A stretch of DNA of 49,388 nucleotides from a bacterium (GTDB lineage Bacteria; UBA9089; UBA9088; JAGUXG01). Where the stretch lies: assembly GCA_043798435.1 (NCBI GenBank), contig JAZDOR010000010.1, forward strand, positions 1-49,388, read 5' to 3'. How positions within the stretch are numbered: the first letter of the stretch is position 1; the number at the start of each line of letters is the position of its first letter. Positions 1 to 49,388 of the stretch are shown here, piece after piece. Below the pieces are notes generated by a model. That model worked only from the letters and a program-made list of their open reading frames with translations, was not told the DNA's origin and did not search any database. Position numbers and translations under genes: made by a program.

Positions 1-22
1 AAAATAAAAAATCAAATATTTA

Positions 23-94
23 GACACTGATAGACACAGATGAACACAGATAATTTTTACATTTTATCAGTGAAAATCAGTGTTAATCTGTGTC
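23..94. repeat. Imperfect inverted repeat built from CACAGAT/CACTGAT-type short words, downstream of carB
   Basis: Arms are 23-53 (gacactgatagacacagatgaacacagataa) and 64-94 (ttatcagtgaaaatcagtgttaatctgtgtc). A near-identical element lies in opposite orientation at 44966-45037. Confidence 0.7.
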
Positions 95-177
95 AAAAAA
101 ACTTTATTTATTTTTTGCCATCCCAATTTACTTGAGTATAATAAGTGTGGTTAATTTTTACTTCAGAGGCTGAAGTG

Positions 178-3100
178 TTACAACAAATGAATCTCCATAT
201 GATACTCCTGAATGGGTTTTACCTCTATCTTTCCATTTATCAAGGCTGATATGCCATCGGCTGAGGCTAATGCCCCGGGGATGGTAGTGATAATAGGAAT
301 ATTATAGGCATAGGCAGTTGTTCTTATCTTCACCTCATCCTGCCTTGGTCTCTTTCCAGAGGGTGTGTTTATGACTAAGGCTATCTGGCCATTCTTCATC
401 TCGTCTATAATGTCAGGTCTCCCCTCCCCTAAGCGAAATACATTTTCACAAGCAATCCCATGTGACTTGAGAAATTTTGATGTTCCGGTAGTGCCAACTA
501 TAGCAAAACCCATATCAAAAAATTTCTTTGCTACAGGCAACACCTTCTCCTTTTCTCTATCTGTCACGCTGATAAAGACGCTTCCCTTCTTTGGCAGGAT
601 TTGTCCCGCTGCCATCTGTGCCTTAGCAAAAGCCATCCCAAAACTTGAGTCTATGCCCATAACCTCGCCAGTTGACCTCATCTCAGGGCCAAGTATAGTA
701 TCTACCCCTGAAAATCTTGTCCAGGGAAAGACAACCTCTTTGACACAAGCTATGTTTGGTATTATCTCACGAGTGAAGCCAAGATCCTTGAGCTTCTTCC
801 CGATCATTACCTTTGTTGCCAGCCTTGCCAAGGATACACCAATAGCCTTTGAGACAAAGGGTATTGTTCGTGATGCCCTTGGGTTTACCTCCAGGACATA
901 GACCTCATCATCTTTGATGGCATACTGAATATTTATCAAGCCAATCACACCAAGCTCTTTGGCTAAGGAATATGTGTTCTGCCTGATCTTTTCAAGGATA
1001 CCCGCAGAAAGTGTATGTGTTGGAAGGACACAGGCAGAATCACCTGAGTGAACACCTGCATACTCAATATGCTCCATAATCCCACCCAAGACAGTCGTCT
1101 CTCCATCTGAAATGGCATCCGCATCAATCTCAATAGCATCCTCAAGGAATTTATCCACAAGGACAGGATGAGAAGGAGAGGCCTCAACCGCCTCCCGCAT
1201 ATATTTCTCCAAATCTTCTTCATCATAGACAATTTCCATTGCCCGTCCACCTAAAACATAGGAAGGACGCATCAAAACCGGATAGCCTATTTCTTCGGCA
1301 ATCTTTTTTGCCTCTTGTGGGGATGTGCCTGTATCATTAGGGGTTTGCTTGAGCCCGATTTTTTGCAGTAGCTCCTTAAAGCGTTTGCGGTCTTCTGCCC
1401 TGTCTATGGAATCAGTTGAAGTGCCGAGAATTTTCACCCCTGCCTTCTCTAATTGAAGAGCCAGATTTAATGGTGTCTGTCCCCCAAGCTGGATAATCAC
1501 ACCCTCTGGTTTTTCTTTGTCTATAATATTCAGGATGTCTTCCAGAGTCATTGGTTCAAAGTAGAGCTTGTCTGATGTATCATAATCCGTGGAGACTGTC
1601 TCAGGGTTGCAGTTTATCATAATGGATTCAACCCCCTCTTCTTTCAAGGCAAAGGATGCCTGACAGCAACAGTAGTCAAACTCTATGCCCTGGCCTATTC
1701 TGTTTGGTCCACCACCCAGAATGATTACCTTCTTTCTATTGGATGGAGTTGTCTCATCCTCTTCTTCATAAGTAGAGTAATAATAAGGCGTGGTTGATTC
1801 AAACTCTGCCGCACAGGTATCCACTAACTTAAAGACAGGCTCTATGCCCTTGCCTTTTCTGAAACTACGAATAGACATCTCATCTGAGTCTAACAAATAC
1901 GCCAACTGCCTATCGCTAAACCCATATTGCTTAGCCTTTCGCAGTAGTTCACTTGAGATTCGGGGTTCGGGGTTCGGGGATCGGGGATCGGGGATCGGGG
2001 ATCGGGGATCGGGGTTCGGGGATCGGGGATCGGGGGTCAAGGTTCCAGGTTCCAGGTTCAAGGTTCCAGGTTCCAGGTTCAAGGTTATAGGTTCCAGATT
2101 CAAGGTTATAGGTTCCAGGTTCAAGGTTCCAGGTTCAAGGGTCAAGGTTATAGGTTCTAGGGTCAAGGTTCTATGTTCTAAGTTTAAGGTTCTATGTTCT
2201 ATGTTCAAGGTTCTATGTTCTAAGTTTAAGGTTCTATGTTCAAGGTTCAAGGTTCTGTATTCTGGATTCTGAATTCTGAATTCTGAATTCTGGATTCTGT
2301 CTTCTGTCTTCTGAATTCTGGATTCTTCCTCCTGACTCCTGTCTTCTGTATTCTGTATTCTGTATTCTGGATTCTGAATTCTTCCTCCTGACTCCTGTCT
2401 TCTGTATTCTGTATTCTGGATTCTGAATTCTGGATTCTGAATTCTTTCTCCTGACACCTGACCCCTGACCCCTGACCCCTGACCCCTGATCTCTTCCTCC
2501 ATCTCCACAATCTGCCTGATATTCTCCAAAAACCACCTATCTATCTTAGTCAACTGATATATCTCTTCTATTCCCATCCCCATCTTAATCGCCTCTCTGA
2601 TATAAAAAATCCTCTCAGAATTTGGCACAACCAACTTTTCTTTAATCCTCTCTTCTGTATTCTGTATTCTGTATTCTGTATTCTGTATCCTATCCTTTCC
2701 ATCCCCACCAAGCCCTGCTCTACCTATCTCCAAAGACCTCAATCCTTTCTGTAAAGCCTCCTTGAATGTCCTGCCAATAGCCATTGCCTCGCCCACAGAT
2801 TTCATTGAGGTTGTAAGCACATCCGTAGCTTGAGCAAACTTTTCAAAGGTAAACCTGGGAATCTTGATGACGCAGTAATCAATGGTCGGCTCAAATGAGG
2901 CTGGGGTTTTTTTGGTAATATCATTGGGAATCTCATCAAGGGTATAGCCAACAGCCAGCTTTGCCGCAATTTTAGCAATTGGAAAACCAGTAGCCTTTGA
3001 GGCAAGGGCAGAGCTTCTTGATACCCTTGGGTTTATCTCAATCACCACCATCCGACCGTCCTCAGGATTTATAGCAAACTGAACATTTGAGCCGCCTGTC

Positions 3101-3933
3101 TGGACGCCAATCTCACGGATGACAGCAATCGCTGCATCCCTCATCTTCTGGTATTCTTTGTCTGTAAGGGTCTGAGCAGGGGCAACGGTGATGGAATCCC
3201 CTGTATGAACACCCATCGGATCAAGATTTTCTATAGAGCAGATGATGACCACATTATCCTTGACATCACGCATTACCTCAAGTTCATACTCCTTCCAGCC
3301 AAGAACAGATTCTTCAATCAGGATTTCACCAATCATACTTGCCTCTATTCCGGATTGAGAAAACCCGACAAACTCCTCTTTATTAAAGGCAATCCCTCCA
3401 CCTGTTCCACCAAGGGTGAAGCTCGGTCGTATAACCAGAGGAAACCCCAATTCTTCTGCTACTTTCCAGGCATCTTCCATAGTGTATGCCAGCCCACTCC
3501 TTGGCACATCCAAGCCAATCTTCTCCATAGCCTCCTTGAACTGCTTTCTATCCTCTGCCTTTTTGATAGCAGCATAATCCGCACCAATCATTTCAACGCC
3601 AAACCTCTCTAAGATACCCATTTCCGCCACCTTCACCGCCACATTAAGTCCGGTCTGCCCCCCTAAGGTCGGCAGGATGGCATCAGGACGCTCTTTCTCA
3701 ATAATCTTGGCTACAATCTCAGGGGTAACAGGCTCAATATATATTCGGTCTGCTGTCTGTGGATCAGTCATAATCGTAGCAGGGTTTGAATTTATCAGGA
3801 CGACAGAGTACCCCTCTTCCTTCAGAGCCTTGCAAGCCTGAGTGCCTGAGTAGTCAAACTCACAGCCCTGGCCGATGATAATAGGCCCTGCACCTATGAT
3901 TAAAATTTTGTGCAAATCTCGTCGTTTTGGCAT
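178..3933 (-). CDS. carB: Carbamoyl-phosphate synthase large subunit carrying a ~175-aa low-complexity insertion
   Basis: 1251-aa ORF with two ATP-grasp halves ([19 protein letters not shown]; [19 protein letters not shown]) and an MGS-like C-terminus. It is about 180 aa longer than typical CarB because of the repeat-encoded segment at 1961-2499. Confidence 0.95.
1961..2499. repeat. 77 consecutive phase-locked heptanucleotide words inside carB
   Basis: Counted by hand with no indel in the 7-nt register. Word blocks: CGGGGWT x11 (1961-2037), CMAGGTT/ATAGGTT/CTATGTT types (2038-2254), CTGNATT/CTGTCTT/CTGACTC types (2255-2457), CTGACCC (2458-2492). Confidence 0.95.
2648..2689. repeat. Second, short heptamer tract (CTGTATT x5-6) inside carB
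   Basis: ctctctt ctgtatt x4 ctgtatc, translated in frame as [15 protein letters not shown] in a variable linker of the CarB oligomerisation domain. Confidence 0.9.
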
Positions 3934-3973
3934 AATTTTTACCCCTTATTTTTGAATGGTACTGTCAACGACT

Positions 3974-4153
3974 AACCACAGAGTCCACAGAGAAAAACTA
4001 TACCTTTCCTGTTTTTTACTCTGTGCCCTCTAATATTTATATTATCTGAAAGTCTTTAAGCCCATTACTTACCATGCAGAAAATCTTTTTGAGAACATAG
4101 AGTCAGTTCATCTTTAATCTTTAGCTAAAATAAACTCTGTGCCCTCTGTGGTT
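3974..4153. repeat. Inverted-repeat element (CACAGAG words) upstream of carB
   Basis: aaccacagagtccacagag (3974-3992) against ctctgtgccctctgtggtt (4135-4153), 16/19 complementary. An extra half copy lies at 4019-4030. No intact ORF lies between the arms. Confidence 0.6.
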
Positions 4154-4174
4154 TCTTTCATATTTTATCATACT

Positions 4175-4498
4175 TTATTTGACACTACCATAAAAGCCCA
4201 TCCGTCTACACGGTTTTTCAGGTGGTATCATAAGTTGACGAATTACCTCAAAGATTGTCTGAATTTCTTCATCGTGTTTTTCAATCTTTCTTTCAAGTTC
4301 AGTTAACTTATATGCCAGTTCTTTATGCGTTGAAAGGATTTCTCTAAGTTTTACAAATGTCCGCATAATCGCAACATTAACTATAATAGCCCTTTCGCTA
4401 TTAAGAATACTTGAAAGCATGGCTACTCCTTGCTCTGTAAATGCATAAGGTAAATAACGACGACCACCCCAACTTGAGGTGCCAAATTGGCACCTCAA
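4175..4498 (-). pseudogene. ORF6N-domain protein, C-terminal fragment (N-terminal half missing)
   Basis: Contains [31 protein letters not shown], the conserved core of ORF6N/KilA-N-like proteins. The frame opens only about 8 codons upstream and has no ATG. Confidence 0.55.
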
Positions 4499-4573
4499 GA
4501 AATCCTTATATTCTTTTAGGTTCTTTGACTCATCTTACCTTAATCTCCAAATTCTCTTCTATCTCCCCTTCAA

Positions 4574-4780
4574 TCAATCTCGGCAAAAGCATAGCACGGG
4601 TTTGGCGGAAGGTCTGGTTTCATCAGTAATATCCGTTGGAGCAATAAAAGGGAATTCATCACCGAAATATTCTTTAATTGCTGTTGGTGGAGTTTTATCG
4701 GTAACTACTCGACCAATTTCCTTAATCTTTTTTGTTTCCCACCTATTTTCCATAGCACTTTTCCTCATCTCATCCACCAC
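4574..4780 (-). pseudogene. Type I restriction specificity subunit (HsdS) N-terminal fragment
   Basis: W-E-x-KKIKEIGRVVTDKTPPT...FPFIAPTDI matches the start of an HsdS target-recognition domain. The ORF ends after 68 aa. Confidence 0.5.
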
Positions 4781-4786
4781 AATAAT

Positions 4787-5809
4787 TTAGTTTTCCTCAT
4801 ACCCTTCAGGTTCAGGCAAGGGTAGGGAATGCAACTTTTGTTTAAGCAATTTTTGGTCAATAATTTTTGTTTTATAGCTGGCTATCTTCATTGGTGAGAC
4901 TGTTTTGCTCATTGCTATTCGCACAACTTCTTCATCCTTTGACTTACAGAGGATTAGACCTACAGATGGATTTTCATCATTTAGCTTCAGTTTCTCATCG
5001 ATTGCAGCTAAATAAAACTGCATCTTGCCAACATATTCGGGTTTAAACTTTCCAATCTTCAATTCTACTGCTATAAGACACTTCAAGACTCTATGATAAA
5101 ACAACAAATCTACTTTATAGTCCTCGTTTCCAACAGTTACCTTATATTCATCTCCTACCAGTGTAAAATATCTACCAAATTCAAGGAAGAACTGTTTTAA
5201 GTTTCCTACAATTGACTTACGCAAATCTTTTTCTGAAAAATCATCCTTTAATCCAAGAAAGTCAAATATATACTCATCCTTAAAATGTGCCAGGATATTC
5301 TTTTCTTTGGTATAAGGGATTAATTTATCTGCCTTTTTTGAGAGCATAAATCGTTCGTATAAAGAAGAATCAATCTGTCTCTCAAGTTCCCTCTTACTCC
5401 AATTTTCACTTATGCAGGTTTTTAAGTAAAACTCTTTTTCTTCGATGGTTTCTGTATGATGCAATATCATTAAGTTCTGTGTCCACGACAATTCTCTCAC
5501 CAGTGGTGAGAGTTTTTCGTTGTTTTTATAAGTTTCGTAAAATTGTTTCATCCGCCATAAATTTTGAACAGAAAATCCCTTCATATCAGGGAATTCTCGC
5601 TGTAAATCTATAGATAACCTCTCTACAACACCTTCACCCCAATCAGAAATCTCTACCTTCTCATAAATACCTTTACCTATATGAAGATACAATTCAACTA
5701 ATTGCTTATTAACTGTTTGATAGGCCTTTTGGCGAGCAGAGATAATCTCTGCCTTCAATTTGCCAACAAATTCTCTGTATTCATCAGATTTTACAATATC
5801 TCTTCTCAT
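4787..5809 (-). CDS. DUF1016 / YhcG-family PD-(D/E)XK nuclease-like protein
   Basis: 340 aa. The N-terminus (ARQKAYQTVNKQLVELYLHIGKGI, LSWTQNLMIL) and the C-terminal DLLFYH...IAVELK core are typical of DUF1016 proteins embedded in type I R-M loci. Confidence 0.75.
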   Translation of the reverse strand: MRRDIVKSDEYREFVGKLKAEIISARQKAYQTVNKQLVELYLHIGKGIYEKVEISDWGEGVVERLSIDLQREFPDMKGFSVQNLWRMKQFYETYKNNEKLSPLVRELSWTQNLMILHHTETIEEKEFYLKTCISENWSKRELERQIDSSLYERFMLSKKADKLIPYTKEKNILAHFKDEYIFDFLGLKDDFSEKDLRKSIVGNLKQFFLEFGRYFTLVGDEYKVTVGNEDYKVDLLFYHRVLKCLIAVELKIGKFKPEYVGKMQFYLAAIDEKLKLNDENPSVGLILCKSKDEEVVRIAMSKTVSPMKIASYKTKIIDQKLLKQKLHSLPLPEPEGYEEN

Positions 5810-5846
5810 TACCCAACCTCTGTTTCAACCATTTTTTAATATTTCC

Positions 5847-5990
5847 CTATTGAAACTTAGAATCAGCAAAACGCAAGAATATCAATCCCAAAACCGGCTC
5901 GGCGTAATCTGAAGCCTTTAATTTAGAATTAGCCCGCAGATTATCCGCCGCATCCCACAATCTTTGTTCCAAAGACCTTTCTTTTTTCAA
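5847..5990 (-). pseudogene. Type I R-M methylase (HsdM) N-terminal fragment, 47 codons
   Basis: My translation is (M)[46 protein letters not shown], which fits the HsdM_N motif. It starts 1 nt into the carA stop codon. Confidence 0.6.
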
Positions 5991-7080
5991 GCCAAAACCT
6001 CCTTTCTTCTTTTTATCATCTCAGTAAATTCGTTGAATAGATAGCTGGCATCGTGTGGTCCCGGGGATGCCTCCGGGTGGTATTGGACAGAGAAGATAGG
6101 CAGGCTTTTGTGCCTCATTCCCTCAAGGGTCTGGTCATTTAGGTTGATGTGGGTTATCTCTATATCATCAGGCAGAGATTCAATATCCACACAGAAGCCG
6201 TGGTTTTGAGAGGTGATGTCAATCTTTCCTGTTTTCAGGTCTTTGACAGGCTGATTTCCTCCCCTGTGGCCAAACTTGAGCTTGTAGGTTTTTCCACCAA
6301 GGGCTAAACCTAAAATCTGATGCCCCAAACATATCCCGAAGATTGGTAAGCCTGTGCGAATAAGCCTTCTTACTGTATCTATAGCATTTAGAACACCTGC
6401 AGGGTCTCCTGGGCCATTAGAAAGAAAGATACCGTCTGGATTTAGGGCAAGAATTTCATCAGAGGATGTGCTTGCCGGGACTATCGTGACATTACACCCT
6501 GCATCTGTTAGCATTCTGAGAATGTTATATTTTATCCCAAAGTCTATTGCTACTACCTTGAATCGGTAATCGGTAATCGGTAATCGGTAATTTCTTTGCA
6601 GGTTACTTCCTTGACTAAGTCTCTGCCGACTAATCCAGGAGAGGCTTTTGCTTTTGCCACAAGGCTTTCTGGGTCTAAGTCCAATGTTGAGATGACTGCC
6701 TTCATTGCCCCTTGGGTTCTTATATGCTTGGTCAATGCCCTGGTGTCTGTGCCTTCTATACCGATGATATTATGCTCTTTCAGGTAATCAGGAAGGCTCT
6801 TCTTTGCCCTCCAATTACTGTAAATTCTGCTGTATTCTTTAACCACAAACCCTTCAACCTGCGGTCTTTCCGACTCAATATCCTCGTCGTTCACACCATA
6901 ATTTCCTATCAAGGGATAGGTCATGGTTACAATCTGACCTTTGTATGATGGGTCTGTCAGGATCTCCTGATAGCCGCTCATGCTGGTGTTAAAGACTATC
7001 TCACCAGACTTCTCACCGCTTGCACCAAACCCCTCACCCTCAAACCACCTTCCATCCTCTAAGGCAATGATTGTTTTCAT
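5987..7080 (-). pseudogene. carA: Carbamoyl-phosphate synthase small subunit, reading frame broken inside a heptamer repeat
   Basis: ORF 6553-7080 is the CarA N-domain ([24 protein letters not shown]). The downstream frame reads [22 protein letters not shown]...ICLGHQ (GATase domain). The two frames are offset by 1 nt across 6561-6591. Confidence 0.85.
6561..6591. repeat. (AATCGGT)4 heptamer tandem repeat at the carA frame break
   Basis: aatcggt x4 plus aat. The same word builds the hairpin at 36653-36713. Confidence 0.95.
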
Positions 7081-7236
7081 CAGGTTAAAATTTTTGTAAC
7101 CGCAAAGTTCGCTAAGAATTATAATTAATTTACTACTCTTTTTACCCCTTACTTTAATTAGTAGAAAAATGAACCTATCCCTTTTTCTCTTTATTTCCTG
7201 ATAACTATTGACCAGTAACTAATGACTATCTGTCTA

Positions 7237-7364
7237 ATCCCCTTTTCATTGGGTCGGCTTCAATCTCGAATCTCGAATTGCGAATCTCGAATCTATCTAT
7301 TTCCTATCTTCAGATCCGCAATCCGCGATCCGCAATTCCCGATTTAAACATCCCCTTTTCATTG
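7237..7364. repeat. 19-mer direct repeat pair flanking a heptamer-word segment
   Basis: atccccttttcattgggtc at 7237-7255 and atccccttttcattg at 7350-7364. The segment between them is made of gaatctc and gatccgc words. Confidence 0.85.
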
Positions 7365-7449
7365 TCTTCTCGTGGTTCAACTACCCTCTGGCAAGCCTCT
7401 ATTTTCAAAGAGCTAAGACACCCTTTTCCGTATGGGTCTGATTTTGGCC

Positions 7450-7683
7450 TTATATTAACCCTATTTTTTCCCATATCCCTTTCTTCTCTTGCCTCACCTT
7501 TTTAATCAACTCAATTACCTCTTTCCTGCTCATTGCCTCGGTCTTCTGCTCTAATTCTGCTACAGAGTTACCCTTGTTTAGACCTATCATCTGGAAAAAC
7601 TTGATTGCCTTTATGGGACCTAAGTTCTCATATAAGGTTTCCACCCCTTCCTCTAAAATCTCTTCAGCAATCATTGCATTCAT
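7450..7683 (-). CDS. Small protein immediately downstream of the PIN gene (possible cognate antitoxin)
   Basis: 77 aa. Its start abuts the PIN stop (7683/7684). I recognise no motif with confidence. Confidence 0.45.
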   Translation of the reverse strand: MNAMIAEEILEEGVETLYENLGPIKAIKFFQMIGLNKGNSVAELEQKTEAMSRKEVIELIKKVRQEKKGIWEKIGLI

Positions 7684-8151
7684 TTACTCCACCTCCATCT
7701 CTTCTAAAAAATTCACTGGATTTCTTATCTTGATACTATACCCTAATTTATGTAAATTAGCCTCAAATACTGAAGCATTTTTAGTCAGTTCGTCATCGCA
7801 GGTGAGAAGAAATGTGCAACTTTGCAATGAAGCCGCTATATGTAAAGCATCCATGAAATCCTTCAATTTACAGGCAGATTTAACATCATCCGCCAGCTTT
7901 ATGAGCTGATCATCAACCTGGATTAGTTCAATAGCACTACTATTTATCAGAGATTCAACCTGCTCTTTCTTCTCTATATCTTCAATCAGTGAGACTTCGG
8001 CTATTGCTGCCTCAGAGGTGATTATCTTCAAGAGACCAGCAGATTTCATCAGAAGAAGCTTATTCAAGGACTCAGCCTCATCAAGTATTCTCTCCTGTCT
8101 CAAATCGTCAAATGGTCTACACCATACATTAGTATCCAGATATACCTTCAT
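7684..8151 (-). CDS. PIN-domain protein (VapC-like toxin)
   Basis: MKVYLDTNV N-terminal acidic residue, then SEAAIAEV, DALHIA and LLTCDD acidic positions in PIN spacing. Confidence 0.7.
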   Translation of the reverse strand: MKVYLDTNVWCRPFDDLRQERILDEAESLNKLLLMKSAGLLKIITSEAAIAEVSLIEDIEKKEQVESLINSSAIELIQVDDQLIKLADDVKSACKLKDFMDALHIAASLQSCTFLLTCDDELTKNASVFEANLHKLGYSIKIRNPVNFLEEMEVE

Positions 8152-8190
8152 CTTCCCTACCTATTATAAACCATCTGCCTAACTATCGCA

Positions 8191-8319
8191 ATCCCCTTTT
8201 CATTGGGTCAAAATACAATGTTCAATTATCAATCTTCAATTATCAATTCCCTCCATCTCTTAATTGATCATTGATAATTGTTAATTGATAATTCTCCTTC
8301 ATCCCCTTTTCATTGGGTC
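8191..8319. repeat. Second 19-mer direct repeat pair flanking a CAATTAT-word hairpin
   Basis: atccccttttcattgggtc at 8191-8209 and 8301-8319, both exact. The inner arms caattatcaatcttcaattatcaatt and aattgatcattgataattgttaattgataatt are largely complementary. Confidence 0.9.
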
Positions 8320-8471
8320 AGTGTTTCAACTCCTCTTCTATATACTGTAATACATCTTCTATGCTCAACTTAGGAGTTGGCTCTATCTTTTCTTCAACAT
8401 GCTTGTGATGAAGAAAGGTTTTAATCTCTTTGTAATCTGGGAAACTATCTTGCTCTGCCTGAGAAGGTCTA

Positions 8472-8771
8472 TTATCCCATACATTCTTTCAACCCCGCAT
8501 ATCTCTCTTTCCATCCACAGTATGCCTGATGGAGACCTTCCCATATAATAAAGTTGTCCCATTCTTCAAAGTTTTCCTCTTTTGCCTTCTTTATCTTCTC
8601 CTCAAATCTTTCATAAGGCATCCCATACTTCTTCTCAAAGGAAAGCATCCTGCTTCGATAATACTCCATCTTTGTGGATGCCTCAAAGAGTAGAGAGCGA
8701 ACGATATCAGTTCCTCCTTTCTCTTCTTTTACCCACCTGGGCACTTGAATTTCCATAGTTACTGTTTCCAT
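8472..8771 (-). CDS. Hypothetical small protein
   Basis: 99-aa ORF, charged and helical-looking (FEKKYGMPYERFEEKIKK). No confident family assignment. Confidence 0.4.
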   Translation of the reverse strand: METVTMEIQVPRWVKEEKGGTDIVRSLLFEASTKMEYYRSRMLSFEKKYGMPYERFEEKIKKAKEENFEEWDNFIIWEGLHQAYCGWKERYAGLKECMG

Positions 8772-8839
8772 CTTACTTTATTCCTCCTGTTCTTACTATA
8801 CCCAAACAAATCAGGTTTGCAAAAATTGTGTTCGTTTAT

Positions 8840-8919
8840 GGTTCTGAGGTTCACGGTTCAAGGTTAAAGAATAAGAAGATTAACCGTGAATCTTGAACCC
8901 TTTAACCCCTGAACCTGAG
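8840..8919. repeat. Heptamer-word inverted repeat (GGTTCAA/GGTTCTG words)
   Basis: ggttctgaggttcacggttcaaggttaaag ... ttaaccgtgaatcttgaaccctttaacccctgaacctgag. Same word family as carB block 2 and as 47779-47865. Confidence 0.8.
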
Positions 8920-9275
8920 TAGTTACTTTTTTGTAAACCAATTTCTTTTCGGTATATTATCCACTTTACACCCTCCTTGATATCTTCACCAATCTTTTTT
9001 CCTAAGGCATTTATAGGATAATGGACATTTTCTCCATTTCTGAGACAGAATTATGGCTCCGGTTGATGGCTATACGAGTTGACGAAGAATATCTTCTCTT
9101 CTTTGGGTTCAAACTCTCCAAAAGAGAAGAATGCCTGGGGAGGAGAAAGAAAGGCTTAACAGAACATTTCCTATCACAGCTTAGATGAATCTTTCGTATC
9201 TTGCAGGAATTCTTCTCTGTCTCTAATTGGGTCAATTACCTAAACTCTATCTCCATCTCCTTTTCTTGCACTACC

Positions 9276-11093
9276 CTACCTTTTTGCTTTGGCAGAACGC
9301 TTTCTATCGTTTTCGTCCAGAAGCCGCTTTCGGAGTCGGATAGAGAGGGGGGTGACCTCAACAAGTTCATCATCTGAGATAAACTCTATTGCCTGCTCAA
9401 GGGAGAGCGAGCGTGGAGGGGTGAGCTGAATATTTTCATCGCTGCTTGCGGCACGCATATTGGTCAGCTTCTTTGATTTAAGAGGGTTGACCACAAGGTC
9501 ATTCTCCCGTGAATGCTCTCCAATAATCATTCCACCGTAACATTTTACCCCTGGTCCGATAAAGAGCACCCCTCGCTCCTGAAGATTGAAGAGGCCATAA
9601 GCCACAGCGATACCCTGTTCCATTGCCAGCAAAACTCCTCGAGAGCGAGTCAGAATCTCGCCCTTGTATGGGCCGTAGCAATCAAAGACATGATGGAGAA
9701 CACCAGTTCCTCTTGTTTCAATAATAAGCTCAGACTGGAGACCAAACAGACCGCGGGAGGGGATTCTGTATTCAAACCTGGCTCTGCCATCCCTGCCGAT
9801 ATGATGATGGAGAATCTCACCCTTTCGCCTGCCAAGTTTTTCAATCACTATGCCCTGATAAACTTCCTCCACATCCACTGTTAAGAGCTCATATGGTTCA
9901 AGCCTCTCACCATTGATTTTTTTGAGAATTACATGCGGCTTAGAGACAGCGAGCTCATAGCCCTCCCTTCTCATATTTTCAATCAGTATAGAAAGGTGCA
10001 GCTCACCTCGTCCGGATACCTTAAAGATACCATTTTCCATCTCCTCAACCCGCAGGCTGACATTTGTTCTAATCTCCCGAAAGAGTCGTTCACGAAGATG
10101 ACGGCTGGTGAGATATTGCCCTTCAGTTCCAGCAAGCGGTGAGTTATTCACCATAAATTCCATTGTCATAGTTGGCTCACCGATATCTATCGGTGGAAGT
10201 GGCTGAGGATTCTCTAAATCAGCTATAGTTTCGCCAATCTCTATTCCCTCCAGACCCGCGATTGCCACTACATCACCCGCCTCTGCAGAATTAATATCTG
10301 TCCGCTCAAGCCCGTAGAATCCATACAGCTTTGTTACCTTGCCTTTTTCAATACTGCCGTCCCGCTTGATACGAACTATGGGGTTTCCGATATTCAGGAT
10401 ACCGTTTTCAATCTTTCCTATAGCTATACGACCCACATAGTTATCGTAGTCAAGCGTAGTCACTAACATTTGCAAGGGGAGACGAGAAGATCCAGATGGA
10501 GGGGGAATATGGGTTAAAATCATCTCAAAAAGTGGACTGAGGTTTTTCCCTGGGGTCTTGATGTTGCACATCGCATAGCCTTCCTTAGCTGAGGCATAAA
10601 TGATGGGAAAGTCAAGTTGCGTATCATTGGCACAAAGTTGAGCAAAGAGATCAAAGGTTTCCGACACGACCTCGTCAGGCCGAGCCTCCAGGCGATCTAC
10701 CTTGTTTATCACCACAATCGGACAGAAGCCAAGCTGAAGCGATTTAGCCAGGACAAATTTAGTCTGTGGCATCGGCCCATCCACAGCATCCACAAGAAGC
10801 AGAACCCCGTCAACCATCTTGAGAATCCGTTCCACCTCTCCGCTGAAATCCGCATGGCCTGGCGTGTCAACGATGTTTATTTTATGCCCCTGATAATGGA
10901 TAGCGGTATTTTTCGCCAGGATAGTAATCCCGCGTTCCCGTTCAAGATCATTAGAATCCATCACCCGCTCACAAACAGTCTGATGCTCACCAAAGGTGCC
11001 GCTCTGGCGAAGCAAGCCATCCACAAGCGTGGTCTTTCCATGATCTACATGCGAAATGATAGCGATGTTACGAATTTTTTTCTGAGTGCTCAT
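9276..11093 (-). CDS. typA: Translational GTPase TypA/BipA
   Basis: [27 protein letters not shown] and NKVDR G-motifs; EF-G-like domains; C-terminal [20 protein letters not shown]. The start is set at the internal ATG (11093) in front of the G1 motif. Confidence 0.93.
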
Positions 11094-11221
11094 GTTTATT
11101 TGTAATAGTTTTTCTTCTTGCAAGTCAATATCAATATAGCATCTTTGAGAGGATATATCAAGAAAAATCAACTCTTCTCCAAAATATTGACAAAGACAAA
11201 CCTTCCTAATATAATTGAGGC

Positions 11222-12808
11222 GTGAAGAGTAAGAAAGGTGTTAGAAAAAGATGGCTTCTTCCTTTATCATATATAACAGTTCTTTTAGGAGCATGCTTCT
11301 TTTCTCTGTTTCTCTTTTATTTCTACTGCCTCAACATCCCTCTTGCCACGCTTACAATCTCTACTATTACTATCTTCTCCTTCCTCTGGATAGGATTCTC
11401 CTGGTTGTTGGTTCGCTTCAGATTGACCAAAGACAGACTGAAAGAGGTTTTGATAAATAATGGCGTTAGCTATATTGTCTTCCTTCCTTTGTTGACCATC
11501 TTTTTGAAAGATATGGGTTTTTATAACCCCAATATCTGGCATGCCTTTCTGTTCATCATAGTCTTTGGTCTCTTTTTCTTTCTGAAGATGAGGCTCATTG
11601 ACTGGCAAGCAGAGAGAAAGATGTTTCCTATGAAATCCTCCATTATCCCTTTGGCTATATTGTCCTTCTTTATTCTATTTTATATCGCGGTATTTACTCT
11701 GCTCAATTTCTTGAGATATGATTGGCTGATGACTACCACTGACCTTGGTGCATGGAACCAGATATTCTGGAACACTATCAGAGGCAGGATTCTCCATTCA
11801 ACCTGGTATGGTCATAACTTTCTTGGAGAGCATATGTCTCCTATTCTTATACTTATTGCTCCTATCTATAGCCTGTGGCAAGACCCAAGAATGCTCTTAT
11901 TCTTCCAAACCTTCTTTACTGGTATTGCTGCTATTCCTATCTATCTGATAGCTTACCATAAGCTAAAAGACAGATTCCTTTCCTTAGTCTTTGCCTGTTG
12001 TTGGCTCCTCCATCCATTCCTCTCCCGGATAAATCTTTGTGGCTTCTATGAGGTCTCTTTGGCTCCATTTTTGCTCTCTCTTACCTTCCTTGCCTTAATC
12101 AAACAAAGGATTAAAACCTATTTTCTTCTTGCCTTCCTCTGTCTGATGATAAAAGAGGAGATGTCGCTCTTGATGGCATTCTTTGGGGTTTATATATTCC
12201 TTAGACATAATAAGAAGATAGGAATTATTACCATAGCAACAGCCCTTTTATGGGGGCTTATATCCCTTAAGTTACTCACACCAAACATCTCACCTGTATT
12301 AGGAGAAAAGGCAACATATCAACATATTGAAAGATACAGACACCTTGGAAAAAACCTTTCTGAGATAGCAGGGAATATCCTTTTTCATCCTATAGCTATT
12401 GGAAAGATTATTTTGGCTCCAGAAAAGATAATTACCATTATCCTCCTATTCCTTCCCTTTGGTTTTTTCTCCCTCTTTTCTCTCTCCTTTCTTCCCGGCA
12501 TGCCCATCCTTTTAATGCACCTTATTGCCTACTTTCCCATTCAATATAACCTTTTCTGGCACTACTCTGCCCCAATCCTACCATTTATGGCTATCTCTGC
12601 TATCTATGGATTTGCAAATATAGTAGAGAGACTCAAAAGATATAAAGTAGCGATTCCCCTTTCCATCTCTATCCTCATAATTTCCCTCTTCTCTAACCTG
12701 TATTTCAATAGATTTAGCTTCTCCTATAAACCCTTTCCTGAGAACCCAGAAAATTACAAGCCCGACATCCAGAGAACCTTTCTCTCTACCCCAGGGTATA
12801 TAGTATGA
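11222..12808 (+). CDS. Polytopic membrane protein, DUF2079-like
   Basis: About 14 hydrophobic segments. DLGAWNQIFWNT...GEHMSPILILIAPIYSLW resembles the DUF2079 core. Confidence 0.6.
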   Translation: MKSKKGVRKRWLLPLSYITVLLGACFFSLFLFYFYCLNIPLATLTISTITIFSFLWIGFSWLLVRFRLTKDRLKEVLINNGVSYIVFLPLLTIFLKDMGFYNPNIWHAFLFIIVFGLFFFLKMRLIDWQAERKMFPMKSSIIPLAILSFFILFYIAVFTLLNFLRYDWLMTTTDLGAWNQIFWNTIRGRILHSTWYGHNFLGEHMSPILILIAPIYSLWQDPRMLLFFQTFFTGIAAIPIYLIAYHKLKDRFLSLVFACCWLLHPFLSRINLCGFYEVSLAPFLLSLTFLALIKQRIKTYFLLAFLCLMIKEEMSLLMAFFGVYIFLRHNKKIGIITIATALLWGLISLKLLTPNISPVLGEKATYQHIERYRHLGKNLSEIAGNILFHPIAIGKIILAPEKIITIILLFLPFGFFSLFSLSFLPGMPILLMHLIAYFPIQYNLFWHYSAPILPFMAISAIYGFANIVERLKRYKVAIPLSISILIISLFSNLYFNRFSFSYKPFPENPENYKPDIQRTFLSTPGYIV

Positions 12809-13671
12809 GCGTAAAAGAGCGAGAAAGAATTAAGCTCTTCCATCTCTTAAAAGAGCTTATCCCAAGGGATGCAAGGGTTTCCTGTGGCGAATCCTGGGCA
12901 AGCCATCTTTCCAAAAGAAAGGACTTCTTTGAGTTTATAGAGGCAGGCGCACATTGGGATAAAGCCGATTATCTTCTTTTAGACTTATCAAGGAGGACAC
13001 CTGCTTTTGATCGTCTGCTTGGGTATCTTGATAATTTTGAGAAAGAAGGGAATTTCCGCAAGGTATTTGAAGAGACAGAGAACAATGACTTTACAATATG
13101 GGTAAGAAAAGGAAAAGAAGAAGAGATTCTTGAGGCTGCAAAGAGATTACTGAAAGAGAGACCAGATTCTCCTCATACCCACTTTATCCTCTCATCAATC
13201 TATTACCATCTTGGAAATTTGAAAGATAGCCAGAAAGAGGCAGAAAAGACAATAAGCCTTGACCCTAACTATTACAACCCGATGATCTATATCATACTTG
13301 GCGATACCTCCCTTTCATTAAAAGAGCAGGATAAAGCCTATCTTGCCTACAAGAAAGCAGCAAATATTGAGCCACTTAGGGTTTTGAATCTATTAAAAAT
13401 CAAAGAATTCTATGCCAGTCAAGGCTTATCTCAGAAGGTCAAAATAGTAGATATGGATATTGAGAGGATACTACTTGACTTTAGAAATAAAGCAGAAAAG
13501 AACCCTAAAGATATATGGCCAAAGAAGCAATTAGCCTTTATCTATGCCAACATTGGCCAATATAGAGAAGCTGTTGCTTTGCTAAAAGAGATTCTCTTAA
13601 TTGAGCCAAATGACCCTTGGTCAAGGCAGCTATTTATGCAACTGAAAGATTTTTCTGTTATACCAAAATAG
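12805..13671 (+). CDS. TPR-repeat protein
   Basis: ATGA overlap with the upstream membrane protein. TPR-like units are present (SIYYHLGNLKDSQKEAEKTISLDPN; AFIYANIGQYREAVALLKEILLIEPND). Confidence 0.6.
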   Translation: MSVKERERIKLFHLLKELIPRDARVSCGESWASHLSKRKDFFEFIEAGAHWDKADYLLLDLSRRTPAFDRLLGYLDNFEKEGNFRKVFEETENNDFTIWVRKGKEEEILEAAKRLLKERPDSPHTHFILSSIYYHLGNLKDSQKEAEKTISLDPNYYNPMIYIILGDTSLSLKEQDKAYLAYKKAANIEPLRVLNLLKIKEFYASQGLSQKVKIVDMDIERILLDFRNKAEKNPKDIWPKKQLAFIYANIGQYREAVALLKEILLIEPNDPWSRQLFMQLKDFSVIPK

Positions 13672-13956
13672 AAATGTCCTATTTTGTATTAGCTAATAAA
13701 GATCTTGAAGGTTTGTCTCTTGAACAATGAATTATTCCAATTGGGCCTTCTCTGGCAACTTTTTTGACCATTCTCCTTACCTGTCTCTCTGAGATACCGA
13801 GAATAGAAGCAGCCTTTCTTTGAGTTATCTGTTTTTCAATGACCTTTTCTACCACCCTTAATCTCTTTGCTTCCTTTACCCTACAGACAGCCTCCTTTTC
13901 CTTCATAATACCCCTCCTTTTTTGAGGGATATTTTATATCCTTGAATAGGACATTT
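13672..13956. mobile_element. 285-bp unit bounded by perfect 12-bp inverted repeats, containing a transposase-type HTH fragment
   Basis: aaatgtcctatt (13672-13683) is the exact reverse complement of aataggacattt (13945-13956). The inner ORF 13679-13906 (-) reads ITQRKAASILGISERQVRRMVKKVAREGPIGIIHCSRDKPS, like the N-terminal HTH of IS481/ISNCY-type transposases. There is no catalytic domain. Confidence 0.45.
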
Positions 13957-14008
13957 TTATTTGCGTATTACAAGAAAAAGATTTGTAACTGTCCCTTTTT
14001 TCAAAGCA

Positions 14009-14722
14009 TCAAAGTAGCTCTACATCTGAAAGCAGATGATACATCTTTCCTTCTGCTTCTACCACCAACCTTCCCTTCTCATCTATATCAGTAGCTTCAC
14101 CAATCAACCTTTGCTCATCTACCTTAAACTTCGCCTTTCTCCCCAAACTAAGACACCTTTTCTTTATCTCTGGCAGAAACTGTAGGCTGTCTTCTTGAAA
14201 ACCAATCCATGCCTTTTCTATCTCAGAAAGTAAGGCAGAGAATACCTTCTCCTTCTCCACCTCTTCTTTCAATTCTTCTTTGATAGAACCTGCACCCTCT
14301 GGTAGTAAATTCTTATCAACATTAAGGTTTAGACCAACCCCGATTATCAGCCATTCAACTGATTTCAGTCTTATATTACTTTCTATCAAGATTCCACAAA
14401 TCTTTTTCTCTTTCAGATAAAGGTCATTGGGCCATTTTATTGCACAATAAAGCCCTGTCTGGCTTTCAATCACCTTACTTATCACTAAGCCAATTATTAA
14501 AGAAAAGAGGGAGAGTTTATCGGGGTTAAGATTGGTTGGAAACAAGATTATTGAAAACCATAGACCACCCGGGGGTGAAACCCACTCCTTTACCCCCCTT
14601 CCACGACCAGCAGTTTGAAGATCAGAGATGATAACCTCTCCATTCTGACAACCTGAGGCAATAAGGGTGCGGGCTAAATCATTGGTTGAGCCTACTTGTG
14701 AAAGGCGGTGAATCTTTCTCAT
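14009..14722 (-). CDS. birA: Biotin-[acetyl-CoA-carboxylase] ligase (no N-terminal HTH)
   Basis: QTAGRGRGVKEWVSPPGGLWFS and KWPNDLYL..KKICGILIE motifs. Confidence 0.8.
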   Translation of the reverse strand: MRKIHRLSQVGSTNDLARTLIASGCQNGEVIISDLQTAGRGRGVKEWVSPPGGLWFSIILFPTNLNPDKLSLFSLIIGLVISKVIESQTGLYCAIKWPNDLYLKEKKICGILIESNIRLKSVEWLIIGVGLNLNVDKNLLPEGAGSIKEELKEEVEKEKVFSALLSEIEKAWIGFQEDSLQFLPEIKKRCLSLGRKAKFKVDEQRLIGEATDIDEKGRLVVEAEGKMYHLLSDVELL

Positions 14723-14860
14723 TCAGAGTAACTATTTACCGAGAGTGAAGCAGAAGATAATTGTTCACCTTTAGGGCACCGCTGAGAATTTACAAAATTT
14801 TTAAGTTTTTATTTCTCTGCGACCTCTGCGGTTAATCTCTTCTTCAGATGGGTAAAGATG

Positions 14861-16330
14861 TTACCATTCAGAACCTATGGTAACATCTTTTGTCTTAGAT
14901 GCTTCAGAAAGTGCAGATTCTGCCGTATCTATCAACTCTTTATGGTCGAGTATATCACTTGAAAGTGTGGCAATCCCACAGCTCACTGTATTTTTTGTCT
15001 CTTCTTTGACTTTTTCTCGTATCCTCTCAGAGAGGGCAAAAGCCTTCTCACGAGAAGCATTATAAGCCAGGATTAAGAAAATGCCCTCCTTATTGGCCAC
15101 AAGGTCCTCCCTTCTGGTGTGATAATTTATAATAAGCCCTGCCTTTTGAAGCAACCCGGAGTCTGGTTCTTCTATATCTAATTTCACCGCAATCACAGAT
15201 AGCCCCAAATTCAGCCTCCTCGCTCGCTCAATCTCTTTTCTAATCGCTTCTTCAAAGTAATAGAAGCTGAAAAGGGCGGTGAGCTTGTCAGTAACAGAGA
15301 GTCTGTCAATCTCAAAGGAGAGCCTCCTATTTTCTATAAGAAGCGAGGAGATATTGGCTATTATCCTGAAGAACTTCTGGTCATCATCTGAAAAGCTCCT
15401 CTTTTCTTTGCAGCAGGAGAGTATGGCGCCTATGGTGTTCTCCTTTATCTTTAATGGCAGCAAGATAAGGGAGGATACACCCATCTTCTTGTAGGCAAGA
15501 AGAAAATCCCTATCATCTTTTTCTATGTCGTGGACAAGCACTGCACAGTTATTCTTTATCAACAAGGCTGTCTCTGGATCCTGCTTGATAATATTATCGC
15601 CGGCTATTACCTTATGAAATCCCCTTTCAATCTCTGTTATCAGGTTTATCTCTGTCTTGAGATAGGAAGATACTGTCTTAAGAACCTTCGCCAGCTGGGA
15701 GGAAAAATCGCCAATCTCCTCAAGGTCAGTAGAGACATTATAAAACTCAGAAAGCCTCTTATTTTCCTCCTTGACCCTATTCAGCCTCTCCTGTAGCTCT
15801 GTCTGAAGCACAGAAGCCATTTCCTTCTCCTCAATAGCCTCTCTTTGGGTCAATCGTATCTCATTGGTAATAAAGGAGACCAGCCCTGCAATTCCAAGAA
15901 ATATGGGTATTCTCCCCAAAAGGCAGAGGATATCTTTCTCCCCTCCGGAGATAAAGAGCCAGACATATAAGAGGATTATGCCAATGGTAACAAGGAGTGT
16001 TGTCTTCGGTTGATAATAGCAGGAGGCAAAAATTATGGAAAGAAGGTAGAAGAGAAAGAATTGGCTTTGCATGCCACCTGTGGCAAATATAAGGGCGGTG
16101 ATAAAGACAATATCTAAGGTTGTCTCAGCATAAGCCCTTCTAAAATAGGTTATCTGATAGGGAATGAATCTGGCAATAAGGTTATAGACCGCCAGAATGA
16201 TAATGGGAATGAATAATTCAGGCTTTTTTAGCCAGTCTACCCTTGATAGCTCAAGCATCATCACGGCTATGATGAGCATCAACCAGCGTGATATAACGGT
16301 CACCTTTATAATTCTTTTACCAAAATCCAT
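14861..16330 (-). CDS. Membrane-anchored GAF protein with a degenerate GGDEF domain
   Basis: N-terminal TM helices, a coiled coil and a GAF-like region. The C-terminal GGDEF fold has the active-site motif replaced (ANKEGIF instead of RYGGDEF). Start chosen at ATG 16330, preceded by aaggagga. Confidence 0.7.
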   Translation of the reverse strand: MDFGKRIIKVTVISRWLMLIIAVMMLELSRVDWLKKPELFIPIIILAVYNLIARFIPYQITYFRRAYAETTLDIVFITALIFATGGMQSQFFLFYLLSIIFASCYYQPKTTLLVTIGIILLYVWLFISGGEKDILCLLGRIPIFLGIAGLVSFITNEIRLTQREAIEEKEMASVLQTELQERLNRVKEENKRLSEFYNVSTDLEEIGDFSSQLAKVLKTVSSYLKTEINLITEIERGFHKVIAGDNIIKQDPETALLIKNNCAVLVHDIEKDDRDFLLAYKKMGVSSLILLPLKIKENTIGAILSCCKEKRSFSDDDQKFFRIIANISSLLIENRRLSFEIDRLSVTDKLTALFSFYYFEEAIRKEIERARRLNLGLSVIAVKLDIEEPDSGLLQKAGLIINYHTRREDLVANKEGIFLILAYNASREKAFALSERIREKVKEETKNTVSCGIATLSSDILDHKELIDTAESALSEASKTKDVTIGSEW

Positions 16331-16367
16331 TTGTTCCTCCTTAAATGTAATCACTGCGATAGTGATA

Positions 16368-16558
16368 GTGTAAGAAAAGGGGATAAGGGGATTATTATAG
16401 AGAGATGGGGATAAAATTAAGAATTAAAAATGAATAATCTCCTTATCCCCCTTTTTACACTCTTGCTGTATAACCTGAACGGTTACTAAAAATAGCTATC
16501 AGCTTTCAGGTATTTTTATTGCCTGACTACTGATACCTGATACCTGAATGCTATTTAC
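16368..16558. repeat. Nested inverted-repeat element (GGGGATAAGG arms plus ACCTGAACGGTTAC terminus plus CTGATAC words)
   Basis: gtgtaagaaaaggggataagggga (16368-16391) against tccttatccccctttttacac (16440-16460). aacctgaacggttac lies at 16472-16486 and acctgaatgctatttac at 16541-16558. Confidence 0.8.
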
Positions 16559-16581
16559 TATACATTATTTCTCATCGGGTG

Positions 16582-17550
16582 TCAAGTCTGACAGATATAC
16601 CTTCTATCCTTTAAGTAGCCTACATAGTCAGAGACAGCATCAGAAAGGCTCAGGGGGGACTCGGTATAGCCTGCACCTCTAATCTTTGATATATCAGCCT
16701 CTGTGAAGTACTGGTATTGATCTTTTACCTCTTGTGGCATATCAATATATTCAATATCTGGCTCTATTTTTAAGGCATGAAAAAGGCTATGTGCCAAAGC
16801 ATTCCATGTCTCAGCACAGCCTGAACCAAGATTAAATATCCCGGATAAACCCAAATTTTCAAAGAAGAAGAGGGTCATCTTGACAGCATCTTTCACATAG
16901 AGAAAATCCCTCTTTTGCTCACCGTCTGCAATCCCCTCTCTATAAGACGAAAATAACCTGATTTTTCCTGTCTCTATTATCTGGCGGAATCCTCGCAAGA
17001 CCATACTCTGCATATTGCCTTTGTGATACTCATTTGGTCCAAATACATTAAAGTATTTCAGCCCAACTATCTTATCTAATAGGCATTCCTTCTTTGCCCA
17101 AAGGTCAAAAAGGTGCTTTGAGTAGCCGTATAGATTTAGTGGTCGCAGAAGGTGTAGCTTGCTTTCATCATCTGAAAATCCCAAACTTCCATCGCCATAA
17201 GTGGCTGCTGAGGAGGCATAAATAAACCTGATATTATGCAATAAGCAATGAACAGCAAGGGTTTTAGAGTATTCATAATTATTCTTAATAAGGTATTTTG
17301 CACAAGTAGCGGTAGTGTCAGAGCAGGCGCCCAAGTGGAATATAGCCTCTATTTTCTTGAAGTCACCCCTTCCTATCCTCTCTAAAAAATCATCCTTATC
17401 AATGTAGTCATAGAAGGCCAGACCTACTAAGTTTTTGTAGTTGCCGTTATCTAAGCTATCTACCACAAGGATTCTATCCTTTCCCCTTTGATTTAACTCC
17501 CAGATAAGAGAGCTTCCAATAAAACCTGCCCCACCTGTTATGATTAACAT
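16582..17550 (-). CDS. hldD: ADP-L-glycero-D-manno-heptose 6-epimerase
   Basis: MLIITGGAGFIGSSL Rossmann start, FHLGACSDTT, ASSAATYG, YGYSK and FNVFGPNE..KG, collinear with E. coli HldD/RfaD. Confidence 0.9.
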   Translation of the reverse strand: MLIITGGAGFIGSSLIWELNQRGKDRILVVDSLDNGNYKNLVGLAFYDYIDKDDFLERIGRGDFKKIEAIFHLGACSDTTATCAKYLIKNNYEYSKTLAVHCLLHNIRFIYASSAATYGDGSLGFSDDESKLHLLRPLNLYGYSKHLFDLWAKKECLLDKIVGLKYFNVFGPNEYHKGNMQSMVLRGFRQIIETGKIRLFSSYREGIADGEQKRDFLYVKDAVKMTLFFFENLGLSGIFNLGSGCAETWNALAHSLFHALKIEPDIEYIDMPQEVKDQYQYFTEADISKIRGAGYTESPLSLSDAVSDYVGYLKDRRYICQT

Positions 17551-17615
17551 AGAAATTAAATAGCACTCAGCTGTCAGCGTTCAGCCAAAAAATATCTGAA
17601 AGCTGATTAGTCAGT

Positions 17616-17759
17616 AAGTAAAAATAACTTCTACATCTTGCTTGTCTTTTGCTCCGTCTTCTGCGTTGTGCCAAAGGTTACATAGCGTTGCTATGCGCCC
17701 TTTGGCACGCCTTGAATACGAAACAAAATCCTACGCAATATATGGAAGTTATTTTTACT
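17616..17759 (-). other. Long (~144 nt) imperfect hairpin in the hldD-upstream intergenic region
   Basis: The outer stem is agtaaaaataacttc/gaagttatttttact (15 bp, perfect). The apical stem is gtgccaaagg/cctttggcac (10 bp), enclosing catagc/gctatg. Several C-A mismatches on the plus strand become G-U on the minus-strand RNA. Confidence 0.5.
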
Positions 17760-17788
17760 CACTTCCTTACCAATAGCTGAAGATTTTT

Positions 17789-17860
17789 CTGATACCTGAT
17801 ACCTTTTTTAGGTTTCAGGCTTCAGGTATCAGGTTTCAGGTATTCTATTGACCTGATACC
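17789..17860. repeat. CTGATAC heptamer-word hairpin
   Basis: ctgatacctgatacc ... ggtttcaggcttcaggtatcaggtttcaggtat ... cctgatacc. Confidence 0.8.
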
Positions 17861-18035
17861 TATCATTATACCTATCCTTTGGCAAAATACTCAAGTAGAT
17901 TTCTAATCCTCTGAAAGGCTTGATTAAAGACTGATTGCTTTCTTGTTCAGGAAGAATTCTTTATAATCTGATATTGGCTTATCCTTAGGATTCTTCACAC
18001 CCCAGATTATAACCCAAACCCTTTCTGGGAGTCAA

Positions 18036-20315
18036 TTAAGGAATCACAGCCAGGACCTTCCTGGCATATTCATTGCTCGAGTCAAGTTTTATGGCCTCTT
18101 CAAAGGCTTTTCTTGCCTCCTTCATCTTTCCACTTTTGTAATAGGCAGAGCCTAAGTCATTCCACCACCCGGCATTTTTTGGCTCTATCTGGAGAGCTTT
18201 TTTGCACCAAACAGAGGCAGAGCCATATTCCTCCCTCTTAAAATAGATGAGGGCAAGGTAATGGCAGATTCCTCCTTGCTTTGGGTCTTCTTTAAGGGAC
18301 TGCGAAAATATCTGGATTGCTTTATCTGTTTGATTATTATTAAAGTATGCCTCACCAAGGTTGTTCAGCGTGCACATTCTTCCCCTGACGCTCTTCTTCT
18401 GATATTTCAGGGCACCAACATAAACCCCTACAGCCTTTGCCCAATCGCCTCTCTCACTGTAGAATACACCAAGGTTTGTTATTGTCTCAGGTGAGTTTGG
18501 GTTCTGCTTTATTGCTGAAAGGAGCGCCTCCTCTGCCTTTTTCAGCCCATCTGCTTCTCCCAGACTATACAATTTCTTATAAGCCGTAGCCATAGCCCCA
18601 TAGTATGAGGTGTTATTCGGGTCATATTTTATACATCCCTTCAGCTTCTCAATCGTCTCTTTAATAAGTTCCTTATTGCTCGTCTGGTTTAACCTGCTTT
18701 CATAGTTTGGCACAAGGAATCTGTGGTATGTCTCCTCCCAACCTCCAAGCATCGCATCCGCCTTCTCATAGAGGGCTATTGCCTCTTCCCGTAAGCCTGC
18801 AGCCTCATAGTTTCTGGCAGAAGCAAAGACCTTGTCTGATTCAAGCTGAAGGTTAATAACCTTTGATAGGCTAAAGAGCCCAAAGGCTAATAATGAGAAT
18901 ATAGCTATTCTAAGGGAGATACTTGCTATATCAGGTTTTGGCTTCTCCTCCTTCTGATATTGGTTCAGACCGCAGATTATCCCCATTCCTATCCAGAAGA
19001 GAAAGGTGTATTCAACCGAGTCAAAGTTGAACAGGTTTTGGACAAGGTAGCCTATAGATAAAGATAATAGTGCCAGGGTAATAAGCCTCTTTTCCTTTTT
19101 ATGAAGAATGATACTTATTCCAAATGAGAATAAGGCTATCCAGAGCCAGATATAAGAGGCGATTCCAAGCCAACCAGTAGTTGCTGTCGTCTCAAGGATG
19201 ATATTGTGTGCCTTGTCTAAGACACCACTCTCTAAGGTATAATAATCAGGGGAGATGTACCACGGGATAGCAAACTTCAGGCTGTCTGGTCCGACACCCA
19301 AGGGATGATGACGGATAAGCTCTAAGGCTGACTTCCAGATATAGATTCTAACAGCTGCAGAGCCAGTAAGGCTGACACCTCCCTTTTCATTGCTTTTGAT
19401 AGTCCCCTTTATCCTGTCAATGGGTGAGGTTTGTGGAAAGAAGAAGAGTGGAATTATACAAAGAACCAAAAGCCCAAGAATAATAAGAAGCCTTTTTTTG
19501 CTAAGCCTCATTGCCAGAAATATGAGAAAGAATAAGCATTCAAAAAATAACCCGAGCCACGCACCCCTTGTTTGGATAATGACTATGGCAAAGATGAAGA
19601 ATAGAAAGCCAAGAAAGAATAGAATTGTCTGAAGGATTCTGCCTATCTGAAAGAACCATTTGAGAATAGCACCCTTCTTCTTTGAGAGTTTTGAGTCTAA
19701 AGCCTCAATGCCTAAAGCCAGAGACAGGGGTGCACAGAGGACAAGGTAAGCAGATAAAAAGTTTCTGTTTCCAAAGGTTGAGGACTCTCCCATTTCAACC
19801 AACCAATTAGGGTCAAGGTTAAAGTGCTGGAGGACGCCATATCCGCCAGAGAGAAGCCCTGAAAGGACAGCAGAGGATAAAATCAGCCTTGCCTGCCACT
19901 TCTGTTTCACAAAATGCGAGGCTATGTAGAAGATGAGGATGTAGTTGATAATAGCGGTCAGGCCTTCATACCTGCTGTAGCAACCAAACAAGCTCACATA
20001 AGGATTTAAGGATTGAGTGGTGGCGATTGATGCGGCAATGAGAAAGGCAATAATTGGGAAAAACAACCTTGTCTTTTCAAGCCTTCCATAAAGGAGGGTT
20101 GTCCTGAAAGCAAAGAGAGCCAGAAGATAGAGGGTAAGCTTTCGCAGTAAACAAACCTTTGGCAGGACATAGATATTGTTCACGCTATAATCATAGTAGA
20201 GGGGAAGGAATAGGGTTATAGCTGAAAGTAGAAGGATTGCAGATGTATCTGTCAGTCCGCAGACAATCCTATAATACGGAAGCCGCTTTATAAATTTGTA
20301 TAGTTTTTTTAGCAT
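18036..20315 (-). CDS. O-antigen ligase (Wzy_C)-like polytopic membrane protein fused to C-terminal TPR repeats
   Basis: About 12 TM helices with a loop of the QTRGAWLG type, followed by about 250 aa of TPR units (AIALYEKA, NLGVFYSERGDWAKAV, ALIYFKREEYGSA). Confidence 0.7.
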   Translation of the reverse strand: MLKKLYKFIKRLPYYRIVCGLTDTSAILLLSAITLFLPLYYDYSVNNIYVLPKVCLLRKLTLYLLALFAFRTTLLYGRLEKTRLFFPIIAFLIAASIATTQSLNPYVSLFGCYSRYEGLTAIINYILIFYIASHFVKQKWQARLILSSAVLSGLLSGGYGVLQHFNLDPNWLVEMGESSTFGNRNFLSAYLVLCAPLSLALGIEALDSKLSKKKGAILKWFFQIGRILQTILFFLGFLFFIFAIVIIQTRGAWLGLFFECLFFLIFLAMRLSKKRLLIILGLLVLCIIPLFFFPQTSPIDRIKGTIKSNEKGGVSLTGSAAVRIYIWKSALELIRHHPLGVGPDSLKFAIPWYISPDYYTLESGVLDKAHNIILETTATTGWLGIASYIWLWIALFSFGISIILHKKEKRLITLALLSLSIGYLVQNLFNFDSVEYTFLFWIGMGIICGLNQYQKEEKPKPDIASISLRIAIFSLLAFGLFSLSKVINLQLESDKVFASARNYEAAGLREEAIALYEKADAMLGGWEETYHRFLVPNYESRLNQTSNKELIKETIEKLKGCIKYDPNNTSYYGAMATAYKKLYSLGEADGLKKAEEALLSAIKQNPNSPETITNLGVFYSERGDWAKAVGVYVGALKYQKKSVRGRMCTLNNLGEAYFNNNQTDKAIQIFSQSLKEDPKQGGICHYLALIYFKREEYGSASVWCKKALQIEPKNAGWWNDLGSAYYKSGKMKEARKAFEEAIKLDSSNEYARKVLAVIP

Positions 20316-20458
20316 TTTTTCATTATTCTCTCTGTCTCTGATAGGGCAACAATCATTTTTTGGTAATGCTCAATGTCGGTATTGGTAAGGGTGCGACCCT
20401 TGCGGTCTTTCAGCCATTTTTGGGCTGGTTGGTAGCCGACTATGTAGAAGTGTTCCAT
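20309..20458 (-). pseudogene. Orphan C-terminal tail of a type ISP/IIG restriction-modification enzyme (49 codons)
   Basis: My translation is MEHFYIVGYQPAQKWLKDRKGRTLTNTDIEHYQKMIVALSETERIMKKC*. The GYQ..KWLKDRKGR...I.HYQKI motif is the conserved tail of these enzymes. Nothing upstream of it belongs to such a gene. Confidence 0.5.
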
Positions 20459-20460
20459 AT

Positions 20461-21057
20461 TTAATCCTTCTTCTTTTCCCAGAATTTTCTAATTTTTTTG
20501 AAGTGATCAATTCGCTCTGTAATTTTCCCAATCTCTTTTGGGTAAAATTCCAAAAGGGTATCGCACAATTCTAACATCCATTTTTTGCGGCTATTTTTCG
20601 GGACGAGATTTACTACATTAGCATTAGCAATCTGAATTTGCCCCCAGCCGAGTGCGCCTATCGTCAAACAATCCCAGTCAAAAAATTCTATTGGTGCAAA
20701 AGTAACATGCTTAATAACAGCTTTTGTGCCTTCAATTTGATAATCGATTTTAAGAAGCAAGAAGTAATTTACATCTTCTTCATAAAATCTTGATAATCGC
20801 TCAACGGAAGTCAGGTTTGGCATATTAAATTTCGTATCTAATCTATGCGTTTTTAAATCAACAATATAGTAAAAACCGTCTTTGTCGGTAAAAGCAAGGT
20901 CAGCCATTGCACGACGCGCAAATGACGATGAATACTCACTTATTAAATCGCCAAGCATCTCCTTAAAATTTTCTACTATAATATTTTCGATAGCATCGCC
21001 AACTGCACGAGGACTATTCTGTGTTCTCGCGGAAAGAAAATCTTTTTGGTTATTCAA
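20461..21057 (-). CDS. Probable type II restriction endonuclease (PD-(D/E)XK-like)
   Basis: 198 aa, directly downstream of the methyltransferase. Has candidate D...(D)LK catalytic spacing (ADLAFTD ... YYIVDLKTH). The specificity family is not recognised. Confidence 0.55.
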   Translation of the reverse strand: MNNQKDFLSARTQNSPRAVGDAIENIIVENFKEMLGDLISEYSSSFARRAMADLAFTDKDGFYYIVDLKTHRLDTKFNMPNLTSVERLSRFYEEDVNYFLLLKIDYQIEGTKAVIKHVTFAPIEFFDWDCLTIGALGWGQIQIANANVVNLVPKNSRKKWMLELCDTLLEFYPKEIGKITERIDHFKKIRKFWEKKKD

Positions 21058-21136
21058 AAGAGCCTTAATTTTTTCTGCGATCTCTTTATATTTGTCTAAA
21101 ATAAAAAATTGAACTTTTCTTTGTCATAATAGTTTA

Positions 21137-22135
21137 CTAAAATAAATTTTCTGATAGCTCGACTTTATTTTTCTTTCCATTCCCGTTCATTTGCTCGTTA
21201 AGTGTATTGCGTTCCCAAAATATGCCGTCTGAATATCCTTGTATCGCGTTTTCTTTTTCCGCCATATCTAATCGTTTTTCAGCAAGACAACAATAATGCT
21301 CATCAATTTCTATGCCAACATACCGACGACCAAGTTTTTTTGCAACAACTGAAGTTGTGCCTGAACCGAGGAATGGATCAAAAACAATATCATTTGGTTT
21401 TGAACTAGCCAAAATAATTTTGGCGACCAATTTTTCTGGTTTTTGTGTTGGATGGTCGGTATTTTCCTGCATTGACCAAAACGGAATTGTAATATCGGTC
21501 CAAATATTCGACGGGTGGGTAATTCTATACTTTCCGTTGTCGCTATCTTCCCAATCTTTCGGCTTTCCGTTTTCGTCTTTGTATGGTGCTATAACCTTAC
21601 GCTTCATCTTTACGGCGTCAACATTGAAATGATATTTATTGGAAAGTGTGCAAAACCAAATATCCTCAGAGCAATTTTTCCAATTGCTTTTTGCACCACG
21701 TCCTTTTTCTCGTTCAAAGGTTATGCGATTTTGTATCTTAAAGTATTTTTTCGCTACATTGAAAATTGCTCCTGATGATTTCCAATCACCGCAAATATAA
21801 ACAGAAGCGTGCGGTTTCAGTATCCGAATAAGTTTAGCAACCCAAGAATTAAACCATTGCTCGTATTTTTCTGACTCCATTTCTTTGAACGAAGTAAGAT
21901 TAAAGGTTTTATTGAGATTATAGGGCGGATCAACAAAAACTAAATCAACAAAACTATCAGGTAAATAATCTAATGCTTCAAAAATATCCTGATGTATAGT
22001 TTTGTTCTCAATTTCGAGAAGAGAAACGGGTTTGTTTATTTTTATCAGTCGTTTCTTAAAATTGGAAATATCGCTATTGCTCAATGTGATGGTTCTATTT
22101 CTTGGGGCTCGCTGTTTTAAGATTTTATTATCCAT
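21137..22135 (-). CDS. Beta-class DNA methyltransferase (N6-adenine or N4-cytosine)
   Basis: Motif IV VFVDPPYNLNK is N-terminal to motif I FDPFLGSGTTSVVAKKLGRRYVGIEID. A GTG at 22141 would overlap the prfB stop by 4 nt; the ATG at 22135 leaves a 2-nt gap. Confidence 0.85.
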   Translation of the reverse strand: MDNKILKQRAPRNRTITLSNSDISNFKKRLIKINKPVSLLEIENKTIHQDIFEALDYLPDSFVDLVFVDPPYNLNKTFNLTSFKEMESEKYEQWFNSWVAKLIRILKPHASVYICGDWKSSGAIFNVAKKYFKIQNRITFEREKGRGAKSNWKNCSEDIWFCTLSNKYHFNVDAVKMKRKVIAPYKDENGKPKDWEDSDNGKYRITHPSNIWTDITIPFWSMQENTDHPTQKPEKLVAKIILASSKPNDIVFDPFLGSGTTSVVAKKLGRRYVGIEIDEHYCCLAEKRLDMAEKENAIQGYSDGIFWERNTLNEQMNGNGKKNKVELSENLF

Positions 22136-22137
22136 TG

Positions 22138-23212
22138 TCACTTTTTTCCCATCAATTCTGCCATTAAGAAGCCGTCAAGCTCTCCATCCATCACTGCCTT
22201 TCCATTTCCAACTGTCCAACCTGTCCTGTGGTCTTTTACCTGGGTGTATGGCTGGAAGACATATGACCGTATCTGGCTTCCCCATGCTATATCCTTCTTC
22301 TCGCCACCTATCTTTTCCAATTCCTTTCTCCTCTCTCCCTCTTGCTGTTCATAGAGCCTTGAGTAGAGAACCTTCAGGGCATTTTCCTTGTTCTGATGCT
22401 GAGACCTTTCATTCTGGCAGGAGGCAACTATTCCCGTGGGAATATGGGTTATTCTGATGGCTGTCTCTGTCTTCTGCACATGCTGTCCGCCTGCCCCTGA
22501 TGACCTGAAGGTATCTATCCGGAGGTCTACCTCATCAATCTCCACCTCAATTGGGTTGGTTATCTCAGGCATAACAAAGACAGAAACAAAAGAGGTGTGT
22601 CGTCTTTTATTGGCATCAAAGGGTGAGATTCTGACTAACCTATGGATTCCCTTCTCCCTCTTCAGCCAGCCATAGGCATATTTTGCCAGGATAAGAAAGG
22701 TGGCTGACTTTATTCCAGCCACATCCCCTGGGAGAAGCTCCAGCATCTGGGTTTTATAGCCCTTTCTTTCTGCCCATCTAAGATACATTCTCAGAAGCAT
22801 TTGTGCCCAGTCGCAAGACTCTGTGCCACCTGCACCTGGATGAATGGAGATGATGGCATTGCTCTCATCGTGCTTTCCAGATAGGGCATAGGTGATGGAG
22901 AGTTCATCGGTCTTGTTCAGAAGCTTTTCTGCTTTTTGTTCTAACTCCTTTAATATTTCCTCGTCCTCGGCTAAGGAGAGAAGTGCTTTTATCTCTGACA
23001 ACTCAGCCTCTTGCGAAAGATACGGTTCGCTCTCTTTTTCCAAAGAAGAAAGCTCAGCCATCTTCTTCTGGCTATCCTGTTTTTCCCAGAATAGACTCTG
23101 GGCTACCTCTTCCTTGAGATGCGATATTCTGTTCAGTCTCTCGTCAAAGAAACCCCCGTATCTCAAGCAATCTTTCCCCTATCTTCTCTATCTTTTCTGT
23201 AAGTTCTTTCAT
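22138..23212 (-). CDS. prfB: Peptide chain release factor 2, requires a programmed +1 frameshift
   Basis: Frame 0 reads MKELTEKIEKIGERLLEIRGFL then TGA (ATG at 23212). The +1 frame continues as DERLNRISHLKEE... and carries SPF and GGQHVQ motifs. Confidence 0.93.
23143..23149 (-). promoter_or_regulatory. prfB +1 ribosomal frameshift site CTT TGA C with an upstream SD-like GGGGG
   Basis: The minus strand reads ATA CGG GGG TTT CTT TGA CGA G, the canonical autoregulatory site. Confidence 0.9.
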
Positions 23213-23626
23213 TTTGAAATGATAAATGCTAATTTTGCTTTTTTACAATGAATATTGAAATTATATAAATTGTTTACTTCTTCTTACTTCTTATGCGGAT
23301 ACTAAACCGCTTTCTTACAGCGGATAGCAACTGGTTAATCTCGGATATGGCATGTCGGGTTCGATAATCCACGGTACTACGAATCACCGCCCGTTTGCCT
23401 TTTCATTCTAATGTAAAGTCAATTTTTTAATATCCACTACAGCGCGATTTGCATTGGGTATTTTCATCACATTGCCTTTAACTGTGTCCAGCGATTGGTT
23501 ATGCTTTTAATAGGTAACTGTCCCCTATTTCCTTTATTTCCTTAGAGAGTAGAACAACAATTGAGCTGAGTTGCAGTGTGAAACGTCGTCAGCTTCAGCG
23601 ATTAGTTAGACACATTTTATATTTAC

Positions 23627-23914
23627 TCATAGTTTTGGTGGCAACAATCGTGCACTATGCAGTACCGCCAAAACATCTATTTGATCTGGTTTTATCCGGT
23701 AAATAAGCCGATATGGTTTTTCAATCATTTCCCGTATGTCTTCCGCTTCATATTCTGGTACCATTCGTCCTGACAGAGGAAAGATAGCGATCTGCTCCGA
23801 ACGTCGAGTTAATTTATCAACCATCCGTTGAGCATACACAGAAGAGTCTTGAGCGATATATTCGTAAATTCTCAGCAGATGCTCTAATGCTGTATTGGTC
23901 CAATGTACTTTCAC
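23627..23914 (-). CDS. ParE/RelE-family toxin
   Basis: 95 aa. W.. .A...L..I..YI, FPLSGRMVPE, YRLIYRI......DVLAVLHSAR pattern. Confidence 0.8.
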   Translation of the reverse strand: MKVHWTNTALEHLLRIYEYIAQDSSVYAQRMVDKLTRRSEQIAIFPLSGRMVPEYEAEDIREMIEKPYRLIYRIKPDQIDVLAVLHSARLLPPKL

Positions 23915-24099
23915 TTCGACAACTCGAACTTGGCACGAACCTCCTTTACATCAATAGTTCGACCAGCCTTGCTATCGGAAAGCCCAGCTTCGATGGTTTG
24001 CCGAACATAGATATCATACATTAAATCATCCCATGTTGCATTCTCCGGCAACTTTTCCAACAGATGGTACGCTTCCTGTTTAACATTAGAAGTTTGCAT
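23911..24099 (-). CDS. Cognate antitoxin (small, acidic)
   Basis: 62 aa, 4-nt overlap with the ParE-like gene, preceded by aaggagg. Confidence 0.6.
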   Translation of the reverse strand: MQTSNVKQEAYHLLEKLPENATWDDLMYDIYVRQTIEAGLSDSKAGRTIDVKEVRAKFELSK

Positions 24100-24243
24100 G
24101 TTTTAACCTCCTTATTTAGTGTATTTAACGATAGAGTTCAGCGGCGGCGTTTACGCCATCCGCTACAACAATTTATTAGGCTTTTAATAGGTAACTGTCC
24201 CTTTTTTATTGTCAACATTTCTTTTGCAATTGACTGAATTTAT

Positions 24244-24520
24244 TGAAGTTATGTAAACTGTTTACTTGCTTTCGTTGTTTACTTGCTTTCGTTTTGAAGT
24301 TATGTAAACTGTTTACTTGCTTTCGTTTACTTGCTTTCGCTTTCTTTACTTGCTTTCGCTTTCGTAAACTGTTTACTTGCTTTCGTTTTTATGTAAACTG
24401 TTTACTTGCTTTTATACTTGCTTTTACTTGCTTTCGTTTACTTGCTTTCTATTTACTTGCTTTCTACTTGCTTTCGTTTACTTGCTTTCTTGAAGTTATG
24501 TAAACTGTTTACTTGCTTTC
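24244..24520. repeat. Irregular array of 14 ACTTGCTTT cores with a 30-nt higher-order unit
   Basis: Cores start at 24264, 24281, 24315, 24329, 24348, 24375, 24404, 24416, 24426, 24440, 24455, 24466, 24480 and 24511. tgaagttatgtaaactgtttacttgctttc recurs at 24244, 24295 and 24490, with a partial copy near 24390. Confidence 0.9.
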
Positions 24521-24535
24521 TTCCCTGTTTATGAA

Positions 24536-24766
24536 TTATGACACCTTGACTATTTGAGTCTTTACAGGGAGAACCCTCGAAGGTTTTCGCTCCCATTTTG
24601 CAAGGTAATTCAGTATCTCAAAACCTATTACACTACCATCTTCGGCAATTGAGTAAATTATCTCTTTGCCCACATCGCTCTCCTTGCAAAAAGCCTCCTT
24701 TTTGTCGCTTAAACGGATAAAGAGCGTATTACCTTTTTCGTCATATACTATCCTGATCGGCTTCAT
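24536..24766 (-). CDS. DUF2283-family small protein
   Basis: IVYDEKGNTLFIRLSD...GSVIGFEILN pattern. Confidence 0.7.
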   Translation of the reverse strand: MKPIRIVYDEKGNTLFIRLSDKKEAFCKESDVGKEIIYSIAEDGSVIGFEILNYLAKWERKPSRVLPVKTQIVKVS

Positions 24767-25061
24767 ATACTGTCACCCCCTTTTTAATCTTATCTGTTAA
24801 ATATGCCGTGATGATAAAACCATCTCCGTTAAGATGACGACAGACGACACATAAAAAATAATTACAGTAAGGAGCATAATAAAGGTAGACCCTTTTATCT
24901 TCTTTACTTAATCTGACATAAACAGGATTTTTTAATGCCTCTCTAATCTCTTCTTCTAATCCGCTTATTGACTCATGTTTATTGACTATATAGTCCCAAT
25001 ATTGTTTAGTCGTTCTAATGCACCGGCCAAGTTTAGAAACGACATCAATATAAACAGACAT
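24741..25061 (-). CDS. Hypothetical small protein paired with DUF2283 (toxin-like partner)
   Basis: 106 aa, overlapping the DUF2283 gene by 26 nt. The family is not recognised with confidence. Confidence 0.4.
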   Translation of the reverse strand: MSVYIDVVSKLGRCIRTTKQYWDYIVNKHESISGLEEEIREALKNPVYVRLSKEDKRVYLYYAPYCNYFLCVVCRHLNGDGFIITAYLTDKIKKGVTVYEADQDSI

Positions 25062-25121
25062 ACTCTATTAACTCCCAACACCTCATTGTATTACCCAACA
25101 ATCATTTTGAAATTTTCATCT

Positions 25122-25307
25122 TTATAGCCCAAAATCCTTAGATTGCAGAGCCTCATCTATCTCTTCCACGCTTTCCTTGGTTATCTTTGGTAGTTTTCTT
25201 AATTTCAGTCTCAGTTCCCGTTTGTTATCAGTACAATCTAAAGCCTCCTCCTGGGTAATCTTTACTTCCCTACAAAGGTTATATAGATGCTGATTAAAGG
25301 TCTGCAT
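25122..25307 (-). pseudogene. Orphan C-terminal fragment of a PilT/PilU-type twitching ATPase
   Basis: MQTFNQHLYNLCREVKITQEEALDCTDNKRELRLKL matches the conserved PilT tail (MQTFDQ.L..L...G.I..E.AL..A.....L.L..). No ATPase core lies upstream. Confidence 0.55.
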
Positions 25308-25327
25308 CCCATCCTCTGTCCCTTCTT

Positions 25328-25699
25328 CTATGGCATAATTGTCATTTCAATATTTTTATCAAGGTAAACTCTAAATTCATCCAGAAATTTTCTACCTATC
25401 AGATAACTCCCCTTTCCATAACATATAATTTCTCCCCTCTTCTCCATTCCATTATCTTTACTGCCATCTTTCTGTATTCCATATACCTTAACCTTACGAT
25501 TGTAATAGACAGAACCCCATTCTATCTTATTGCCTGCTAATGTTAACCTCATAGGAGCATCCCCTTTTCCTAATATCTTTTCATACTCTTCAGGAAGGAA
25601 TAAAAATCCTTCAAACCCAGTATCAACATAAGCCTTCTCAACTATTTGTCCTTCCAAAAGCTCAATTATCAAATATGGGTAAACACGACTAATTATCAT
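25328..25699 (-). CDS. Retropepsin-like (clan AA) aspartic protease
   Basis: 123 aa with the VDTGFEGFLFLP active-site motif and a C-terminal YLIGRKFLDEF flap-like segment. Resembles the AF_0612-type family. Confidence 0.7.
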   Translation of the reverse strand: MIISRVYPYLIIELLEGQIVEKAYVDTGFEGFLFLPEEYEKILGKGDAPMRLTLAGNKIEWGSVYYNRKVKVYGIQKDGSKDNGMEKRGEIICYGKGSYLIGRKFLDEFRVYLDKNIEMTIMP

Positions 25700-26342
25700 A
25701 GTGCCCTCCTCCTACAGAATAAACATAATTATACCCTATCCGCCTAAACAGAAACTTCATTTTCCCAAATTTTTTTATTGCCTTGTCCAATACCTTCCCA
25801 TCATCTTTATCTACAATAATCTCTTCAGTATCCAAGTCTATTGCTACAAATTCACCTTTTTGATGCCCCTTTTCCAGTTCATCCCGATACTTTTCATAGA
25901 TTAAATCTTCAGCTCTCATTCTTACCTTTTTAATTGATTCCGGATGTTCATTCAGCCCTTTACTGATAGTATCAAGCACCAGGTCAAATTTAATCGGCTT
26001 CTCAAGATAGTAATATGCCCCAAGCCTCATTGCTTCCTTGAGAAAAAAGCGAATATGATCCTTTACTGCTGATTCTATCCCTGGAAAACCTGTAATTATT
26101 ATCTTGATTGTTTCAGGAGATATCTCTTTTATCTTTTCTACCAATTTCAACCCATCTATCTCCCCTGGCATTACTAAATCTGTTATTATCACATTATAAG
26201 CCGTTTTTTCTATTTTCTCTAATCCACCGGCTCCATCCTCGGCAACATCAACTGCATAGCCTTCAGCTTGCAAGTTATACTGAAGCTCTTTTCGAGTTAT
26301 CCCTTCATCATCTACTACTAAAATCTTAATTTGATCTTCCAT
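25689..26342 (-). CDS. Response regulator: REC domain fused to a DUF5678-like C-terminal domain (no DNA-binding domain)
   Basis: REC signatures are VVDDE, IITDLVMPG, IIITG and LEKP. The C-terminus reads YEKYRDELEKGHQKGEFVAIDLDTEEIIVDKDDGKVLDKAIKKFG, which fits the DUF5678 pattern as I remember it. Confidence 0.75.
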   Translation of the reverse strand: MEDQIKILVVDDEGITRKELQYNLQAEGYAVDVAEDGAGGLEKIEKTAYNVIITDLVMPGEIDGLKLVEKIKEISPETIKIIITGFPGIESAVKDHIRFFLKEAMRLGAYYYLEKPIKFDLVLDTISKGLNEHPESIKKVRMRAEDLIYEKYRDELEKGHQKGEFVAIDLDTEEIIVDKDDGKVLDKAIKKFGKMKFLFRRIGYNYVYSVGGGHYDN

Positions 26343-26348
26343 AAAAAC

Positions 26349-28391
26349 TCATTCCTCCTTTTTAATTGGTAATCTGATATTAAAAGTGGTCCCTTTTCCA
26401 GGAACACTTTCAACCCTGATAGTTCCTCCGTGCTCGTGAATAATACGCTGAGCAATTGAAAGTCCCATTCCCATTCCCTTTTGTTTGGTAGTATAAAATG
26501 GATTAAATATATCTTTTATCTTTTCAGGAGAAATTCCATCTCCTGTATCAGAAAAGGTAACAGAAATAACCCCCTTTTCATCAGGAATAATATCAGTGGT
26601 TACTGTCAATACCCCTCCTTTTGACATTGCCTCCTGTGCATTCAACACAATATTCAAGAAAACCTCTTTCATCGGGTCAGGGTCAACTATAACCTTTGGC
26701 AATAAAGTAGTAAACCTTGTCTCTATCTTTATATCCTTGAAAAGGGCTGAATCTTTTAATAGATTCAATGTCTGCTCCAATATAAGATTTATGTTCTCTT
26801 CTCTTCTGGCAACCTCTGATGGTCTGGCAAAATCAAGGAAGTTCTTGATAATTTTAATGCTTCTATCTATCTCCATCTCAATATTCTTGATTCGCTCCTC
26901 TACCTCTGGAGACTTATCAGGAAGTAAACGATTTAACGAATACATAGAAAGAGAGAGATTATTAAGAGGATTTTTAAGTTGATGAGCTACGGTAAAAAGC
27001 AGAGTGCCTGTTACAGTCAATTTTTCTGCTTGAATCAATTCTGCTTGAGCCTTTTTTAATTCCTCATTGAGCTTCTCAATTTTCTCAGCACGGTCTCTAA
27101 TTTCTTGAATCTCCATGGCTACAGCGATTGAGCGAGCGGCATGTCCTGCATATTTTAGAATCAGGTCAGAATCGTATCCTGAAAGATGCCTTTTACTTTC
27201 CTCATTATCTATCTCAATTATCCCAATTGGTTCACTCTCAGCGATTAAAAGAACTAGTAGCCACTCTTTTAACTCAGGATAAAGTGGATGTTGTTCAACC
27301 TCATTAGAATTACACAGAAGGATATTTTCCCCTGTTATATGCTCACAATACCAACGATGTTTATCAGGAGCTAATCCACACAAAAGTTCTACCTCTTTAG
27401 AGTAATCAAGGTCTGCTTCTATACCAGTAATCTTAACAAGCCCCTCTAATCTATTCATATCCTCAGAGAGGCTATATACCCTGAGCCTATCGTAATTACC
27501 AAGCCTCTGAATCCCCTCCAATACTATTCTCAATTGCTCCTTTAATTCCTTCCGTATCTCTACCTCCCCTGTTGTCTGAATGAACCTTTCTCTTTCAGTA
27601 ACATCTGTGAATATCTTTACTCCACCAATTATTCTTCCTTCTTTATTCCTGATTGGGGAGCCAGTGATATCAAAATATTGCAGTTCTTTGCCTTCTCCTA
27701 CAGGCGAAAGCTCAGTGTTACCTCTGGGTGAAGGCTCCCCAATTTCAAACCAACTCCTAAGGGGACAGAAGGGACAGGGTTCTTTCTGGGTTTCATTATG
27801 ATGAAACTCTACCCAACATATTCCACCCACCTTGAGTTCGTAAGGAAACATTCTTCTCAAACTATTGCTTATAAATAGCACCCGATATGTTCGGTCAATA
27901 ATGCTGATACCACTTTTGCACTCGGTTATAATCTGATGCAGCCAGTAGTTTTCTGGAGTGGGTTTCCTTAATTGAAAATCTAATTCCTCCATCTCTGCGA
28001 GGGAATCAAGGATTTCTATTATCTCCCTTGGATCATCGGTCTTATGGATAAACCGGACAGCCCCTGCCTCTAATGCCTTATCATATAACTCCTTATTCCC
28101 AAATTGGGTGAGTTGTATCACCTTAACCTCAGGATATTTTACCTTTATCTCTCTTGTCAGCTCAATCCCATCCATTGAACCCTTTCCTAAGTGCCAGTCC
28201 ACAATAATCAATCTGTAGAGAACAGGGTTTTCTTCAAGGGATTTCAATGCCCCTTGAGAATTCTCTGTTAAATGGACATTGTATCCTCCAGCCTTTAACA
28301 CAACCTTCAACGACTTTCTATATGCCTCTTCGTCATCAACTATAAGCACACAACCTTTACCTTCTTCCATTTTTTTTAATACATCCTTCAC
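26349..28391 (-). CDS. Hybrid sensor histidine kinase (REC-PAS-GAF-HisKA-HATPase)
   Basis: N-terminal REC (IVDDEE...IIVDWHL), a Cys-rich PAS-like segment (CWVEFHH..EPCPFCP), H-box FTVAHQLKNPLN, and G-boxes FSDTGDGI and KGMGMGLSIA. Confidence 0.85.
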   Translation of the reverse strand: MKDVLKKMEEGKGCVLIVDDEEAYRKSLKVVLKAGGYNVHLTENSQGALKSLEENPVLYRLIIVDWHLGKGSMDGIELTREIKVKYPEVKVIQLTQFGNKELYDKALEAGAVRFIHKTDDPREIIEILDSLAEMEELDFQLRKPTPENYWLHQIITECKSGISIIDRTYRVLFISNSLRRMFPYELKVGGICWVEFHHNETQKEPCPFCPLRSWFEIGEPSPRGNTELSPVGEGKELQYFDITGSPIRNKEGRIIGGVKIFTDVTERERFIQTTGEVEIRKELKEQLRIVLEGIQRLGNYDRLRVYSLSEDMNRLEGLVKITGIEADLDYSKEVELLCGLAPDKHRWYCEHITGENILLCNSNEVEQHPLYPELKEWLLVLLIAESEPIGIIEIDNEESKRHLSGYDSDLILKYAGHAARSIAVAMEIQEIRDRAEKIEKLNEELKKAQAELIQAEKLTVTGTLLFTVAHQLKNPLNNLSLSMYSLNRLLPDKSPEVEERIKNIEMEIDRSIKIIKNFLDFARPSEVARREENINLILEQTLNLLKDSALFKDIKIETRFTTLLPKVIVDPDPMKEVFLNIVLNAQEAMSKGGVLTVTTDIIPDEKGVISVTFSDTGDGISPEKIKDIFNPFYTTKQKGMGMGLSIAQRIIHEHGGTIRVESVPGKGTTFNIRLPIKKEE

Positions 28392-30679
28392 CTTTTATCT
28401 GGCAATTCAATCAAAAATGTAGTTCCTCCAAAGATGACACTCTCTTCCACATCTATCCTTCCTCCCAGGGATCTTATCATATCCTGACAGAGATACAGCC
28501 CCATACCTGTTCCATCCGGCTTGGTAGAGAAGAGTAACTCAAATATCCTTTCAAAGTATTCTTTGTGAATACCAGGGCCATTATCTTTTACCCGAATCTT
28601 GATGGGCAATTCCTGTTTTTCTTCATACAAAAGTTCAACCTCTACCCTACCTGTCCACCTATCAAGATTCTCCATTTCTATCTGTTGAATCCCATTAAGG
28701 AGAATATTAAGGAGTATCTGTTCTAAGAGAAGTCCATTGGATACCTTCAGTCTATTCAATCCTATGGGTTCATCAAACTTAAGATAAATTCTATCTTGTT
28801 TTGCTAATGGCTCTACTGCCCTTATGATATCCTTGATGCAATCTATTATTCTCACTTCTTTAATCCCTACCCTATCATGGGTTTTTACCAATTTCAAAAA
28901 CTGCTCTGATAGATCCCTCAGTTCTTTTGCCTCAGTTCCAATCTCTTTCACAAGACCGCGGATAGCCATTGCTCCCTTATCAATATTCATCTCTAATGCA
29001 GTTATATAGTTTGAGAGGCTACCAACCCTACTTCTTATCTCATGCTCCAGCCCGATATTCAGTCTGCCTACATTGATAAACTTCTGGCTTATCTCAAGGG
29101 ATCTTTTCATCTCAACGTTCATTATGGCTAATCCAAGGAGTTGGGCAGAGGTTTCTGCGCGAAGAAGTTCATTTCCTGAAAAATGTCTCTTTTCAGGATG
29201 GAAGAGAAATAGGGCATGGTTACATCTCTTAGCCGTTTTAATCGGCATCCCAATACAGGAATTAAAATCTATAAGGGAGAGAAGATGCTTGAATCTTGCT
29301 TTCTTCTCATCTAACCCATAAATTTCAAAGATTTCCTCTTCCTCTTCAATCACATCCCTTACAGGGCTATATTGAAGCTGATATTTGATTCTCTCATACC
29401 TCTCTTCATCTATTCCGATAGAATTTATAATCTCTATCTCACGGGTTACAGGATCCATTCTAAATATCGCAGACGCGGATGCACCTGTAGAATCCATTAT
29501 TTTTTCCACCACCCTTTCATACTCTCCGACAGGACTATCGGCTATTGCTTTTGAGACCGTCTGGCTAAAACTCACCTCATCCATCACCGGGATATGAATC
29601 CTATCTTGAGATGGTAAAGGTATTTTCTGACCCCCTGCTATCCTCTCCAATATCGCAGATATCTCCTCTGCTCCTATCGGTTTCTGAAGAATGGTATAGG
29701 GGATGGCCAAATCCTCCCGAGTTATATCGCCTGACAACTCACTGCGACCTGTTATCAACACAATCGGCAGGTTTGGCTTTATCTTCCGAATCTCTTTCAT
29801 TGTCTCAAATCCATTCAGATCAGGCATATATATATCAACAAAGGCGGTGCTGTAATCCCCCTTTCTGACCTTCTCTATTCCTTCTTTACCATTTGAGGCA
29901 ACATCTACCTTATAACCCATTGCCTTGAGCATTTCCTGGAAGGATTTTCTATAACCCTCTTCATCTTCCACCACAAGTATTCTTTCAATCCCTTTAATCT
30001 TTTTTATCCTGTCCTCTTCTGTTTCTATCTCTGGAGTCTCTATAGTTACAGATTCTATAGGTGATTTCCTATCTTCTGAAGGAGGCGATGTATCTTCCTT
30101 GAGCAAAGGATACCTCTTTCCTCCTCCTTCTGCTACCTTCTTGAGATACCCTTTGATACTCAAATCCAGATTTTTTCTCTCCTCGTCAATTTTGGTGACA
30201 ATACAGGTAACATTATCATTAACAAAGAGAGCCTCTTCTGGTTTTTTTACTGGATGCGGGCTGATTTCAGAGAGGGGTATAAACCCTTCCATACCATCTG
30301 ACAGATATACAAACACCCCGGATGGCAGCAATGCTCTAACACTTCCCTGCACCTCTTGACCAATTTTATACTTTTCGCTGAGCTTTTTCCATGCCTCATC
30401 ATGGAGTCGTTTGACACTGGCAACAATCCTTAGCTCTTTGCGAACAACATCAGTAATTACAACCTCAATATGCTCGCCTATCTTTATGCTATCGTAGAAT
30501 GGTTTTATATCCTGAGGATTCCAGGCTAATTCATACAGGGGAATCTTGGCGAAGACACCACTCTCAATCTCAACCACTATTCCATTAATTACCTTTCTTA
30601 AAACCTTAGCCGTTACCTTTTTTCCAATATTCTCTTCCCAAAGCCACTCTTTCCATCCCATATCTTCAATTACCTCCAA
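28388..30679 (-). CDS. Histidine kinase with two N-terminal S1 RNA-binding-type domains (S1-S1-REC-GAF-HK)
   Basis: S1-like units are IGKKVTAKVLRKVINGIVVEIESGVFAKIPLYEL and IGQEVQGSVRALLPSGVFVYLSDGMEGFIPLSEIS. REC is ILVVEDEE...FVDIYMPDLNG. H-box is LEHEIRSRVGSL. The ATPase region has VKDNGPGI and GTGMGLYL. Confidence 0.8.
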   Translation of the reverse strand: MEVIEDMGWKEWLWEENIGKKVTAKVLRKVINGIVVEIESGVFAKIPLYELAWNPQDIKPFYDSIKIGEHIEVVITDVVRKELRIVASVKRLHDEAWKKLSEKYKIGQEVQGSVRALLPSGVFVYLSDGMEGFIPLSEISPHPVKKPEEALFVNDNVTCIVTKIDEERKNLDLSIKGYLKKVAEGGGKRYPLLKEDTSPPSEDRKSPIESVTIETPEIETEEDRIKKIKGIERILVVEDEEGYRKSFQEMLKAMGYKVDVASNGKEGIEKVRKGDYSTAFVDIYMPDLNGFETMKEIRKIKPNLPIVLITGRSELSGDITREDLAIPYTILQKPIGAEEISAILERIAGGQKIPLPSQDRIHIPVMDEVSFSQTVSKAIADSPVGEYERVVEKIMDSTGASASAIFRMDPVTREIEIINSIGIDEERYERIKYQLQYSPVRDVIEEEEEIFEIYGLDEKKARFKHLLSLIDFNSCIGMPIKTAKRCNHALFLFHPEKRHFSGNELLRAETSAQLLGLAIMNVEMKRSLEISQKFINVGRLNIGLEHEIRSRVGSLSNYITALEMNIDKGAMAIRGLVKEIGTEAKELRDLSEQFLKLVKTHDRVGIKEVRIIDCIKDIIRAVEPLAKQDRIYLKFDEPIGLNRLKVSNGLLLEQILLNILLNGIQQIEMENLDRWTGRVEVELLYEEKQELPIKIRVKDNGPGIHKEYFERIFELLFSTKPDGTGMGLYLCQDMIRSLGGRIDVEESVIFGGTTFLIELPDKR

Positions 30680-30724
30680 ATAGTATACTGTCCCTTTGGC
30701 AAATTTTACTATAGTTGAGTAAGT

Positions 30725-31621
30725 TCATAGTATAGGAATTTCCTTTTTTAATCTGTGAAATCCTCGGTAATCTGTGGATTTAAGCTCTTTCTTGGTTTTG
30801 TTTGATGGCAAAAAATTTTGTCCGGTTACAACACTTTTTCCTGTTTTTTGCTCAAGTGCTTTTCTTGCATCTTTGGCGATTTTACCGCCTTTCTTGGCTG
30901 GAATTTTATTCTCTTCCAATCCTTCCGCTTTCTCGGTTTCAGCAATTCTTCTTGTGGAAAGTTCCGCAAGAGCAGTAAAAATCAATTCTTCCTCGCTCAT
31001 ATGATCCCGCAAGTTTTGCGTTTTCAAATTCTTCAAATTTTTATGATCTTTTATAGACAACTCGCTCCATTCTTGATGGATAATATTTGTCAAAATTGCA
31101 AACTCTTCGCCTTTCTTCACGCTATGATCACTCCAATAGTCAGTAAGTTTATTCCTTGTTTCCTGCCCCATCATTCTTTGCTGTATCCACTTTTCGCTTC
31201 GTCCCTGCTTTTGCCAATATTCACGACTGCGATTCAATGCTTTTTCAGGATCAGTCATCTCCTGCATTCTTTCATAGCCTACTTTAGCAAGCCAGAGCTT
31301 AATCGGTTCAGCTTTTTTGCTGGGAACAGATTGAATAAGACGAAGAATTGTTTCTACATCCGCAACATCGGTTTCTCTCATTTTTCCGTCTTGAGCCAAC
31401 ATTTTCAACTGGTCACATTTTGTGACCAGTTCACTCCCCTCATTTTTTAAGCGATTTTTCAGGGTAGTCCAATAACTCTTGGCTTTCTTGTAATCCCTTT
31501 GCTCGGTAAGTGCCGCGATAATATCAATTACGGAAAAATACCAAGTTTCGGTTTTTTCGTCGTAATGACGGCGGATTTTAAAATTTTCGAAGATAGCCAA
31601 TGAGTTTTGATTCTTTTCCAT
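30725..31621 (-). CDS. Bro-N / DinD-like DNA-damage-inducible-type protein
   Basis: FENFKIRRHYDEKTETWYFSVIDIIAALT and KLWLAKVGYERMQE are present. Start set at ATG 31621; the longer track ORF reads into repeat arm 31637-31680. Confidence 0.65.
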   Translation of the reverse strand: MEKNQNSLAIFENFKIRRHYDEKTETWYFSVIDIIAALTEQRDYKKAKSYWTTLKNRLKNEGSELVTKCDQLKMLAQDGKMRETDVADVETILRLIQSVPSKKAEPIKLWLAKVGYERMQEMTDPEKALNRSREYWQKQGRSEKWIQQRMMGQETRNKLTDYWSDHSVKKGEEFAILTNIIHQEWSELSIKDHKNLKNLKTQNLRDHMSEEELIFTALAELSTRRIAETEKAEGLEENKIPAKKGGKIAKDARKALEQKTGKSVVTGQNFLPSNKTKKELKSTDYRGFHRLKKEIPIL

Positions 31622-31636
31622 ATTTATAAAAAACAG

Positions 31637-31783
31637 AGTAACCACAAAGGACGCAAAGTAAATCGCAAAGGACACAAAGAGAAAGAATTATGACAGAAAA
31701 CGAAATAGCTAATAAAGCAATTGGTACTCGTAAATTAATTCTTAGCGAACTTTGCGTAATTCTTTGCGTTCTTTGCGGTAAAG
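31637..31783. repeat. CAAAG-word inverted repeat enclosing a 5-prime remnant of a GxxExxY-type gene
   Basis: Arms are taaccacaaaggacgcaaagtaaatcgcaaaggacacaaagag and cttagcgaactttgcgtaattctttgcgttctttgcggtaaag. Between them, ATG 31690 (+) opens MTENEIANKAIG..., which then runs into the repeat. A shortened copy of the right arm lies at 7098-7135. Confidence 0.6.
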
Positions 31784-31827
31784 AATTTAGTAATAACGAT
31801 TAAGTCTTAAAATCACATACAGGTGTT

Positions 31828-31871
31828 CTCATTCTGACTCCTGTATTCTGAATTCTGTATTCTTGCTACCT
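31828..31871. repeat. 44-nt copy (43/44 identical) of the 5-prime flank of the four-helix-bundle cassette
   Basis: ctcattctgactcctgtattctgaattctgtAttcttgctacct, compared with 40766-40809 which has C at the capitalised position. Confidence 0.95.
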
Positions 31872-31877
31872 GAGCAA

Positions 31878-32792
31878 TTATGGTCTTGGAAGCAAACCAG
31901 CCTTTTCTACAATAACTGGCACAGCCTCTTCCCATTCTATAGCCATAATATGGACACCAGCGACACCCTCAATTTTCTTTAATCTTTCTATAGCCTCTAC
32001 ACATATTTTTATCCCTTCTTCTTTGGGATTGGAAGCCTCCTTTACCCTATTCATCAGTTCTTCTGGCACATTTACGCCAGCAACATTATTATTCATATAC
32101 TTAGCCATACCAAAGGACTTCAGCGGTATCAGACCAACCAAAAGATGAGCCTTTGTATCCAGCCCCATCTGCCTTACCTCTTTCATCCACTCCTCAAGTC
32201 TATCTATATCATAGATAGCCTGGGTCTGAATAAAGTCTGCACCTGCCTGTATCTTCTTCCTGAGCCTGAAAATCCTGATCTCGGTTGGGTCGGAGAATGG
32301 AGACTCAGCCGCACCAATGAACATTCTCGGTTCTACATCCTTAATCTCTTCTCCGCATATAAATTTTTTATCATTACCCATTCCTTTGACTGCTGCCACA
32401 AGCTGAATTGAATCAAGGTCAAAAACATTCTTTGCCTGCGGATGATTGCCAAACTTCTGGTGGTCTCCTGTCAGGCAGAGGATATTCCTTATTCCCAAAG
32501 CATACGCACCCAAAATATCAGACTGCATAGCAATCCTATTTCTATCGCGGGTGACCATTTGCATAATCGGCTCTAAGCCCAAGGAGACCAGAATAGAAGA
32601 TGCAGCTATAGAGCTCATCCTAACAATGGCTGTCTGATTGTCAGTAACATTGACCGCATCAACAAACCCTTTAAGAATCCCTGCCTTCTTTTCAATCACA
32701 GCTCTATCCGCATTCTTTGGGGGGCCAAGCTCAGAGGTAACCACAAAATTTCCAGACGATAAGAGTTTCTCTAAATTACTTCCTGATTTCAT
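31878..32792 (-). CDS. metF: Methylenetetrahydrofolate reductase, acetogen-type catalytic subunit
   Basis: FVVTSELGPPK, VNVTDNQ, MVTRDRNRIA and LCLTGDH motifs. Adjacent to metV. Confidence 0.88.
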   Translation of the reverse strand: MKSGSNLEKLLSSGNFVVTSELGPPKNADRAVIEKKAGILKGFVDAVNVTDNQTAIVRMSSIAASSILVSLGLEPIMQMVTRDRNRIAMQSDILGAYALGIRNILCLTGDHQKFGNHPQAKNVFDLDSIQLVAAVKGMGNDKKFICGEEIKDVEPRMFIGAAESPFSDPTEIRIFRLRKKIQAGADFIQTQAIYDIDRLEEWMKEVRQMGLDTKAHLLVGLIPLKSFGMAKYMNNNVAGVNVPEELMNRVKEASNPKEEGIKICVEAIERLKKIEGVAGVHIMAIEWEEAVPVIVEKAGLLPRP

Positions 32793-32806
32793 CTTTTTTT
32801 CCTCCT

Positions 32807-32966
32807 GTAAGTGTTTAATCTATCTATCAAAGAGTGTAAGAAGGGGGATAAGGAGATAATGGGGATATGGAGATTATTCATTTTTTAAGGGGATGGAGAT
32901 ACTTATATTATCCCCACATCCCCCTAATCCCTATATCTCCTTATCTCCTCACCTTTTCTTACACTA
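32807..32966. repeat. Nested inverted-repeat element filling the metV-metF spacer
   Basis: gtaagtgtttaatc ... gagtgtaagaagggggataaggagataatggggatatggagat ... atccccacatccccctaatccctatatctccttatctcctcaccttttcttacac. The right arm overlaps the metV stop. Confidence 0.85.
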
Positions 32967-33657
32967 CCGCAGCGATTACTTCCTTTTTGGTTATGGCCAC
33001 ATCTTCCCTAATTATCCTCCTTGGACCGCCATCCCTCCCGAAAGACCAGTCCTTTGGTGGTTTTATCTCAGCAAGGTTTTCCAGCTTTCCCAAAATCTTG
33101 AGCCTATCATAGATAAGCTGCCAGCCACAAGGGGTCTCTGGACCTACCTCACATTTACCATTATTTGAACCTCCGCAGGGTCCATTCAAAAGGCTCTTTG
33201 AGCAACGGGCTATGGGGCAGATGCCACCAAACTTATGCAATCCACAATCTCCACAAGCCCCGCAGGTCTCTACCCATACCCCCTGTTCCTCTGGCAATCC
33301 AATAAACTTTGTATTCAAGGCTGGATAGATTGGGATTTTCTCAAAGAATTGAGCCATAGCCTGAACACCTACCCCACAGCCCATTGAAAGTATAGCCTCT
33401 ACACCTTCTATCTTACCCTTCAATTCCTCAACAAACTCCCATTCACATTGACGCTGGATACAGGCTTCTGTAATCTCCGGCTCTTTTCCATCAAGCCTCA
33501 AAGCCATCCGTAGGCAAGAGCCTAATATTCCAACCTCCTTTTCACCCCCGGCCATACAAACAGTCACGCAAGTGCCGCAACCCACAACTAATATCTTCTG
33601 ACAATCCGCCACCATAGCCTTTATCTGGACAAGGGGCTTCTGCTGTGCAACTATCAT
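32959..33657 (-). CDS. metV: Methylene-THF reductase small (zinc-ribbon / Fe-S) subunit MetV-like
   Basis: Cys-rich: GCGTCVTVC, CGACGDCGLHKFGGICPIARCSKSLLNGPCGG, CEVGPETPCGW. Confidence 0.8.
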   Translation of the reverse strand: MIVAQQKPLVQIKAMVADCQKILVVGCGTCVTVCMAGGEKEVGILGSCLRMALRLDGKEPEITEACIQRQCEWEFVEELKGKIEGVEAILSMGCGVGVQAMAQFFEKIPIYPALNTKFIGLPEEQGVWVETCGACGDCGLHKFGGICPIARCSKSLLNGPCGGSNNGKCEVGPETPCGWQLIYDRLKILGKLENLAEIKPPKDWSFGRDGGPRRIIREDVAITKKEVIAAVV

Positions 33658-34253
33658 ATCTTTTCCTCCTTTCTGATAAATTTTAACAAACTTTCTACAT
33701 CACCGATAAAATGCTTAAATGAACTGTCGTTCTTTCCTGCTTCATAAAGATCCATTTCCTGAACAATCTCTTCTGCAAAATCAGGTGCTCCCAGAGGGGC
33801 AACTTTACCACTTTCTTTAATTGCATCATCAAAAAGATTTTTGTAATACCCCTTTTTACACTTAGCCCTTTTAACAGGATGTGTTTTTTTAGTCCCTAAT
33901 ACCTTATTCAGGGCAGAAGCATCCAGCATATACCATTTTTCAATATGTGGATTGGGAATAGCCAAAGCATATAAAGTTAAAGAATTTTCTCCAACAATCT
34001 TGGCTATCTTTTTTCTCATCTCCCTATATGGGTTACAGTTAGAATCAATAGCAACTATCAAAAATCCATCTAATAGACTACCTTTCATATCCCTAAGGAA
34101 GCTTTTAAGTTCAGTGAGAACAGAACCTTTTCCTCCGGAAGCGTTTCTGACAATATGGTCAATCTTTACATTTCGGCAAATCTTTTCTGTCAATGCCTTA
34201 ATAAAAGACTCCTGTGCAATATCTTCTAAAAAGTAGAATACTTTGGATTTCAT
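33654..34253 (-). CDS. DUF4276/Toprim-like partner of the ATPase (assignment tentative)
   Basis: 199 aa. N-terminal FYFLEDIAQESF has an acidic residue like the vEG.tE motif, and a later IVAIDSN acidic patch is present. ATGA overlaps occur at both ends (34250-34253 with the ATPase, 33654-33657 with metV). Confidence 0.45.
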   Translation of the reverse strand: MKSKVFYFLEDIAQESFIKALTEKICRNVKIDHIVRNASGGKGSVLTELKSFLRDMKGSLLDGFLIVAIDSNCNPYREMRKKIAKIVGENSLTLYALAIPNPHIEKWYMLDASALNKVLGTKKTHPVKRAKCKKGYYKNLFDDAIKESGKVAPLGAPDFAEEIVQEMDLYEAGKNDSSFKHFIGDVESLLKFIRKEEKI

Positions 34254-35575
34254 CCGCCGTAGTCTCCCCTTATAATCCTTTCTCCAATGCTCGGTTTTTC
34301 TAAAGCCTTTTCAATGTTACTCTGTTTAATGCTTGGTTCTTCTAAAGTCTTTTCAATGTTACTCTGCTTAAAAATTTGTGATTTATCAAACTGCCTGAAT
34401 GAGGTCGCATAGTCACTCTTTTCACAAACAATGATTTGTGAAGGTTCAAAGAAATCCGGAAAAAGGGTAGAATGGGAATTGATAAGAAATTGTGAGTCGC
34501 TCCGTCTGGCTGCATTCTGAAACAAGTCAGCAATAAGCTTCAGTCGTCTGGGATGAACACCATTTTCAGGTTCTTCATATCCTACAACAGAAGTAGGTTC
34601 TATAGGATTGGTAATTCCAAGTAAGGCTAATATCCTAAGTGTGCCCTCTGAAACTACCCTTGCCGAAAACCATCCCTCACCTTCACGAACCATAAGTAAA
34701 AGTCGCCCTGATTTAGGATTTCGTTCAATTCTTATCTCATCCACAGCAGGAATGATAGTCTTTAAAGATTTATTAAAAGAGTTGAATCGCTCTTCGTAAT
34801 GAGTGATTAAGGTATTATAGAAAGCAGAAAGGGAATCTCCAAAAGAACCAAGGTTTCGCACCTCTTTCAACTCGTTCTCTTCCCGCATTATGTCTGGTTC
34901 AAGGTAGTAAAATCTCCATCTGGAAAGCTCTCTTTGAAAGGCATTGATGTGGGGATAGTGGGGTAGATATAATGGTCTTGAGACAATAGTATAGTCCAGA
35001 CCAATGTCATTCTTGCGGGGAGCTGATTTACCTTCCATGCGGAGACGAATTGAGTCTTTGACAACCTCAATAAAAGGTTCTGGTCTCTGTCTTTCTGTGC
35101 CATCTTCACGAAGAGCAACCAACTTTTCTTCTCTAACTTGAAGATGTCCAGAGTCTGGTCGAATACCTATGGTGAGGTAATACCGCAAGAATTTATGAGT
35201 AATACGCCTTTTATCACTTTCTTTTGAGTCTTTTTTGGGCAGTCCTTCACGCATTTTTTGTATCTCTTTCTCAATACTCTCAACAACATCTTTTGAGAGT
35301 TCCACATCTATCTCCACAGAGAATGTAGCTATATCTTTTTTCATAACATCTTCAATGCCTGAGTCACAATAAAAGGCTTCAATGGGATCGCCCCTGTGTT
35401 CTTCAAAAGCCTCCTTCAGTGTTCTGGAGGTAACAATACGACTAACTAGTTTTAGCAAGTCAAATAGATTGCTTTTACCTGCGGCATTTGGACCAATAAT
35501 GATAGTCAATGGCTGTAAGCTAACTTCAATATCCTTCAGTGACTTGTATCCTTTTACCTTAACCCTGGTAATCAT
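34250..35575 (-). CDS. ABC/AAA15-AAA21-type ATPase (OLD/PARIS AriA/Septu PtuA-like fold)
   Basis: Walker A GPNAAGKSN, signature-like SEGTLRILALL, Walker B VVGYEEPENGVHP, and H-loop LINSHS. The start VKVKGYKSLKDIEVSL is typical of this clade. Confidence 0.85.
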   Translation of the reverse strand: MITRVKVKGYKSLKDIEVSLQPLTIIIGPNAAGKSNLFDLLKLVSRIVTSRTLKEAFEEHRGDPIEAFYCDSGIEDVMKKDIATFSVEIDVELSKDVVESIEKEIQKMREGLPKKDSKESDKRRITHKFLRYYLTIGIRPDSGHLQVREEKLVALREDGTERQRPEPFIEVVKDSIRLRMEGKSAPRKNDIGLDYTIVSRPLYLPHYPHINAFQRELSRWRFYYLEPDIMREENELKEVRNLGSFGDSLSAFYNTLITHYEERFNSFNKSLKTIIPAVDEIRIERNPKSGRLLLMVREGEGWFSARVVSEGTLRILALLGITNPIEPTSVVGYEEPENGVHPRRLKLIADLFQNAARRSDSQFLINSHSTLFPDFFEPSQIIVCEKSDYATSFRQFDKSQIFKQSNIEKTLEEPSIKQSNIEKALEKPSIGERIIRGDYGG

Positions 35576-35577
35576 TT

Positions 35578-36153
35578 TTATATCTTTTCCTCCCTTTGCA
35601 TCTCTTTCAATTTTTCAAGATACTGAACATCTATTATATCTTTATGTCTGCCTGTCTTCTTCAGTTTAATCAGGTCATCAATGGATGGAAGGTTTACCTC
35701 TGCCCCTGTCCTTTCATCCTTGGGTGTCCTTCTGTTTTTATATATCTCCTCAAACGAAATGACCTCTCCTTCTTGATTGCCTATCTTTTTACAGCGAAAG
35801 ACATCAATGGTAATATCGTTCTCTAACTTGAACATAAAGCACTCCTTCATTTTTTCTAATGGTCTTGATGGAAAGAGATCAAATTTTTCAGCTATTTCAA
35901 GAAACTTCCTGGTATTTTCATCACTGCCATCAATATAAAGGTCGTAGTCTATGGTAGCCACAGGGATTCCATAAGCTATCATTGCCTGCCTGCCTATCAA
36001 AAGATACCGTATGCCTTCTTTGTGGATAGCCTTGATAAAATCAATTGGATCGGTTGAATCAGTCATAGTTTTAGCCTCATCAGGGTCAGGGTGGCTAATG
36101 TATGTTGATACCCAATCCTTAACCTCTTCTCTAAAGGAAACTTGGACAGCCAC
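35578..36153 (-). CDS. Minimal nucleotidyltransferase-fold protein (AbiEii/DUF6036-like)
   Basis: LLIGRQAMIAYGIPVATIDYDLYI (G-x...DxD) and C-terminal LPSIDDLIKLKKTGRHKDIIDVQYL. The true start may be the internal ATG at 36069. Confidence 0.55.
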   Translation of the reverse strand: MAVQVSFREEVKDWVSTYISHPDPDEAKTMTDSTDPIDFIKAIHKEGIRYLLIGRQAMIAYGIPVATIDYDLYIDGSDENTRKFLEIAEKFDLFPSRPLEKMKECFMFKLENDITIDVFRCKKIGNQEGEVISFEEIYKNRRTPKDERTGAEVNLPSIDDLIKLKKTGRHKDIIDVQYLEKLKEMQREEKI

Positions 36154-36278
36154 CTGATTAGCCCCTCAATGTGCCTCTCCTCATCTTCCTTTATTGGAGA
36201 ATGAAGCACAGATTCTTCATAGGCCTTTTCCCATTCTTCGTCTTTCATATCTTTCTGGGGTTTTCTTTCCCTTTTCAT
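36063..36278 (-). CDS. Small charged ORF between the protease and the nucleotidyltransferase-like gene
   Basis: 71 aa. ATGA overlap with the protease stop. Overlaps the long form of the next ORF. No family recognised. Confidence 0.3.
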   Translation of the reverse strand: MKRERKPQKDMKDEEWEKAYEESVLHSPIKEDEERHIEGLIRWLSKFPLEKRLRIGYQHTLATLTLMRLKL

Positions 36279-36637
36279 TTTAACGGCTTTGCTGTCATTC
36301 TTTTTAAGGTCATAGTAACCGGATCAACACCAATCCCTACATTTTCTAATGCTACAACCCCTAAAATTGGCTCTGTATTCTCAGGTCCAAAGATAATCTG
36401 AGATATAGTCTCGGAGCCCATAAACGAAATCCTTGCAAAACCATACTTATATTCTACTGATTGGCCATTAGCCAATTCATATACTGCCTTTCCTTCAACT
36501 TGAATACCGGCCTTTATTAACTCGCTCTCTGAAGCCATACAATCTATAGAACCTGTATCAACTAAAAACGATTCTTCGTATCCTGGCAGGGATTTTATCA
36601 GATTTGAAACATTTACCGTAACTTTTGTTACTCCCAT
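36275..36637 (-). CDS. Retropepsin-like (clan AA) aspartic protease, second copy
   Basis: FLVDTGSIDCM active-site motif and ILGVVALENVGIGVD C-terminal motif. Confidence 0.7.
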   Translation of the reverse strand: MGVTKVTVNVSNLIKSLPGYEESFLVDTGSIDCMASESELIKAGIQVEGKAVYELANGQSVEYKYGFARISFMGSETISQIIFGPENTEPILGVVALENVGIGVDPVTMTLKRMTAKPLK

Positions 36638-36652
36638 TCTTTCACCTCCTTT

Positions 36653-36713
36653 AATCAGGTAATCGGTAACCGGTAATCAGGTAACCGATAACCGATTACC
36701 CGATTACCGATTT
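36653..36713. repeat. CGGTAAT-word hairpin between mvhD and the protease gene
   Basis: aatcagg taatcgg taaccgg taatcag gtaaccg ataaccg attaccc gattacc gattt. The left and right words are complementary. Same word as the carA tract. Confidence 0.85.
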
Positions 36714-37125
36714 ATATTTTCTTCCTCAATGGGTTTGGTCCCAATGCTCGTACTTTTTCTGTCATCTCCCGGGCTGCCTCAGCAAACTTTGGCCCCATAG
36801 AGGCACTCATATTATACATCTCCAGCCTCTCTCCATCAAGACCAATTTCAGTGAGCAGCTTTTTGGCTCTCTGGACCCTTCTCTTTGCCTTGATATTGCC
36901 GTCAGTGAAATGGCAGTTGCCCTCAAGACAACCAGCCACATACACGCCATCTGCCCCATCCTCAAAGGCTTTAAGCAGATAGATAATATCCACCTTGCCT
37001 GTGCAGGGCAGTTTAACTATCTTCACATTTGCTGGATAGTTAAGCCGCATAGAGCCAGCCAAATCAGCAGCCCCATAAGCACAGTAATGACAACAAAAAG
37101 CAACTATCTCTGGTTCAAACTCCAT
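36712..37125 (-). CDS. mvhD: MvhD-like (methyl-viologen-reducing hydrogenase delta subunit family) electron-transfer protein
   Basis: IVAFCCHYCAYGAADLAG, VKLPCTGKVD, GADGVYVAGCLEGNCHF. Confidence 0.85.
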   Translation of the reverse strand: MEFEPEIVAFCCHYCAYGAADLAGSMRLNYPANVKIVKLPCTGKVDIIYLLKAFEDGADGVYVAGCLEGNCHFTDGNIKAKRRVQRAKKLLTEIGLDGERLEMYNMSASMGPKFAEAAREMTEKVRALGPNPLRKKI

Positions 37126-37173
37126 TCTCAGATACCTCCTTCCACAAAAAATTTTCTTTTTTAACTATAAATT

Positions 37174-37313
37174 GTAACCGTTCAGGTTATGTATCAGAAG
37201 TGTAAGAAGGGGGGGATAAGGAGATAATGGAGATAGAAGATATTATTATATTATCCCCCTATCCCCTTCCATAATCCCCACATCCCCTTTTCTTACACTA
37301 CCTGAATGCTTAC
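37174..37313. repeat. 140-bp MITE-like nested palindromic element with GTAACCGTTCAGGT/ACCTGAATGCTTAC termini
   Basis: The outer arms are at 37174-37187 and 37300-37313. The inner arms are gaagtgtaagaaggggggataaggagataatggagata and tatccccctatccccttccataatccccacatccccttttcttacac. Confidence 0.85.
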
Positions 37314-37381
37314 CTATAATTTCAACATATAAGATTAGTTAAAGTCAAACATTTTTTGTAAGGCTTCGCCAATTCCTATAT

Positions 37382-38548
37382 TTATCTACTGTAGATTCCT
37401 TTGTCAACAAGGAAGGTTATTGCCTTTGCCAGATATGAGCTTTTGAGCAGGATTGCCCCTTGTGGGCATAGCTCCTGACAGCAGTAGCAGCGGATACATT
37501 TAGCATCATTTATCTTTGCTTTTGCATCCTTTAGCATAAACGGAGTTCGGGATTCAGTTGAATGCTTTGTGCCTTTGTGCCTTTGTGCCTTTGTGCCTTC
37601 CATTATTTTTATAGCTTCTCTTGGACAGGTCTTTTCACAAACCCCACAGCCAATGCAGACCAGAGAGACAAAAGGCTTTGCTGTAAAGAAAGGCTTCAGG
37701 TATCTCCCAAATCTTCCCCAGGGGGCAACACCTTGTGGCAGTCGAAGGGGAGGGGATATAGGCACAACCTCATCACCAAGCCACTCACACCCATCAAATT
37801 TTGCTCTCTCTGAAAGACCAGGGACTATCTCAGGCTTCCATCCAATCAATCTGCAAGCTGCAAGGTCAGCTAAGATAGGATTATCGCTCACGATTATCCA
37901 GCCTATATCTCTAAGAATGCCTCCAGATGGACCATTTCCCTCCATGCCAACGATTCCATCCACTATAGTCAGCTTTGGCTGGACAACATCTGCAAGAGAA
38001 AAAAGCATACTTGCAAAATCCCCTATCTTTGGTAATGTTGAATGATACCCCAGCTTATCAAAGCCAGGGATAAGACCAAAGAGGTTCTTTACGCCGCAGC
38101 TTAAAATGGTGTATGAATGGGTCTTCAGCTTTGGGATATTGACTACAGAATCTACATCACTTATAAGATTTATCAGCCTGAATCCCTTGCCATCTCTAAA
38201 AAAGCTCTTATATCCCGTGTCATAATTCAGATTGACTCCCAAACCTTCCATCTGGGTGATTCGGTAGAGTTTCTTGAGGGATTCTTTTGTGTAAGGGATT
38301 GCCATGCCAAGGCTATCAGCAAGATGGGGTCTGCCCCCGTTAGAATTAATCAAGTCAGATACAGCTTTGACCACGGCAGGATGTGTGGTTATTCCCTTCT
38401 CTGGAGGGTAGTAACCAAGAAGGTTTGGTTTGAGAAGAGTCTTTCCCTTTAGAGCATCTATTCCGCCTATAAGCTCTATCCCTCTCTTTACTGCCGCAAA
38501 TACCTTCTCCTCATTATAACTATTACACCTTATAGTCGCAACCTTCAT
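37382..38548 (-). CDS. DUF362-domain protein with a C-terminal 2x[4Fe-4S] ferredoxin domain
   Basis: N-terminal MKVATIRCNSY..LLKPNL and TH..T.L..GVKN are DUF362-like. The clusters CIGCGVCEKTCP and CIRCYCCQELCP are separated by an atypically long repeat-encoded linker. Confidence 0.75.
   Translation of the reverse strand: MKVATIRCNSYNEEKVFAAVKRGIELIGGIDALKGKTLLKPNLLGYYPPEKGITTHPAVVKAVSDLINSNGGRPHLADSLGMAIPYTKESLKKLYRITQMEGLGVNLNYDTGYKSFFRDGKGFRLINLISDVDSVVNIPKLKTHSYTILSCGVKNLFGLIPGFDKLGYHSTLPKIGDFASMLFSLADVVQPKLTIVDGIVGMEGNGPSGGILRDIGWIIVSDNPILADLAACRLIGWKPEIVPGLSERAKFDGCEWLGDEVVPISPPLRLPQGVAPWGRFGRYLKPFFTAKPFVSLVCIGCGVCEKTCPREAIKIMEGTKAQRHKGTKHSTESRTPFMLKDAKAKINDAKCIRCYCCQELCPQGAILLKSSYLAKAITFLVDKGIYSR
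37563..37597. repeat. Octamer tandem repeat (GCCTTTGT x4) inside the ferredoxin domain
   Basis: tgctttgt gcctttgt gcctttgt gcctttgt gcc, translated as KAQRHKGTKHS. Same CACAAAGG words as the intergenic arms at 48875-48941. Confidence 0.9.
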
Positions 38549-38606
38549 TAGATGAATCTTTATTAGCTTATAGCTTATAGCTATCTATAGTCTATCTAAA
38601 ATTTTC

Positions 38607-38771
38607 GTAAGCGTTCAGGTAGTATAAGAAAAAGGGATATGGGGAAGGTTAATAGAAGTCAGAATTCAGGAGTCATGAATTAGAATACAGGAGTCAGAAT
38701 ATTCTTAATTCTGGATTCTGTATTCTGTATTCTGTATTCTCTCTCGTTTAATACATAGCCTGAACGGTTAC
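38607..38771. repeat. 165-bp nested palindromic element with GTAAGCGTTCAGGT/CCTGAACGGTTAC termini enclosing an empty four-helix-cassette scar
   Basis: The termini are at 38607-38620 and 38759-38771. The inner agaatacaggagtcagaat (38682-38700) is the exact reverse complement of attctgactcctgtattct at 40769-40787 and 31831-31849. Confidence 0.85.
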
Positions 38772-38785
38772 AAAAATTGTCAAAC

Positions 38786-38816
38786 AAAAAAGGGGACCTG
38801 GGTGGTCCCCTTTTTA
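38786..38816 (-). terminator. Rho-independent (bidirectional) terminator after the porin gene
   Basis: aaaaa aggggacc tgggt ggtcccct ttttt: an 8-bp GC-rich stem with a 5-nt loop and A/T runs on both sides. Confidence 0.8.
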
Positions 38817-38833
38817 TTTTCTCTTTCCCGAAA

Positions 38834-40192
38834 TTAGAACTTGGTTACGAGCTGGCACTTGAGCATTGAGGCTGAGTCTTGCATTGTGGTTAGAGATGCA
38901 TCGCCTGGGCTAAATCTGGCATAGGTGAGGTCAATATTGGTCTTGTCGTTGTACTTGTAACCGCAGGTAAGGTCAATCTCACTGCCGATGTCATCCTTTG
39001 CACCAGATGCAACCTTAGCCGCTGTAAGCTTTGTGTAGCCAAAGCCAAGTGTTACACCCTCAATAGCATCAGGAGAGATGGATGCGTTCAGGTTTAGAGC
39101 CTTTACATTTCCAGTTACAGAAGGCTTCAATACTCCTTCTACAGCCATTGCTGAAAAGTAGTTGTAGTTAGATACTATCCCTGTGAATTTCTCATTTTTA
39201 TTGGTGGTAATATCATCACCCGACATACTGAGATAGCTTCCTTCAACAGCTACGGCACCAAGACTGGCCAACTCTGTCTTATAGCCACCACCTATCCTCA
39301 GGGCTGAAGCATCTCTCTTTATCTCTTTCATACTAAATGTTCCTGGTGTTGTTAAAGTTCCGCTCTGCATAAAATCAGGTGTAACATAGTTACCTGACTG
39401 CATAGCATACTCGAAAAACCAGTTGAGAGTTGAAGCAACTTCCATTGAACCTTCCACTTTTATGCCGAGCACATTCTTTTTATCAATATATGCTTCCACT
39501 GGATTGTCTGTAATGCTTCTTAAATAGTAACCGGTAATATTGCCAACTACAGGAAGTGGATAGGATGCAAGCAAACCCTGAATCTTGGCGTCTGTTGTGG
39601 CAGTGGCGAGAGTATAGGTATCACTTCCAATAAAAGTAGCACCCATATTAACAATTATGCTTTCATTTTCCAGAGCACATATCCCGGTTACAGTCAGGTC
39701 ATTGTAAGTTGCCTTGGCTACCTTAGCATTGATGGAGTCGGTATAAAGCACAAGCTCTCTATAGATAGTGCCAATCCCCTGTCTGCCGAGGGTAAGGTTG
39801 ATGTCAGCAGGTAGTGTATCACCGAGGATATTGTCAATAGTCAGGTATGCGTGCCTTACTTGTGTCGCCCCTTCAATAGTTGTAAGGTTTGGTCCATTTG
39901 CCCCAGCATTTCCCCACAAGCTATCTCCATACTGAAGATTAATGTAAGCAGTTATCCCGTCAGACAACTTAGAGTTCATATTCAGCCTGACCCTTGTCTT
40001 TCCTATGCTATCCTCATCTGCATTTGCTGGTACTGTTCCTGTCCCAGTATTCTTGAAATCCGTTGTGTTATTCGTCTTGACACCCTTTGCCCTGATCTCC
40101 CCCGTTACATTTACATCTGGCATCTTTATGCCTGCCAGAACTGGTGTGGCAAGTAATGCCACAATTCCTGAAAAGAAGATTATCTTCTTCAT
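38834..40192 (-). CDS. Outer-membrane beta-barrel porin-like protein
   Basis: Signal peptide MKKIIFFSGIVALLATPVLAG, alternating beta-strand pattern, and a terminal ...QLVTKF aromatic residue. Confidence 0.65.
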   Translation of the reverse strand: MKKIIFFSGIVALLATPVLAGIKMPDVNVTGEIRAKGVKTNNTTDFKNTGTGTVPANADEDSIGKTRVRLNMNSKLSDGITAYINLQYGDSLWGNAGANGPNLTTIEGATQVRHAYLTIDNILGDTLPADINLTLGRQGIGTIYRELVLYTDSINAKVAKATYNDLTVTGICALENESIIVNMGATFIGSDTYTLATATTDAKIQGLLASYPLPVVGNITGYYLRSITDNPVEAYIDKKNVLGIKVEGSMEVASTLNWFFEYAMQSGNYVTPDFMQSGTLTTPGTFSMKEIKRDASALRIGGGYKTELASLGAVAVEGSYLSMSGDDITTNKNEKFTGIVSNYNYFSAMAVEGVLKPSVTGNVKALNLNASISPDAIEGVTLGFGYTKLTAAKVASGAKDDIGSEIDLTCGYKYNDKTNIDLTYARFSPGDASLTTMQDSASMLKCQLVTKF

Positions 40193-40391
40193 TTAACTCC
40201 TCCTTATTTTAGATTGCCTATCTTTGAAGCCAAAGGCTTTCCATTAGATTAGGCTTCCTTATATCTCTTATATATTAACTCCGGCCTTAAATATTCCTCA
40301 CCTCCTTGGTGGCATTTTTGGAGCTTGCTAATTAAGATAACATTATCTTATACTTGTTTTGTATCTTTGTCAAGATAATTCTGTAACTATT

Positions 40392-40425
40392 CAGAATACA
40401 GAATTCAGGAGTCAGAATCCAGAAT
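40392..40425. repeat. 3-prime flank of the four-helix-bundle cassette (heptamer words)
   Basis: cagaatacagaattcaggagtcagaatccagaat. It encodes the last 6 aa of the protein and is an approximate inverted copy of 40769-40800. Confidence 0.85.
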
Positions 40426-40770
40426 AGCCCCAGAGTAAGATTCTAATAATTTGCTGACTTCTTCGAGTAGGAGCAATAGTTTTGAAGAATCACCATACTC
40501 CAAATCATTAGCCAGGATTAAGTAATAACGAGACTCTTCTAATGACCCTTGAGCTATATTTAAGTAGCGAACCTTGTCCGCCCTGCCTTTTTTCTTAAAT
40601 CCCTCGGCAATATTTGCGGGAATTGAGGCTGCCGATCTTCGAAATTGAGATGTCAAACCATACATTTCCTCTTTAGGAAACTTTCTTGTAAAGATATAAA
40701 TATTCAGAACAAACTGATGGGCTTTTTGCCACACAATCAAATCTTGAAAACTGCGTGCAGGTTCTCTCAT
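40405..40770 (-). CDS. Four-helix-bundle protein (23S rRNA intervening-sequence protein family)
   Basis: FQDLIVWQKAHQFVLNIY, SQFRRSAASIPANIAEG and AQGSLEESRYYLILANDLEY are hallmark motifs. Confidence 0.85.
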   Translation of the reverse strand: MREPARSFQDLIVWQKAHQFVLNIYIFTRKFPKEEMYGLTSQFRRSAASIPANIAEGFKKKGRADKVRYLNIAQGSLEESRYYLILANDLEYGDSSKLLLLLEEVSKLLESYSGAILDSDS

Positions 40771-40809
40771 TCTGACTCCTGTATTCTGAATTCTGTCTTC
40801 TTGCTACCT
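40766..40809. repeat. 5-prime flank of the four-helix-bundle cassette
   Basis: ctcattctgactcctgtattctgaattctgtcttcttgctacct. It contains the gene's ATG and is 43/44 identical to 31828-31871. Confidence 0.95.
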
Positions 40810-40830
40810 AATTATTTGAAATCTGTGGAT

Positions 40831-41967
40831 TTAATGCAACCCTCGTAAGGCTAAGCCAATGGTGGTAGCATAAGCAGACTCCCTCTTCTCTATATCACTT
40901 GGCACACCAGTAGTTTTGCTTATATCAATCATCTGAAGTGGCTTGGCAACCATCACATCTATCCCCAGTCCATTAGAAAAGAATGTAGTCAGGTTGGATA
41001 GATTGGCACTGCCTCCGCTCAGGATAACCCTGTCAATATTCTTCTTATATGATGGCAGCTGGGTGTAATAATAGGTGAAAGAGCGGTCAAGCTCATCAAG
41101 AAGCCTTGTGGCTACAGACTCTATCGCATAAGATACCCTTCCAGATTCAGTCGTGGTTATGGTTGTATACTCCTCTCCTAAGAGCAGCCCACCCCTTTCT
41201 TCCTTAGTCTTCTCAGCTTCGGAAAATGTAAGCCCAAACTCCTCTTTTATGGCATCCGTAAAGTCATTTCCGCCCACCATAATATCCCGATTGAAGGATG
41301 AAGAATTCGTCTCAACAATATTGATGTTTGTGGTTCTGGCACCAATATCTATGAGAGCAATCACCCCCTCCTTTTCTACGCCACCCTCTTCTCCAATAGA
41401 CCAGGCATCTTCTGTGGCAAATGTATCAACATTGATATAAGTAGGTTCCAGCCCTGCTTTCTGGAAGATATCAAGATAGCTGTGCACAGCCTCTCTCTTT
41501 GCGGCAACTAAGAGAACCTCCATCATCCTTTCCTCTTTATCAACGAACTCTTTGGTGATATGAAAGTCTATAAGAGCCTGCTCTACCTCAAAAGGGATGT
41601 GGTCCTCTGCCTCAAACCTTATTACTTCTCTCAGTTCTGAGGCAGGCATAAATGGGAGCTTCAGGTATCTTATAACCACAGAATTAGAGGGCACAGATGC
41701 ACAAATCTCTCTTTGTTTTATCTTATTTTCAGAAAGCAGTTTTTTAATGCTTTCAATCGCATGACCTGTCCATGCCTCTTTTTCATCGTCACGAAGAGGC
41801 TCTGGAGATATCTTCTTCTCAGCAAGAGAAAGAAGAAGATACTTATCCTTCTTTTTTGTCATCTTACAGACCTTAATCCTGTCAAAAGAAAGGTCAATCC
41901 CTACAGCTACTTTTCCACTTATTCCAAACATCTTAAAAATTTTACCAAAAAATCTTCTTTCTGTCAA
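40831..41967 (-). CDS. pilM: PilM-like actin-fold type IV pilus assembly protein
   Basis: VAVGIDLSFDRIKVCKM start, IDIGARTTNINIV and ILSGGSANL phosphate motifs. No pilN/O/P/Q lies downstream. Confidence 0.75.
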   Translation of the reverse strand: MTERRFFGKIFKMFGISGKVAVGIDLSFDRIKVCKMTKKKDKYLLLSLAEKKISPEPLRDDEKEAWTGHAIESIKKLLSENKIKQREICASVPSNSVVIRYLKLPFMPASELREVIRFEAEDHIPFEVEQALIDFHITKEFVDKEERMMEVLLVAAKREAVHSYLDIFQKAGLEPTYINVDTFATEDAWSIGEEGGVEKEGVIALIDIGARTTNINIVETNSSSFNRDIMVGGNDFTDAIKEEFGLTFSEAEKTKEERGGLLLGEEYTTITTTESGRVSYAIESVATRLLDELDRSFTYYYTQLPSYKKNIDRVILSGGSANLSNLTTFFSNGLGIDVMVAKPLQMIDISKTTGVPSDIEKRESAYATTIGLALRGLH

Positions 41968-42044
41968 GATATTTCTTGCTTCTGATGTTACTATTTAAAA
42001 ATGTTATATTTAATTACTAAATAAAAATGTTATATTTTTGTGAT

Positions 42045-42128
42045 ACTGTGAATAGTGTGAGCAACTCCAAAGGAGTTGGTCGAGCGATGTGGGAAGTTTA
42101 CTTTCCACAGAGCGTCACTATTCACAGT
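42045..42128 (+). ncRNA. Candidate structured RNA (three-way junction), strand inferred from G-U pairs
   Basis: P1 is actgtgaatagtg/cactattcacagt (13 bp). P2 is caactcc-aaa-ggagttg (7 bp). P3 is tgtgggaag-ttta-ctttccaca (9 bp, one G-U on the plus strand only). Confidence 0.35.
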
Positions 42129-42464
42129 TAATAGATTTGTGGTAACCTTTTAATTAAATCTATCTAAGGAGGTTGCCACAATGGAAAAAGAAAGTATATT
42201 GAAGTTAAAATATAACATTTATCGTAGTGCACCATAACATTCGTTTTTAGGAGTTCATCTGTTCTGTTCGTAGTAATCACATTTATGCGGTTGTGTTTAT
42301 ATTCAACTTGCTAAAGTAAATCACTATGAAAGGGTACACAAATTCAAATGGAGTGATGTAGCAGTAATTAACTATAACATTTAACGTAGTAACAACATCA
42401 GCAGATAATTTTGAAGCTATAAGCCATAAGCTAATTCATAAATTTCCTTTTCATTTCGCGTGTT

Positions 42465-43265
42465 TTAGCGTGTTTCGTAGTCTCCTTTTGCAGCGACCAG
42501 GACTTCTTCCTGTATCTTCTGAAGCTGGGATGAAATGGTAGCATCTATTATCCCAAACCCTGTCTGAACCTTGCATCCACCCTGTTCAATGGAAGGGTCT
42601 TCTCTAATATCTATCCTTTTGCCTCCTGAACTCTTCAAAATCCTTTCCTTCCATTCTGAAGCCACCTCAAAATCAGCAAGATTTACTAAGACCGTTATAC
42701 TTTCCTCGGAAAGCCCCCTTTTTATCGCCATCTCTATGTTGGACAAGACAACCTTTTTATTGCCTTTTATCTCCTCCTTTATTATCTTTTCAGCAATCAT
42801 TATGGCCAGCCCAACTACAACCTCCGCCTCTGCCTTCTTTGTTGCCTCTTCATATACCTTGGATAATGAGGAGAGCGTATTAGTAAAACCAGTAATAAGC
42901 CTGTTCGCCTCTATCTCTCCCTTTCTCTTTCCATCCGCCCTTCCCTCATCAAACCCTTTTTTGAAGGCTGAATCAGTTATCTCGGAAACCTTCTTCTTTG
43001 CCTCTTCTTCTGCCTTCCTGATTATATCTTCACACCTCTTTTCCGCTTCCTTTCTTACATAGCCTTCTACATCAGAAAGCACCCTGCTCCTTTCTTCTAT
43101 CTGATTATTTATCTCTAAAAGCCCTTGTTCTGCTACCCGTATCTTATTTTCAAGCCTCTCAATCAGATTCCGTCCTTCTCCTAAACCAGAAAATGCCTTT
43201 GGGTCTATGACTACATCCGAACTTAGAACAGGCTGCTTATAAACGCTATTCAATGATTGACTCAC
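42465..43265 (-). CDS. fliH: Flagellar assembly protein FliH-like
   Basis: Lies downstream of fliG. Long charged coiled coil, then KKGFDEGRADGKRKG and LAIMIAEKIIKEEI. GTG start inside repeat unit A. Confidence 0.65.
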   Translation of the reverse strand: MSQSLNSVYKQPVLSSDVVIDPKAFSGLGEGRNLIERLENKIRVAEQGLLEINNQIEERSRVLSDVEGYVRKEAEKRCEDIIRKAEEEAKKKVSEITDSAFKKGFDEGRADGKRKGEIEANRLITGFTNTLSSLSKVYEEATKKAEAEVVVGLAIMIAEKIIKEEIKGNKKVVLSNIEMAIKRGLSEESITVLVNLADFEVASEWKERILKSSGGKRIDIREDPSIEQGGCKVQTGFGIIDATISSQLQKIQEEVLVAAKGDYETR

Positions 43266-43682
43266 CTCCTTTCCAGTAGCGACTAATCATAATCTCGTCC
43301 TGTTCCTCTAATTGCCTAACCACAACTATTATCTTCTGTTGAGCCTCTTCTACTTCGGAGAGTCTCATCGGTCCAAGGCAGGAAATCTCCTTATTCAATG
43401 ATTGACTCACCCCCTTTGCCACCCCGACTAATCATAATCTCACCCTGCTCTTCTAATTGTCGCACTACAACTATTATCTTCTGTTGAGCCTCTTCTACTT
43501 CGGAGAGTCTCATCGGTCCAAGGCAGGAAATCTCCTTATTCAATGATTGACTCACCCCCTTTTCCACCCCGACTGATCATAATCTCACCCTGCTCCTCTA
43601 ATTGCCTAACCACAACTATTATCTTCTGTTGAGCCTCTTCTACCTCGGAGAGTCTCATCGGTCCAAGATAGGAAATCTCCTC
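43246..43682. repeat. Tandem triplication (3 x 145 bp) of the fliG 3-prime end / fliH start junction
   Basis: The anchor attcaatgattgactcac occurs at 43248, 43393 and 43538. The units are more than 90% identical by eye. Confidence 0.95.
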
Positions 43683-44552
43683 TTTGAGCATCTCAGCCGC
43701 CCTTTTGGGCATATTCTTATAGATTAAGCCACTTATCGTCCCGGTAACACTCTTCATTGCCCTGGCTAAGTCCTTTGTGTCAACCTCCCTGAGAATCCTT
43801 TGCAAAGCCCTATCATCAAGCTTTGTCAGGTCATCAAAGGTAAAGAGCCTCTTTCTTACCTCTTCTGCCAGGTCTGGCTCTGTCTCGCTTAAGGCATCAA
43901 CTATGGTTTTTTCTGTCTCCCTGTCAACTGCATGGAGTATATTCACTAAAGACTCAACCCCTCCTACAGCGACAGTCTTCGTGGTTACAACCTCCTTCTC
44001 AAACTTTTCTCTCAGAGAACTTTCTACTGAGCTGACAAACTCTGGCGAGACATTCTTCATTCCGGCAAGCCTCTTGGCTACATCACCCCTTTTATCTTCA
44101 GGAATATTAAGAAGGACATTTGAGGCTTTTTGTGGGTCCAAGTAACTCAGGATAACAGCTATTGTTTGAGGATGTTCCTTTCCCAAGAAGTTTGCCAGAT
44201 AAAATACATCTGCCTTCTTCATAAAATCAAAGGGTCGCATCTTCAAGGTTTCTATGGAGCGATTTATTATCTCCTCTGCCCGGGCGGGACCTAATGCCCT
44301 TCCCAATACCTCTCTGGCATACTCTATCCCACCCTTACTGATAAATTCCTGAGCCATAAGAAGCTCCTTTAGCTCTGTAATTATCTGTTGGCTCTCCTCT
44401 CGCTCAAGCTTTGAAATTCTGGTTATCTCTAAGGTGAGCTGGTCAACCTCTTCCTCATTCAGGTACTTAAATATACCCGCAGATATTTCTGTTCCCATAG
44501 CCACCAAGAGCCTGGCTGCTTTCTGTGGTCCTGTTAAAGTTACCTTAGCCAT
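43536..44552 (-). CDS. fliG: Flagellar motor switch protein FliG
   Basis: LTGPQKAARLLVAMG, MRPFDF and EVDTKDLARAMK are present, with C-terminal LGPMRLSEVEEAQQKII. Confidence 0.92.
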   Translation of the reverse strand: MAKVTLTGPQKAARLLVAMGTEISAGIFKYLNEEEVDQLTLEITRISKLEREESQQIITELKELLMAQEFISKGGIEYAREVLGRALGPARAEEIINRSIETLKMRPFDFMKKADVFYLANFLGKEHPQTIAVILSYLDPQKASNVLLNIPEDKRGDVAKRLAGMKNVSPEFVSSVESSLREKFEKEVVTTKTVAVGGVESLVNILHAVDRETEKTIVDALSETEPDLAEEVRKRLFTFDDLTKLDDRALQRILREVDTKDLARAMKSVTGTISGLIYKNMPKRAAEMLKEEISYLGPMRLSEVEEAQQKIIVVVRQLEEQGEIMISRGGKGGESIIE

Positions 44553-44565
44553 CTTATTTTTCCTC

Positions 44566-44776
44566 GTAAGTGTTTAGGTAGTATAAGATAAGGAGAAATG
44601 GGGAAAGAGGAGAATTGAAGAAATAGGACGCAGATTAACGCTGATTTACAAGATAGGAATTAAATAAGAATCTGCGCTAATCCTGAAAAATCCTGAAAAT
44701 CTGCGTTCTAATTCTTCCCCATCTTCCCCTTTTCTCCTTTCTTACACATATTAAAATATAGCCGTTGAACGGTTAC
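44566..44776. repeat. 211-bp nested palindromic element (GTAAGTGTTTAGGT ... GTTGAACGGTTAC)
   Basis: The outer arms are at 44566-44579 and 44762-44776. The middle arms are agtataagataaggagaaatggggaaagagg and cttccccatcttccccttttctcctttcttacac. The inner part uses CGCAGAT/ATCTGCG words. Confidence 0.8.
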
Positions 44777-44949
44777 CTTTCTTCTTCTATCTCCATAAAG
44801 ATAGACCGTATCCTTTCATCTGGAAAGGTATCCGCCTCATTAGCCAATATCCTCTTTTCATCTTCAGTCAACCACCTGATTACCTCTCTCTGCTCTTCTT
44901 TATCCAGCAGACTCAAGGCTAAAAGCGATTTTTTTGCACCTTTCTTCAT
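44773..44949 (-). CDS. Small hypothetical protein in a repeat-bounded cassette between fliF and fliG
   Basis: 58 aa from ATG 44949 (the track ORF starts at a GTG inside the repeat arm). No family recognised. Confidence 0.35.
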   Translation of the reverse strand: MKKGAKKSLLALSLLDKEEQREVIRWLTEDEKRILANEADTFPDERIRSIFMEIEEER

Positions 44950-44965
44950 TTCGCATAATAATTTT

Positions 44966-45037
44966 GACACAGATTAACACTGATTTCCACTGATAAAATT
45001 TAAAAATTATCTGTGTTCATCTGTGTAAATCAGTGTC
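44966..45037. repeat. Inverted copy of the element at 23-94
   Basis: gacacagattaacactgatttccactgataa ... ttatctgtgttcatctgtgtaaatcagtgtc. The arms are 28-30/31 identical to the arms of 23-94 in reverse orientation. Confidence 0.85.
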
Positions 45038-45070
45038 TAAAATTCTCTTCAATTTGCAATTCACGATTCC

Positions 45071-46684
45071 TTACCCCTCTTCAGCCAGCCATCCCCTGAT
45101 AATATTGGCAACAAGTGCAGGCTTCCTTCTTGCTGTCTGCAAGGCAGCCATCTCCTCCTCTGAAAGCACACCCTCTGTAGCAAGCTGACTGGTTATGGGA
45201 ATCTCCGAGTCTGTCATCTCCCTGTCTAATCTTTCTGCCCCAGCCTTTCTTTTCTCATCTTCTTTCTTTTTGGCTGCCATTACCGCAGAAAAGATGAAGA
45301 TTCCAAGCAAAAGCAATAGTCCGCCGCCCACTCCAACAGTAGCAATGGTCGTTACCAATTCTTTGCGAGCAACCACTTTTTCTCTCTCTTCTTCAAGCCA
45401 CTCCTGGGTTCTGTCAAACTGGACATTCTCAACCTCAACAATATATTCCCTTTCTATATATTCCCTGCCCTTTTCAGCACCTATTGCCGCCCAGATCATC
45501 TTTCGGTATTTTTCCATCTCATCATCTGTCCTTGGATGATAAACAGGCTTTCCTTTCTCTTTCTTTATCTTTCCCTTTTCATCCGTCTCATAGCTTCCAT
45601 CTATCAAGGCTGCAACTGATATCTTAGAGATAGCTGGGGCTTTGGCGATGTTCATCTCTTCTTTATCCACATAGTAGTTAATCCTGCTCTCATTTTTATT
45701 ATAGTCAACAGGTCCACCTGCCTTAGCCATCTCTTTATAGCCTGGAATCTGACTCTCAACGCCTGGAGCACCCTCTGGCTTTGCACCCTCTCCCTTAAAG
45801 CTCTCCTGAACCTTCTCTTCACTTATCTTCAGTTGTTCAAAGCCCGGGGTTGAGTACTTCTCTTTTTTAATCTGTTGTCTGTCAAAGTCCATTTCATACT
45901 TGACAATAACCTCAATCTTATCCTGACCAAGGGCTTTACCTAATTTTTCTCTTATTTTTTTCTCTAATCTCTTTGCCTCATCCCTCTGAAGGGTTACCTG
46001 TTTTGCACTCATAGCCTCTTCTGTCGCTTCGTCTAAATCTTCAGAGAGCATATTCCCTCTGTTATCAATCAGGGTAACATTCTCAGGCTTCAAGCCTTCT
46101 ACAGCATAAGAGACAAGGTTGACTATTCCTTTTACCTGATTTTTTTCTAAGGTAGCAAAGGGGGACATTGTCAGTTTGATAGAACAGGTGACAGGCTTTT
46201 CTTCCTCTATAAACAGCTCTTTTTTTGGAAGGACAAGGAGAACCCTGGCATCTTCTATTCCTTCAATTGAGGCAATCGTTCTGGCGAGCTCACCCTGTAA
46301 GGCACGGAGGTAGTTTATCCTCCGCTCATAATCCGTCATAGTTATCTTGGTAGCATCAAATAGCTCCCATCCCTTGATACCACCTGATGGAGCGAGCTTT
46401 TCTGAGGCAAGTCTAATTCTCAGTCTATCACGGCTGGAAATAGGAACCTTGATGGTTGTTCCAGAAATTTTATATGGTTGTTTCCAATCATCCAGCTTAG
46501 TGGCGATCCTTCCTGCTTCCTGTGGGTCAATATTGGTATAAAGGTCGGAATATTCTGCCTGGCTCACAAATTTTACCAAAAGAAACAGGGCAACAACTGT
46601 AGCTACTCCACAGCCAATAACAGCTACCCTTTGACCCATTGTCCATCTTCCCCACAAAGCCTTTATCTGGTCTAAAAATCCCAT
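45071..46684 (-). CDS. fliF: Flagellar M-ring protein FliF
   Basis: N-terminal TM segment, YSDLY..IDPQEAGRIATKLD, RRINYLRALQGELARTI, a second TM near the C-terminus, and a FliG-binding tail. Confidence 0.92.
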   Translation of the reverse strand: MGFLDQIKALWGRWTMGQRVAVIGCGVATVVALFLLVKFVSQAEYSDLYTNIDPQEAGRIATKLDDWKQPYKISGTTIKVPISSRDRLRIRLASEKLAPSGGIKGWELFDATKITMTDYERRINYLRALQGELARTIASIEGIEDARVLLVLPKKELFIEEEKPVTCSIKLTMSPFATLEKNQVKGIVNLVSYAVEGLKPENVTLIDNRGNMLSEDLDEATEEAMSAKQVTLQRDEAKRLEKKIREKLGKALGQDKIEVIVKYEMDFDRQQIKKEKYSTPGFEQLKISEEKVQESFKGEGAKPEGAPGVESQIPGYKEMAKAGGPVDYNKNESRINYYVDKEEMNIAKAPAISKISVAALIDGSYETDEKGKIKKEKGKPVYHPRTDDEMEKYRKMIWAAIGAEKGREYIEREYIVEVENVQFDRTQEWLEEEREKVVARKELVTTIATVGVGGGLLLLLGIFIFSAVMAAKKKEDEKRKAGAERLDREMTDSEIPITSQLATEGVLSEEEMAALQTARRKPALVANIIRGWLAEEG

Positions 46685-46863
46685 TTTACCTCTCCTGATG
46701 AATTCTCTTTAATAATTCGCAATCGCTTTGCAATTTTAGATTTATAGTATCTCTCTTCTTGATTATTGTCAAGGTTTTTTTCATTCTTTGTTACAGCAAA
46801 ATAGAAATGTCCCCTTTTATATTAACCAGAAGATATTCTTTTTTCCATCTGTTTATTGGGGAA

Positions 46864-46878
46864 AAAGGGGACGCAACC
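46864..46878. repeat. REP-like sequence, left flank of the RAYT gene
   Basis: aaaggggacgcaacc is the exact reverse complement of 47617-47631. A related gtcccctttt at 46809-46818 forms a second hairpin partner. Confidence 0.85.
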
Positions 46879-46885
46879 TTTTTTC

Positions 46886-46913
46886 TTGACATTATGGTCT
46901 GATGTTATATAAT
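46886..46913 (+). promoter_or_regulatory. Sigma-70-like promoter for the RAYT gene
   Basis: TTGACA (46886-46891), 16-nt spacer, TATAAT (46908-46913). The ATG lies 7 nt downstream, so a leaderless mRNA is possible. Confidence 0.5.
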
Positions 46914-46919
46914 TATGCT

Positions 46920-47678
46920 ATGCCACGGATAACAAGAGCAGTAATTGAAAGTCTCCCCTATCATATAACTCAAAGGGGTAACCGCAGAGAGGATATATTT
47001 TTTGAAGACGGAGACCGTAAAAAGTATCTTGAATGGCTTCAGGAATATTCCAATAAGCATGGATTAAAGATATGGGCATATTGCTTGATGACAAACCATG
47101 TTCATTTGGTTGTTGTTCCCCAGTATAAAGATTCGCTGGAAAAGGTAATGCGTCCATTGCATATGCGATATGCCCAATACATAAACCGTTCAAGACAATG
47201 GAATGGTCATCTTTGGCAAGGGAGGTTTTTTTCAAGTATACTTAATGAAAGATATTTATGGTTTGCGGTACGGTATGTAGAACGGAACCCTATTCGGGCA
47301 AGGATAGTTGACAATGCTGAAGATTATCCATGGTCAAGTGCTGCCGCACATTGTGGAAAGAGAAAAGACAATATTCTGGCATTGGATTTCCCGCCAGCAG
47401 GGATAATAGAAAATTGGGCGACATGGATTAGAGAATCAGAGCGGTCAGAAGATGAAGATATAGATATTTTGAGGCGAAACACTCAGAAAGGTCTGCCGTG
47501 TGGTGACGAAACTTTTGTTGCTGGTTTAGAAAATCGTTTGGATCGCCTGTTACGATTTAGACCACCAGGTCGACCAAGAGCAGAGGAAGGGCAGAACGAT
47601 AAGATAAGTAAAAAAGGGTTGCGTCCCCTTTCCCCGGCTCATACACCCAAAAGAACAGAGCTTTGTTTTGGGACCTAA
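46920..47678 (+). CDS. REP-associated tyrosine transposase (RAYT, IS200-like Y1 family)
   Basis: YHITQRGNRREDIF, the HUH motif CLMTNHVHLVV, WQGRFFS, and the catalytic-Tyr region RYVERNPIRA. The C-terminus runs into the right REP. Confidence 0.85.
   Translation: MPRITRAVIESLPYHITQRGNRREDIFFEDGDRKKYLEWLQEYSNKHGLKIWAYCLMTNHVHLVVVPQYKDSLEKVMRPLHMRYAQYINRSRQWNGHLWQGRFFSSILNERYLWFAVRYVERNPIRARIVDNAEDYPWSSAAAHCGKRKDNILALDFPPAGIIENWATWIRESERSEDEDIDILRRNTQKGLPCGDETFVAGLENRLDRLLRFRPPGRPRAEEGQNDKISKKGLRPLSPAHTPKRTELCFGT
47617..47631. repeat. REP-like sequence, right flank of the RAYT gene
   Basis: ggttgcgtccccttt, 15/15 complementary to 46864-46878. Confidence 0.85.
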
Positions 47679-47773
47679 CAAATGATGCTGGACAAAAGGT
47701 CTCAAAAGGATTATACTTCTATCAGCTAAGAGCTGGAGAATTCAAAGCAACAAAGTCTATGGTGGTGAAGTGA
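47660..47773 (+). pseudogene. Orphan 3-prime fragment encoding a T9SS/FlgD-Ig-like C-terminal sorting domain
   Basis: ALFWDLTNDAGQKVSKGLYFYQLRAGEFKATKSMVVK* fits the W.g.n..G..v..G.Yfy.l.ag.f..tkkm CTD consensus. The frame opens only at 47612, inside the RAYT gene. Confidence 0.55.
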
Positions 47774-47778
47774 TAGTT

Positions 47779-47865
47779 AAAAAGGGTTCGAGGGTTCAAG
47801 TGTAAGAAAGATTGAGTTCTTCACATTCACTTGATCCCTTGGCTCCTGACCCCTTGAACCCTTTT
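47779..47865. repeat. Heptamer-word inverted repeat (GGGTTCA words)
   Basis: aaaaagggttcgagggttcaagtg ... cacttgatcccttggctcctgaccccttgaaccctttt. Confidence 0.8.
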
Positions 47866-47942
47866 AAGCATGAAGTTTAATTATGAGCTTATTTTATTGC
47901 AACAATTTATGCAAGCTACTATAAAATAAAAAGGAGGAAATA

Positions 47943-48833
47943 ATGAAGAGATTGATTGCATTAAGCATGATTCTTCCTGCACTTCTCCTGGCAGGAGGGG
48001 ATGGGACAGGAGAAAACACCGCCGGGTTTTTAGATGTTGCCCAGGGTGTTAGGGCATCAGCGATGGGTGGTGCGGGTTGTGCCATAGTAAATGATATTCA
48101 GTCTATCTATGGAAATCCAGCCGGATTAGCCAAATCAGAGAAGAAGGAGCTTTTAGCCTCCAGAAACTTCTGGCTGGCTGATACTGATGTAGACCTTGTT
48201 GCCTATGGCCAGCCAATCCCATTTATAAAAGGAGTCCTTGGTGGAGGTATTATCTTAATGAATACCGATGGTGGAAAAGGGGATGATGGAAACAACTTAA
48301 AGGTGAAATGCCTATCCATTTCTGCATCTTATGGGAGATATATCTCAAAGGACCTATGTGCTGGTGCAACAATGAGGTTTATCAACCAGGATTATGCCAA
48401 TCATAAAGGTAGCGGGTTTGCTTATGATTTAGGATTGATAGCAGATGCAGATCCATTTTCTATAGGTGTTGCCCTTTCCAACATAGGCAGTGACATAGAG
48501 ATAGACAAACAAGATAACCCCCTGCCAACAAAGATAATAGCAGGCTTAGGCTATAAAACCTCTCTTTATGAAAGACCAGCCCTCATCTCCTTTGATCTGG
48601 AAAGACCCAAGGACCAGGAGGTTATCTATCATCTTGGGGCTGAATACCAGATCATTCCAAAGATTGATGTGAGGTGTGGCTACAATACCCTCTCTGGATA
48701 TTCAACTGGCTTTGGGTATCGTTCTATGGGCAGAGGAACACTTGAAACCCTTTTAGGTCAGATAGACTATGCCTATGTCCAGAATAAATCCCTTGAAAAC
48801 TGCCACAAATTCTCCATCCTCACCAGATTTTAG
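47943..48833 (+). CDS. PorV/PorQ-family outer-membrane beta-barrel protein
   Basis: Signal peptide, then GENTAGFLDVAQGVRASAMGGAGCAIVNDIQSIYGNPAGLA, the family's N-terminal signature. Preceded by aaggagga. Confidence 0.7.
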   Translation: MKRLIALSMILPALLLAGGDGTGENTAGFLDVAQGVRASAMGGAGCAIVNDIQSIYGNPAGLAKSEKKELLASRNFWLADTDVDLVAYGQPIPFIKGVLGGGIILMNTDGGKGDDGNNLKVKCLSISASYGRYISKDLCAGATMRFINQDYANHKGSGFAYDLGLIADADPFSIGVALSNIGSDIEIDKQDNPLPTKIIAGLGYKTSLYERPALISFDLERPKDQEVIYHLGAEYQIIPKIDVRCGYNTLSGYSTGFGYRSMGRGTLETLLGQIDYAYVQNKSLENCHKFSILTRF

Positions 48834-48838
48834 ATAGA

Positions 48839-48941
48839 GTAAGCGTTCAGGTTATAGTATCTTACATAAATAATCACACAAAGACACAAAGGTCACAAAG
48901 GGGAATATTATAATCTTTGTGTTCTTTGTGGCTCTGTGTGA
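48839..48941. repeat. Repeat element: GTAAGCGTTCAGGT terminus plus a CACAAAG-word inverted repeat
   Basis: gtaagcgttcaggt at 48839-48852, then cacacaaagacacaaaggtcacaaagg against ctttgtgttctttgtggctctgtgtga. Confidence 0.8.
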
Positions 48942-48971
48942 GAAAATTTGTGCGAAGATTTATGGAGTTAA

Positions 48972-49388
48972 CTATAATCGTGTCTTCAATAGACAGATAG
49001 CTACTCCCATCATCAGCAAGGAGCAGATAATCGGCAAAAGGACTGGTGCTATCCAGGGAGCCGGGATGAGAAAGAGGATGTCAAGGGTAAAAAGGGATTC
49101 TGGCCAACCCAGCCAGAGTTTCAGGAAAATATAATAGAATATGTCCCAGAAGGCGAATATCCACAAGAAATAGGCAAGTCTTTCTCTGAACTTTGTGCCT
49201 GAAAGGATAGCCACACAAGCTAAAATAACGATTGTAGAAACCTCCCTTGTCTGCTCAATAAAGAGAATCTTCTGACAGGATAGAAACTGAAGCAATCCTG
49301 GAAGATTGTGAACCATCTTCCAGCCATCCTCTGGGAGAATTCTTCTGATATAAACGACAACCACCGCCTCAAGGTAGCCAAAGGCAAT
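48972..49388 (-). CDS. Integral membrane protein, 5-prime end beyond the window
   Basis: Hydrophobic ORF (WIFAFWDIFYYIFLKLWLGW, LFLIPAPWIAPVLLPIICSLLMM). The frame stays open to the window edge. Confidence 0.4.
   Translation of the reverse strand: MAFGYLEAVVVVYIRRILPEDGWKMVHNLPGLLQFLSCQKILFIEQTREVSTIVILACVAILSGTKFRERLAYFLWIFAFWDIFYYIFLKLWLGWPESLFTLDILFLIPAPWIAPVLLPIICSLLMMGVAICLLKTRL

Follow-up and report, generated by a model that had tools for sequence, protein, structure and literature searches.

A 0.5-kb heptanucleotide repeat tract within the open reading frame of carB

Introduction

Coding DNA is usually assumed to be free of non-triplet repeats. The locus described here raises the question of how a family of 7-nt repeats could come to make up a segment of ~170 residues in a core enzyme, the large subunit of carbamoyl-phosphate synthase (CarB). 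According to PMC4679880 and PMC4692102, heptanucleotides are the commonest long SSRs in many bacteria, with occasional copies inside ORFs. We analyzed the tract within its window, i.e. the whole stretch of DNA under study (49,388 nt; features in Table 1), starting from a preliminary description made by reading the sequence.

Results

The insert lies in a loop of an otherwise complete CarB

By domain content and order, the gene encodes a regular CarB. Pfam assigned the CPSase_L_D1/D2/D3 and MGS domains to its product, so that all domains of the CPSase large subunit are present, namely two ATP-grasp halves, the oligomerisation domain and the MGS-like allosteric domain, collinear with solved CarB. 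Residues 1–479 of E. coli CarB align with query residues 1–485, and residues 484–1072 with query residues 659–1248 (both stretches E = 0). This structure alignment places the insertion in the loop of the oligomerisation domain, between E. coli CarB residues 479 and 484, where the preliminary description had put it, and its size of ~170 extra residues is close to the about 175 estimated there. In the window carB, 180 aa separate the anchors IVEMEEEI and LLRKAK; measured between the two query segments on either side of the insert, a slightly tighter interval, the distance is 6–66 nt in 80 other carB loci.

The ~170 residues are of low complexity and consist of seven-amino-acid peptide repeats of the kind first described, including PDPRSPN. 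They are rich in E, R, P, L, T, N and Q, contain no C, W, M or A, and are 22% hydrophobic vs 41% in the remainder of CarB. In an AlphaFold model of CarB residues 1–1200 (22-sequence alignment), pLDDT was 22–37 over the insert; the model is poor (mean pLDDT 55), so that this low confidence is weak evidence for disorder and shows no more than the lack of a confidently predicted fold in the insert. Composition and model together suggest that the insert is probably disordered.

Table 1 Repeat tracts and associated genes in the window.
Feature	Position	Strand	Basis or remark
carB, carbamoyl-phosphate synthase large subunit, intact 1251-aa ORF	178–3933	-	ORF list, E. coli CarB structure matches, Pfam
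Site-2 heptamer tract	1959–2489	-	In-frame insert, oligomerisation-domain loop, between IVEMEEEI and LLRKAK
Block 1: 11 x CGGGGWT (coding strand AWCCCCG)	1961–2037	-	PDPRSPN-type peptide repeats
Block 2: 31 words CAAGGTT, CCAGGTT, CTATGTT and related (coding strand AACCTTG etc.)	2038–2254	-	
Block 3: 28 words CTGNATT, CTGTCTT, CTTCCTC, CTGACTC	2255–2450	-	
Block 4: CTGACMC x5–6 (coding strand GGGTCAG)	2451–2489	-	Encodes GQGSGVRGQ
Site-1 heptamer tract (TTCTGTA) x5.1, 100% matches, in frame	2653–2688	-	Second variable carB loop; TRF, alignment
carA glutamine-amidotransferase half	5987–6552	-	+2 frame relative to N-terminal half
carA N-terminal half	6553–7080	-	Stop just past heptamer tract
carA heptamer tract (AATCGGT) x4.4 (coding strand ATTACCG)	6561–6591	-	Inter-domain linker; TRF
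Intergenic heptamer pair, AATCTCG / ATCCGCA arms	7262–7343		24 nt, 79% complementary
Intergenic heptamer hairpin, TCAATTA / TAATTGA arms	8217–8293		32 nt, 81% complementary
Intergenic arms AGGTTCA / TGAACCY	8834–8919		carB block-2 word family
Intergenic hairpin CTGATAC / GTATCAG	17789–17843		
Intergenic tract, carB block-3 word family	31831–31863		Contains CTGACTCCTGT
Intergenic hairpin, GGTAATC / ACCGATT words	36652–36712		carA-tract word family
Intergenic hairpin, CAGAATA / TATTCTG words	38654–38740		Block-3 family; CTGACTCCTGT on minus strand
Two block-3-family arms, 40389–40426 and 40769–40801	40389–40801		343–363 nt apart

Seventy-seven words in one phase

The parse given in the preliminary description, 77 heptamer words without an indel across 1961–2499, was reproduced, as were its dialect counts (CGGGGWT-type 11, CAAGGTT-type 31, CTGNATT-type 28, CTGACCC 4–5). 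Its borders needed correction: the phase holds, but the last one or two words (2486–2499) encode the native conserved EEEIR, which leaves ~1959–2489 as the repeat proper. Autocorrelation of the tract at lag 7 is 0.80, vs 0.16–0.33 at lags not divisible by 7, and TRF reports period-7 arrays at 1960–2035, 2037–2255, 2253–2445 and 2450–2489. With 77 head-to-tail units of 7 nt, far above chance, the tract belongs among the long SSRs. The blocks share a coding-strand skeleton, AA....G; 66 of the 77 words begin with A and 72 end in G (positions 1 and 7). In block 1, the template strand is the G-rich one. The greater part of the long tract is made of imperfect repeats, and perfect runs of 4–5 units are present.

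The reading frame avoids all 24 stop triplets

As first described, the carB frame is the only one open across the whole tract, the other two minus-strand frames being open over the CTGNATT block only. We counted 24 stop triplets in the tract, none of them in frame. When the order of the words was shuffled, the frame stayed open in 0.01% (whole tract) or 0.005% (within blocks) of cases, at most 1 of 10,000 trials. The repeat structure differs accordingly between blocks that can and cannot form stops. Block 2 is stop-capable and has a super-period of 21 nt that keeps TGA, TAG and TAA out of frame (TRF matches 88% at period 21, 77% at period 7), whereas block 3, which cannot form stops and in which all three minus frames are open, has a super-period of 56 nt. 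A 7-nt unit regains the frame only every three units, so that surviving alleles should have a length that is a multiple of 3 with stops out of frame; such a filter would produce a 21-nt super-period in the stop-capable block and none in the stop-incapable one. The suggestion that the tract has been filtered for translatability is thus strengthened by the stop count, the shuffles and the contrast in super-period. Three-unit super-periods that hold stops out of frame may be read as the sequence signature of how a non-triplet family enters coding DNA.

Were the tract excised or bypassed on the way to a functional protein, as an intron-like RNA, as an intein or by translational bypass, CarB would be of normal size. 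The G-rich block (5′ in the mRNA) and the C-rich block (3′) can pair weakly in the minimum-energy fold. There would be no need for an open frame in an excised element, however, and the frame here is strongly conserved; we consider removal extremely unlikely. We rejected a self-splicing intron or structured RNA, as Rfam at gathering score returned 0 matches in the whole window and the fold is no better than that of shuffled sequence (z = -0.75). An intein was likewise rejected: no Hint/intein domain or motif was found, Pfam shows CPSase and ATP-grasp domains only, and the insert is pure heptapeptide repeat.

Related carB genes carry short tracts in the same loop

The closest CarB homologues among 5.8 billion proteins are 78–79% identical, 1074–1091 aa long, and named Candidatus Desantisbacteria or unclassified MAGs. 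A same-species copy of carB did not emerge from these searches: there was no exact-protein record, and the genome collection searched held no closer locus. Across 85 carB loci we found 12 heptamer tracts inside the gene, eight of them at the site-2 loop and two at site 1. At the site-2 loop, Desantisbacteria-like MAGs and one Poribacteria MAG have short tracts of 15–61 nt, only 2–9 units, built from other words; those of the relatives' carB tracts include AAAATCG, GAATTGC, ATTGCGG, AGAAGTC and GAATTCG. Orthologous sites therefore differ in both length and words among species. One allele with a heptamer tract (P0012) is identical in three independent samples. The peptide GQGSGV stands at site 2 in four Desantisbacteria-like CarB proteins (P0005, P0009, P0015 and P0016), and L003 DNA likewise has block-4 words; these words, GQGSGV(R), shared with Desantisbacteria-like CarB, are a possible short precursor of the long tract.

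The case of a heptamer tract in carB is accordingly real, as first claimed, but not isolated. The inventory of tracts in the gene was also incomplete: next to the long tract stands a second one at site 1 that had been overlooked, and L001 and L012 have tracts at the same place. The tract of L057 maps near residue 729 instead of at site 2. An apparent 4.9-kb carB in the Omnitrophota locus L028 was rejected as a case of insertion, since it consists of two tandem paralogues.

The exact length of the tract, and even the reality of its 0.5-kb version, rest on one assembly. The tract or much of its length could have been made or mis-sized by the assembler, perhaps by joining reads from different heptamer loci, with the true carB tract being short. 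The maximum of 61 nt at site 2 in relatives would agree with this, the presence of the same words elsewhere in the window makes cross-locus joins conceivable, carA has a one-unit miscount or variant (see below), and the tract junction was absent from the independent assemblies searched (metagenome contigs). We nevertheless hold such an artefact to be unlikely. A chimeric join would rarely manage 539 nt of open frame through so many stop triplets. Exact repeats within the tract reach no more than 41 nt, and matches to the remainder of the window no more than 28 nt, so that ordinary reads of 100–150 nt could order the words uniquely. Unrelated assemblies, moreover, hold in-frame tracts of 195 and 249 nt.

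A dispersed, mostly intergenic repeat family

A strict lag scan of the entire window detected nine tracts at lag 7 and no more than one at any of the other lags between 4 and 12. Altogether, the 49 kb contain about 14 heptamer loci, of which only three are genic (carB twice, carA once); the family is thus dispersed and mostly intergenic. The words of the tract do recur in intergenic repeat arms, as first claimed: CTGACTCCTGT is present at five places in the window, two of them in the tract and the others at 31834, 38687 (minus strand) and 40772 (chance, 0.01). Several intergenic copies form inverted arms, the two arms within 40389–40801 being up to 93% complementary over 27 nt. The 19-mer ATCCCCTTTTCATTGGGTC stands in direct orientation on both sides of the pair at 7262–7343 (copies at 7237 and 7350) and also brackets the hairpin at 8217–8293 (copies at 8191 and 8301). 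A short tract related to the CTGATAC / GTATCAG hairpin lies at 16530–16547. Purely local slippage is not an obvious explanation for identical words at many loci.

The carA tract is one unit out of frame

While the long carB tract was borne out, a gene-internal tract in carA (6561–6591) had escaped the preliminary description. As assembled, carA is split by a frameshift: its tract lacks exactly one unit for the frame to be kept, and inserting that unit gives a CarA of 366 aa. Apart from this, the two halves show no damage, with about 80% identity to a relative in each, and the CarA of L001 has an in-frame tract at the equivalent site. Either the repeat was miscounted in the assembly, or such tracts do inactivate genes. 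carA and carB are about 2 kb apart, with an unrelated YhcG-type nuclease gene between them. All three in-gene tracts of the 49-kb window fall in carA or carB.

The frameshifted carA and the 2 kb with the nuclease gene would also suit a decaying or redundant carB, whose expansion has not yet been purged and whose host obtains carbamoyl phosphate, arginine and pyrimidines otherwise. carB, however, has no other lesion; its catalytic domains score like those of functional enzymes, 78–80% identity to relatives is kept over the full length with hundreds of invariant columns conserved, and the open frame through the tract is non-random. We regard decay as very unlikely.

A different explanation is that the tracts are adaptive. 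The insert might act as a disordered spacer, changing the interface of the CarB tetramer or attracting partners, or the non-triplet carA and carB tracts might be contingency switches that, as units are gained or lost, turn carbamoyl-phosphate synthesis off and on. In favor of this are the location of the insert in the oligomerisation domain, the confinement of the in-gene tracts to carA and carB, a carA exactly one unit away from an intact frame, and the existence of perfect 4–5-unit runs. The 7-bp repeats of Haemophilus hmw are reported to lie in promoters, where slippage in unit number switches expression (PMC8262952, PMC2651432), and the carA tract resembles an OFF allele. Known contingency or phase-variable loci, however, mostly serve surface or restriction functions, unlike the core biosynthesis of carA and carB; the imperfection of most of the long tract lowers slippage; and words and lengths at the site vary freely among relatives, which is what one would expect of a loop that is tolerated and not of a function that is conserved. 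An adaptive role thus appears improbable. The insert is probably tolerated rather than needed, and we infer that it is neutral.

Discussion

A probable origin by slippage in a permissive loop under a frame filter

The explanation that we prefer, and consider probable as a joint account, is that the tract is a real and translated part of the carB coding sequence, derived from a genome-wide heptanucleotide SSR family, expanded by slippage in a permissive loop and filtered by selection against frameshift and stop alleles. The genome bears such a family, with most copies intergenic and often forming hairpins from inverted arms. One SSR would have sat in the length-variable loop of the CarB oligomerisation domain and then grown to about 76 units in this lineage. 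Growth may have proceeded by replication slippage or unequal recombination while point mutation diversified the words; slippage as the mechanism is what we infer from the repeats. Surviving alleles would be those with a total length that is a multiple of 3 and with stop-capable words out of frame.

A more speculative and rather unlikely idea is that a shared, undescribed mechanism writes or copies the arrays and repeatedly seeds permissive loops of core enzymes, in place of passive slippage. It is suggested because words recur at many loci and an AA....G / AAT-type skeleton spans families, and because a size of 4–5 units is preferred and hairpin cassettes are bracketed by the conserved 19-mer. 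If it were true, new disordered segments would arise in this way, and central metabolism would be switchable by frameshift, with the carA allele as the OFF state.

Comparison with known repeats

The STRRs of heterocystous cyanobacteria, to which the tract was first compared, are similar in being dispersed heptamer tandem repeats. Vioque reportedly found STRRs in 1997 inside the RNase P RNA gene of these cyanobacteria, a precedent in which a variable region of an essential gene is occupied and the gene is not destroyed. The hosts differ, heterocystous cyanobacteria there and an organism with Desantisbacteria-like CarB relatives here, and the gene occupied here codes for a protein, where reading-frame constraints apply. 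Tandem dimers of CCCCAGT, TTGGTCA and CAACAGT, said to be the canonical STRR units of Mazel (1990), are absent from both strands of the window. As candidate identities for the family, the known words of cyanobacterial STRR, Beggiatoa, Xanthomonas and Nostoc were rejected, all being absent from the window as tandem dimers. The comparison holds for dispersed heptamers but is too narrow, as STRRs are only one relative and long SSRs were already in the literature.

A broader relative is the class of bacterial heptanucleotide long SSRs surveyed by Mrazek and co-workers in 2007 (via PMC4679880 and PMC4692102), which likewise have many loci per genome and a strong intergenic bias. Typical arrays there have about 4–5 units, and slippage is the proposed mechanism; non-triplet units are under-represented in ORFs, and these accounts describe no long, multi-word, frame-locked array in a core enzyme (PMC4679880, PMC4692102). 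The TAACTGA repeats of marine Beggiatoaceae are genome-wide and mostly intergenic, with a minority in ORFs, where the stop-free orientation gives the 7-aa repeat LSVISYQ (PMC4679880). They use one word, their in-ORF cases are mostly short hypothetical proteins, and neither a stop-avoiding 21-nt super-period nor a 0.5-kb array is described in that paper.

The tandem repeats in Borg ORFs never break the frame and give fast-evolving, low-complexity and mostly disordered peptide repeats (PMC9879509). The carB tract similarly leaves the ORF undisrupted and adds a low-complexity, putatively disordered segment (pLDDT from the weak model). Its 7-nt unit, by contrast, is not divisible by three, only the 21-nt super-unit of block 2 being so; the frame is held only at the level of three units, the words are common to other loci, and the host gene is a chromosomal housekeeping gene. 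At the level of the enzyme family, Plasmodium falciparum CPSII is an essential enzyme that tolerates large lineage-specific insertions between catalytic domains (PMC13232951); it is eukaryotic and its insertions are not built from heptanucleotides.

Heptamer tracts in other enzymes

In-frame tracts of the same words as in carB also occur in metagenomic proteins, with lengths of up to 249 nt, the latter in an RluD-like (pseudouridine-synthase-like) protein. Further carriers are TsaD, ABC ATPases, a sulfatase, a PGM/PMM enzyme, a CCA/poly(A) polymerase and a radical-SAM enzyme. The 0.5-kb tract of carB is the longest example found here of a little-described habit across several bacterial lineages. 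Several uncultured lineages have such tracts in this carB loop and in further housekeeping enzymes, so that this may be a general, overlooked route to low-complexity or disordered regions in bacteria. Frameshift mutations in essential pathways may also stem from it unnoticed. In practical terms, gene calls can be disrupted by such tracts, as happened with carA, protein lengths can be overstated, and quality checks on metagenome-assembled genomes can be misled.

The avoidance of stops seen in carB recurs in a UDP-GlcNAc 2-epimerase, whose 195-nt tract of AACCT-type words contains 18 stop triplets, none in frame, and has a super-unit of 21 nt; its homologues have roughly 4 to 9 RTLNxEP-type units at one site.

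A heptanucleotide array in a loop of CarB

The tract is a real and striking feature. On the best reading, a heptanucleotide repeat present across the genome has expanded to an extreme length in a permissive CarB loop and is translated there. Residues 1–479 and 484–1072 of E. coli CarB align to query residues 1–485 and 659–1248, respectively (both E = 0, solved structures), and the CPSase large-subunit architecture is complete by Pfam, so the insert occupies a single loop within the oligomerisation domain, as the preliminary description had proposed. The spacing from IVEMEEEI to LLRKAK is 180 residues in this gene; at 80 other carB loci the query segments on either side, which delimit a slightly narrower interval, are only 6–66 nt apart.

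Positions 1961–2499 split into 77 seven-base words without insertion or deletion, and the word inventory agrees with the four "dialects" reported earlier. The claimed extent needs trimming, since the final one or two "words" (2486–2499) encode native EEEIR and the repeat proper thus covers ~1959–2489. Within the window, period 7 is special: identity across the tract is 0.80 at lag 7 and 0.16–0.33 at lags not divisible by 7, and a strict lag scan of the window yielded 9 tracts at lag 7 and 0–1 at each other lag from 4 to 12. The 11-mer CTGACTCCTGT is indeed shared with intergenic arms, occurring five times in the window against a chance expectation of 0.01. Because the longest exact repeat internal to the tract is 41 nt, word order is resolvable with normal reads, which makes collapse or expansion during assembly less likely.

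No Rfam family matched anywhere in the window, the mRNA strand of the tract folds no better than shuffled sequences (z = −0.75), and an intein domain is absent by Pfam. AlphaFold assigned a pLDDT of 22–37 over the insert in a model of low overall quality (mean pLDDT 55). The composition of the insert is polar and charged, with 22% hydrophobic residues versus 41% elsewhere and no C, W, M or A, which is compatible with, rather than proof of, a disordered loop.

Features of the window, with coordinates
Feature	Position	Strand	Description
carB	178–3933	minus	1251 aa (ORF list)
Period-7 arrays of the tract	1960–2035; 2037–2255; 2253–2445; 2450–2489		four adjoining arrays (TRF)
Second carB tract	2653–2688		(TTCTGTA) x5.1, perfect, in frame; another variable loop
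CTGACTCCTGT, outside the tract	31834; 40772		two further copies in the tract
CTGACTCCTGT, outside the tract	38687	minus	
carA	5987–7080		
carA tract	6561–6591		(ATTACCG) x4.4 on coding strand, perfect
carA–carB spacer	3934–5986		~2 kb
YhcG-type PDDEXK nuclease gene	4787–5809		in spacer
Small ORF	4175–4498		in spacer
Inverted heptamer arms	8217–8293; 17789–17843; 36652–36712; 38654–38740; 40389/40769		
Hairpin cassettes	7237–7368; 8191–8319		each between direct copies of ATCCCCTTTTCATTGGGTC
Two-gene module	7450–8151	minus	flanked by the cassettes
TTTACTTGCTTTC array	24243–24521		intergenic
fliG–fliH triplication	43246–43681		145 nt x3, 91% identity
10-nt-period motifs	1–100; 3960–4160; 44967–44994		near gene ends

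Stop codons are avoided in the carB frame

Of the 24 stop triplets on the coding strand of the tract, 18 share one phase and 6 a second; the carB phase has none. The carB frame stayed open in 0.01% of 20,000 shuffles of the order of the 77 words, and in 0.005% when words were shuffled within blocks. Words of block 2 (CAAGGTT-type) can form TGA, TAG or TAA, and this block has a super-period of 21 nt, or three words (88% matches at period 21 versus 77% at period 7), whereas block 3 (CTGNATT-type) can form no stops in any frame, is crossed by two further ORFs and has a super-period of 56 nt, which is not divisible by three. This architecture explains how the frame stays open. The pattern is what would be expected if array growth had been unconstrained and survival limited to alleles lacking frameshifts and in-frame stops; such filtering, which had been suggested as selection for translatability and fits these counts, would imply that ribosomes read through the tract. 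A metagenomic UDP-GlcNAc 2-epimerase provides an independent example of the same signature, with a 195-nt AACCT-type tract (super-unit CGAACCT-TGAACAT-AGAACCT) that contains 18 stop triplets, none of them in frame.

Most likely, the tract began as a short GTCAGGG-type heptamer array in a permissive loop, a type common to other Desantisbacteria-like genomes. This presumably neutral array would have grown through slippage or unequal exchange, its words drifting as it expanded, while selection purged all alleles that shifted the frame or placed a stop in it. Anatomy, frame statistics and recurrence are direct observations; slippage, translation and neutrality are inferred. On the coding strand an AA....G skeleton persists in every block, and the intermediate words GAGTCAG and AAGACAG connect block 4 (CTGACMC) with block 3. 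Identical words at distant loci are not fully explained by local slippage, which leaves room for a copying mechanism for heptamer arrays.

No literature pairing "Desantisbacteria" with "tandem repeats" was found in the library searched, and the heptamer-repeat literature examined describes no multi-word heptamer array kept in frame within a core enzyme. [quoted passage not shown] In many bacteria heptanucleotides are reported to be the commonest of the long simple-sequence repeats, which has been put down to polymerase slippage, and non-triplet repeat units are reportedly under-represented in ORFs (PMC4679880, PMC4692102). TAACTGA repeats of Beggiatoaceae are occasionally located in ORFs, with the translation LSVISYQ (PMC4679880), and Plasmodium CPSII tolerates large insertions of unknown function (PMC13232951).

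Heptamer arrays recur at the same loop and in CarA

The nearest CarB proteins share 78–79% identity and are 1074–1091 aa long; several related matches (~70% identity) are named Candidatus Desantisbacteria. No large insert was found in these relatives. At the same loop they carry the heptamer-repeat translations GQGSGV(R), which corresponds to block 4 of the window, RIADCGLRI, EIRNSKLEIRK and KIQNSKFKIQN. Their DNA confirmed the tracts: (AAAATCG) x4.7 in the closest relative (L001), (GAATTGC) x8.7 in L002, (ATTGCGG) x4.6 in L081 and L085, (AGAAGTC) x4.9 in L082–L084 (a single protein, P0012, identical from three samples), and (GAATTCG) x5.7 in a Poribacteria MAG (L012). A census of 85 carB loci, counting in-gene tracts of at least 3 units, gave 12, with 8 at this loop, 2 at the site of the second carB tract, one near residue 729 and one near residue 1029. 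Heptamer arrays have repeatedly landed, or repeatedly survived, in this loop, and the window's array is by far the longest there. The second carB tract lies ~60 residues upstream of the long insert in the protein, with tracts at the same site in L001 and L012.

Two other fetched loci are worth recording. A Methylomirabilota MAG (L030, 3929–4521) has seven different heptamer arrays in 600 nt directly downstream of carB, the densest grouping among fetched loci, and the 4.9-kb carB listed in the search table for an Omnitrophota MAG (L028, 6001–12649) is actually two tandem carB paralogues.

Upstream of carB, the heptamer tract of carA marks the exact point at which that gene breaks into two ORFs, with the amidotransferase half in the +2 frame. 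One extra ATTACCG unit restores a 366-aa CarA, and both halves share ~80% identity with the intact L001 CarA (414–1526), which carries an in-frame heptamer tract, KIQNPKFKIQNPKF, at the same inter-domain linker and a second, FEFPISNFQFPI, in the amidotransferase domain. The split could reflect an OFF variant, heterogeneity within the population or a miscounted unit in the assembly; it illustrates the price of non-triplet repeats within genes, and this one-unit break lowers confidence in exact unit counts. carA and carB are adjacent in L001; here a nuclease gene and a small ORF occupy the spacer.

Heptamer tracts in other proteins

The phenomenon is broader than carB. With the insert peptide as query, RTLNLEP or RIQNTEY runs turned up in an RluD-like protein whose tract spans 249 nt, a FlgH protein, an acyltransferase, a four-helix-bundle protein and one epimerase, of which three versions have roughly 4 to 9 RTLNxEP-type units at a shared site. 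At least 120 metagenome contigs contain (AATACAG) x4, and among the matches listed 15 of 120 such tracts lie in an ORF that stays open for 60 codons or more on either side. Pfam identified bona fide enzymes around eight of these in-ORF tracts; confirmed hosts are ABC ATPases, a sulfatase, a CCA/poly(A) polymerase, a spermidine-synthase-like protein, a radical-SAM/SPASM protein, TsaD (two inserts) and a PGM/PMM enzyme on a metagenome contig (L169) with three separate multi-word heptamer-coded inserts. In the L169 PGM/PMM-like ORF, one insert is ISHQSLVIGKE x2 and a second is likewise duplicated.

Intergenic heptamers and other repeats in the window

The window is ordinary chromosome, with genes including typA, prfA, MTHFR, fliFGH and pilM. 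Its heptamer loci are mostly intergenic, many as inverted arms, and their word families match those within carB and carA. The two heptamer hairpin cassettes bracketed by the 19-mer ATCCCCTTTTCATTGGGTC together flank the small two-gene module, an arrangement that resembles a mobile unit or the boundary of a cassette. The array of ~13 TTTACTTGCTTTC copies, interspersed with GAAGTTATGTAAACTG, resembles iterons. The motifs TAGACACAGA, CACAGAG and ACACTGATTA are a second small-repeat family, distinct from the heptamers. Finally, a segment made up of the final ~48 codons of fliG and the fliH junction is present three times in tandem, which creates two additional 58-aa ORFs repeating the C-terminus of FliG.

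What the first reader, a model, noticed from the sequence alone, without database searches (positions are those of the whole stretch)
6553..6595. carA reading frame is broken exactly within a (CGGTAAT)4 heptamer repeat; one unit more or two fewer restores it
The CarA N-domain frame ends ...[17 protein letters not shown] at 6553. The GATase domain ([23 protein letters not shown]...) is in the frame offset by one nt and is open right through the repeat ([14 protein letters not shown]). The only thing between the two conserved halves is aatcggt x4 (6561-6591), inserted in the natural interdomain linker. Because 7 = 1 mod 3, five or two copies would give one continuous CarA. Three readings are possible. 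(a) It is a repeat-number error of assembly or sequencing. (b) It is slipped-strand ON/OFF switching of an arginine/pyrimidine biosynthesis gene. (c) Ribosomal frameshifting occurs on the repeat. The downstream ATG-initiated ORF lacks the first beta-strand of the GATase fold, so a naturally split gene is unlikely.
Basis: partly seen in the sequence, partly recalled or inferred. Interest (0 to 1): 0.65.

Follow-up and report, generated by a model that had tools for sequence, protein, structure and literature searches.

The report
One-unit repeat slip breaks carA
An arginine/pyrimidine gene (carA) of an uncultivated groundwater-type bacterium is knocked out of frame because a 7-base repeat that forms its interdomain linker has four copies instead of the five seen in two sibling strains. 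This is an ordinary slippage event, or less likely an assembly miscount, in a lineage that unusually builds protein loops from such repeats.

Summary
carA lies on the minus strand. Its N-domain ORF (6553-7080) and its GATase frame (5987-6562) are separated only by a perfect (ATTACCG)4.4 array at 6561-6591. Two or five units restore one ORF.

Two independent sibling assemblies (95.9% and 98.9% nucleotide identity) both carry five units and an intact carA. The window is therefore exactly one unit short.

The array is not an oddity of this gene:
- Relatives (Desantisbacteria-like) build the same linker, and a second GATase loop, from stop-free heptamer arrays with various units.
- The window's intact carB carries about 170 residues of in-frame heptamer arrays.
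- Period-7 arrays dominate the window's perfect tandem repeats of three or more units.

The broken carA shows no decay: it departs from 2 of 190 conserved columns, against a family median of 4. There is no slippery site and no RNA structure, and no ATG, GTG or TTG start lies ahead of the first GATase strand.

The best reading is a recent, in-principle reversible, one-unit slipped-strand contraction giving a null allele, probably incidental. An assembly or consensus miscount remains a serious rival (about 0.3) and cannot be excluded without reads. Programmed frameshifting and a functional split gene are unsupported.

The parts
6561..6591 (-). Perfect heptanucleotide array (ATTACCG)4.4, which is AATCGGT on the + strand. 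It is stop-free in all three frames of the coding strand and forms the CarA interdomain linker. It is one unit shorter than in two sibling assemblies.
   Evidence: Siblings with 38 nt.
6553..7080 (-). carA N-terminal domain ORF (175 aa). It runs through the array in the wrong frame and stops at TAG 6553-6555.
   Evidence: TIGR01368 model positions 2-165.
5987..6562 (-). carA class I glutamine amidotransferase domain, in the -1 frame relative to the N-domain. The frame is open back to 6769. The first ATG/GTG/TTG is at 6514, downstream of strand beta1 (FKVVAIDFG). The catalytic Cys (GICLGHQ) and His-Pro-Glu motifs are present.
6330..6385 (-). Second heptamer site of carA, the loop before [11 protein letters not shown]. 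It is array-free in the window (IRTGLPIFG). The sibling L001 has (ACCGATT)4.4 here, 18 nt more, and many relatives have related units. It lies in the centre of a patch of clustered substitutions (codons 233-260).
178..3933 (-). carB, intact, 1251 aa. It carries in-frame heptamer arrays in two loops of the oligomerisation domain.
1960..2489 (-). Composite block of four heptamer arrays inside carB (+ strand units TCGGGGA x10.9, TCAAGGT x31, TTCTGTA x27.6, CCTGACC x5.7). It encodes about 170 extra residues with 7-residue periodicity (RIQNxEx, RTLNLEH, LEPxTLN, PDPRSPN).
2653..2688 (-). Perfect (TTCTGTA)5.1 array inside carB, encoding [13 protein letters not shown].
36652..36712 (.). Intergenic array of the related unit GGTAAYC/ACCGATT, the same unit family as the carA array. 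It shows that this unit is dispersed in the genome.

Best explanation
The break is a one-unit contraction (5.4 to 4.4 units, -7 nt) of a heptanucleotide simple sequence repeat (SSR) that, in this lineage, constitutes the CarA interdomain linker. The most likely cause is slipped-strand mispairing during replication, in the sampled population itself.

Because 7 is not a multiple of 3, the ribosome leaves the array in the wrong frame and stops 6 nt later. The GATase domain has no usable start ahead of its first beta-strand. This allele should therefore give no glutamine-dependent small subunit, that is, it is OFF. A +1 or -2 unit slip would restore it.

The array exists because this clade tolerates stop-free heptamer arrays in permissive surface loops of carA (two sites) and carB (two sites). 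Selection normally keeps the total in frame.

Shown here: the anatomy, the sibling copy numbers, the clade-wide arrays and the absence of decay or recoding signals. Inferred: that the 4-unit state is in the cells rather than in the assembly, that it is null, and that it is an incidental by-product of a hypermutable tract rather than a regulated switch.
For: - **Whole-unit difference.** The only frame-changing difference in carA from sibling L001 (95.9% identity over 7.8 kb) and from L002 (98.9% over 2 kb) is exactly one unit in a perfect array. Both siblings read [18 protein letters not shown] in frame.
- **Same design in relatives.** Relatives build the same linker from other heptamers: (AAAATTC)5.9 giving KIQNSKFKIQNSKF, (AAATGCA)n, and VQGSRFKVQGSKF. 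A second loop holds ATTACCG-like units that differ by 3-unit steps between relatives.
- **Period 7 dominates.** There are 8 perfect arrays of at least 3 units at period 7, against 0-1 for each other period from 4 to 12. In 790 kb of related loci the counts are 52 against 1-9.
- **The assembly handles such arrays.** carB stays open through about 566 nt of arrays. Perfect period-7 tracts of 41, 36 and 33 nt are retained. A simple de Bruijn graph keeps a 41-nt tract only at k of at least 35, and at that k it would not collapse a 38-nt tract to 31 nt.
- **No decay.** The reconstructed CarA departs from 2 of 190 columns that are at least 90% conserved, against a family median of 4. Outside one patch the differences from L001 are 11 synonymous and 4 non-synonymous codons.
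- **The window is not error-ridden.** It is full of long intact ORFs.
Against: - No reads are available, and no other contig carrying the 4-unit allele was found. The allele rests on one assembly.
- Both siblings have five units, and the gene is otherwise flawless with an intact partner carB. That is also what a miscounted repeat in a functional gene would look like.
- A metagenome-assembled consensus from a mixed population may carry a minority allele.
- Loss of carA would make the cell depend on ammonia-driven CarB activity or on external arginine and pyrimidines. This is untested.
- A second frame difference from L001 exists nearby (the DUF2079 gene). Occasional indel problems in the window cannot be ruled out.
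Confidence: 0.55

Rival explanations
1. This is an assembly, consensus or sequencing artefact. The organism really has five units, as its siblings do, and an intact carA. One unit was lost in assembly, in polishing, or by picking a minority path in a mixed population.
For: Both sibling assemblies have 38 nt. The gene shows no other lesion and no relaxed constraint, and carB is intact. Other split carA genes in public assemblies (L090, L092) look like sequencing errors. They have contig_ names that I take (from memory, not checked) to indicate long-read assemblies, irregular 6-nt units, and in L092 a split carB as well.
Against: The difference is a clean whole unit in a perfect array, unlike the 1-nt defects in L090 and L092. 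Longer perfect period-7 tracts (41 and 36 nt) and about 566 nt of arrays in carB are kept and in frame in the same assembly. The window has no other obviously broken gene apart from one complex 2-nt difference that includes substitutions.
Confidence: 0.3
2. This is a true contingency locus. The array is maintained as a reversible ON/OFF switch of glutamine-dependent carbamoyl-phosphate synthesis, producing auxotrophic and prototrophic subpopulations.
For: It is a non-triplet SSR inside the ORF, perfect, with copy number polymorphic between near-identical strains. The gene is undecayed, as expected if OFF states are transient. Arrays persist at this linker across the clade. Heptanucleotide SSRs are credited with phase variation in H. 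influenzae (PMC2651432).
Against: Four to five units is short compared with the 13-38 units of the H. influenzae heptanucleotide tracts. The gene is housekeeping, not a surface or restriction function. The same kind of array also sits in carB, in a ferredoxin-domain protein and in many intergenic sites, which fits genome-wide SSR proliferation tolerated in loops better than a dedicated switch. Only one OFF allele has been seen. Switching rate and within-population heterogeneity are untested.
Confidence: 0.1
3. Recoding restores the protein. A programmed -1 frameshift, or a ribosome hop between identical codons of the repeat (14 nt forward or 7 nt back), makes full-length CarA from the 4-unit mRNA.
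For: The GATase frame is open through the whole array, and identical codons recur every 7 nt, which gives take-off and landing matches.
Against: There is no X_XXY_YYZ slippery heptamer. The 156-nt region folds no better than shuffles (z = 0.28). The frameshifted arrangement is not conserved: the siblings and all close relatives examined are in frame. From general knowledge, transcriptional slippage needs homopolymer runs, not heptamers.
Confidence: 0.03
4. This is a functional two-piece CarA. The N-domain and the GATase domain are made as separate polypeptides that assemble on CarB.
For: The break falls exactly in the interdomain linker, and both domains are intact in sequence.
Against: No ATG, GTG or TTG lies in the GATase frame upstream of 6514. 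The first possible product lacks [16 protein letters not shown], which is beta1 and the start of helix 1, model positions about 166-192. The close relatives found all encode one chain. The split carA genes seen elsewhere (L090, L092) look like sequencing errors.
Confidence: 0.02

Closest known systems
Intragenic heptanucleotide SSR frameshifts in Haemophilus influenzae, for example (AATTTTG)14 inside hmw1A of strain PittAA and (AACAACC)n in an HI1369 homologue (PMC2651432)
   Same: A 7-nt unit lies inside an ORF. Copy number differs between strains. One state is out of frame, and the cause is attributed to slipped-strand mispairing.
   Different: Those tracts are long (8-14 or more units), in surface or uptake genes of a host-adapted pathogen, and near or within variable regions. 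Here there are 4-5 units in a core biosynthetic enzyme of a free-living uncultivated bacterium, and the tract is itself the protein linker.
Dispersed heptanucleotide repeats: cyanobacterial STRR, GGGNATC of Xanthomonas and Nostoc (PMC4692102), TAACTGA of Beggiatoaceae (PMC4679880), and the general excess of heptanucleotide long SSRs reported by Mrazek et al. 2007 (as cited in those two papers)
   Same: There is a genome-wide excess of period-7 tandem arrays. The same unit families recur at several loci. One carB array, (GGGGATC)n on the + strand, fits the GGGNATC type.
   Different: Those families are described as mainly intergenic and under-represented in ORFs. TAACTGA even encodes stops. Here the longest arrays are in-frame inside essential genes and recur at the same protein loops across phyla.
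Classic tetranucleotide or homopolymer contingency loci of Haemophilus, Neisseria and Campylobacter
   Same: The logic is the same: a non-triplet repeat in an ORF, where plus or minus one unit toggles translation.
   Different: Gene class, tract length and ecological setting all differ. No evidence here of high-frequency reversible switching or of selection for switching.
Programmed -1 ribosomal frameshifting, dnaX type
   Same: Two overlapping frames must be joined by a -1 shift.
   Different: There is no slippery site, no stimulatory structure and no conservation of the shifted arrangement.

Membership tests
CarA, glutamine-hydrolysing carbamoyl-phosphate synthase small subunit (TIGR01368 / PF00988 + PF00117) | N-terminal CPSase small-chain domain | tested here: met
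   TIGR01368 model positions 2-165, E = 1.9e-66. It aligns with E. coli CarA 1cs0_B.
CarA, glutamine-hydrolysing carbamoyl-phosphate synthase small subunit (TIGR01368 / PF00988 + PF00117) | Class I GATase domain with the catalytic Cys and the His-x-Glu motif | tested here: met
   GICLGHQ and [11 protein letters not shown] are present, and these columns are invariant in 121 sequences.
CarA, glutamine-hydrolysing carbamoyl-phosphate synthase small subunit (TIGR01368 / PF00988 + PF00117) | Both domains in one continuous reading frame | tested here: not met
   The frames are offset by one nucleotide at the 31-nt array. The frame is continuous in siblings L001 and L002.
CarA, glutamine-hydrolysing carbamoyl-phosphate synthase small subunit (TIGR01368 / PF00988 + PF00117) | Partner carB present | tested here: met
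   carB at 178-3933 on the same strand, intact.
SSR contingency (phase-variable) locus | Tandem repeat with a non-triplet unit inside the ORF or promoter | tested here: met
   (ATTACCG)4.4 inside the ORF.
SSR contingency (phase-variable) locus | Copy number differs between closely related strains by whole units, giving ON and OFF frames | tested here: met
   4.4 units in the window against 5.4 in L001 and L002.
SSR contingency (phase-variable) locus | Heterogeneity within one population and reversible high-frequency switching | not testable with these tools
   No reads are available. Exact-protein and pattern look-ups found no further copies of the locus.
SSR contingency (phase-variable) locus | A tract long enough for high slippage rates, and a gene class under fluctuating selection | tested here: inconclusive
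   Only 4-5 units, in a housekeeping biosynthetic gene. The H. influenzae heptanucleotide tracts have 13-38 units.
Programmed -1 ribosomal frameshift | Slippery X_XXY_YYZ site in the overlap | tested here: not met
   Read directly from the sequence 6553-6625.
Programmed -1 ribosomal frameshift | Downstream stimulatory RNA structure | tested here: not met
   MFE -26 kcal/mol against a shuffle mean of -26.9, z = 0.28.
Programmed -1 ribosomal frameshift | The shifted arrangement is conserved in relatives | tested here: not met
   The siblings and the 32 closest homologues aligned are in frame.
Dispersed heptanucleotide SSRs (STRR-like / long SSRs) | Excess of period-7 arrays over other periods | tested here: met
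   8 perfect arrays of at least 3 units at period 7 against 0-1 for each other period from 4 to 12. In related loci the counts are 52 against 1-9.
Dispersed heptanucleotide SSRs (STRR-like / long SSRs) | The same unit recurs at several unlinked loci | tested here: met
   TTCTGTA-type units at 2344, 2400, 2653 and 38715, and ATTCTGA-type units at 31831, 40392 and 40769. GGTAAYC units at 6561 and 36652.
Dispersed heptanucleotide SSRs (STRR-like / long SSRs) | Predominantly intergenic location | tested here: inconclusive
   Most short arrays are intergenic, but the longest are inside carB. Across all loci held, 42 of 81 arrays lie in long open frames, against 86% of bases; the loci were chosen around carA, which biases this count.

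The most novel reading that the evidence does not exclude
In this uncultivated lineage, non-triplet (7-nt) repeats are a standing source of new protein sequence and of reversible gene inactivation in core metabolism. The carA linker array would then be a real metabolic contingency switch. It would toggle glutamine-dependent carbamoyl-phosphate synthesis, and so arginine and pyrimidine prototrophy, within populations, while sister arrays have grown into a 170-residue insert in carB.
Probability: 0.1. Interest if true: 0.75.

Novelty: new member of a known kind. Interest (0 to 1): 0.45.

Why it matters
Taken alone, this is a repeat-slippage frameshift (or a miscount) in one gene of one metagenome-assembled genome, and it should not be read as loss of the pathway or as recoding.

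The context is the useful part. It shows a clade in which 7-nt repeats, usually described as under-represented in coding sequence, sit in frame inside essential enzymes. They recur at the same surface loops of CarA and CarB across several candidate phyla, encode 7-residue-periodic peptides, and have expanded to about 170 residues in one CarB. Every such tract is one slip away from a null allele.

This matters in three ways:
- for annotation of genomes assembled from metagenomes, where apparent pseudogenes and auxotrophies may be repeat states;
- for estimates of metabolic dependency in groundwater communities;
- as a natural system for studying how simple repeats create protein linkers.

Tried and rejected
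- **Look-ups for the broken allele.** Exact-product look-ups of both carA half-ORFs found no contig on record. A look-up with the neighbouring PIN protein found only the two known siblings plus a 973-bp Logan contig that stops short of carA.
- **Flank-pattern scans.** The metagenome scan found one contig, with five units. The scan of GTDB species genomes found none. The species is not among the GTDB representatives; the best carA match there is 80%.
- **Recurrence of broken carA alleles.** I searched for N-domain-only proteins. The long-contig cases I fetched (L090, L092) are broken by 1-nt irregular units in probable long-read assemblies. P0242 is just a contig end. None gives independent support for whole-unit switching.
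- **Recoding.** No slippery site and no structure.
- **Second carA.** None in the window.
- **carB siblings.** No homologue above 79% identity, so carB array variation could not be measured.
- **Literature.** A search for heptanucleotide repeats read in three frames as heptapeptides returned nothing beyond the Beggiatoaceae paper.
- **Simple de Bruijn collapse (38 to 31 nt).** Considered and judged unlikely, because a 41-nt perfect period-7 tract survives in the same window.

Full report
**1. The observation**

carA lies on the minus strand. ORF 6553..7080 (175 aa) is the CPSase small-chain N-domain and ends ...[20 protein letters not shown]. The frame offset by -1 reads ...[33 protein letters not shown]... 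and is open from 6769 to the stop at 5987. Its first ATG, GTG or TTG is at 6514.

NCBIfam TIGR01368 matches the two ORFs on model positions 2-165 and 193-360. The linker, strand beta1 and the start of helix 1 are therefore encoded only in the stretch that neither product includes.

Between the halves lies a perfect period-7 array at 6561-6591, 4.4 copies, 100% matches. It reads (ATTACCG)n on the coding strand. Its 28-nt core has no chance match in 100 shuffles. Five units give [18 protein letters not shown], and two give [11 protein letters not shown].

**2. Sibling sequences**

The best protein hit, P0001, is 96% identical and reads [18 protein letters not shown]. Its contig L001 (ENA, 10.9 kb) aligns to window 5860-13656 at 95.9% identity and with the same gene order. 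At the array it has exactly 7 more nucleotides.

A flank-pattern scan of the metagenome collection found one further contig, L002 (JGI, 1983 bp, 98.9% identical to window 6407-8382). It also carries five units.

The window is thus one unit short of the in-frame state seen in two independent assemblies of near-identical strains. No other assembly with the 4-unit allele could be found.

**3. The array is a property of the lineage**

The closest CarA proteins, several of them labelled Candidatus Desantisbacteria, have linkers with 7-residue periodicity: KIQNSKFKIQNSKF, KIQNPKFKIQNPKF, VQGSRFKVQGSKF and KIHPSPFALHPSPF. At the DNA level these are heptamer arrays, for example (AAAATTC)5.9 in L003 and L004, and (AAATGCA)n in L091. 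Three units make 21 nt and 7 codons, so each unit is read in all three frames in turn.

A second site, the loop before [11 protein letters not shown], carries ATTACCG-like units in many relatives. Examples are [14 protein letters not shown], and P0018 with 7 residues more, which is a 3-unit step. L001 has (ACCGATT)4.4 there, while the window has none.

More distant CarA proteins have an ordinary KEVTC..PY.W...FKVV linker. E. coli CarA has a linker 13 residues longer than the 5-unit form, so this linker tolerates changes in length.

**4. Genome-wide context and carB**

The window has 8 perfect arrays of at least 3 units at period 7, against 0-1 for every other period from 4 to 12. Related loci show 52 against 1-9 in 790 kb. 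Units recur at unlinked sites: TTCTGTA/TTCTGAA-type at six loci, and GGTAAYC at 6561 and 36652.

The largest arrays, 1960-2489 and 2653-2688, lie inside carB (178-3933, minus strand). carB remains one ORF of 1251 aa. The arrays encode about 170 plus 9 extra residues (RIQNTEY..., RTLNLEH..., LEPITLN..., PDPRSPN...) in two loops of the oligomerisation domain. None of the 120 best CarB homologues (at most 79% identity, 1061-1120 aa) has this insert.

Smaller heptamer arrays sit at the same two CarB loops in loci labelled Nitrospira sp. (L007, the closest carA among the species genomes, 80% identity), Omnitrophota and Binatia.

An in-frame octamer array, (GCACAAAG)4.4, sits inside a DUF362/ferredoxin protein.

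**5. Is carA decaying?**

It is not. The reconstructed protein departs from only 2 of 190 columns that are at least 90% conserved in 121 sequences, against a family median of 4. The catalytic motifs are intact.

Against L001 there are 23 synonymous and 14 non-synonymous codon differences. Twenty-two of these are packed into codons 233-260 around site 2. Elsewhere the count is 11 synonymous to 4 non-synonymous. Any inactivation is therefore very recent, transient or unreal.

**6. Real allele or artefact?**

For a real allele:
- The change is a clean whole unit in a perfect tract, which is the signature of slippage.
- The same assembly keeps perfect period-7 tracts of 41, 36 and 33 nt and keeps carB in frame through about 566 nt of arrays. 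A de Bruijn graph that preserves a 41-nt tract needs k of at least 35, and at that k a 38-nt tract is unambiguous.
- The window is otherwise made of long intact ORFs.
- Other split carA genes in public data (L090, L092) are broken by 1-nt irregular units. They sit on contig_-named, probably long-read assemblies, and L092 has a split carB as well. That is a different kind of lesion.

For an artefact:
- Only one assembly shows four units, and both siblings show five.
- The gene and its partner are flawless.
- A consensus from a mixed population can carry a minority path.
- The window also differs from L001 by a 2-nt indel that splits a DUF2079-TPR gene, and the Pfam match crosses the junction in L001. 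That site also carries several substitutions, so it looks like real divergence.

I put the real allele at about 0.65 in total. Of this, 0.55 is incidental slippage and 0.10 an adaptive switch. The artefact reading stands at about 0.30.

**7. Recoding and a split gene**

The shift needed is -1. There is no X_XXY_YYZ site, and the 156-nt region folds no better than shuffles (z = 0.28). The close relatives examined are in frame. Hopping between identical codons 7 or 14 nt apart is conceivable, but nothing supports it.

A two-piece enzyme would need initiation at CTG or ATT inside the array. The ATG product lacks beta1.

**8. Comparison with known systems**

- Excess heptanucleotide SSRs are known in many bacteria: Mrazek 2007 as cited in PMC4679880 and PMC4692102, STRR in cyanobacteria, GGGNATC in Xanthomonas and Nostoc, and TAACTGA in Beggiatoaceae. 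They are described as mainly intergenic.
- Intragenic heptanucleotide tracts with frame shifts are known in H. influenzae (PMC2651432).

The carA event is therefore a new member of a known kind. What is unusual is the setting: non-triplet repeats forming linkers and large inserts in essential enzymes, recurrently at the same loops.

**9. Verdict**

The mechanism is a one-unit contraction of a lineage-typical heptamer SSR, giving a null but revertible allele. An artefact is not excluded. Programmed frameshifting and a functional split gene are rejected. Interest is moderate and comes mostly from the context.

Noticed in passing
window 178-3933 (arrays 1960-2489 and 2653-2688): carB is 1251 aa, about 175 residues longer than any of its 120 best homologues. 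Four different heptamer arrays, totalling about 566 nt, are embedded in frame in two loops of the oligomerisation domain. Smaller heptamer arrays occupy the same loops in loci labelled Nitrospira sp. (L007), Omnitrophota (L048, L062) and Binatia (L070).
   Followed up: partly
window 6300-6385 (carA codons 233-260): Twenty-two of the 37 codon differences between the window and sibling L001 cluster here, around the second heptamer site. The window lacks that array and has L-N where the family has a nearly invariant P-Y. This looks like a recombination patch or an array-loss scar.
   Followed up: partly
window 12790-12810: A DUF2079-TPR membrane protein is one 717-aa ORF in L001. In the window it is split into two ORFs with an ATGA stop/start overlap, through a 2-nt indel plus substitutions. 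The Pfam DUF2079 match crosses the junction in L001. This is a second frame difference between the two strains within 8 kb.
   Followed up: partly
window 37565-37599: A perfect octamer array, (CTTTGTGC)4.4 on the + strand, lies in frame inside a DUF362/4Fe-4S ferredoxin-domain protein (37382-38548, minus strand). It encodes EGTKAQRHKGTKHSTES between the two cysteine clusters. This is another non-triplet repeat tolerated in a coding region.
   Followed up: partly
window 1960-2035: On the + strand (the non-coding strand of carB) this array reads (GGGGATC)n. That fits the G-quadruplex-forming GGGNATC repeat type described for Xanthomonas and Nostoc (PMC4692102).
   Followed up: no
window 7101-7121 (-) and 31736-31777 (+): An identical 21-nt motif, TAATTCTTAGCGAACTTTGCG, lies about 20 nt upstream of the carA start codon on the coding strand, next to a TATAAT-like box. 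It occurs again, duplicated, at 31.7 kb. Shuffles give zero matches. Its function is unknown.
   Followed up: partly
window 4175-5990: Between carA and carB lies apparently inserted material: a 47-aa ORF (5847-5990) that resembles the N-terminus of HsdM by eye only, with no family match; a YhcG/DUF1016 PDDEXK nuclease gene (4787-5809); and an ORF6N-domain fragment (4175-4498). Similarity to sibling L001 stops at 5860, just downstream of carA.
   Followed up: partly
window 7262-7343 and 8216-8293: Imperfect heptamer arrays in the intergenic regions around the PIN toxin-antitoxin-like genes upstream of carA have the same copy number in the window and in L001. Only the perfect array in carA differs. 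This fits slippage that depends on tract purity.
   Followed up: partly
window 24243-24521 and 43247-43681: Two larger tandem structures are present: a complex array of a GTTTACTTGCTTTC-type 14-nt unit (about 280 nt), and three copies of a 145-nt unit (91% matches). Neither was examined.
   Followed up: no
L026 2571-4204: In a genome labelled Desulfobacteria, the carA match spans 1634 nt for 364 residues and has 7 in-frame stops in a straight translation. This suggests a roughly 540-nt insertion or interruption inside carA.
   Followed up: no

Follow-up and report, generated by a model that had tools for sequence, protein, structure and literature searches.

Do the five small genes lodged between mvhD and metV in a bacterial carbon-fixation operon form one defence system or several? 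The initial annotation had read them as a single five-gene cassette, an undescribed combined system, joined translationally into the mvhD–metV–metF operon; two or three stacked small systems were its alternative. In the window (the whole 49,388-nucleotide stretch that we analysed) the five ORFs are all encoded on the minus strand at the listed coordinates, co-directional with the host operon, and their translations contain the motifs quoted for them (Table 1).

The junctions are tight: 4-nt overlaps at 36275–36278, 34250–34253 and 33654–33657 and a 2-nt gap at 35576–35577 follow, as had been listed, from the ORF coordinates and the sequence. The list left out a further ATGA overlap at 36063–36066, where the nucleotidyltransferase (NTase) gene starts on the small-ORF stop, and included a protease/small-ORF overlap that is not conserved. 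While the block is embedded in the operon as described, mvhD (NCBIfam VhuD match 5e-54, under that model's cutoff) is not translationally joined to it: a 74-nt spacer with a strong hairpin intervenes (fold dG -35.5 kcal/mol, z = -6.8). The hairpin element is missing in the related genome L001, and the blastn alignment with L001 stops exactly there. At the other end, the termini of the MITE-like element recur at 16367–16461 and 37199–37299; in L003 and L048 metV directly abuts metF.

Table 1. Features of the mvhD–metV–metF region, in window coordinates
Feature	Position	Strand	Evidence or remark
mvhD (FlpD family), upstream operon gene	36712-37125	minus	Pfam FlpD 1.2e-50; relatives 88-92% identical
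Hairpin element, 58-nt, GGTAATC-type heptamers, mvhD-protease spacer	36652-36706		inverted repeat I6
Module 1, solo retropepsin-like gene (clan AA, DTGS), 120 aa	36275-36637	minus	TIGR03698 2.4e-10, Pfam gag-asp_proteas 1.4e-4
Module 2a, small partner protein, antitoxin-like	36063-36278	minus	annotated 71 aa; conserved start probably 36248 (61 aa)
Module 2b, NTase-fold protein, toxin-like, 162 aa, divergent DUF6036 member	35578-36066	minus	hhalign, AF2, Foldseek
17-nt direct repeat, left copy, NTase gene 3' end	35580-35596		repeat family D14
Module 3a, HEC-01A-type ABC ATPase (AAA_15/AAA_21), 441 aa	34250-35575	minus	PADLOC HEC-01A 1.2e-61
Tandem duplication, 42-nt, ATPase gene 3' end (14-aa repeat)	34286-34369		repeat family D2
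Module 3b, DUF4276 (TOPRIM-like) partner, 199 aa	33654-34253	minus	HEC-01B 1.7e-5, mad4 9e-5, DUF4276 0.019
17-nt direct repeat, right copy	33656-33672		repeat family D14
metV, downstream operon gene (MetV-type DUF5981, MTHFR C-terminal-like)	32959-33657	minus	Pfam 1.4e-37
Palindromic MITE-like element, fills metV-metF spacer	32833-32965		repeats D1, D6, D8, D17, I5
metF (MTHFR)	31878-32792	minus	Pfam MTHFR 4.1e-42

Distribution of the modules among related genomes

The presence/absence pattern, defined by only seven genomes, all MAGs, separates three modules: the window carries 1, 2 and 3, L001/L002 carry 1 and 2, L047/L048 carry 2 and 3, and L003, L004 and L007 carry 2 only, while L005 combines module 2 with a UPF0175/DUF3368-like toxin-antitoxin (TA) pair where the window has the protease gene. 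The HEC-01 pair (module 3) is present in two of the seven. In every close relative module 2 separates mvhD from metV, and the supposition that these two genes are normally neighbours fails in this lineage, where they are never directly adjacent. Junctions empty of HEC-01 were accordingly found (L001, L003, L004 and L005), but none empty of module 2. Outside this genome's lineage we never saw homologues of the five genes together, modules 1, 2 and 3 each being found elsewhere without the others. At the same or neighbouring positions, sister genomes carry UPF0175/DUF3368, MNT/HepT, a DUF6036 pair, an SNF2-NOV_C helicase and an AAA_15 ATPase. Since the modules are independently present or absent in sister genomes and each occurs alone elsewhere, we think it likely that the mvhD–metV junction is a hotspot for insertion, occupied not by one system but by three small modules that are independent of each other, co-oriented and promoterless; the three would have reached the same gap in the operon at different times.

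An integrated abortive-infection/defence system, with protease, small protein, NTase, ATPase and TOPRIM-like nuclease acting together, would fit the tight, co-directional packing with stops overlapping starts, and all five genes are of defence- or TA-like flavour. Furthermore, one protease homologue adjoins an AAA_21 ATPase (L073) and another a DUF6036/AbiEii NTase (L061); these, however, are single cases in 80 loci. Against such a system stand the independent comings and goings of the three units among sister genomes, the HEC-01 pairs, NTase pairs and protease genes that stand alone elsewhere, and a synonymous divergence (dS) of HEC-01 below that of its flanks (see below). The distribution largely refutes this reading, which we hold to be highly improbable: the NTase pair is a lineage-wide resident that did not arrive with any cassette, and it is the alternative of stacked small systems, three in number, that the data support.

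The HEC-01 pair and its probable insertion

The ATPase and the 199-aa protein had been taken for an ABC-ATPase/TOPRIM-like (DUF4276) defence-type pair, and the profile matches bear this out; HEC-01 is the best PADLOC match for both proteins. Judged by sequence, the pair matches HEC-01, a name that it already has in PADLOC ('Hma-embedded candidate 01'). HEC-01 is a published candidate defence pair of ABC ATPase and TOPRIM protein, which in the sole published assay gave no protection against the coliphages tried; HEC candidates were discovered through their embedding within other operons (Payne et al., bioRxiv 10.1101/2024.01.29.577857). Module 3 shares with it the AAA_15/21 ABC ATPase followed by an overlapping ~200-aa DUF4276/TOPRIM-like protein, and the co-oriented embedding within another operon. 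It differs in its host, a Wood-Ljungdahl central-metabolism operon in place of an Hma or other defence system, in the 17-nt host-junction duplication that borders it, and in its partner, a divergent member with weak profile scores.

The ATPase matches Pfam AAA_21 (1.5e-25) and AAA_15 (6.6e-22), with motifs GPNAAGKSN (Walker A), EEPENGVHP and NSHS; the L048 orthologue, of 428 aa, lacks its 42-nt duplication. The 199-aa protein itself matches only weakly, and we assign it to DUF4276 through homologues at 36–43% identity, which carry PF14103; HEC-01B models match up to 11 of the 21 members of its family, in which E10 D11, D70, C73, H103 and E105 are invariant and N72 nearly so. DUF4276 has been described as a Mad4 homologue belonging to the Toprim superfamily. 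A Foldseek search of the PDB with the predicted structure (pLDDT 90) returned no TOPRIM structure, the best match (E 0.03) being to unrelated alpha/beta folds, which counts against reading the protein as TOPRIM-like. Nor did the neighbourhoods of ATPase homologues bring in protease or NTase: the homologous pair stands alone among housekeeping genes in L050, L051, L053 and L054, and the partner gene is conserved and overlapping in every homologous ATPase locus.

The logic of an ABC ATPase with a TOPRIM-type nuclease is that of MADS MAD3/MAD4, PARIS AriA/AriB, Gabija GajA and OLD-family systems, and the ATPase also matches MAD3 (1.5e-43), AriA (2e-26) and the GajA N-terminus, as its partner does mad4. 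However, the ATPase reaches 149 bits against MAD3, far short of the equivalog cutoff of 420 bits, and module 3 is accompanied by neither a methyltransferase nor any other MADS gene; AriB is a DUF4435 protein, whereas the partner here is DUF4276; and unlike in Gabija/OLD there is no GajB helicase, nor is the TOPRIM fused to the ATPase. As for activity, which along with any anti-phage role we infer for this as for the other modules, the ATPase would sense infection and license its TOPRIM-like partner to cut nucleic acid, by analogy with OLD/PARIS/Gabija-type systems. Weak N-terminal matches to RecF, SMC and Rad50 models could instead make the ATPase a housekeeping SMC/RecF-like protein and the 199-aa ORF an unrelated hypothetical gene. 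These matches cover only the P-loop region (~residues 2–55, E 1e-6 or weaker), against a full-length match to HEC-01A, and the pair, with its conserved overlapping partner, is missing from most sister genomes; we rejected this reading on profile scores and patchy distribution and give it next to no credence.

How did the pair enter? It is bracketed by the two copies of the 17-nt repeat (94% identity, 1924 nt spacing), which, compared with the empty site in L001/L003/L004/L005, corresponds to the original NTase-stop/metV-start junction. The right copy supplies the last codons of the 199-aa gene (KEEKI-stop), the RBS and the ATGA start of metV; the closest homologues of the 199-aa protein in other contexts lack this C-terminal tail. 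L048 shows the same left junction as the window. The pair appears to have inserted exactly at the NTase-stop/metV-start overlap, duplicating 17 nt, so that the new last gene would have taken over the old C-terminal codons, RBS and ATGA overlap, leaving metV still translationally coupled. Between the window and L047/L048, dS is 0.39 and 0.38 for the HEC-01 genes versus 0.55–1.41 for five flanking genes, values that are noisy because the genes are short; the pair was probably exchanged later between two sub-lineages.

HEC-01 could alternatively be ancestral at the site and have been lost several times through recombination between the direct repeats. The window and L048 do share a derived left junction (GATATAAAAA-ATG) and both retain the repeat, direct repeats promote precise deletion, and the sites without HEC-01 are clean. 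Such a history, however, takes no fewer than three separate precise losses (in L001, in L003 and in the L004/L005/L007 group) versus one gain and one transfer, and it sits badly with a dS between the two carriers that is below that of every flanking gene. We consider it unlikely, and prefer gain followed by transfer.

The resident NTase pair and the protease gene

For the small ORF of module 2, the 71-aa form is the deposited annotation, and an internal ATG at 36248 gives MKDEEW... (61 aa). This is probably the conserved start, because the upstream ATG is out of frame in L001 and relatives are called as 63–64 aa; the overlap with the protease gene is therefore not a conserved coupling. The NTase start at 36066 matches the deposited call P0001. 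The NTase fold, called from sequence at the outset, is upheld by hhalign against a DUF6036 protein (98% probability, E 1.7e-13) and by Foldseek matches of the AF2 model (pLDDT 88) to TM1012 (6e-6), the MenT1 toxin (8an5_B, TMq 0.68) and LnuA. PF19502 matches 11 of 32 family members; the window protein itself matched no Pfam model and had no sequence-level PDB match. Its motifs are IGRQ...DYD and KKTGRHKD, and the family invariants G25 R26, D40 x D42, D88, D131, K136, K142 D143 and D146. Of 28 distant loci, about 23 have a small partner ORF with a shared motif next to the NTase homologue, on its upstream side in about 20 and on its downstream side in 3. The partner family, with an invariant Trp and the motif NIxWFxKF..L..RL, has no match in Pfam, PADLOC, PHROG or PDB, and its members in L021, L023 and L036 carry a fused XRE-type HTH_3 domain.

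Module 2 resembles MenAT1 (MenT1 Rv0078A) and AbiE-type systems (AbiEii; DUF6036/DUF2204) in its minimal ~160-aa NTase fold with a DxD centre, its C-terminal K..R.KD..D helix and its small neighbouring partner in an overlapping reading frame. It differs in sequence (~15% identity to MenT1), in a motif I that reads GR instead of G[GS], in the unmatched partner family and in being fixed inside a housekeeping operon. We infer a two-gene TA-like unit. Since its predicted fold matches MenT1 and its family is linked to AbiEii-type toxins, the NTase may be a toxin acting by nucleotidylation of RNA, for instance at tRNA 3' ends; the small partner would bind this toxin directly and so keep it in check. 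The module would have entered the junction in the lineage ancestor, and purifying selection appears to have maintained it in all seven related genomes examined (dN/dS 0.04–0.24; small partner 0.04–0.2). NTase homologues of at least 70% identity are all at the mvhD–metV junction; one at 68% (L135) and all at 60% or less are elsewhere, with 99 clusters among their 104 neighbours.

TA modules do not usually persist at a single site until synonymous divergence is saturated, as this TA-like pair has done, and a domesticated role is conceivable. The pair might thus be not TA but an accessory or regulator of redox operons, the NTase nucleotidylylating, for example, a subunit or cofactor-handling protein of the MetFV-MvhD/Hdr complex. 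All seven relatives keep the pair, under purifying selection, at one and the same translationally coupled position, which would suit this, as would the 68%-identical pair, which stands at the head of a different energy-metabolism operon (DRTGG/CBS-HATPase/PHP/NuoE-like) and has an ATGA overlap. We nevertheless find it improbable: homologues at 60% identity or less occupy unrelated, non-conserved contexts, HTH-fused partners are a hallmark of autoregulated antitoxins, the closest folds include the bona fide TA toxin MenT1, and the family falls in the DUF6036/AbiEii/DUF2204 group.

The retropepsin-like call for module 1 is likewise upheld by TIGR03698 and by clan AA homologues, although both profile matches score under curated cutoffs. 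Like other clan AA proteases (TIGR03698; gag-asp_proteas/Asp_protease_2) the protein is a ~120-aa single domain with D-T-G-S and a C-terminal ILG motif; unlike them, its subfamily is unusually conserved (932 homologues at 63–87% identity across phyla, of which many carry the name clan AA aspartic protease) and behaves as a solo within-operon insert. The gene is found in the window and L001/L002 and missing from L003, L004, L005, L007 and L047; a search of 80 metagenome loci for a conserved neighbour or partner gave none (138 neighbours, 108 clusters). On a Desantisbacteria contig nucleotide homology comprises the RBS and ORF only, and in L045, L103 and L105 a homologue separates cas7 from cas4 in a type I-C CRISPR-Cas operon. 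The gene may therefore move as RBS plus coding sequence, landing inside operons, and here between mvhD and the small ORF; the short (about 9 nt), A-rich direct repeat flanking it is only suggestive as a mark of insertion. A defence association is possible. Small retropepsin proteins of Sulfolobales are already listed among non-core CRISPR-associated genes (PMC3973734).

As in defence islands and 'embedding' hotspots, then, different TA and defence genes occupy the same or nearby positions in sister genomes, and those at the mvhD–metV junction are co-oriented with the host operon. What sets this likely hotspot apart is that its host is a core acetogenesis-type operon, and that its cassettes, without spacers or promoters of their own, are joined by stop-start overlaps.

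The mvhD-metV junction in the window and in related genomes

The initial annotation read the block between mvhD and metV as one five-gene, defence-like cassette joined translationally into the mvhD-metV-metF (Wood-Ljungdahl) operon, with two or three stacked small systems as the alternative. The block itself is real: all of the motifs quoted for it are found in the translations, and the proposed overlaps and 2-nt gap follow from the coordinates and sequence, with an additional ATGA overlap between the NTase start and the small-ORF stop. The GC content of the block is 0.35-0.41, as compared to 0.43-0.48 for metV and mvhD. The NTase gene start, an ATG, agrees with the deposited annotation (P0001). 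The deposited call of the small ORF is 71 aa; its conserved start is probably 36248 (MKDEEW, 61 aa), since the upstream ATG of the closest relative is out of frame and relatives are called as 63-64 aa. While the block is co-directional with mvhD within the operon, as proposed, the translational join does not extend to mvhD: the two are separated by a 74-nt spacer holding a very stable hairpin (dG -35.5 kcal/mol, z = -6.8). Promoter and terminator consensus scans of 31.5-38.9 kb stayed at chance level and are uninformative on co-transcription, an Rfam scan of the entire window at gathering thresholds gave no match, and PHROGs returned nothing useful for any of the five block proteins.

Features of the operon, the block and the neighbouring elements (window coordinates)
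Feature	Position	Strand	Description
mvhD	36712-37125	minus	FlpD/MvhD, upstream end of the block order
Retropepsin-like gene	36275-36637	minus	120-aa ORF
Small ORF	36063-36278	minus	
NTase-like gene	start 36066, end 35578	minus	162 aa
ATPase gene	34250-35575	minus	441 aa
DUF4276-type gene	33654-34253	minus	199-aa ORF
metV	32959-33657	minus	MetV-type DUF5981 protein
metF	31878-32792	minus	MTHFR/MetF
17-nt direct repeat	35580-35596 and 33656-33672		flanks the ATPase/DUF4276 pair
Tandem duplication	34286-34369		within the ATPase gene
Spacer hairpin	36652-36706		between mvhD and the retropepsin-like gene
Heptamer tandem	6565-6587		same heptamer as the hairpin
MITE-like element	16367-16461, 32833-32965, 37199-37299		three copies
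Bro-N gene	30725-31675	minus	directly downstream of metF
DUF362/4Fe-4S gene	37382-38548		upstream of mvhD
Inverted-repeat pairs	37172-37322 and 38598-38773		flank the DUF362/4Fe-4S gene
ATTCTG-type short repeats	31831-31863 and 38654-38740		

Several further elements lie in or near the operon. The spacer hairpin is 58 nt long, has a perfect stem of GGTAATC/CCGATTA heptamer repeats, is missing from the otherwise collinear L001 (a related genome) and may be a REP-like or insulator element. The palindromic MITE-like element (~100-130 nt) has the termini AGTGTAAGAAGGGGG...CCCTTTTCTTACACT; one copy fills the 166-nt metV-metF spacer, metV and metF abutting in the related genomes L003 and L048, and another sits just upstream of mvhD. 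The Bro-N domain protein matches the phage family phrog_15286 very strongly (1e-92, PHROGs), and its gene is probably another mobile one. Of the inverted-repeat pairs around the DUF362/4Fe-4S gene, one is 48 nt long with 83% complementarity and the other 37 nt long with 81%.

We traced NTase homologues to their own contigs and to species-representative genomes, and compared the occupancy of the junction.

Occupancy of the mvhD-metV junction by the three modules (L handles denote related genomes; NTase identity to the window in brackets)
Locus	Protease-like gene	Small ORF and NTase	HEC-01 pair
Window	yes	yes	yes
L001/L002 (93%)	yes	yes	no
L047/L048 (79%)	no	yes	yes
L003	no	yes	no
L004	no	yes	no
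L007	no	yes	no
L005	no	yes	no

The five genes were found together in no other locus examined, and the modules segregate independently. In L003, the mvhD stop overlaps the small-ORF start and the NTase stop overlaps the metV start. Comparison of sister genomes thus settles the question of one system versus accretion: the defence-like flavour initially proposed is right for the ATPase pair, but the single cassette dissolves into three independent modules, each of a known kind: a HEC-01 member, a predicted toxin-antitoxin (TA)-type pair with a DUF6036/MenT-like NTase, and a solo clan-AA protease-like gene, all of their biochemical functions being predicted.

The junctions of related genomes hold different modules. 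In L001, a 576-aa AAA_15/21 ATPase lies upstream of mvhD and a SNF2-NOV_C helicase overlaps the end of metV (631-2361 and 4600-8190); L004 has MNT/HepT pairs upstream of mvhD and, between metV and metF, a pair made up of a small ORF and a DUF6036 gene (1284-2477, 8573-9371, 11230-11830); and in L005 a UPF0175 plus DUF3368-like TA pair (3844-4630) lies between mvhD and the small ORF, that is, in the position of the window's protease-like gene. The region therefore behaves as a hotspot that accumulates small TA/defence modules.

The ATPase/DUF4276 pair and its probable insertion

Residues 1-371 of the ATPase match positions 1-389 of the 464 in the PADLOC HEC-01A profile PDLC04184 (E 1.2e-61); seven other HEC-01A models match at 1e-31 to 1e-48, and the protein also matches Pfam AAA_21 and AAA_15. 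The co-directional 199-aa gene overlaps the ATPase stop. Its product's own scores are weak (HEC-01B 1.7e-5, mad4 9e-5, DUF4276 0.019), and the suggested DUF4276 relationship is borne out through its homologues: PF14103 is present in 13 of 20, those at 36-43% identity, and single HEC-01B models match up to 11 of the 21 family members. Across the family E10/D11, D70, C73, H103 and E105 are invariant and N72 nearly so; in the confident structural model (pLDDT 90) E10/D11 come after strand 1 and D70-x-N72 after strand 3, a placement that fits the Toprim layout reported for DUF4276 (PMC12065111). Foldseek searches of the PDB with this model recovered no TOPRIM structure (best E 0.03), so what ties the protein to TOPRIM is its profile matches, its conserved residues and published work.

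Other assignments were weighed and rejected. For MADS, MAD3 reached 149.5 bits where the cutoff is 420, and MAD4 15.6 where it is 160, and the block has no methylase. The AriA models of PARIS reach only 2e-26, well under HEC-01A; the PARIS TOPRIM partner AriB is of the DUF4435 type, whereas the 199-aa protein matches no such model, only HEC-01B and mad4. In Gabija, GajA is an ATPase-TOPRIM fusion that acts alongside a UvrD-like helicase, GajB; here GajA matches are limited to residues 2-98 (~1e-13), and the block has no helicase gene. A housekeeping RecF/SMC identity, which the initial annotation had named as one of the findings that would refute its reading, is ruled out for the ATPase, as those matches are weaker or confined to the P-loop while the HEC-01A match is near full length. 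HEC-01 has been published as a candidate system, an ABC ATPase with a TOPRIM protein discovered within Hma defence operons, and gave no protection against the phages used in the one assay reported (bioRxiv 10.1101/2024.01.29.577857). Near its 3' end the ATPase gene carries a 42-nt tandem duplication (copies 90% identical) that adds a 14-aa repeat, QSNIEKxLExPSIK; forms of 441 aa and 428 aa are both present in public data, and the window's ATPase sequence is on record.

The empty site, as seen in L001, L003, L004 and L005, reads ...ATGCAAA(G/A)GGAGG(A/G)AAAGATATGATAGTTGCAGA..., with an ATGA common to the NTase stop and the metV start. In the window, a 17-nt stretch ending ...GGAGGAAAAGATAT flanks the ATPase/DUF4276 pair, its two copies being 94% identical and 1924 nt apart. 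The left copy is the end of the NTase gene, with TGA changed to TAA. From the right copy come the metV start, the RBS and the final codons of the 199-aa protein; these codons encode KEEKI*, a copy of the NTase's REEKI*, and this C-terminal tail is missing from the protein's nearest homologues in other contexts. As judged by these junction sequences, the repeat bounding the putative insertion preserves translational coupling to metV. In four other contigs, homologous ATPase/DUF4276 pairs (40-70% identity) stand alone and co-oriented amid unrelated housekeeping genes; no flanking direct repeats were found around them, so the 17-nt repeat belongs to this site and does not mark the pair in general.

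L048 has the same left junction as the window, and in it the repeat is present as a diverged copy. Between the window and L047/L048, the two HEC-01 genes have dS values of 0.39 and 0.38, as compared to 0.62 for mvhD, 1.00 for the small ORF, 1.41 for the NTase, 0.64 for metV and 0.55 for metF. HEC-01 may have been ancestral at the site and then repeatedly lost through the repeat; given this lower dS, and given that the closest sister of each carrier lacks HEC-01, a single insertion followed by exchange between sub-lineages is favoured. Such exchange would presumably proceed by homologous recombination through the conserved flanks. Since it appears to move between related genomes, HEC-01 is probably under selection in its native hosts. 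Separately, L001 has the closest counterparts of the window's mvhD, small ORF and NTase genes (dS 0.29-0.62), and the window's metV is equidistant from the metV of L001, L003 and L048 (dS 0.62-0.65), a hint that recombination may have had a breakpoint where the NTase gene and metV meet.

The small ORF and its NTase-fold partner

The AF2 model of the NTase (pLDDT 88, pTM 0.83) has a minimal nucleotidyltransferase fold, with Foldseek matches to the putative NTase TM1012 (6e-6), MenT1 (8an5_B; 2e-5, TMq 0.68) and LnuA (4e-5). Direct family matches are absent in Pfam, PADLOC, PDB sequence and PHROGs searches, PDB sequence searches with the NTase and with profiles of the NTase and partner families give chance-level matches only, and PADLOC has no model for the small ORF or the NTase. 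At the level of the family, PF19502 is matched by 11/32 NTase members at E 0.01 or better, and hhalign of the family against one DUF6036 protein gives 98% probability (E 1.7e-13). D40-Y-D42, D88, D131, K136, K142-D143 and D146 are invariant, the C-terminal helix carries K/R.KD..D, and motif I is G25-R26, not the G[GS] of the DUF6036/AbiEii/MenT-type motif set.

All NTase homologues at 70% identity or above lie between mvhD and metV. One at 68% and all of those at 60% or below lie elsewhere, in Saganbacteria, Margulisiibacteriota, Elusimicrobia, Nitrospirae, Planctomycetes and others, where 104 neighbours fall into 99 sequence clusters; there is therefore no conserved neighbour. What does accompany the NTase is an overlapping upstream ORF, present in all close loci and ~20 of the 28 distant ones; in the distant loci it is 47-66 aa long and has an invariant Trp and the motif NIxWFxKF..L..RL in common with the small protein of the window. 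At three loci the partner carries at its N-terminus an XRE-type HTH_3 domain that passes the Pfam threshold, and at three high-GC loci the partner, recognised by this same motif, follows the NTase gene. No relatives of the NTase family turned up in the viral contigs scanned, and full-text literature on DUF6036 yielded no functional study.

A mobile two-gene unit of a larger NTase-fold protein and a small, sometimes DNA-binding-fused partner is typical of TA modules, and we infer that the pair is a TA-type unit. MenAT1 and AbiE would be its nearest characterised analogues, because of the MenT1 fold match and of an AbiEii/DUF6036 co-hit near a protease homologue. A minority reading takes the pair to be a domesticated accessory instead; in its favour, a 68%-identical pair heads another redox-related operon, joined to the next gene by an ATGA overlap. 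This is the second case of coupling to an energy-metabolism operon (L135 5835-6477, also L136, loci outside the mvhD-metV junction; gene order DRTGG / CBS-HATPase / DRTGG / PHP / HATPase / NuoE-like). In the window's lineage both genes evolve under purifying selection (dN/dS 0.04-0.24), and since their divergence equals or exceeds that of the operon genes on either side, their insertion is old. Read as a predicted TA unit, the DUF6036-like NTase and its previously undescribed partner family make a clean candidate pair.

The retropepsin-like gene and a possible mode of accretion

The 120-aa protein scores below curated cutoffs (TIGR03698, 40.7 bits vs 57.35; PF13975, 22.8 vs 28.2; PF13650, 21.4 vs 24.3). 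PF13975 or PF13650 is, however, present in some of its homologues with 70-80% identity, and it is therefore best treated as a divergent subfamily. Of the 932 homologues, many bear the annotation clan AA aspartic protease; across 37 homologues F24-L-V-D27-T28 is invariant, G29 nearly so, and G93 (ILG motif) conserved. PADLOC has no model for the protein, PDB sequence searches with it and with its family profile give chance-level matches only, no relatives were seen in the viral contigs scanned, which thus give no sign that phages carry this gene or the NTase, and no functional study came up in full-text searches that combined retropepsin with defence or TA terms.

Conservation of the homologues is unusually high (63-87% identity), even though they come from many phyla. 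At the nucleotide level, the window resembles a Desantisbacteria contig (82%) over no more than the ORF and 17 nt of RBS, the similarity ending at the stop codon. The 138 ORFs that flank the gene in 80 metagenome loci form 108 clusters, and their orientation and spacing vary; the gene has no conserved partner there. It recurs inside operons, CRISPR-Cas operons included: one homologue lies between two CODH/Prismane genes of a cdh operon, another between cas7 and cas4 of a type I-C system in Methylococcus sp. Mc7 (L045 4001-4363), two metagenome contigs have it in the same cas7/cas4 position of type I-C operons (L103 and L105, matches 3001-3360 and 2795-3154), and a further four loci have cas7 or cas4 next to it (L086, L096, L091, L114). 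MazF, DUF5615, a caspase-like protein, PDDEXK_3, a DUF6036/AbiEii NTase and an AAA_21 ATPase each occur once as neighbours. Small retropepsin-domain proteins have been described as non-core CRISPR-associated genes in Sulfolobales (PMC3973734). We regard a defence-associated role of the gene as a lead. In the Desantisbacteria cdh operon with a protease homologue (L040 99-3614), the CdhD and Prismane products also match PDDEXK_3, which suggests more small mobile ORFs inserted into, or fused with, Wood-Ljungdahl genes.

The junctions of the protease insert carry a short A-rich repeat, AAAATAT[A/G]A, only suggestive as a trace of insertion. Taken with the 17-nt repeat around HEC-01, and with the left ATGA changed to ATAA in both cases, it may reflect a more general process, which we consider improbable: promoterless defence/TA ORFs would insert exactly at the stop-start (ATGA) junctions of housekeeping operons, duplicating the upstream gene's 3' end and RBS. 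Newcomers so captured would be expressed via translational coupling to essential Wood-Ljungdahl genes and hence be hard to lose, and the retropepsin-like gene would be an uncharacterised defence-associated cassette moving as bare RBS plus ORF.

Independent accretion of the three modules, by whatever route, means that a tight, overlapping block in a core operon can mimic a new multi-gene immune system. The Wood-Ljungdahl operon junction acts as a landing site for small modules, and in this uncultured, acetogen-like lineage a central-metabolism operon is a recurrent point of arrival for TA and defence genes.

Follow-up and report, generated by a model that had tools for sequence, protein, structure and literature searches.

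Introduction

Small non-coding MITEs with inverted repeats and target-site duplications are known from several bacterial groups, among them Correia/NEMIS in Neisseria, ERIC/IRU in enterobacteria, RUP in Streptococcus and Nezha in cyanobacteria. These elements are multicopy and intergenic, are often co-transcribed as hairpins, and can create or alter the ends of genes. Cyanobacteria such as Nostoc/Anabaena additionally carry STRR heptamer repeats in which small dispersed repeats are nested. The inverted repeats of IS66 start with GTAAGCG and are accompanied by 8-bp direct repeats (PMC11946415). The repeat of ISPsko1 begins with GTAAGCGTCCGG (PMC12888890), and in the ISBst12 group, ISDge4 is bounded by GTAACTGCTCAGCA and GTGACTACTCAGCA, with direct repeats of 8 bp (PMC12898284).

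Here, we analyzed a 49,388-nucleotide stretch of DNA (hereafter the window) from an uncultivated Desantisbacteria-like bacterium, in which five complete elements of 140–211 bp (E1–E5) were found together with fragments. The elements have in common ends of the form GTAA(C/G)CGTTCAGG and form long hairpins when folded. They are MITEs, that is, non-autonomous DNA transposons; as a family they are new, although selfish DNA of this kind is well known. The best explanation, in which we place high confidence, is that they are moved by a transposase encoded outside the elements, which most likely belongs to the IS66 family and plausibly to its ISBst12 group.

Element architecture and genomic context

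The terminus GTAASCGTTCAGGT matches the window 18 times at up to three mismatches, against 3.6 expected (fivefold over shuffles), and 0 of 100 shuffles gave 18 matches. The family with shared inverted termini proposed in the original prediction is thus real and not a product of chance. Matches with at most one mismatch lie at 16473 (minus), 37174 (plus), 37300 (minus), 38607 (plus), 38758 (minus) and 48839 (plus). The features are as follows, by position.

8834–8926, minus strand: possible degenerate relative; terminus GTAACTACTCAGGT (8913–8926), then a heptamer-word hairpin
16347–16486, minus strand: E5, MITE of 140 bp between a GGDEF/GAF gene (start near 16340) and an epimerase gene (16582–17550)
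32799–32806, unstranded: E4 target-site duplication, metF-proximal copy, reading AGGAGGAA on the minus strand
32807–32979, plus strand: E4, MITE of 173 bp at the metV/metF junction; variant termini, left GTAAGTGTTTAATC, right GTAATCGCTGCGG
32980–32987, unstranded: E4 target-site duplication, metV-side copy, reading AAAAGGAA on the minus strand
37174–37313, plus strand: E1, MITE of 140 bp, left-to-right, between the mvhD start (37125) and the DUF362 stop (37382); termini GTAACCGTTCAGGT ... CCTGAATGCTTAC; hairpin −54/−57 kcal/mol
38607–38771, minus strand: E2, MITE of 165 bp, in the opposite orientation to E1, between the DUF362 start (38548) and the terminator of the porin-like gene; termini GTAAGCGTTCAGGT ... 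CCTGAACGGTTAC; core of CAGAATA/TATTCTG heptamers
38787–38815, unstranded: GC-rich, terminator-like hairpin at the end of the porin-like gene, separating it from E2 and DUF362; not part of a MITE
44558–44565, unstranded: E3 target-site duplication, fliG-proximal copy, reading GAGGAAAA on the minus strand
44566–44776, minus strand: E3, MITE of 211 bp between fliG and a conserved 58-aa ORF (44773–44949, minus)
44777–44784, unstranded: E3 target-site duplication, distal copy, reading GAAGAAAG on the minus strand
48839–48961, plus strand: truncated copy; canonical left terminus GTAAGCGTTCAGGTTAT, then a CACAAAG-word hairpin

Pfam matches confirmed the gene names given previously: MTHFR (31878–32792), MetV (DUF5981; 32959–33657), MvhD/FlpD (36712–37125), DUF362 with Fer4 (37382–38548), a porin-like protein (38834–40192), FliG (43536–44552) and FliF (45071–46684).

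Across 21 aligned copies, the ends are conserved and slightly asymmetric. The terminal inverted repeats read GTAASCGTTCAGG ... CCTGAACGSTTAC, with the pairs joining positions 1–12 to 197–214 kept in 19–21 of the 21 copies. The two ends are not equivalent: at the left end, the outer repeat is separated from the inner one by 11–13 nt (TATnnATCAnA), a spacer that is missing from the right end. As described earlier, a nested second repeat pair, (A)GTGTAAGAA(A/G)GGGGAT, and cores made of short words are visible in the window copies. GTAACCG replaces the canonical GTAAGCG at about half of the ends. Functional covariation at position 5 of the two ends (C versus G) was considered and rejected as a subfamily signal, since the base tracks other left-end differences and copies from MAG210 and Bin_21_1 have C at both ends. 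Over window, MAG and metagenome copies, element length ranges from 120 to 330 bp, well within the size of MITEs (less than about 600 bp). None of the window ORFs lies wholly inside an element, in agreement with the proposed lack of coding capacity.

Hairpins are predicted for E1–E5 on both strands (MFE −38 to −70 kcal/mol; z = −5 to −8 against dinucleotide shuffles), and self-complementarity of the interior is strong, at 62–68% between arms. The MITE model alone does not explain this self-complementarity, which transposition does not need. The interior of this family is a fold-back hairpin in which one arm consists of purine-rich 7–8-nt words (GGGGATA/AGGAGAT) and the opposite arm of the complementary words. 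In this explanation, slippage of the words changes the interior, and other small palindromic modules are taken up at the center, such as the CAGAATA arrays in E2 and the GACGCAGATTAAC module in E3; the nested-palindrome appearance is thereby accounted for.

The individual copies differ in preservation. E1 was recovered by nhmmer at both ends (left, E = 9e-15; right, E = 1e-11) and is also present in a 99%-identical strain (L149, L153, L155); its flanks, TATAAATT and CTATAATT, are a decayed duplication. E2 contains TRF heptamer arrays at 38654–38740 and a hairpin with z of −5 to −7, and its core is 94% identical to a paralog (L164). The core of E3, which contains a nested palindromic GACGCAGATTAAC module, aligns to solo palindromes at 19–98 and 44962–45041; an E3 paralog (L178) is 90% identical. 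For E4, the left end of the extent first given (32807–32966) was retained, and the right end was moved to 32979, where a variant terminus, GTAATCGCTGCGGTAGTG, lies on the minus strand. E4 is identical in a 98% strain (L152), and its interior is about 95% identical to three paralogs (L169, L159, L207) that all have canonical termini. E5 had been taken for a half copy at 16368–16486 and proved to be a full 140-bp copy, with one canonical terminus and, at left, the variant GTAATCACTGCG. It was recovered by nhmmer (E = 7e-15), and its hairpin has a z of −6 to −8. The distal half of this locus is different in a metagenome strain (L209). The truncated copy at 48839–48961 has no recognizable right terminus, and a strain contig (L166) diverges from the window exactly at the 48839 terminus. 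Apparent differences between strains within E1, E2, E5 and the fragment at 48839 (L152, L149, L209, L166, respectively) may reflect real recombination or chimeric metagenome assembly at repeats. The terminus at 8913–8926 is 11/14 identical to the ISDge4 repeat GTGACTACTCAGCA, and the region 8792–8955 is 93% identical to the L164 paralog; from these resemblances, 8834–8926 is possibly, and at best weakly, assigned to the family as a degenerate relative.

Evidence for transposition

Precise target-site duplications were found beyond the window. Among the matches listed from species-representative genomes, 12 of 16 complete copies are flanked by a perfect 8-bp duplication and 14 of 16 by one matching at seven or more of eight positions; in metagenome contigs, the corresponding fractions are 13/29 and 18/29. 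By chance, an 8/8 match is expected at a rate of 5e-5 and a match at seven or more positions at 8e-4. In the window itself, the duplications of E1–E5 have decayed to 4–6 matching positions of eight, and we therefore infer the mobility of these copies from paralogs and empty sites. Paralogs of E2, E3 and E4 are 90–95% identical, and the L169 paralog of E4 has the perfect duplication ATTAATTC.

Both the duplications and the empty sites in relatives that the original prediction had called for were thus obtained, the latter as presence or absence at orthologous positions. The relative Yes70-25, whose FliG and MvhD are 93% and 92% identical to those of the window, lacks E3 and E4 at the orthologous junctions. 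At the fliF–fliG junction of this relative (L004), the empty E3 site reads GAAGAGGAAAGATAAAAAATG, versus GAAGAAGAAAG–element–GAGGAAAAATAAGATG in the window. At its metV–metF junction (L154), the two genes overlap (GATAATGAG), and the ancestral E4 site is CAAGGAGGAGAGATAATG. Duplication of 8-bp targets resembling GAGGAAAG and AGGAGGA accounts for the flanks of E3 and E4; the two E3 copies agree at 6/8 positions, as do the E4 flanks TTCCTCCT and TTCCTTTT.

Dispersed copies are numerous, as had been predicted, and occur in related and unrelated MAGs as well as in one groundwater metagenome. The exact 24-mer end is carried by 54 contigs, of which 52 come from a single JGI metagenome, giving at least 52 loci there. 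Insertions are retained almost exclusively between genes: 40 of 42 are intergenic, and only 2 of 42 reconstructed empty sites fall inside a long open frame, compared with 54% of random positions. Among the matches listed in the genome-collection scan (at least 116), MAGs of 31%, 48% and 60–63% GC contain short elements that have this 13–14-nt end at their boundaries; the interiors of these elements are unrelated, and their 8-bp duplications are perfect. Single terminus matches in viral contigs (26) are without family features and were taken as chance. By virtue of the duplications, empty sites, copy number and intergenic bias, the suggestion that the elements are non-autonomous transposons acting at the DNA level is strongly supported.

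Insertion has altered neighboring genes. The terminal GTAA of E3 is the stop codon of the 58-aa ORF, and the fliG-proximal duplication copy is the present fliG Shine-Dalgarno region; E3 insertion gave the small ORF its stop codon and duplicated the fliG ribosome-binding site. E4 overlaps the end of the metV ORF, encoding its last six residues (VIAAVV) and stop, and its metF-proximal duplication copy is the metF Shine-Dalgarno sequence. Insertion of E4 replaced the MetV C-terminus, broke the metV–metF overlap and duplicated the metF ribosome-binding site. These host-gene effects are by-products of insertion.

The mobilizing transposase

The ends point to the IS66 family, whose members are mobilized by a DDE_Tnp_IS66 (TnpC) transposase, with or without TnpA and TnpB. 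IS66 ends begin with 5'-GTAAGCG, and those of the ISBst12 group with GTAAC/GTGAC...TCAG; GTAAGCGTTCAGG or GTAACCGTTCAGG stands at nearly all element ends, in agreement with the IS66 form, and the element copies likewise have the 8-bp direct target repeat of that family. An annotated E. coli IS66 element has GTAAGCG at both ends, and the ISDge4 repeat GTAACTGCTCAGCA is identical to the E1 terminus GTAACCGTTCAGGT at 10/14 positions. GTAA ends with 8-bp duplications over MAGs of 31–63% GC are what would be expected if a widespread transposase reads these ends. Judging from end sequence and duplication length, the mobilizing partner most likely belongs to the IS66 family, with the single-ORF ISBst12 group a plausible placement within it.

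Which enzyme acts, and by what chemistry, we infer as follows. A DDE transposase encoded elsewhere would recognize the conserved 13–14-bp ends GTAA(C/G)CGTTCAGG and insert the element at another site by a cut staggered by 8 bp, whose repair would yield the 8-bp target-site duplication.

A tblastn search with E. coli IS66 TnpB/TnpC gave no match in about 1.3 Mb of loci, a data set in which most MAG contigs break at elements, and no autonomous element with the same ends was found in these loci; with contigs broken in this way, the negative weighs little. The TnpB query, which matched plasmids at 100%, led to a real IS66 element and its TnpC; pO157, also examined for an IS66 example, contained none. 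Inverted termini 1–4 kb apart and enclosing long ORFs were sought as partner candidates, and six loci (L124, L033, L091, L117, L042, L100) were rejected, as their ORFs encode an LPG synthase, an MFS transporter, a Mur ligase, an FG-GAP protein, a 2-oxoacid dehydrogenase and similar proteins. ORFs beside unpaired ends were ordinary housekeeping genes. Searching the literature for this exact terminus gave no more than an unrelated primer-like match.

Alternative explanations

The elements could instead be primarily RNA hairpins kept by selection in operon transcripts, serving as RNase III sites, 3'-end stabilizers or segmenters resembling rRNA intervening sequences, with mobility secondary. Correia, ERIC and REP elements affect mRNA processing or stability when co-transcribed, which counts for this idea, as do the location of E1, E3, E4 and E5 between co-directional genes with no intervening terminator and the very stable RNA hairpins predicted for E1–E5. 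However, the features of a structured cis-regulatory RNA, namely compensatory pairs, fixed orientation and conservation at orthologous sites, are absent. RNAalifold on 21 copies identified compensatory change in 0 of 27 consensus stem pairs (covariation term −0.06), these being the outer 27 pairs, as the interiors are too variable for alignment; the covariation between arms sought in the original prediction thus failed to appear. Orientation relative to the transcribed strand is mixed, with E1 and E4 one way and E2, E3 and E5 the other, and the same operon junctions run without elements in close relatives, where metV and metF even overlap. Rfam (gathering thresholds) and tRNA scans of the whole window gave no match, and in other MITEs bounded by these ends, the interiors are not palindromic (22–38% arm complementarity). 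Placement within polycistronic mRNA, as originally proposed for all copies, probably does not hold for E2, which lies just downstream of the terminator-like hairpin at 38787–38815 and therefore probably sits in a 5' leader or promoter region. We regard a primary RNA role as quite improbable, and the proposed RNase III sites or mRNA segmenters found no support; E1, E3, E4 and E5 probably add stable hairpins to operon transcripts, their co-transcription being plausible as a by-product.

It is also unlikely that the inverted E1 and E2 around DUF362 (37174–38771) form a present or past composite transposon that placed DUF362 upstream of mvhD. In favor of this idea, canonical termini face outward on both sides of the pair (GTAACCGTTCAGGT at 37174, GTAACCGTTCAGGC at 38771), with 81% complementarity across 37 nt, both inward-facing termini belong to the other end type, and in the relative, mvhD has neither DUF362 nor the porin-like gene upstream. 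The closest DUF362 homologs of relatives (72–75% identical) stand in different contexts, although these may be paralogs and not orthologs. Moreover, the 8-bp sequences flanking the pair differ (TATAAATT versus AAAAATTG), no second copy of the whole 1.6-kb E1–DUF362–E2 unit was seen, and two independent insertions in adjacent AT-rich gaps are expected at a density of five copies per 49 kb. Least credible is the notion that these short, intergenic, hairpin-forming and highly repeated sequences are REP/REPIN palindromes moved by a RAYT (IS200/IS605-like Y1), or palindrome-associated elements derived from IS200/IS605. Single-strand Y1 transposition gives no target-site duplication, whereas the elements have precise 8-bp duplications; their ends are true terminal inverted repeats starting with GTAA and not GTAG-headed REP sequences, and none of the window ORFs scanned encodes a RAYT-like or Y1 transposase. 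We consider this origin barely conceivable.

Implications

Recognition as MITEs allows the elements to explain gene-end differences among close strains as well as the 140–210-bp hairpin spacers in operons such as metVF and fliFG. They are a ready marker for strain typing, and their end sequence is a concrete handle for finding the responsible IS66/ISBst12-type transposase. No new class of RNA regulation is opened by these elements; where long intercistronic hairpins are met in such genomes, target-site duplications and empty sites should be checked first. The elements also account for the short contigs into which MAGs of this lineage assemble, many of which break off within a copy.

A wider reading, which we offer tentatively and consider possible though on balance doubtful, is that the invariant 13–14-nt end GTAA(C/G)CGTTCAGG(T) marks a cross-phylum MITE superfamily driven by an ISBst12-like or other transposase with unusually strict end recognition, and that the elements and free heptamer arrays are a major operon-reshaping force in the Desantisbacteria-like lineage. 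Among the matches listed, the end was seen in Desantisbacteria-like MAGs and in MAGs labeled Anaerolineales and Poribacteria, spanning 31–63% GC. If this were true, stop codons would have been donated, ribosome-binding sites duplicated and translational coupling broken in this lineage; strain-to-strain recombination junctions and in-frame insertion, even in essential genes, would follow as well.

Comparison with known systems

The elements differ from Correia, ERIC, RUP and Nezha in end sequence and duplication length (Correia duplicates TA), in a word-array interior of 7–8-nt units that accepts nested palindromic modules, and in a 13–14-nt end that spans MAGs of very different GC. Like STRR sequences, tandem heptanucleotide arrays litter this genome, mostly between genes, and small repeats are nested in others; in-frame arrays are also found within carB and DUF362. 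Unlike STRR, they belong to another host phylum and here lie inside an inverted-repeat-bounded transposon with mirror-image arms. REP/REPIN–RAYT systems resemble the elements as abundant intergenic hairpins, but REPINs lack target-site duplications and GTAA inverted-repeat ends and depend on a Y1 transposase. IS66/ISBst12 elements, for example ISDge4 of Deinococcus geothermalis, have GTAA(G/C)CG ends and an 8-bp duplication in common with the elements described here, which in contrast carry no transposase gene, measure 120–330 bp versus 1.5–2.7 kb for IS66, and have GTAACCG at half of their ends.

A repeat family with common termini

The proposed family of palindromic repeats with shared ends was borne out, and related sequences occur in all five intervals originally named. 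The elements and one associated feature are as follows; all genes flanking the elements lie on the minus strand.

37174-37313: E1, complete element, between mvhD and the DUF362 gene
38607-38771: E2, complete element, between the DUF362 gene and a porin-like gene
44566-44776: E3, complete element, between fliG and a small ORF
32807-32979: E4, complete element, between metV and metF
16347-16486: E5, complete element
48839-48961: truncated copy
38787-38815: terminator-like hairpin, with E2 directly behind it

All five elements have the outer end GTAA(C/G)(C/T)GTT(C/T)AGG or a variant of it, the other end being its reverse complement; a second inverted pair, (A)GTGTAAGAA(A/G)GGGGAT ... ATCCCCTTTTCTTACAC(T), is nested within, and the innermost part is a variable self-complementary core of 7-8-nt words. 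Allowing up to three mismatches, 18 matches to the outer terminus were found in the window against 3.6 expected, a number reached in 0 of 100 shuffles. As anticipated, both strands of every element fold into long hairpins (MFE -38 to -70 kcal/mol, z -5 to -8). The original prediction named the flanking genes correctly and placed an element in the E4 interval, but its right end lies at 32979, with the variant terminus GTAATCGCTGCGG; what had been taken for a half copy at 16368-16486 is instead a full copy, E5, with the same variant terminus. E2 does occupy a gap between genes, but directly behind the terminator-like hairpin.

Target-site duplications and empty sites

The elements had been proposed to act either at the RNA level or as non-autonomous DNA transposons, and the evidence favors the latter. 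In a scan for GTAASCGTTCAGGTWRT covering one genome per species, at least 6 matches were obtained in MAG210, 5 each in Modern_marine.mb.176 and Bin_21_1, and 4 in Anaerolineales SuakinDeep; Yes70-25, Yes70-08, Yes70-31 and Poribacteria B30T1B8 also had multiple matches among those listed. There, the terminus marks the limits of short elements, 122-325 bp in length. Among the matches listed, perfect 8-bp direct repeats (for example, ATATGCTT, CCAAGGAA, ACAAAAAC, CGAAAACT, TCTGATTC and GAAAAGGG) flank 12 of 16 complete elements, and at least seven of eight positions agree in 14 of 16. Of 54 contigs recovered by a metagenome scan with the 24-mer GTAASCGTTCAGGTAGTGTAAGAA, 52 come from a single JGI sample. 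The 29 complete elements on these contigs have perfect duplications in 13 cases and agreement at seven or more positions in 18; by chance, an 8/8 match at such distances in this DNA is expected at a rate of 5e-5. Duplications of the window's own copies have decayed to 4-6 of 8 agreeing positions. E2, E3 and E4 have paralogs with 90-95% identity in the JGI-sample metagenome, including an E4-like copy (L169) whose ends are canonical and whose duplication, ATTAATTC, is perfect.

The relative Yes70-25 supplies empty sites for two elements. There, the small ORF that separates fliF from fliG ends ...GAAGAGGAAAGATAAAAAATG(fliG) without an element, and the window counterpart reads GAAGAAGAAAG[GTAACCG...CACTTAC]GAGGAAAAATAAGATG. 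On this comparison, E3 is an insertion that duplicated 8 bp of a GAGGAAAG-like target, and the element's own GTAA now provides the 58-aa ORF (44773-44949) with its stop codon. Similarly, metV and metF overlap in Yes70-25 (GATAATGAG); in the window E4 separates them, the MetV end is replaced by VIAAVV*, and the duplicated AGGAGGAA remains as the metF ribosome-binding site. Once each element and one duplication copy had been taken out, only 2 of 42 reconstructed sites lay in a long open frame (E4, whose reconstruction fuses metV to metF, and one other); positions drawn at random from these loci do so in 54% of cases.

The RNA-level alternative fared poorly. The outer 27 base pairs are nearly invariant across a 21-copy alignment: 0 of 27 are changed on both sides, with a covariation term of -0.06 kcal/mol. 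Given also that copies point either way with respect to transcription and that Rfam returned no match, there is no sign of selection on RNA structure. It is still a plausible consequence that E1, E3, E4 and E5 are co-transcribed and form stable hairpins; a terminator role is unlikely, since these four lack a terminal U-run. A composite transposon formed by E1 and E2 around DUF362 is possible but unsupported: the two elements are inverted with canonical ends outward, and the closest DUF362 homologue in relatives is located elsewhere, but the outer 8-bp flanks are mismatched and the unit was not observed elsewhere.

Interior words and variant ends

Closely related copies differ by whole words on a single arm (copy L109 exceeds L091 by two heptamers), which indicates slippage. 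E2 has a core of CAGAATA/TATTCTG arrays resembling those at 2253-2690, 31831, 40392 and 40769, and the E3 core aligns with solo 80-nt palindromes at 19-98 and 44962-45041; the nesting is thus partly a small palindromic module inside another element. These solo palindromes, built of the 10-nt words ACACAGATTA / ACACTGATTT and 95% mutually complementary, have no GTAA ends, and a 94%-identical copy occurs in a metagenome contig (L193).

Compared with its paralogs, E4 is ~95% identical in the interior and has ~12 changes in the ~42 nt of its ends. The CTGCGG variant end is found again in E5, in three metagenome copies and in the E2 copy of a related strain (L149, where the window has TTCAGG), a pattern more suggestive of subfamilies exchanging ends than of random decay. 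Four contigs of 98-99% identical strains diverge from inside an element: L149 at the E2 end, L152 (1-130) at the E1 hairpin apex, L209 in E5 and L166 in the 48839 fragment. Either recombination there or chimeric assembly at repeats can explain these breaks.

Other repeats and loci in the window

The window has a GC content of 40.6%, and tandem heptanucleotide arrays are abundant throughout. The carB ORF (178-3933, minus) carries a net 504-nt (168-aa) in-frame insertion at 1952-2494 composed entirely of such arrays (TCGGGGA x11, TCAAGGT x31, TTCTGTA x27, CCTGACC x6), encoding 7-residue repeats within the oligomerisation domain of the carbamoyl-phosphate synthase large subunit; in a relative's carB (L058) the flanking parts are only 38 nt apart. 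DUF362 (37382-38548, minus) has a net in-frame insertion of ~72 nt at 37500-37593, between ferredoxin cysteine motifs, made of 8- and 10-nt words (CTTTGTGC x4.4, TTTAGCATCC x3.8); its protein has 388 aa, versus 365 aa in 68-75%-identical homologues.

Inverted CAGAATA arrays (40389-40801) bracket a 121-aa '23S rRNA-intervening sequence protein' gene (40405-40770, minus; PF05635, E=5.5e-37), and the 63-nt stretch 40747-40809 recurs, 87% identical, at 31809-31871 beside an apparent truncated small ORF. A 145-nt unit matching the fliG 3' end stands in three tandem copies of ~90% identity (43247-43681); in Yes70-25 it is instead the fliH region that is duplicated (L004, 3260-5519). The mvhD-metV gap (33654-35575) holds additional genes, among them a 441-aa ATPase of AAA_15/AAA_23 type and a 199-aa ORF, which are shared with the 98% strain and missing from Yes70-25 (L154, 3139-3806); a defence-like or mobile cassette may have been inserted here within the metVF/mvhD cluster. 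Intergenic arrays of other heptamers (AATCGGT, AATCTCG, TAATTGA, CTGATAC, TTTCAGG, GGTAACC), often inverted pairs, lie at 6561-8325, 16530-16547, 17789-17841 and 36652-36712, and the 20-nt motif AATCCCCTTTTCATTGGGTC has four copies at 7236-8319. Dense direct repeats (core GTAAACTGTTTACTTGCTTTC, periods 14-51 nt) in the non-coding gap 24230-24520 have the look of a candidate iteron or protein-binding array.

Host range and relation to known transposons

FliG and MvhD of the window share 89-93% identity with proteins from MAGs that carry the label Candidatus Desantisbacteria or 'bacterium'. Bin_21_1, despite its Nitrospira label, is in fact a relative, its carB sharing 76-78% nucleotide identity with that of the window. 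Elements delimited by the common 13-14-nt end have unrelated interiors, similar in composition to their respective hosts (GC 60-63% in the Anaerolineales MAG, 48% in Poribacteria, 31% in another MAG and 37-42% in Desantisbacteria-like MAGs), and perfect 8-bp duplications flank the copies from the Anaerolineales, Poribacteria and 31%-GC MAGs; thus, the end is the conserved part. Arm complementarity reaches 62-68% in the Desantisbacteria-like family versus 22-38% in some other copies, and the palindromic interior is a property of that family only.

No partner transposase was found by tblastn with TnpB and TnpC in ~1.3 Mb of DNA, and the ORFs adjoining unpaired ends are housekeeping genes. This is weak negative evidence, as only the listed matches were covered and contigs tend to break at repeats.

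IS66-family elements have inverted repeats of 20-30 bp starting with GTAAGCG and 8-bp direct repeats (PMC11946415). The ISPsko1 repeat is GTAAGCGTCCGG... (PMC12888890), and ISDge4, of the single-ORF ISBst12 group, has repeats GTAACTGCTCAGCA / GTGACTACTCAGCA and an 8-bp direct repeat (PMC12898284). The window family's ends, GTAA(G/C)CGTTCAGGT, are identical to those of ISDge4 at 10 of 14 positions, and an annotated E. coli IS66 element (L156, 2266-4969) has GTAAGCG at both ends. No other 8-bp-duplicating family (IS6, ISL3, IS256, IS1595, ISAs1) is known to have GTAA ends. Owing to this combination of GTAA(G/C)CG-type ends and 8-bp duplications, the elements are best read as IS66-type MITEs, forming a real, well-defined and new family in an uncultivated lineage, which is ordinary in kind and useful for annotation.

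Follow-up and report, generated by a model that had tools for sequence, protein, structure and literature searches.

A four-helix-bundle gene between heptamer arms, probable passenger of a mobile insertion cassette with IS66-type ends

Analysis of a bacterial contig of 49,388 nucleotides (hereafter the window, meaning this whole stretch of DNA) leads us to propose that a small four-helix-bundle (4HB) gene and the inverted heptamer repeats enclosing it probably form a mobile insertion cassette (MIC), i.e. a transposase-less DNA transposon of ~436 bp with the 4HB gene as its sole gene. Its layout would comprise, in order, a terminal inverted repeat (TIR) of the IS66/ISBst12 type, 4-5 heptamers (CAGAATN/CAGGAGT), the ORF, inverted heptamers and the inverted TIR (Table 1). 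The sequences document directly the anatomy of the cassette, its deletion derivatives, the 8-bp duplications in its family, the presence/absence differences between congeneric genomes and the joint travel of gene and arms across phyla. For the window copy itself, insertion is deduced from its relatives, because one terminus is decayed and no target duplication was recognized, the best of two end placements giving only 4 matches out of 8 (ATAATTCT versus AAATCTGT); with one end decayed and the duplication absent, this copy is probably immobile now. Cassette boundaries were set by comparison with shorter copies from the same genome and with two full-length elements carrying homologous genes in other genomes, L125 (432 nt) and L111 (423 nt), both of which have GTAAC-type ends and duplications matching at 7 positions out of 8.

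Table 1. Positions, in the window, of the cassette, its parts and related elements
Feature	Position	Strand	Remarks
Whole cassette, ~436 nt: IS66-type end, arm, 4HB gene, arm, decayed IS66-type end	40383..40818	-	
Intact outer terminus GTAACTATTCAGAAT, 3' end in gene sense	40383..40397	+	fits motif GTAACTATTCAGGTA
3' heptamer arm	40392..40426	.	gene sense ATTCTGG ATTCTGA CTCCTGA ATTCTGT ATTCTG
4HB protein gene, intact, 121 aa	40405..40770	-	PF05635 and TIGR02436 profile matches
5' heptamer arm	40769..40801	.	gene sense AGAAGAC AGAATTC AGAATAC AGGAGTC AGAATG
Decayed outer terminus CTTCTTGCTACCTAATTATTTG (expected CTTCTTGCTACCTGAATAGTTAC)	40797..40818	+	compared with C46, C135 and C148 termini
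Promoter-like site TTGACA-17-TAAGAT, facing the porin-like gene	40345..40373	-	just downstream of the cassette, outside the element
IS66-type MITE shell GTAAGCGTTCAGGTAG...CCTGAACGGTTAC with CAGAAT/CAGGAGT hairpin inside	38607..38771	+	spacer beyond the porin-like gene
Truncated copy: outer terminus, arm, first ~35 nt of ORF	31796..31885	-	blastn, master positions 7-83, 84% identity

The interior of the cassette is filled by the single ORF and holds no transposase gene. Its upstream neighbour encodes PilM (PF11104) and its downstream neighbour a beta-barrel protein with an alginate-export/porin-like match. Given the position of the promoter-like site, the cassette sits between the pilM stop codon and the promoter of the next gene, and the event that we propose would be an insertion, as DNA, into that spacer. 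In the nearest genome, G001, whose PilM is 91% identical, pilM is followed by a gene for a UbiA-like prenyltransferase, and neither the porin-like gene nor the 4HB gene was found after pilM. Synteny with G001 thus breaks right after pilM, so that it provides no clean empty site for the window copy, and the rearrangement at this locus is untraceable because the genome under study (G000) has four UbiA-like copies.

The membership of the protein in the PF05635 family is indicated by a full-length profile match above the curated cut-off (profile positions 1-104 of 106, E = 5.5e-37, 126.7 bits for a cut-off of 33.8) and agrees with the match to TIGR02436 (E = 2.3e-34, 117.9 bits, cut-off 24) and with the similarity to the solved structure 2GSC (XCC0516; E = 1.5e-16). 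Homologues in other phyla reach 80% identity. Identification as Avd, the accessory protein of DGRs, was considered and rejected, the scores being 31.7 bits with NF033474 (cut-off 80) and 27.5 with PF22296 (cut-off 40); neither a reverse transcriptase nor a TR/VR pair was found within 3 kb on either side of the gene. To our knowledge, proteins of the PF05635/23S rRNA intervening sequence (IVS) type, a family originally discovered in such rRNA insertions, although very common, have been without known function for more than 30 years, and we know of no work showing by which route units consisting of a 4HB gene in a hairpin reach rRNA genes and operon spacers.

The arm sequences quoted in a first-pass annotation of this DNA were indeed located around the 4HB gene. 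The best-paired portions (40392-40418 and 40769-40795) are 27 nt long, 93% complementary and 350 nt apart; a 33-nt version is 79% complementary. Both are built of CAGAATN/CAGGAGT words and both supply elements of the gene: the 3' arm contains the TGA stop and the six codons before it (AILDSDS tail), whereas on the other side the ATG lies inside the word CAGAATG and a Shine-Dalgarno sequence, the AGGAG of the word CAGGAGT, is found 5 nt before it. In the predicted RNA fold the arms pair to form a stem, in the MFE structure as well as in the centroid (z = -3.54), which bears out the annotation's proposal of a long stem with the ORF in the loop. RNA reading through from pilM would then form a 27-33-bp stem hiding the Shine-Dalgarno sequence and the AUG of the cassette, and this stem may, by analogy with the ORF-bearing 23S IVSs, be a substrate for RNase III, the gene of which is present in the genome. 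One could go further and suppose that the element acts at the RNA level only, RNase III cleavage of the stem serving to excise or silence the ORF and to separate the pilM and porin messages, with vertical inheritance of an immobile structure. There is a precedent in Coxiella burnetii, where RNase III cuts the IVS encoding S23p, which has a 28-bp stem and tandem heptamers (GACAGAT) before the ATG (PMC4990558), and the pairing of the arms, with both translation signals inside the stem, speaks for such a role. We nevertheless judge this reading unlikely as the sole explanation: it does not account for the 8-bp target duplications, the IS66-type ends and the presence/absence differences seen in the family, nor for the persistence of short copies without usable ORF, which stand in both orientations with respect to host genes, nor for near-identical protein-plus-word units in about ten phyla. 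An RNA-level role is compatible with the mobile cassette, as an extra layer.

The window copy is the sole gene-intact member of its family in this genome, but MITE-like copies with internal deletions occur at 12 or more other loci. These are the CAGAAT-armed hairpins without gene, so that the link suggested in the first-pass annotation between the repeat family of the window's spacers and such cassettes holds. Three of them, at C135, C208 and C4, share the deletion junction 77|312, which falls on a GATTTG microhomology and may have formed repeatedly; at C204 three copies with the junction 90|353 stand in tandem. The others include copies at C46, C41, C148, C29, C39 and C168, as well as the truncated copy in the window. 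Similarity among these mini copies is only 72-85%, and their master was not the window copy; the family thus appears to be old and without recent movement. The scatter of the mini copies through the genome suggests how a gene-plus-hairpin unit spreads as DNA. The word CAGAATNCAGAAT, allowing one mismatch, occurs 34 times in the window for an expectation of 0.45.

Outside the heptamer arms lies the motif GTAACTATTCAGGTAGCAAGAA, of the IS66/ISBst12 type. IS66 inverted repeats start with GTAAGCG and are flanked by 8-bp direct repeats (PMC11946415), and ISDge4, of the ISBst12 group, has GTAACTGCTCAGCA as TIRs and an 8-bp direct repeat (PMC12898284). The intact terminus of the window copy resembles the ISDge4 TIR and also borders mini copies. 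Clear GTAAC ends were found on the family members at C135, C148, C46, C39 and C4 and on the homologous elements L125, L111 and L122. Genome-wide, 57 of the 151 elements bounded by GTAAC...GTTAC are flanked by perfect 8-bp direct repeats, compared to none of the 151 shifted controls, and in 15 more the repeats differ by one mismatch; the mini 4HB cassette at C135:2002-2217 has a perfect duplication, AGATTTTT (8/8). As a source of movement, we infer that a DDE transposase of the IS66 family (ISBst12 group) would act in trans by recognizing the GTAAC... ends. The only trace of such an enzyme in the assembly is a PF03050 (IS66-family transposase) fragment of 48.8 bits at the contig edge of C211. 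The adjacent IS end reads ...AAATAGTTAC / ...GAGTAAATAGTTAC, and this end, GTAACTATTTACTCATC, shares with the CAGAAT family no more than its first 9 nt, GTAACTATT.

Comparison of congeneric genomes revealed filled and empty versions of six or more spacers. In the X-fdx-thi4-sufC operon, the three junctions of G001 consist of an overlap, 9 nt and 6 nt, while those of G000 contain inserts of 170-230 nt; the direction of these changes cannot be polarized because Thi4 proteins from same-order genomes are too distant (only ~43% identical). The spacer at the C4 locus measures 206 nt in one version and 33 nt in the other. At the C148 locus, G000 has a CAGAAT mini copy, G002 is empty and G001 carries a different 4HB mini copy with an 8-bp duplication, AAGAAAAT. 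For the C41 and C46 loci, no adjacent orthologous matches to the flanks were found in G001 or G002.

The association of gene and arms extends well beyond this genus. Homologues 65-80% identical to the window protein, from about ten phyla (Nostoc, Peptococcaceae, Nitrospirota, Verrucomicrobiota and others), have arms made of the same words as the window cassette, CAGGAGT, CAGAAGT or CAGAATT; the median arm counts 4.3 units. A score of at least 10 for inverted repeats between gene ends was reached by 44 of 75 homologues but by only 3 of 280 controls. The idea that heptamer words are genome-specific was consequently rejected for the 4HB subfamily of the window, its words recurring in other phyla. 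Together with the IS66-type ends, the 8-bp duplications and the filled and empty sites, this spread of protein and words over about ten phyla supports the suggestion of the first-pass annotation that protein and stems form a mobile unit.

For the genome as a whole, the same annotation had proposed to test whether all 4HB and GxxExxY genes are flanked by the same words, and would have taken gene copies lacking such flanks, or flanks that do not pair on folding, as a refutation. Its idea withstood both tests: the three other non-DGR 4HB paralogues also have inverted heptamer arms, each with words of its own, GAGTTTA, TTAGCAA and GCGGATT, and the flanks of the window gene pair in the predicted fold. 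No GTAAC ends were found on these three, and the arms-plus-gene unit is therefore more general than its IS66 vehicle. The DGR paralogue, an Avd-like gene on C100 flanked by a repeat pair of the template/variable type, has no inverted arms (rank 1530 among 1725 ORFs). As for the GxxExxY genes, of which four are full, three are among the 16 best of the 1725 ORFs, again with different words.

Bracketing alone is not specific to 4HB genes, because ordinary housekeeping genes of this genome (dnaX, murF, thi4, fliR and others) likewise lie between inverted heptamer arrays; its uniqueness to 4HB genes was accordingly rejected as a claim and replaced by an enrichment test over all 1725 ORFs, scored by inverted repeats between gene ends. 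The window gene ranks 7th, and the three testable non-DGR 4HB genes are all within the top 32. This test bears on a further explanation, according to which the arms are a by-product of slippage-prone heptamer microsatellites that occupy the majority of spacers and bracket a short gene lying between two of these by chance, without special link to 4HB proteins. Heptamer arrays are certainly plentiful here: 319 arrays of period 7, representing 83 unit types, were counted in 2.2 Mb, CAGAAT being the commonest word, and arrays are even found in frame inside carB. Yet chance bracketing would explain neither the ranks just mentioned nor the location of the start and stop codons inside the arms, nor the same words around this subfamily in other phyla against so few of the controls, nor the fact that distant 4HB paralogues each have their own words. 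This explanation was already disfavoured, and we consider it very improbable.

The concordance between words and proteins raises another possibility, namely that the 4HB protein is a partner of its own repeats. A pentamer would bind the heptamer arrays, as DNA or as RNA stem, and would aid mobilization or maintenance of the unit or control its own translation; the words would evolve together with the protein lineage, with IS66 ends as only one vehicle among several. The solved relatives 2GSC and 2RLD have 5 chains each, in line with the description of 4HB relatives as pentamers (PMC4990558), and arms typically consist of 4-5 units. Word identity follows protein relatedness: G008 contains a close homologue (225 bits) with CAGAATT arms, more distant family members in related genomes have arms of TAAGTCG, GTAATCG, GGGATTA, GATAATT and other words, the four paralogues of the genome have four word sets, and words are kept across phyla at 65-80% protein identity. 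The armed paralogues without IS66 ends point the same way. However, gene and arms that descend together as one mobile unit would show this tracking without any binding, and part of the word conservation can be ascribed to the Shine-Dalgarno sequence, the ATG, the tail codons and the likeness to the inner part of the TIR (TCAGG...). Mini copies have survived without the gene, although they could be served by a protein acting in trans, and in Coxiella S23p is apparently not made in vivo (PMC4990558). On balance we regard the partnership as possible but rather doubtful. With the same reserve, one may speculate that each IVS-protein lineage reads one 7-nt word (CAGGAGT/CAGAATT here, others in the remaining paralogues), a pentamer sitting on the ~4-5 units of an arm in DNA or RNA, and that borrowed transposon ends (IS66/ISBst12 here) spread the unit between phyla; 23S IVSs would then represent insertions of such units into rRNA helices, and their remnants would make up the so far unexplained heptanucleotide repeats seen in many genomes.

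Whatever the role of the protein, the mobile cassette reading turns a vague notion of elements that were perhaps once mobile into a testable mechanism, trans-mobilization by transposases of the ISBst12 group. The genome offers a compact and internally controlled case, with one intact cassette, a dozen gutted copies, defined ends and sister genomes with empty sites, and it allows one to test whether a 4HB protein reads its own repeats. Some of the heptanucleotide repeats with which this genome is loaded may derive from gutted cassettes. In genome annotation, many 'intergenic repeats' should be combined with 'hypothetical four-helix-bundle genes' and called mobile cassettes.

Among known systems, the closest is the ORF-bearing 23S rRNA IVS of Coxiella, and also of Leptospira: it encodes a PF05635 protein enclosed by inverted repeats of ~28 bp, has tandem heptamers just before the ATG and totals ~430-440 nt. 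The first-pass annotation had recognized this architecture outside rRNA, and inverted-arm stem, looped ORF and tandem heptamers are all present as in Coxiella. Unlike a 23S IVS, which is inserted in an rRNA helix (25 or 45), the window cassette lies between two protein-coding genes and has IS66-type outer ends, one of them decayed. A mobile-element origin of ORF-bearing 23S IVSs has long been suspected, and the 8-bp duplications and many gutted copies of the cassette family are not described for IVSs in the same source (PMC4990558). The annotation had also suggested a check of the 23S rRNA gene of this genome for an IVS with identical stems: no cassette with these stems was found in that gene (C210:585-3839), the single insertion there, at model position 583, being ~120 nt long and devoid of heptamers and 4HB ORF. 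Avd proteins (bAvd, PF22296/NF033474) belong to the same four-helix-bundle fold family as the window protein.

Mobilization in trans by the transposase of a cognate IS is the concept that underlies MICs and MITEs (PMC3129680). The cassette family resembles them by its inverted IS ends with GTAAC... termini, absence of transposase, many copies and 8-bp duplications, as well as by the insertion polymorphism of its members (three sites in the thi4 operon, C4 and C148). With one passenger gene, the cassette would count as a MIC, and its internally deleted, non-coding derivatives as MITEs. It departs from known MICs in that an IVS-type 4HB gene is the passenger, enclosed by inverted heptamer arrays in which its translation signals are embedded, and in that passenger and arms occur together in different phyla, whether or not IS66 ends are present; text searches of the literature found no paper on a MIC with 4HB cargo. 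GxxExxY/PDDEXK_3 (PF13366) genes are packaged in a similar way: two of them occupy IS66-type shells that have word-repeat arms, and gutted forms of these cassettes seem to make up the abundant GGGGATAAGGAGAT MITE family. The GxxExxY cassettes differ from the present one by an unrelated protein, of nuclease fold, and by different words. Finally, the STRR heptanucleotide repeats of cyanobacteria are tandem heptamers occurring genome-wide in spacers, to which, as far as we know, no gene or transposon context has been assigned. CAGGAGT/CAGAATT arrays accompany the 4HB gene homologues of Nostoc and Calothrix; unlike STRRs, the arrays reported here serve as arms, both in a gene cassette and in MITEs.

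The best-supported reading of the window element is a mobile insertion cassette (MIC) of the IS66/ISBst12 type without transposase, whose passenger is the four-helix-bundle (4HB) gene in its inverted heptamer arms. In a profile search the encoded protein covers nearly the entire PF05635 profile (23S_rRNA_IVP; E 5.5e-37) and matches TIGR02436 ('four helix bundle protein'; E 2.3e-34); its nearest solved structure is Xanthomonas XCC0516 (2GSC; E 1.5e-16). A DGR-Avd identity was rejected, the Avd models scoring under their cut-offs. The two flanking strings quoted in the first-pass annotation were both recovered, as an inverted repeat bracketing the gene (see the table). Read in gene sense, the 5′ arm is AGAAGAC AGAATTC AGAATAC AGGAGTC AGAATG: the AGGAG Shine-Dalgarno sequence is part of the arm word CAGGAGT, 5 nt upstream of the start codon, an ATG that closes the word CAGAATG. 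At the other side the last six codons lie inside the 3′ arm, as had been claimed, and so does the TGA. The arms pair as a long stem with the ORF in the loop, again as proposed, in the predicted RNA fold, MFE and centroid structures alike (-122.8 kcal/mol, z = -3.54). In such a fold the Shine-Dalgarno sequence and the AUG would be hidden within the stem, which RNase III, encoded on contig C155 of the same assembly, may cut.

The setting between pilM and a porin gene also stands: PilM is encoded upstream and an alginate-export-like beta-barrel (porin-like) protein downstream, all three genes being on the minus strand, and an independent ENA assembly record gives the identical gene order. A promoter-like TTGACA-17-TAAGAT just past the cassette would serve the porin-like gene; no such site was found between pilM and the 4HB gene. 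Elsewhere in the window, at 43247-43681, three tandem copies of a 145-nt unit (91% match) duplicate a 58-aa ORF (MAKGVSQSLNKEISCLGPMRLSEVEEAQQK...) directly upstream of a FliH-like gene.

The assembly is a fragmented MAG (233 contigs, 2.23 Mb, 40.8% G+C; 84% complete, 3% estimated contamination) rich in heptamers: it holds 319 period-7 tandem arrays (19.8 kb in total) of 83 unit types, CAGAATN being the commonest with 92 arrays, whereas no other period between 4 and 12 exceeds 65 arrays. Genes with ordinary functions are also bracketed by inverted heptamer pairs, among them dnaX, murF, thi4, fliR and a prepilin peptidase gene. Bracketing alone is thus not special in this genome, and we therefore scored the best inverted repeat between start and stop regions for 1725 ORFs. 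The window gene ranked 7, two other testable non-DGR 4HB paralogues 25 and 32, and the DGR-type paralogue 1530; a further one, on contig C159, has visible arms and lies outside the ranking, too near a contig end. The idea that other 4HB genes share the flanking words therefore held for the arms of the non-DGR paralogues but not for the words, which differ per paralogue (CAGAATN; GAGTTTA/GAGTTAT; TTAGCAA/TTGCAAA; GCGGATT/CGAGATT). For GxxExxY (PF13366) genes, three of the four full-length copies fell within the top 16 of 1725. Two of these genes (C100:10838-11200 and C214:1448-1825) are cargo in IS66-type shells with word-repeat arms, and the commonest MITE family of the assembly (GTAAGCGTTCAGGTAGTGTAAGAAAAGGGGATATGGAGAT...) resembles a gutted C100-type GxxExxY cassette. 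Heptamers are also translated: the carB-type ORF at 178-3933 (minus strand; carbamoyl-phosphate synthase large subunit, 1251 aa) contains about 730 nt of in-frame arrays (window 1960-2690; TCGGGGA x11, TCAAGGT x31, TTCTGTA x27, CCTGACC x6) and an additional CAGAAT run at 2653-2688, i.e. cassette-arm words turned into coding linker sequence.

A 23S rRNA intervening sequence with identical stems was not found: the 23S gene (C210:585-3839) lacks a heptamer array, CAGAAT words and a 4HB ORF. It exceeds the model length by about 330-420 nt, with an ORF-less insertion of about 120 nt at model position 583, by our reading the helix 25 region, and smaller expansions near 283 and 312. The 23S genes of two same-order genomes exceed the model by about 250 nt (G003) and 1045 nt (G004). 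A fifth 4HB paralogue (C100:9807-10151, in the region C100:9500-11200) resembles DGR Avd; a repeat of about 110 nt stands on each side of it, the two differing mostly at adenine-rich positions in a template/variable-repeat-like manner, and the GxxExxY gene of C100 follows in its MITE shell.

The link drawn earlier between the intergenic repeats and the cassette was borne out by a list of short inverted-repeat elements combined with blastn using the 436-nt cassette: the 'gene-less' CAGAAT hairpins prove to be gutted copies, present at 12 or more further loci. In these internally deleted, MITE-like copies (minis) the arms persist together with ~35-50 nt from the start of the ORF and ~50-110 nt from its end, while the middle is gone. 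All minis carry the variant GAGAACACCTGCATGTAGT in place of the GAGAGAACCTGCACGCAGT of the window copy and are 72-85% alike; their source is thus a different master that is lost or unassembled, and this is not a young family. One further mini (C201) derives from a C159-type cassette, and two elements (C38, C178) are pure hairpins, arms without anything else. The window copy is the sole gene-intact CAGAAT-type cassette in this 84%-complete assembly.

Features of the 4HB cassette family (C-numbers are contigs of the window's assembly; G001 and G002 are congeneric genomes; junctions are in coordinates of the window cassette, the master)
Feature	Location	Strand	Window's assembly	Congeneric genomes
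4HB ORF	window 40405-40770	-	121 aa	
Arms, inverted repeat	window 40392-40418 / 40769-40795		27 nt, 93% complementarity; extended to 33 nt, 79%	
Cassette end	window 40383-40397		intact	
Cassette end	window 40797-40818		decayed	
5′ fragment of cassette	window 31796-31885			
Minis	C135, C208, C4		common junction 77/312, with GATTTG microhomology	
Mini, three tandem copies	C204		junction 90/353	
Mini	C46		junction 82/339	
Minis	C41, C148		junctions other than those of C135/C208/C4, C204 and C46	
Cassette fragments	C29, C39, C168			
X-fdx junction			~170-nt insert	G001: overlapping genes
fdx-thi4 junction			~230-nt insert, a mini 4HB cassette, 8/8 duplication	G001: 9 nt
thi4-sufC junction			~190-nt insert	G001: 6 nt
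Spacer	C4 locus		206 nt including mini	G001: 33 nt
Insertion site	C148 locus		CAGAAT-type mini	G001: TTAGCAA-type 4HB mini, 8-bp duplication AAGAAAAT; G002: empty spacer, 33-35 nt
Upstream of tsaD	C208 locus		CAGAAT-type mini	G001: TTAGCAA-type mini nested in two other MITE shells

Directly outside the arms, many cassette copies carry GTAACTATTCAGGTAGCAAGAA and its inverse, and several other abundant repeat families of the assembly are bounded by similar ends, GTAA[C/G]NNTTCAGG... Perfect 8-bp direct repeats flank 57 of the 151 element-sized GTAAC...GTTAC pairs and one-mismatch repeats 15 more, compared with none of 151 with fewer than two mismatches in controls shifted by 12 nt; the duplicated 8-mers vary between copies, as expected of target duplications. 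One mini (C135:2002-2217) has AGATTTTT on each side (8/8). At the window copy no target duplication was found, the flanks agreeing at 4/8, and decay of one end has probably immobilised it. IS66 inverted repeats are 20-30 bp long, begin with GTAAGCG and are accompanied by 8-bp direct repeats (PMC11946415), and ISDge4, of the ISBst12 group, has the termini GTAACTGCTCAGCA / GTGACTACTCAGCA and an 8-bp repeat (PMC12898284). GTAAC-type ends with 8-bp duplications are hallmarks of the IS66 family. The enzyme acting on the cassettes would be of that family, its transposase being known here as a fragment: PF03050 (DDE_Tnp_IS66) is partly encoded at the edge of C211, with an IS end (...CTTCAGATGAGTAAATAGTTAC) behind it, and sister genomes hold related fragments. 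A high-copy repeat, AGAAATTGGTTTACAAAAAA-GTAACTACTCAGGTTCAGGGGTTAAAGGGTTCAAGGTTCACGGTTAATCC (52 copies, e.g. window 8912-8926, minus strand), has a terminus nearly identical to that of ISDge4; several copies lie near contig ends, and it probably contributes to assembly breaks. The 151-nt element at window 17613-17763 (29-nt TIRs, AGTGAGTAAAAATAACTTCC...; conserved 93-nt core; G+C-rich hairpin), with at least six near-identical copies (others at C114:3932, C145:3062, C16:8775, C225:13968 and C65:7597), has neither heptamers nor GTAAC ends and is therefore a separate MITE or small-RNA family.

Synteny with G001, a congener and the nearest genome, whose PilM is 91% identical, stops at pilM, so that the window locus is not comparable; other family members are. 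In the thi4 operon of the window's assembly each insert lies between a stop codon and the RBS of the following gene, and at the C148 locus the flanks of the window's assembly, once joined (AAAA/ATTAG), agree with AAAATTAG of G002. The filled and empty sites are insertion polymorphisms inside one genus; their direction was deduced from TIRs and duplications, since genomes further away have diverged too much to polarise it. Downstream of pilM in G001, the spacer (locus L021, 4580-4914) holds a gene-less hairpin with AAATTGC/AAATTTAGC words, which belong to the same word family as the C159-type 4HB cassette. Four UbiA-like prenyltransferase genes (C18, C23, C186, C86) are each 82-84% identical to the single post-pilM gene of G001; they could be paralogues or reflect a bin of mixed strains.

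Homologues closest to the window protein (65-80% amino-acid identity) come from Nostoc and other cyanobacteria, Peptococcaceae, Chloroflexi, Nitrospirota, Verrucomicrobiota, Acidobacteriota, Balneolaceae, Desulfobacterota and others. Gene-end inverted repeats scored at least 10 at 44 of 75 testable loci versus 3 of 280 shifted controls, and at least 16 at 30 of 75 versus 0 of 280; the arms use CAGGAGT, CAGAAGT, CAGAATT and CAGAATC, with a median of 4.3 units per arm. Two are full-length elements with GTAAC-type ends and a 7/8 target duplication, one of 432 nt in a Deltaproteobacteria MAG (L125) and one of 423 nt in a Verrucomicrobiota MAG (L111); a third (L122) has such ends on both sides without duplication, and most cyanobacterial copies have arms and no recognisable GTAAC ends. 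Among same-phylum relatives 17 of 27 4HB genes have inverted arms with varying words (TAAGTCG, GTAATCG, GGGATTA, GATAATT...), while the sole close homologue (G008, 225 bits) keeps CAGAATT; the words thus track protein relatedness. One possibility which we keep alive is that the 4HB protein reads its own arms, instead of being a mere passenger: the words follow the protein lineage, and armed 4HB paralogues exist without IS66 ends. That gene and arms form a mobile unit, as first proposed, is supported by the anatomy of the MIC, the deletion series, the family's target duplications, the insertion polymorphism and the cross-phylum spread.

In text searches of the literature, no publication was found that presents 4HB genes as cargo of IS66-type cassettes. 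The nearest in print is a study of the Coxiella IVS, where a stem, heptamers and a possible mobile origin were likewise noted; the other nearest published precedent is the general MIC/MITE concept.
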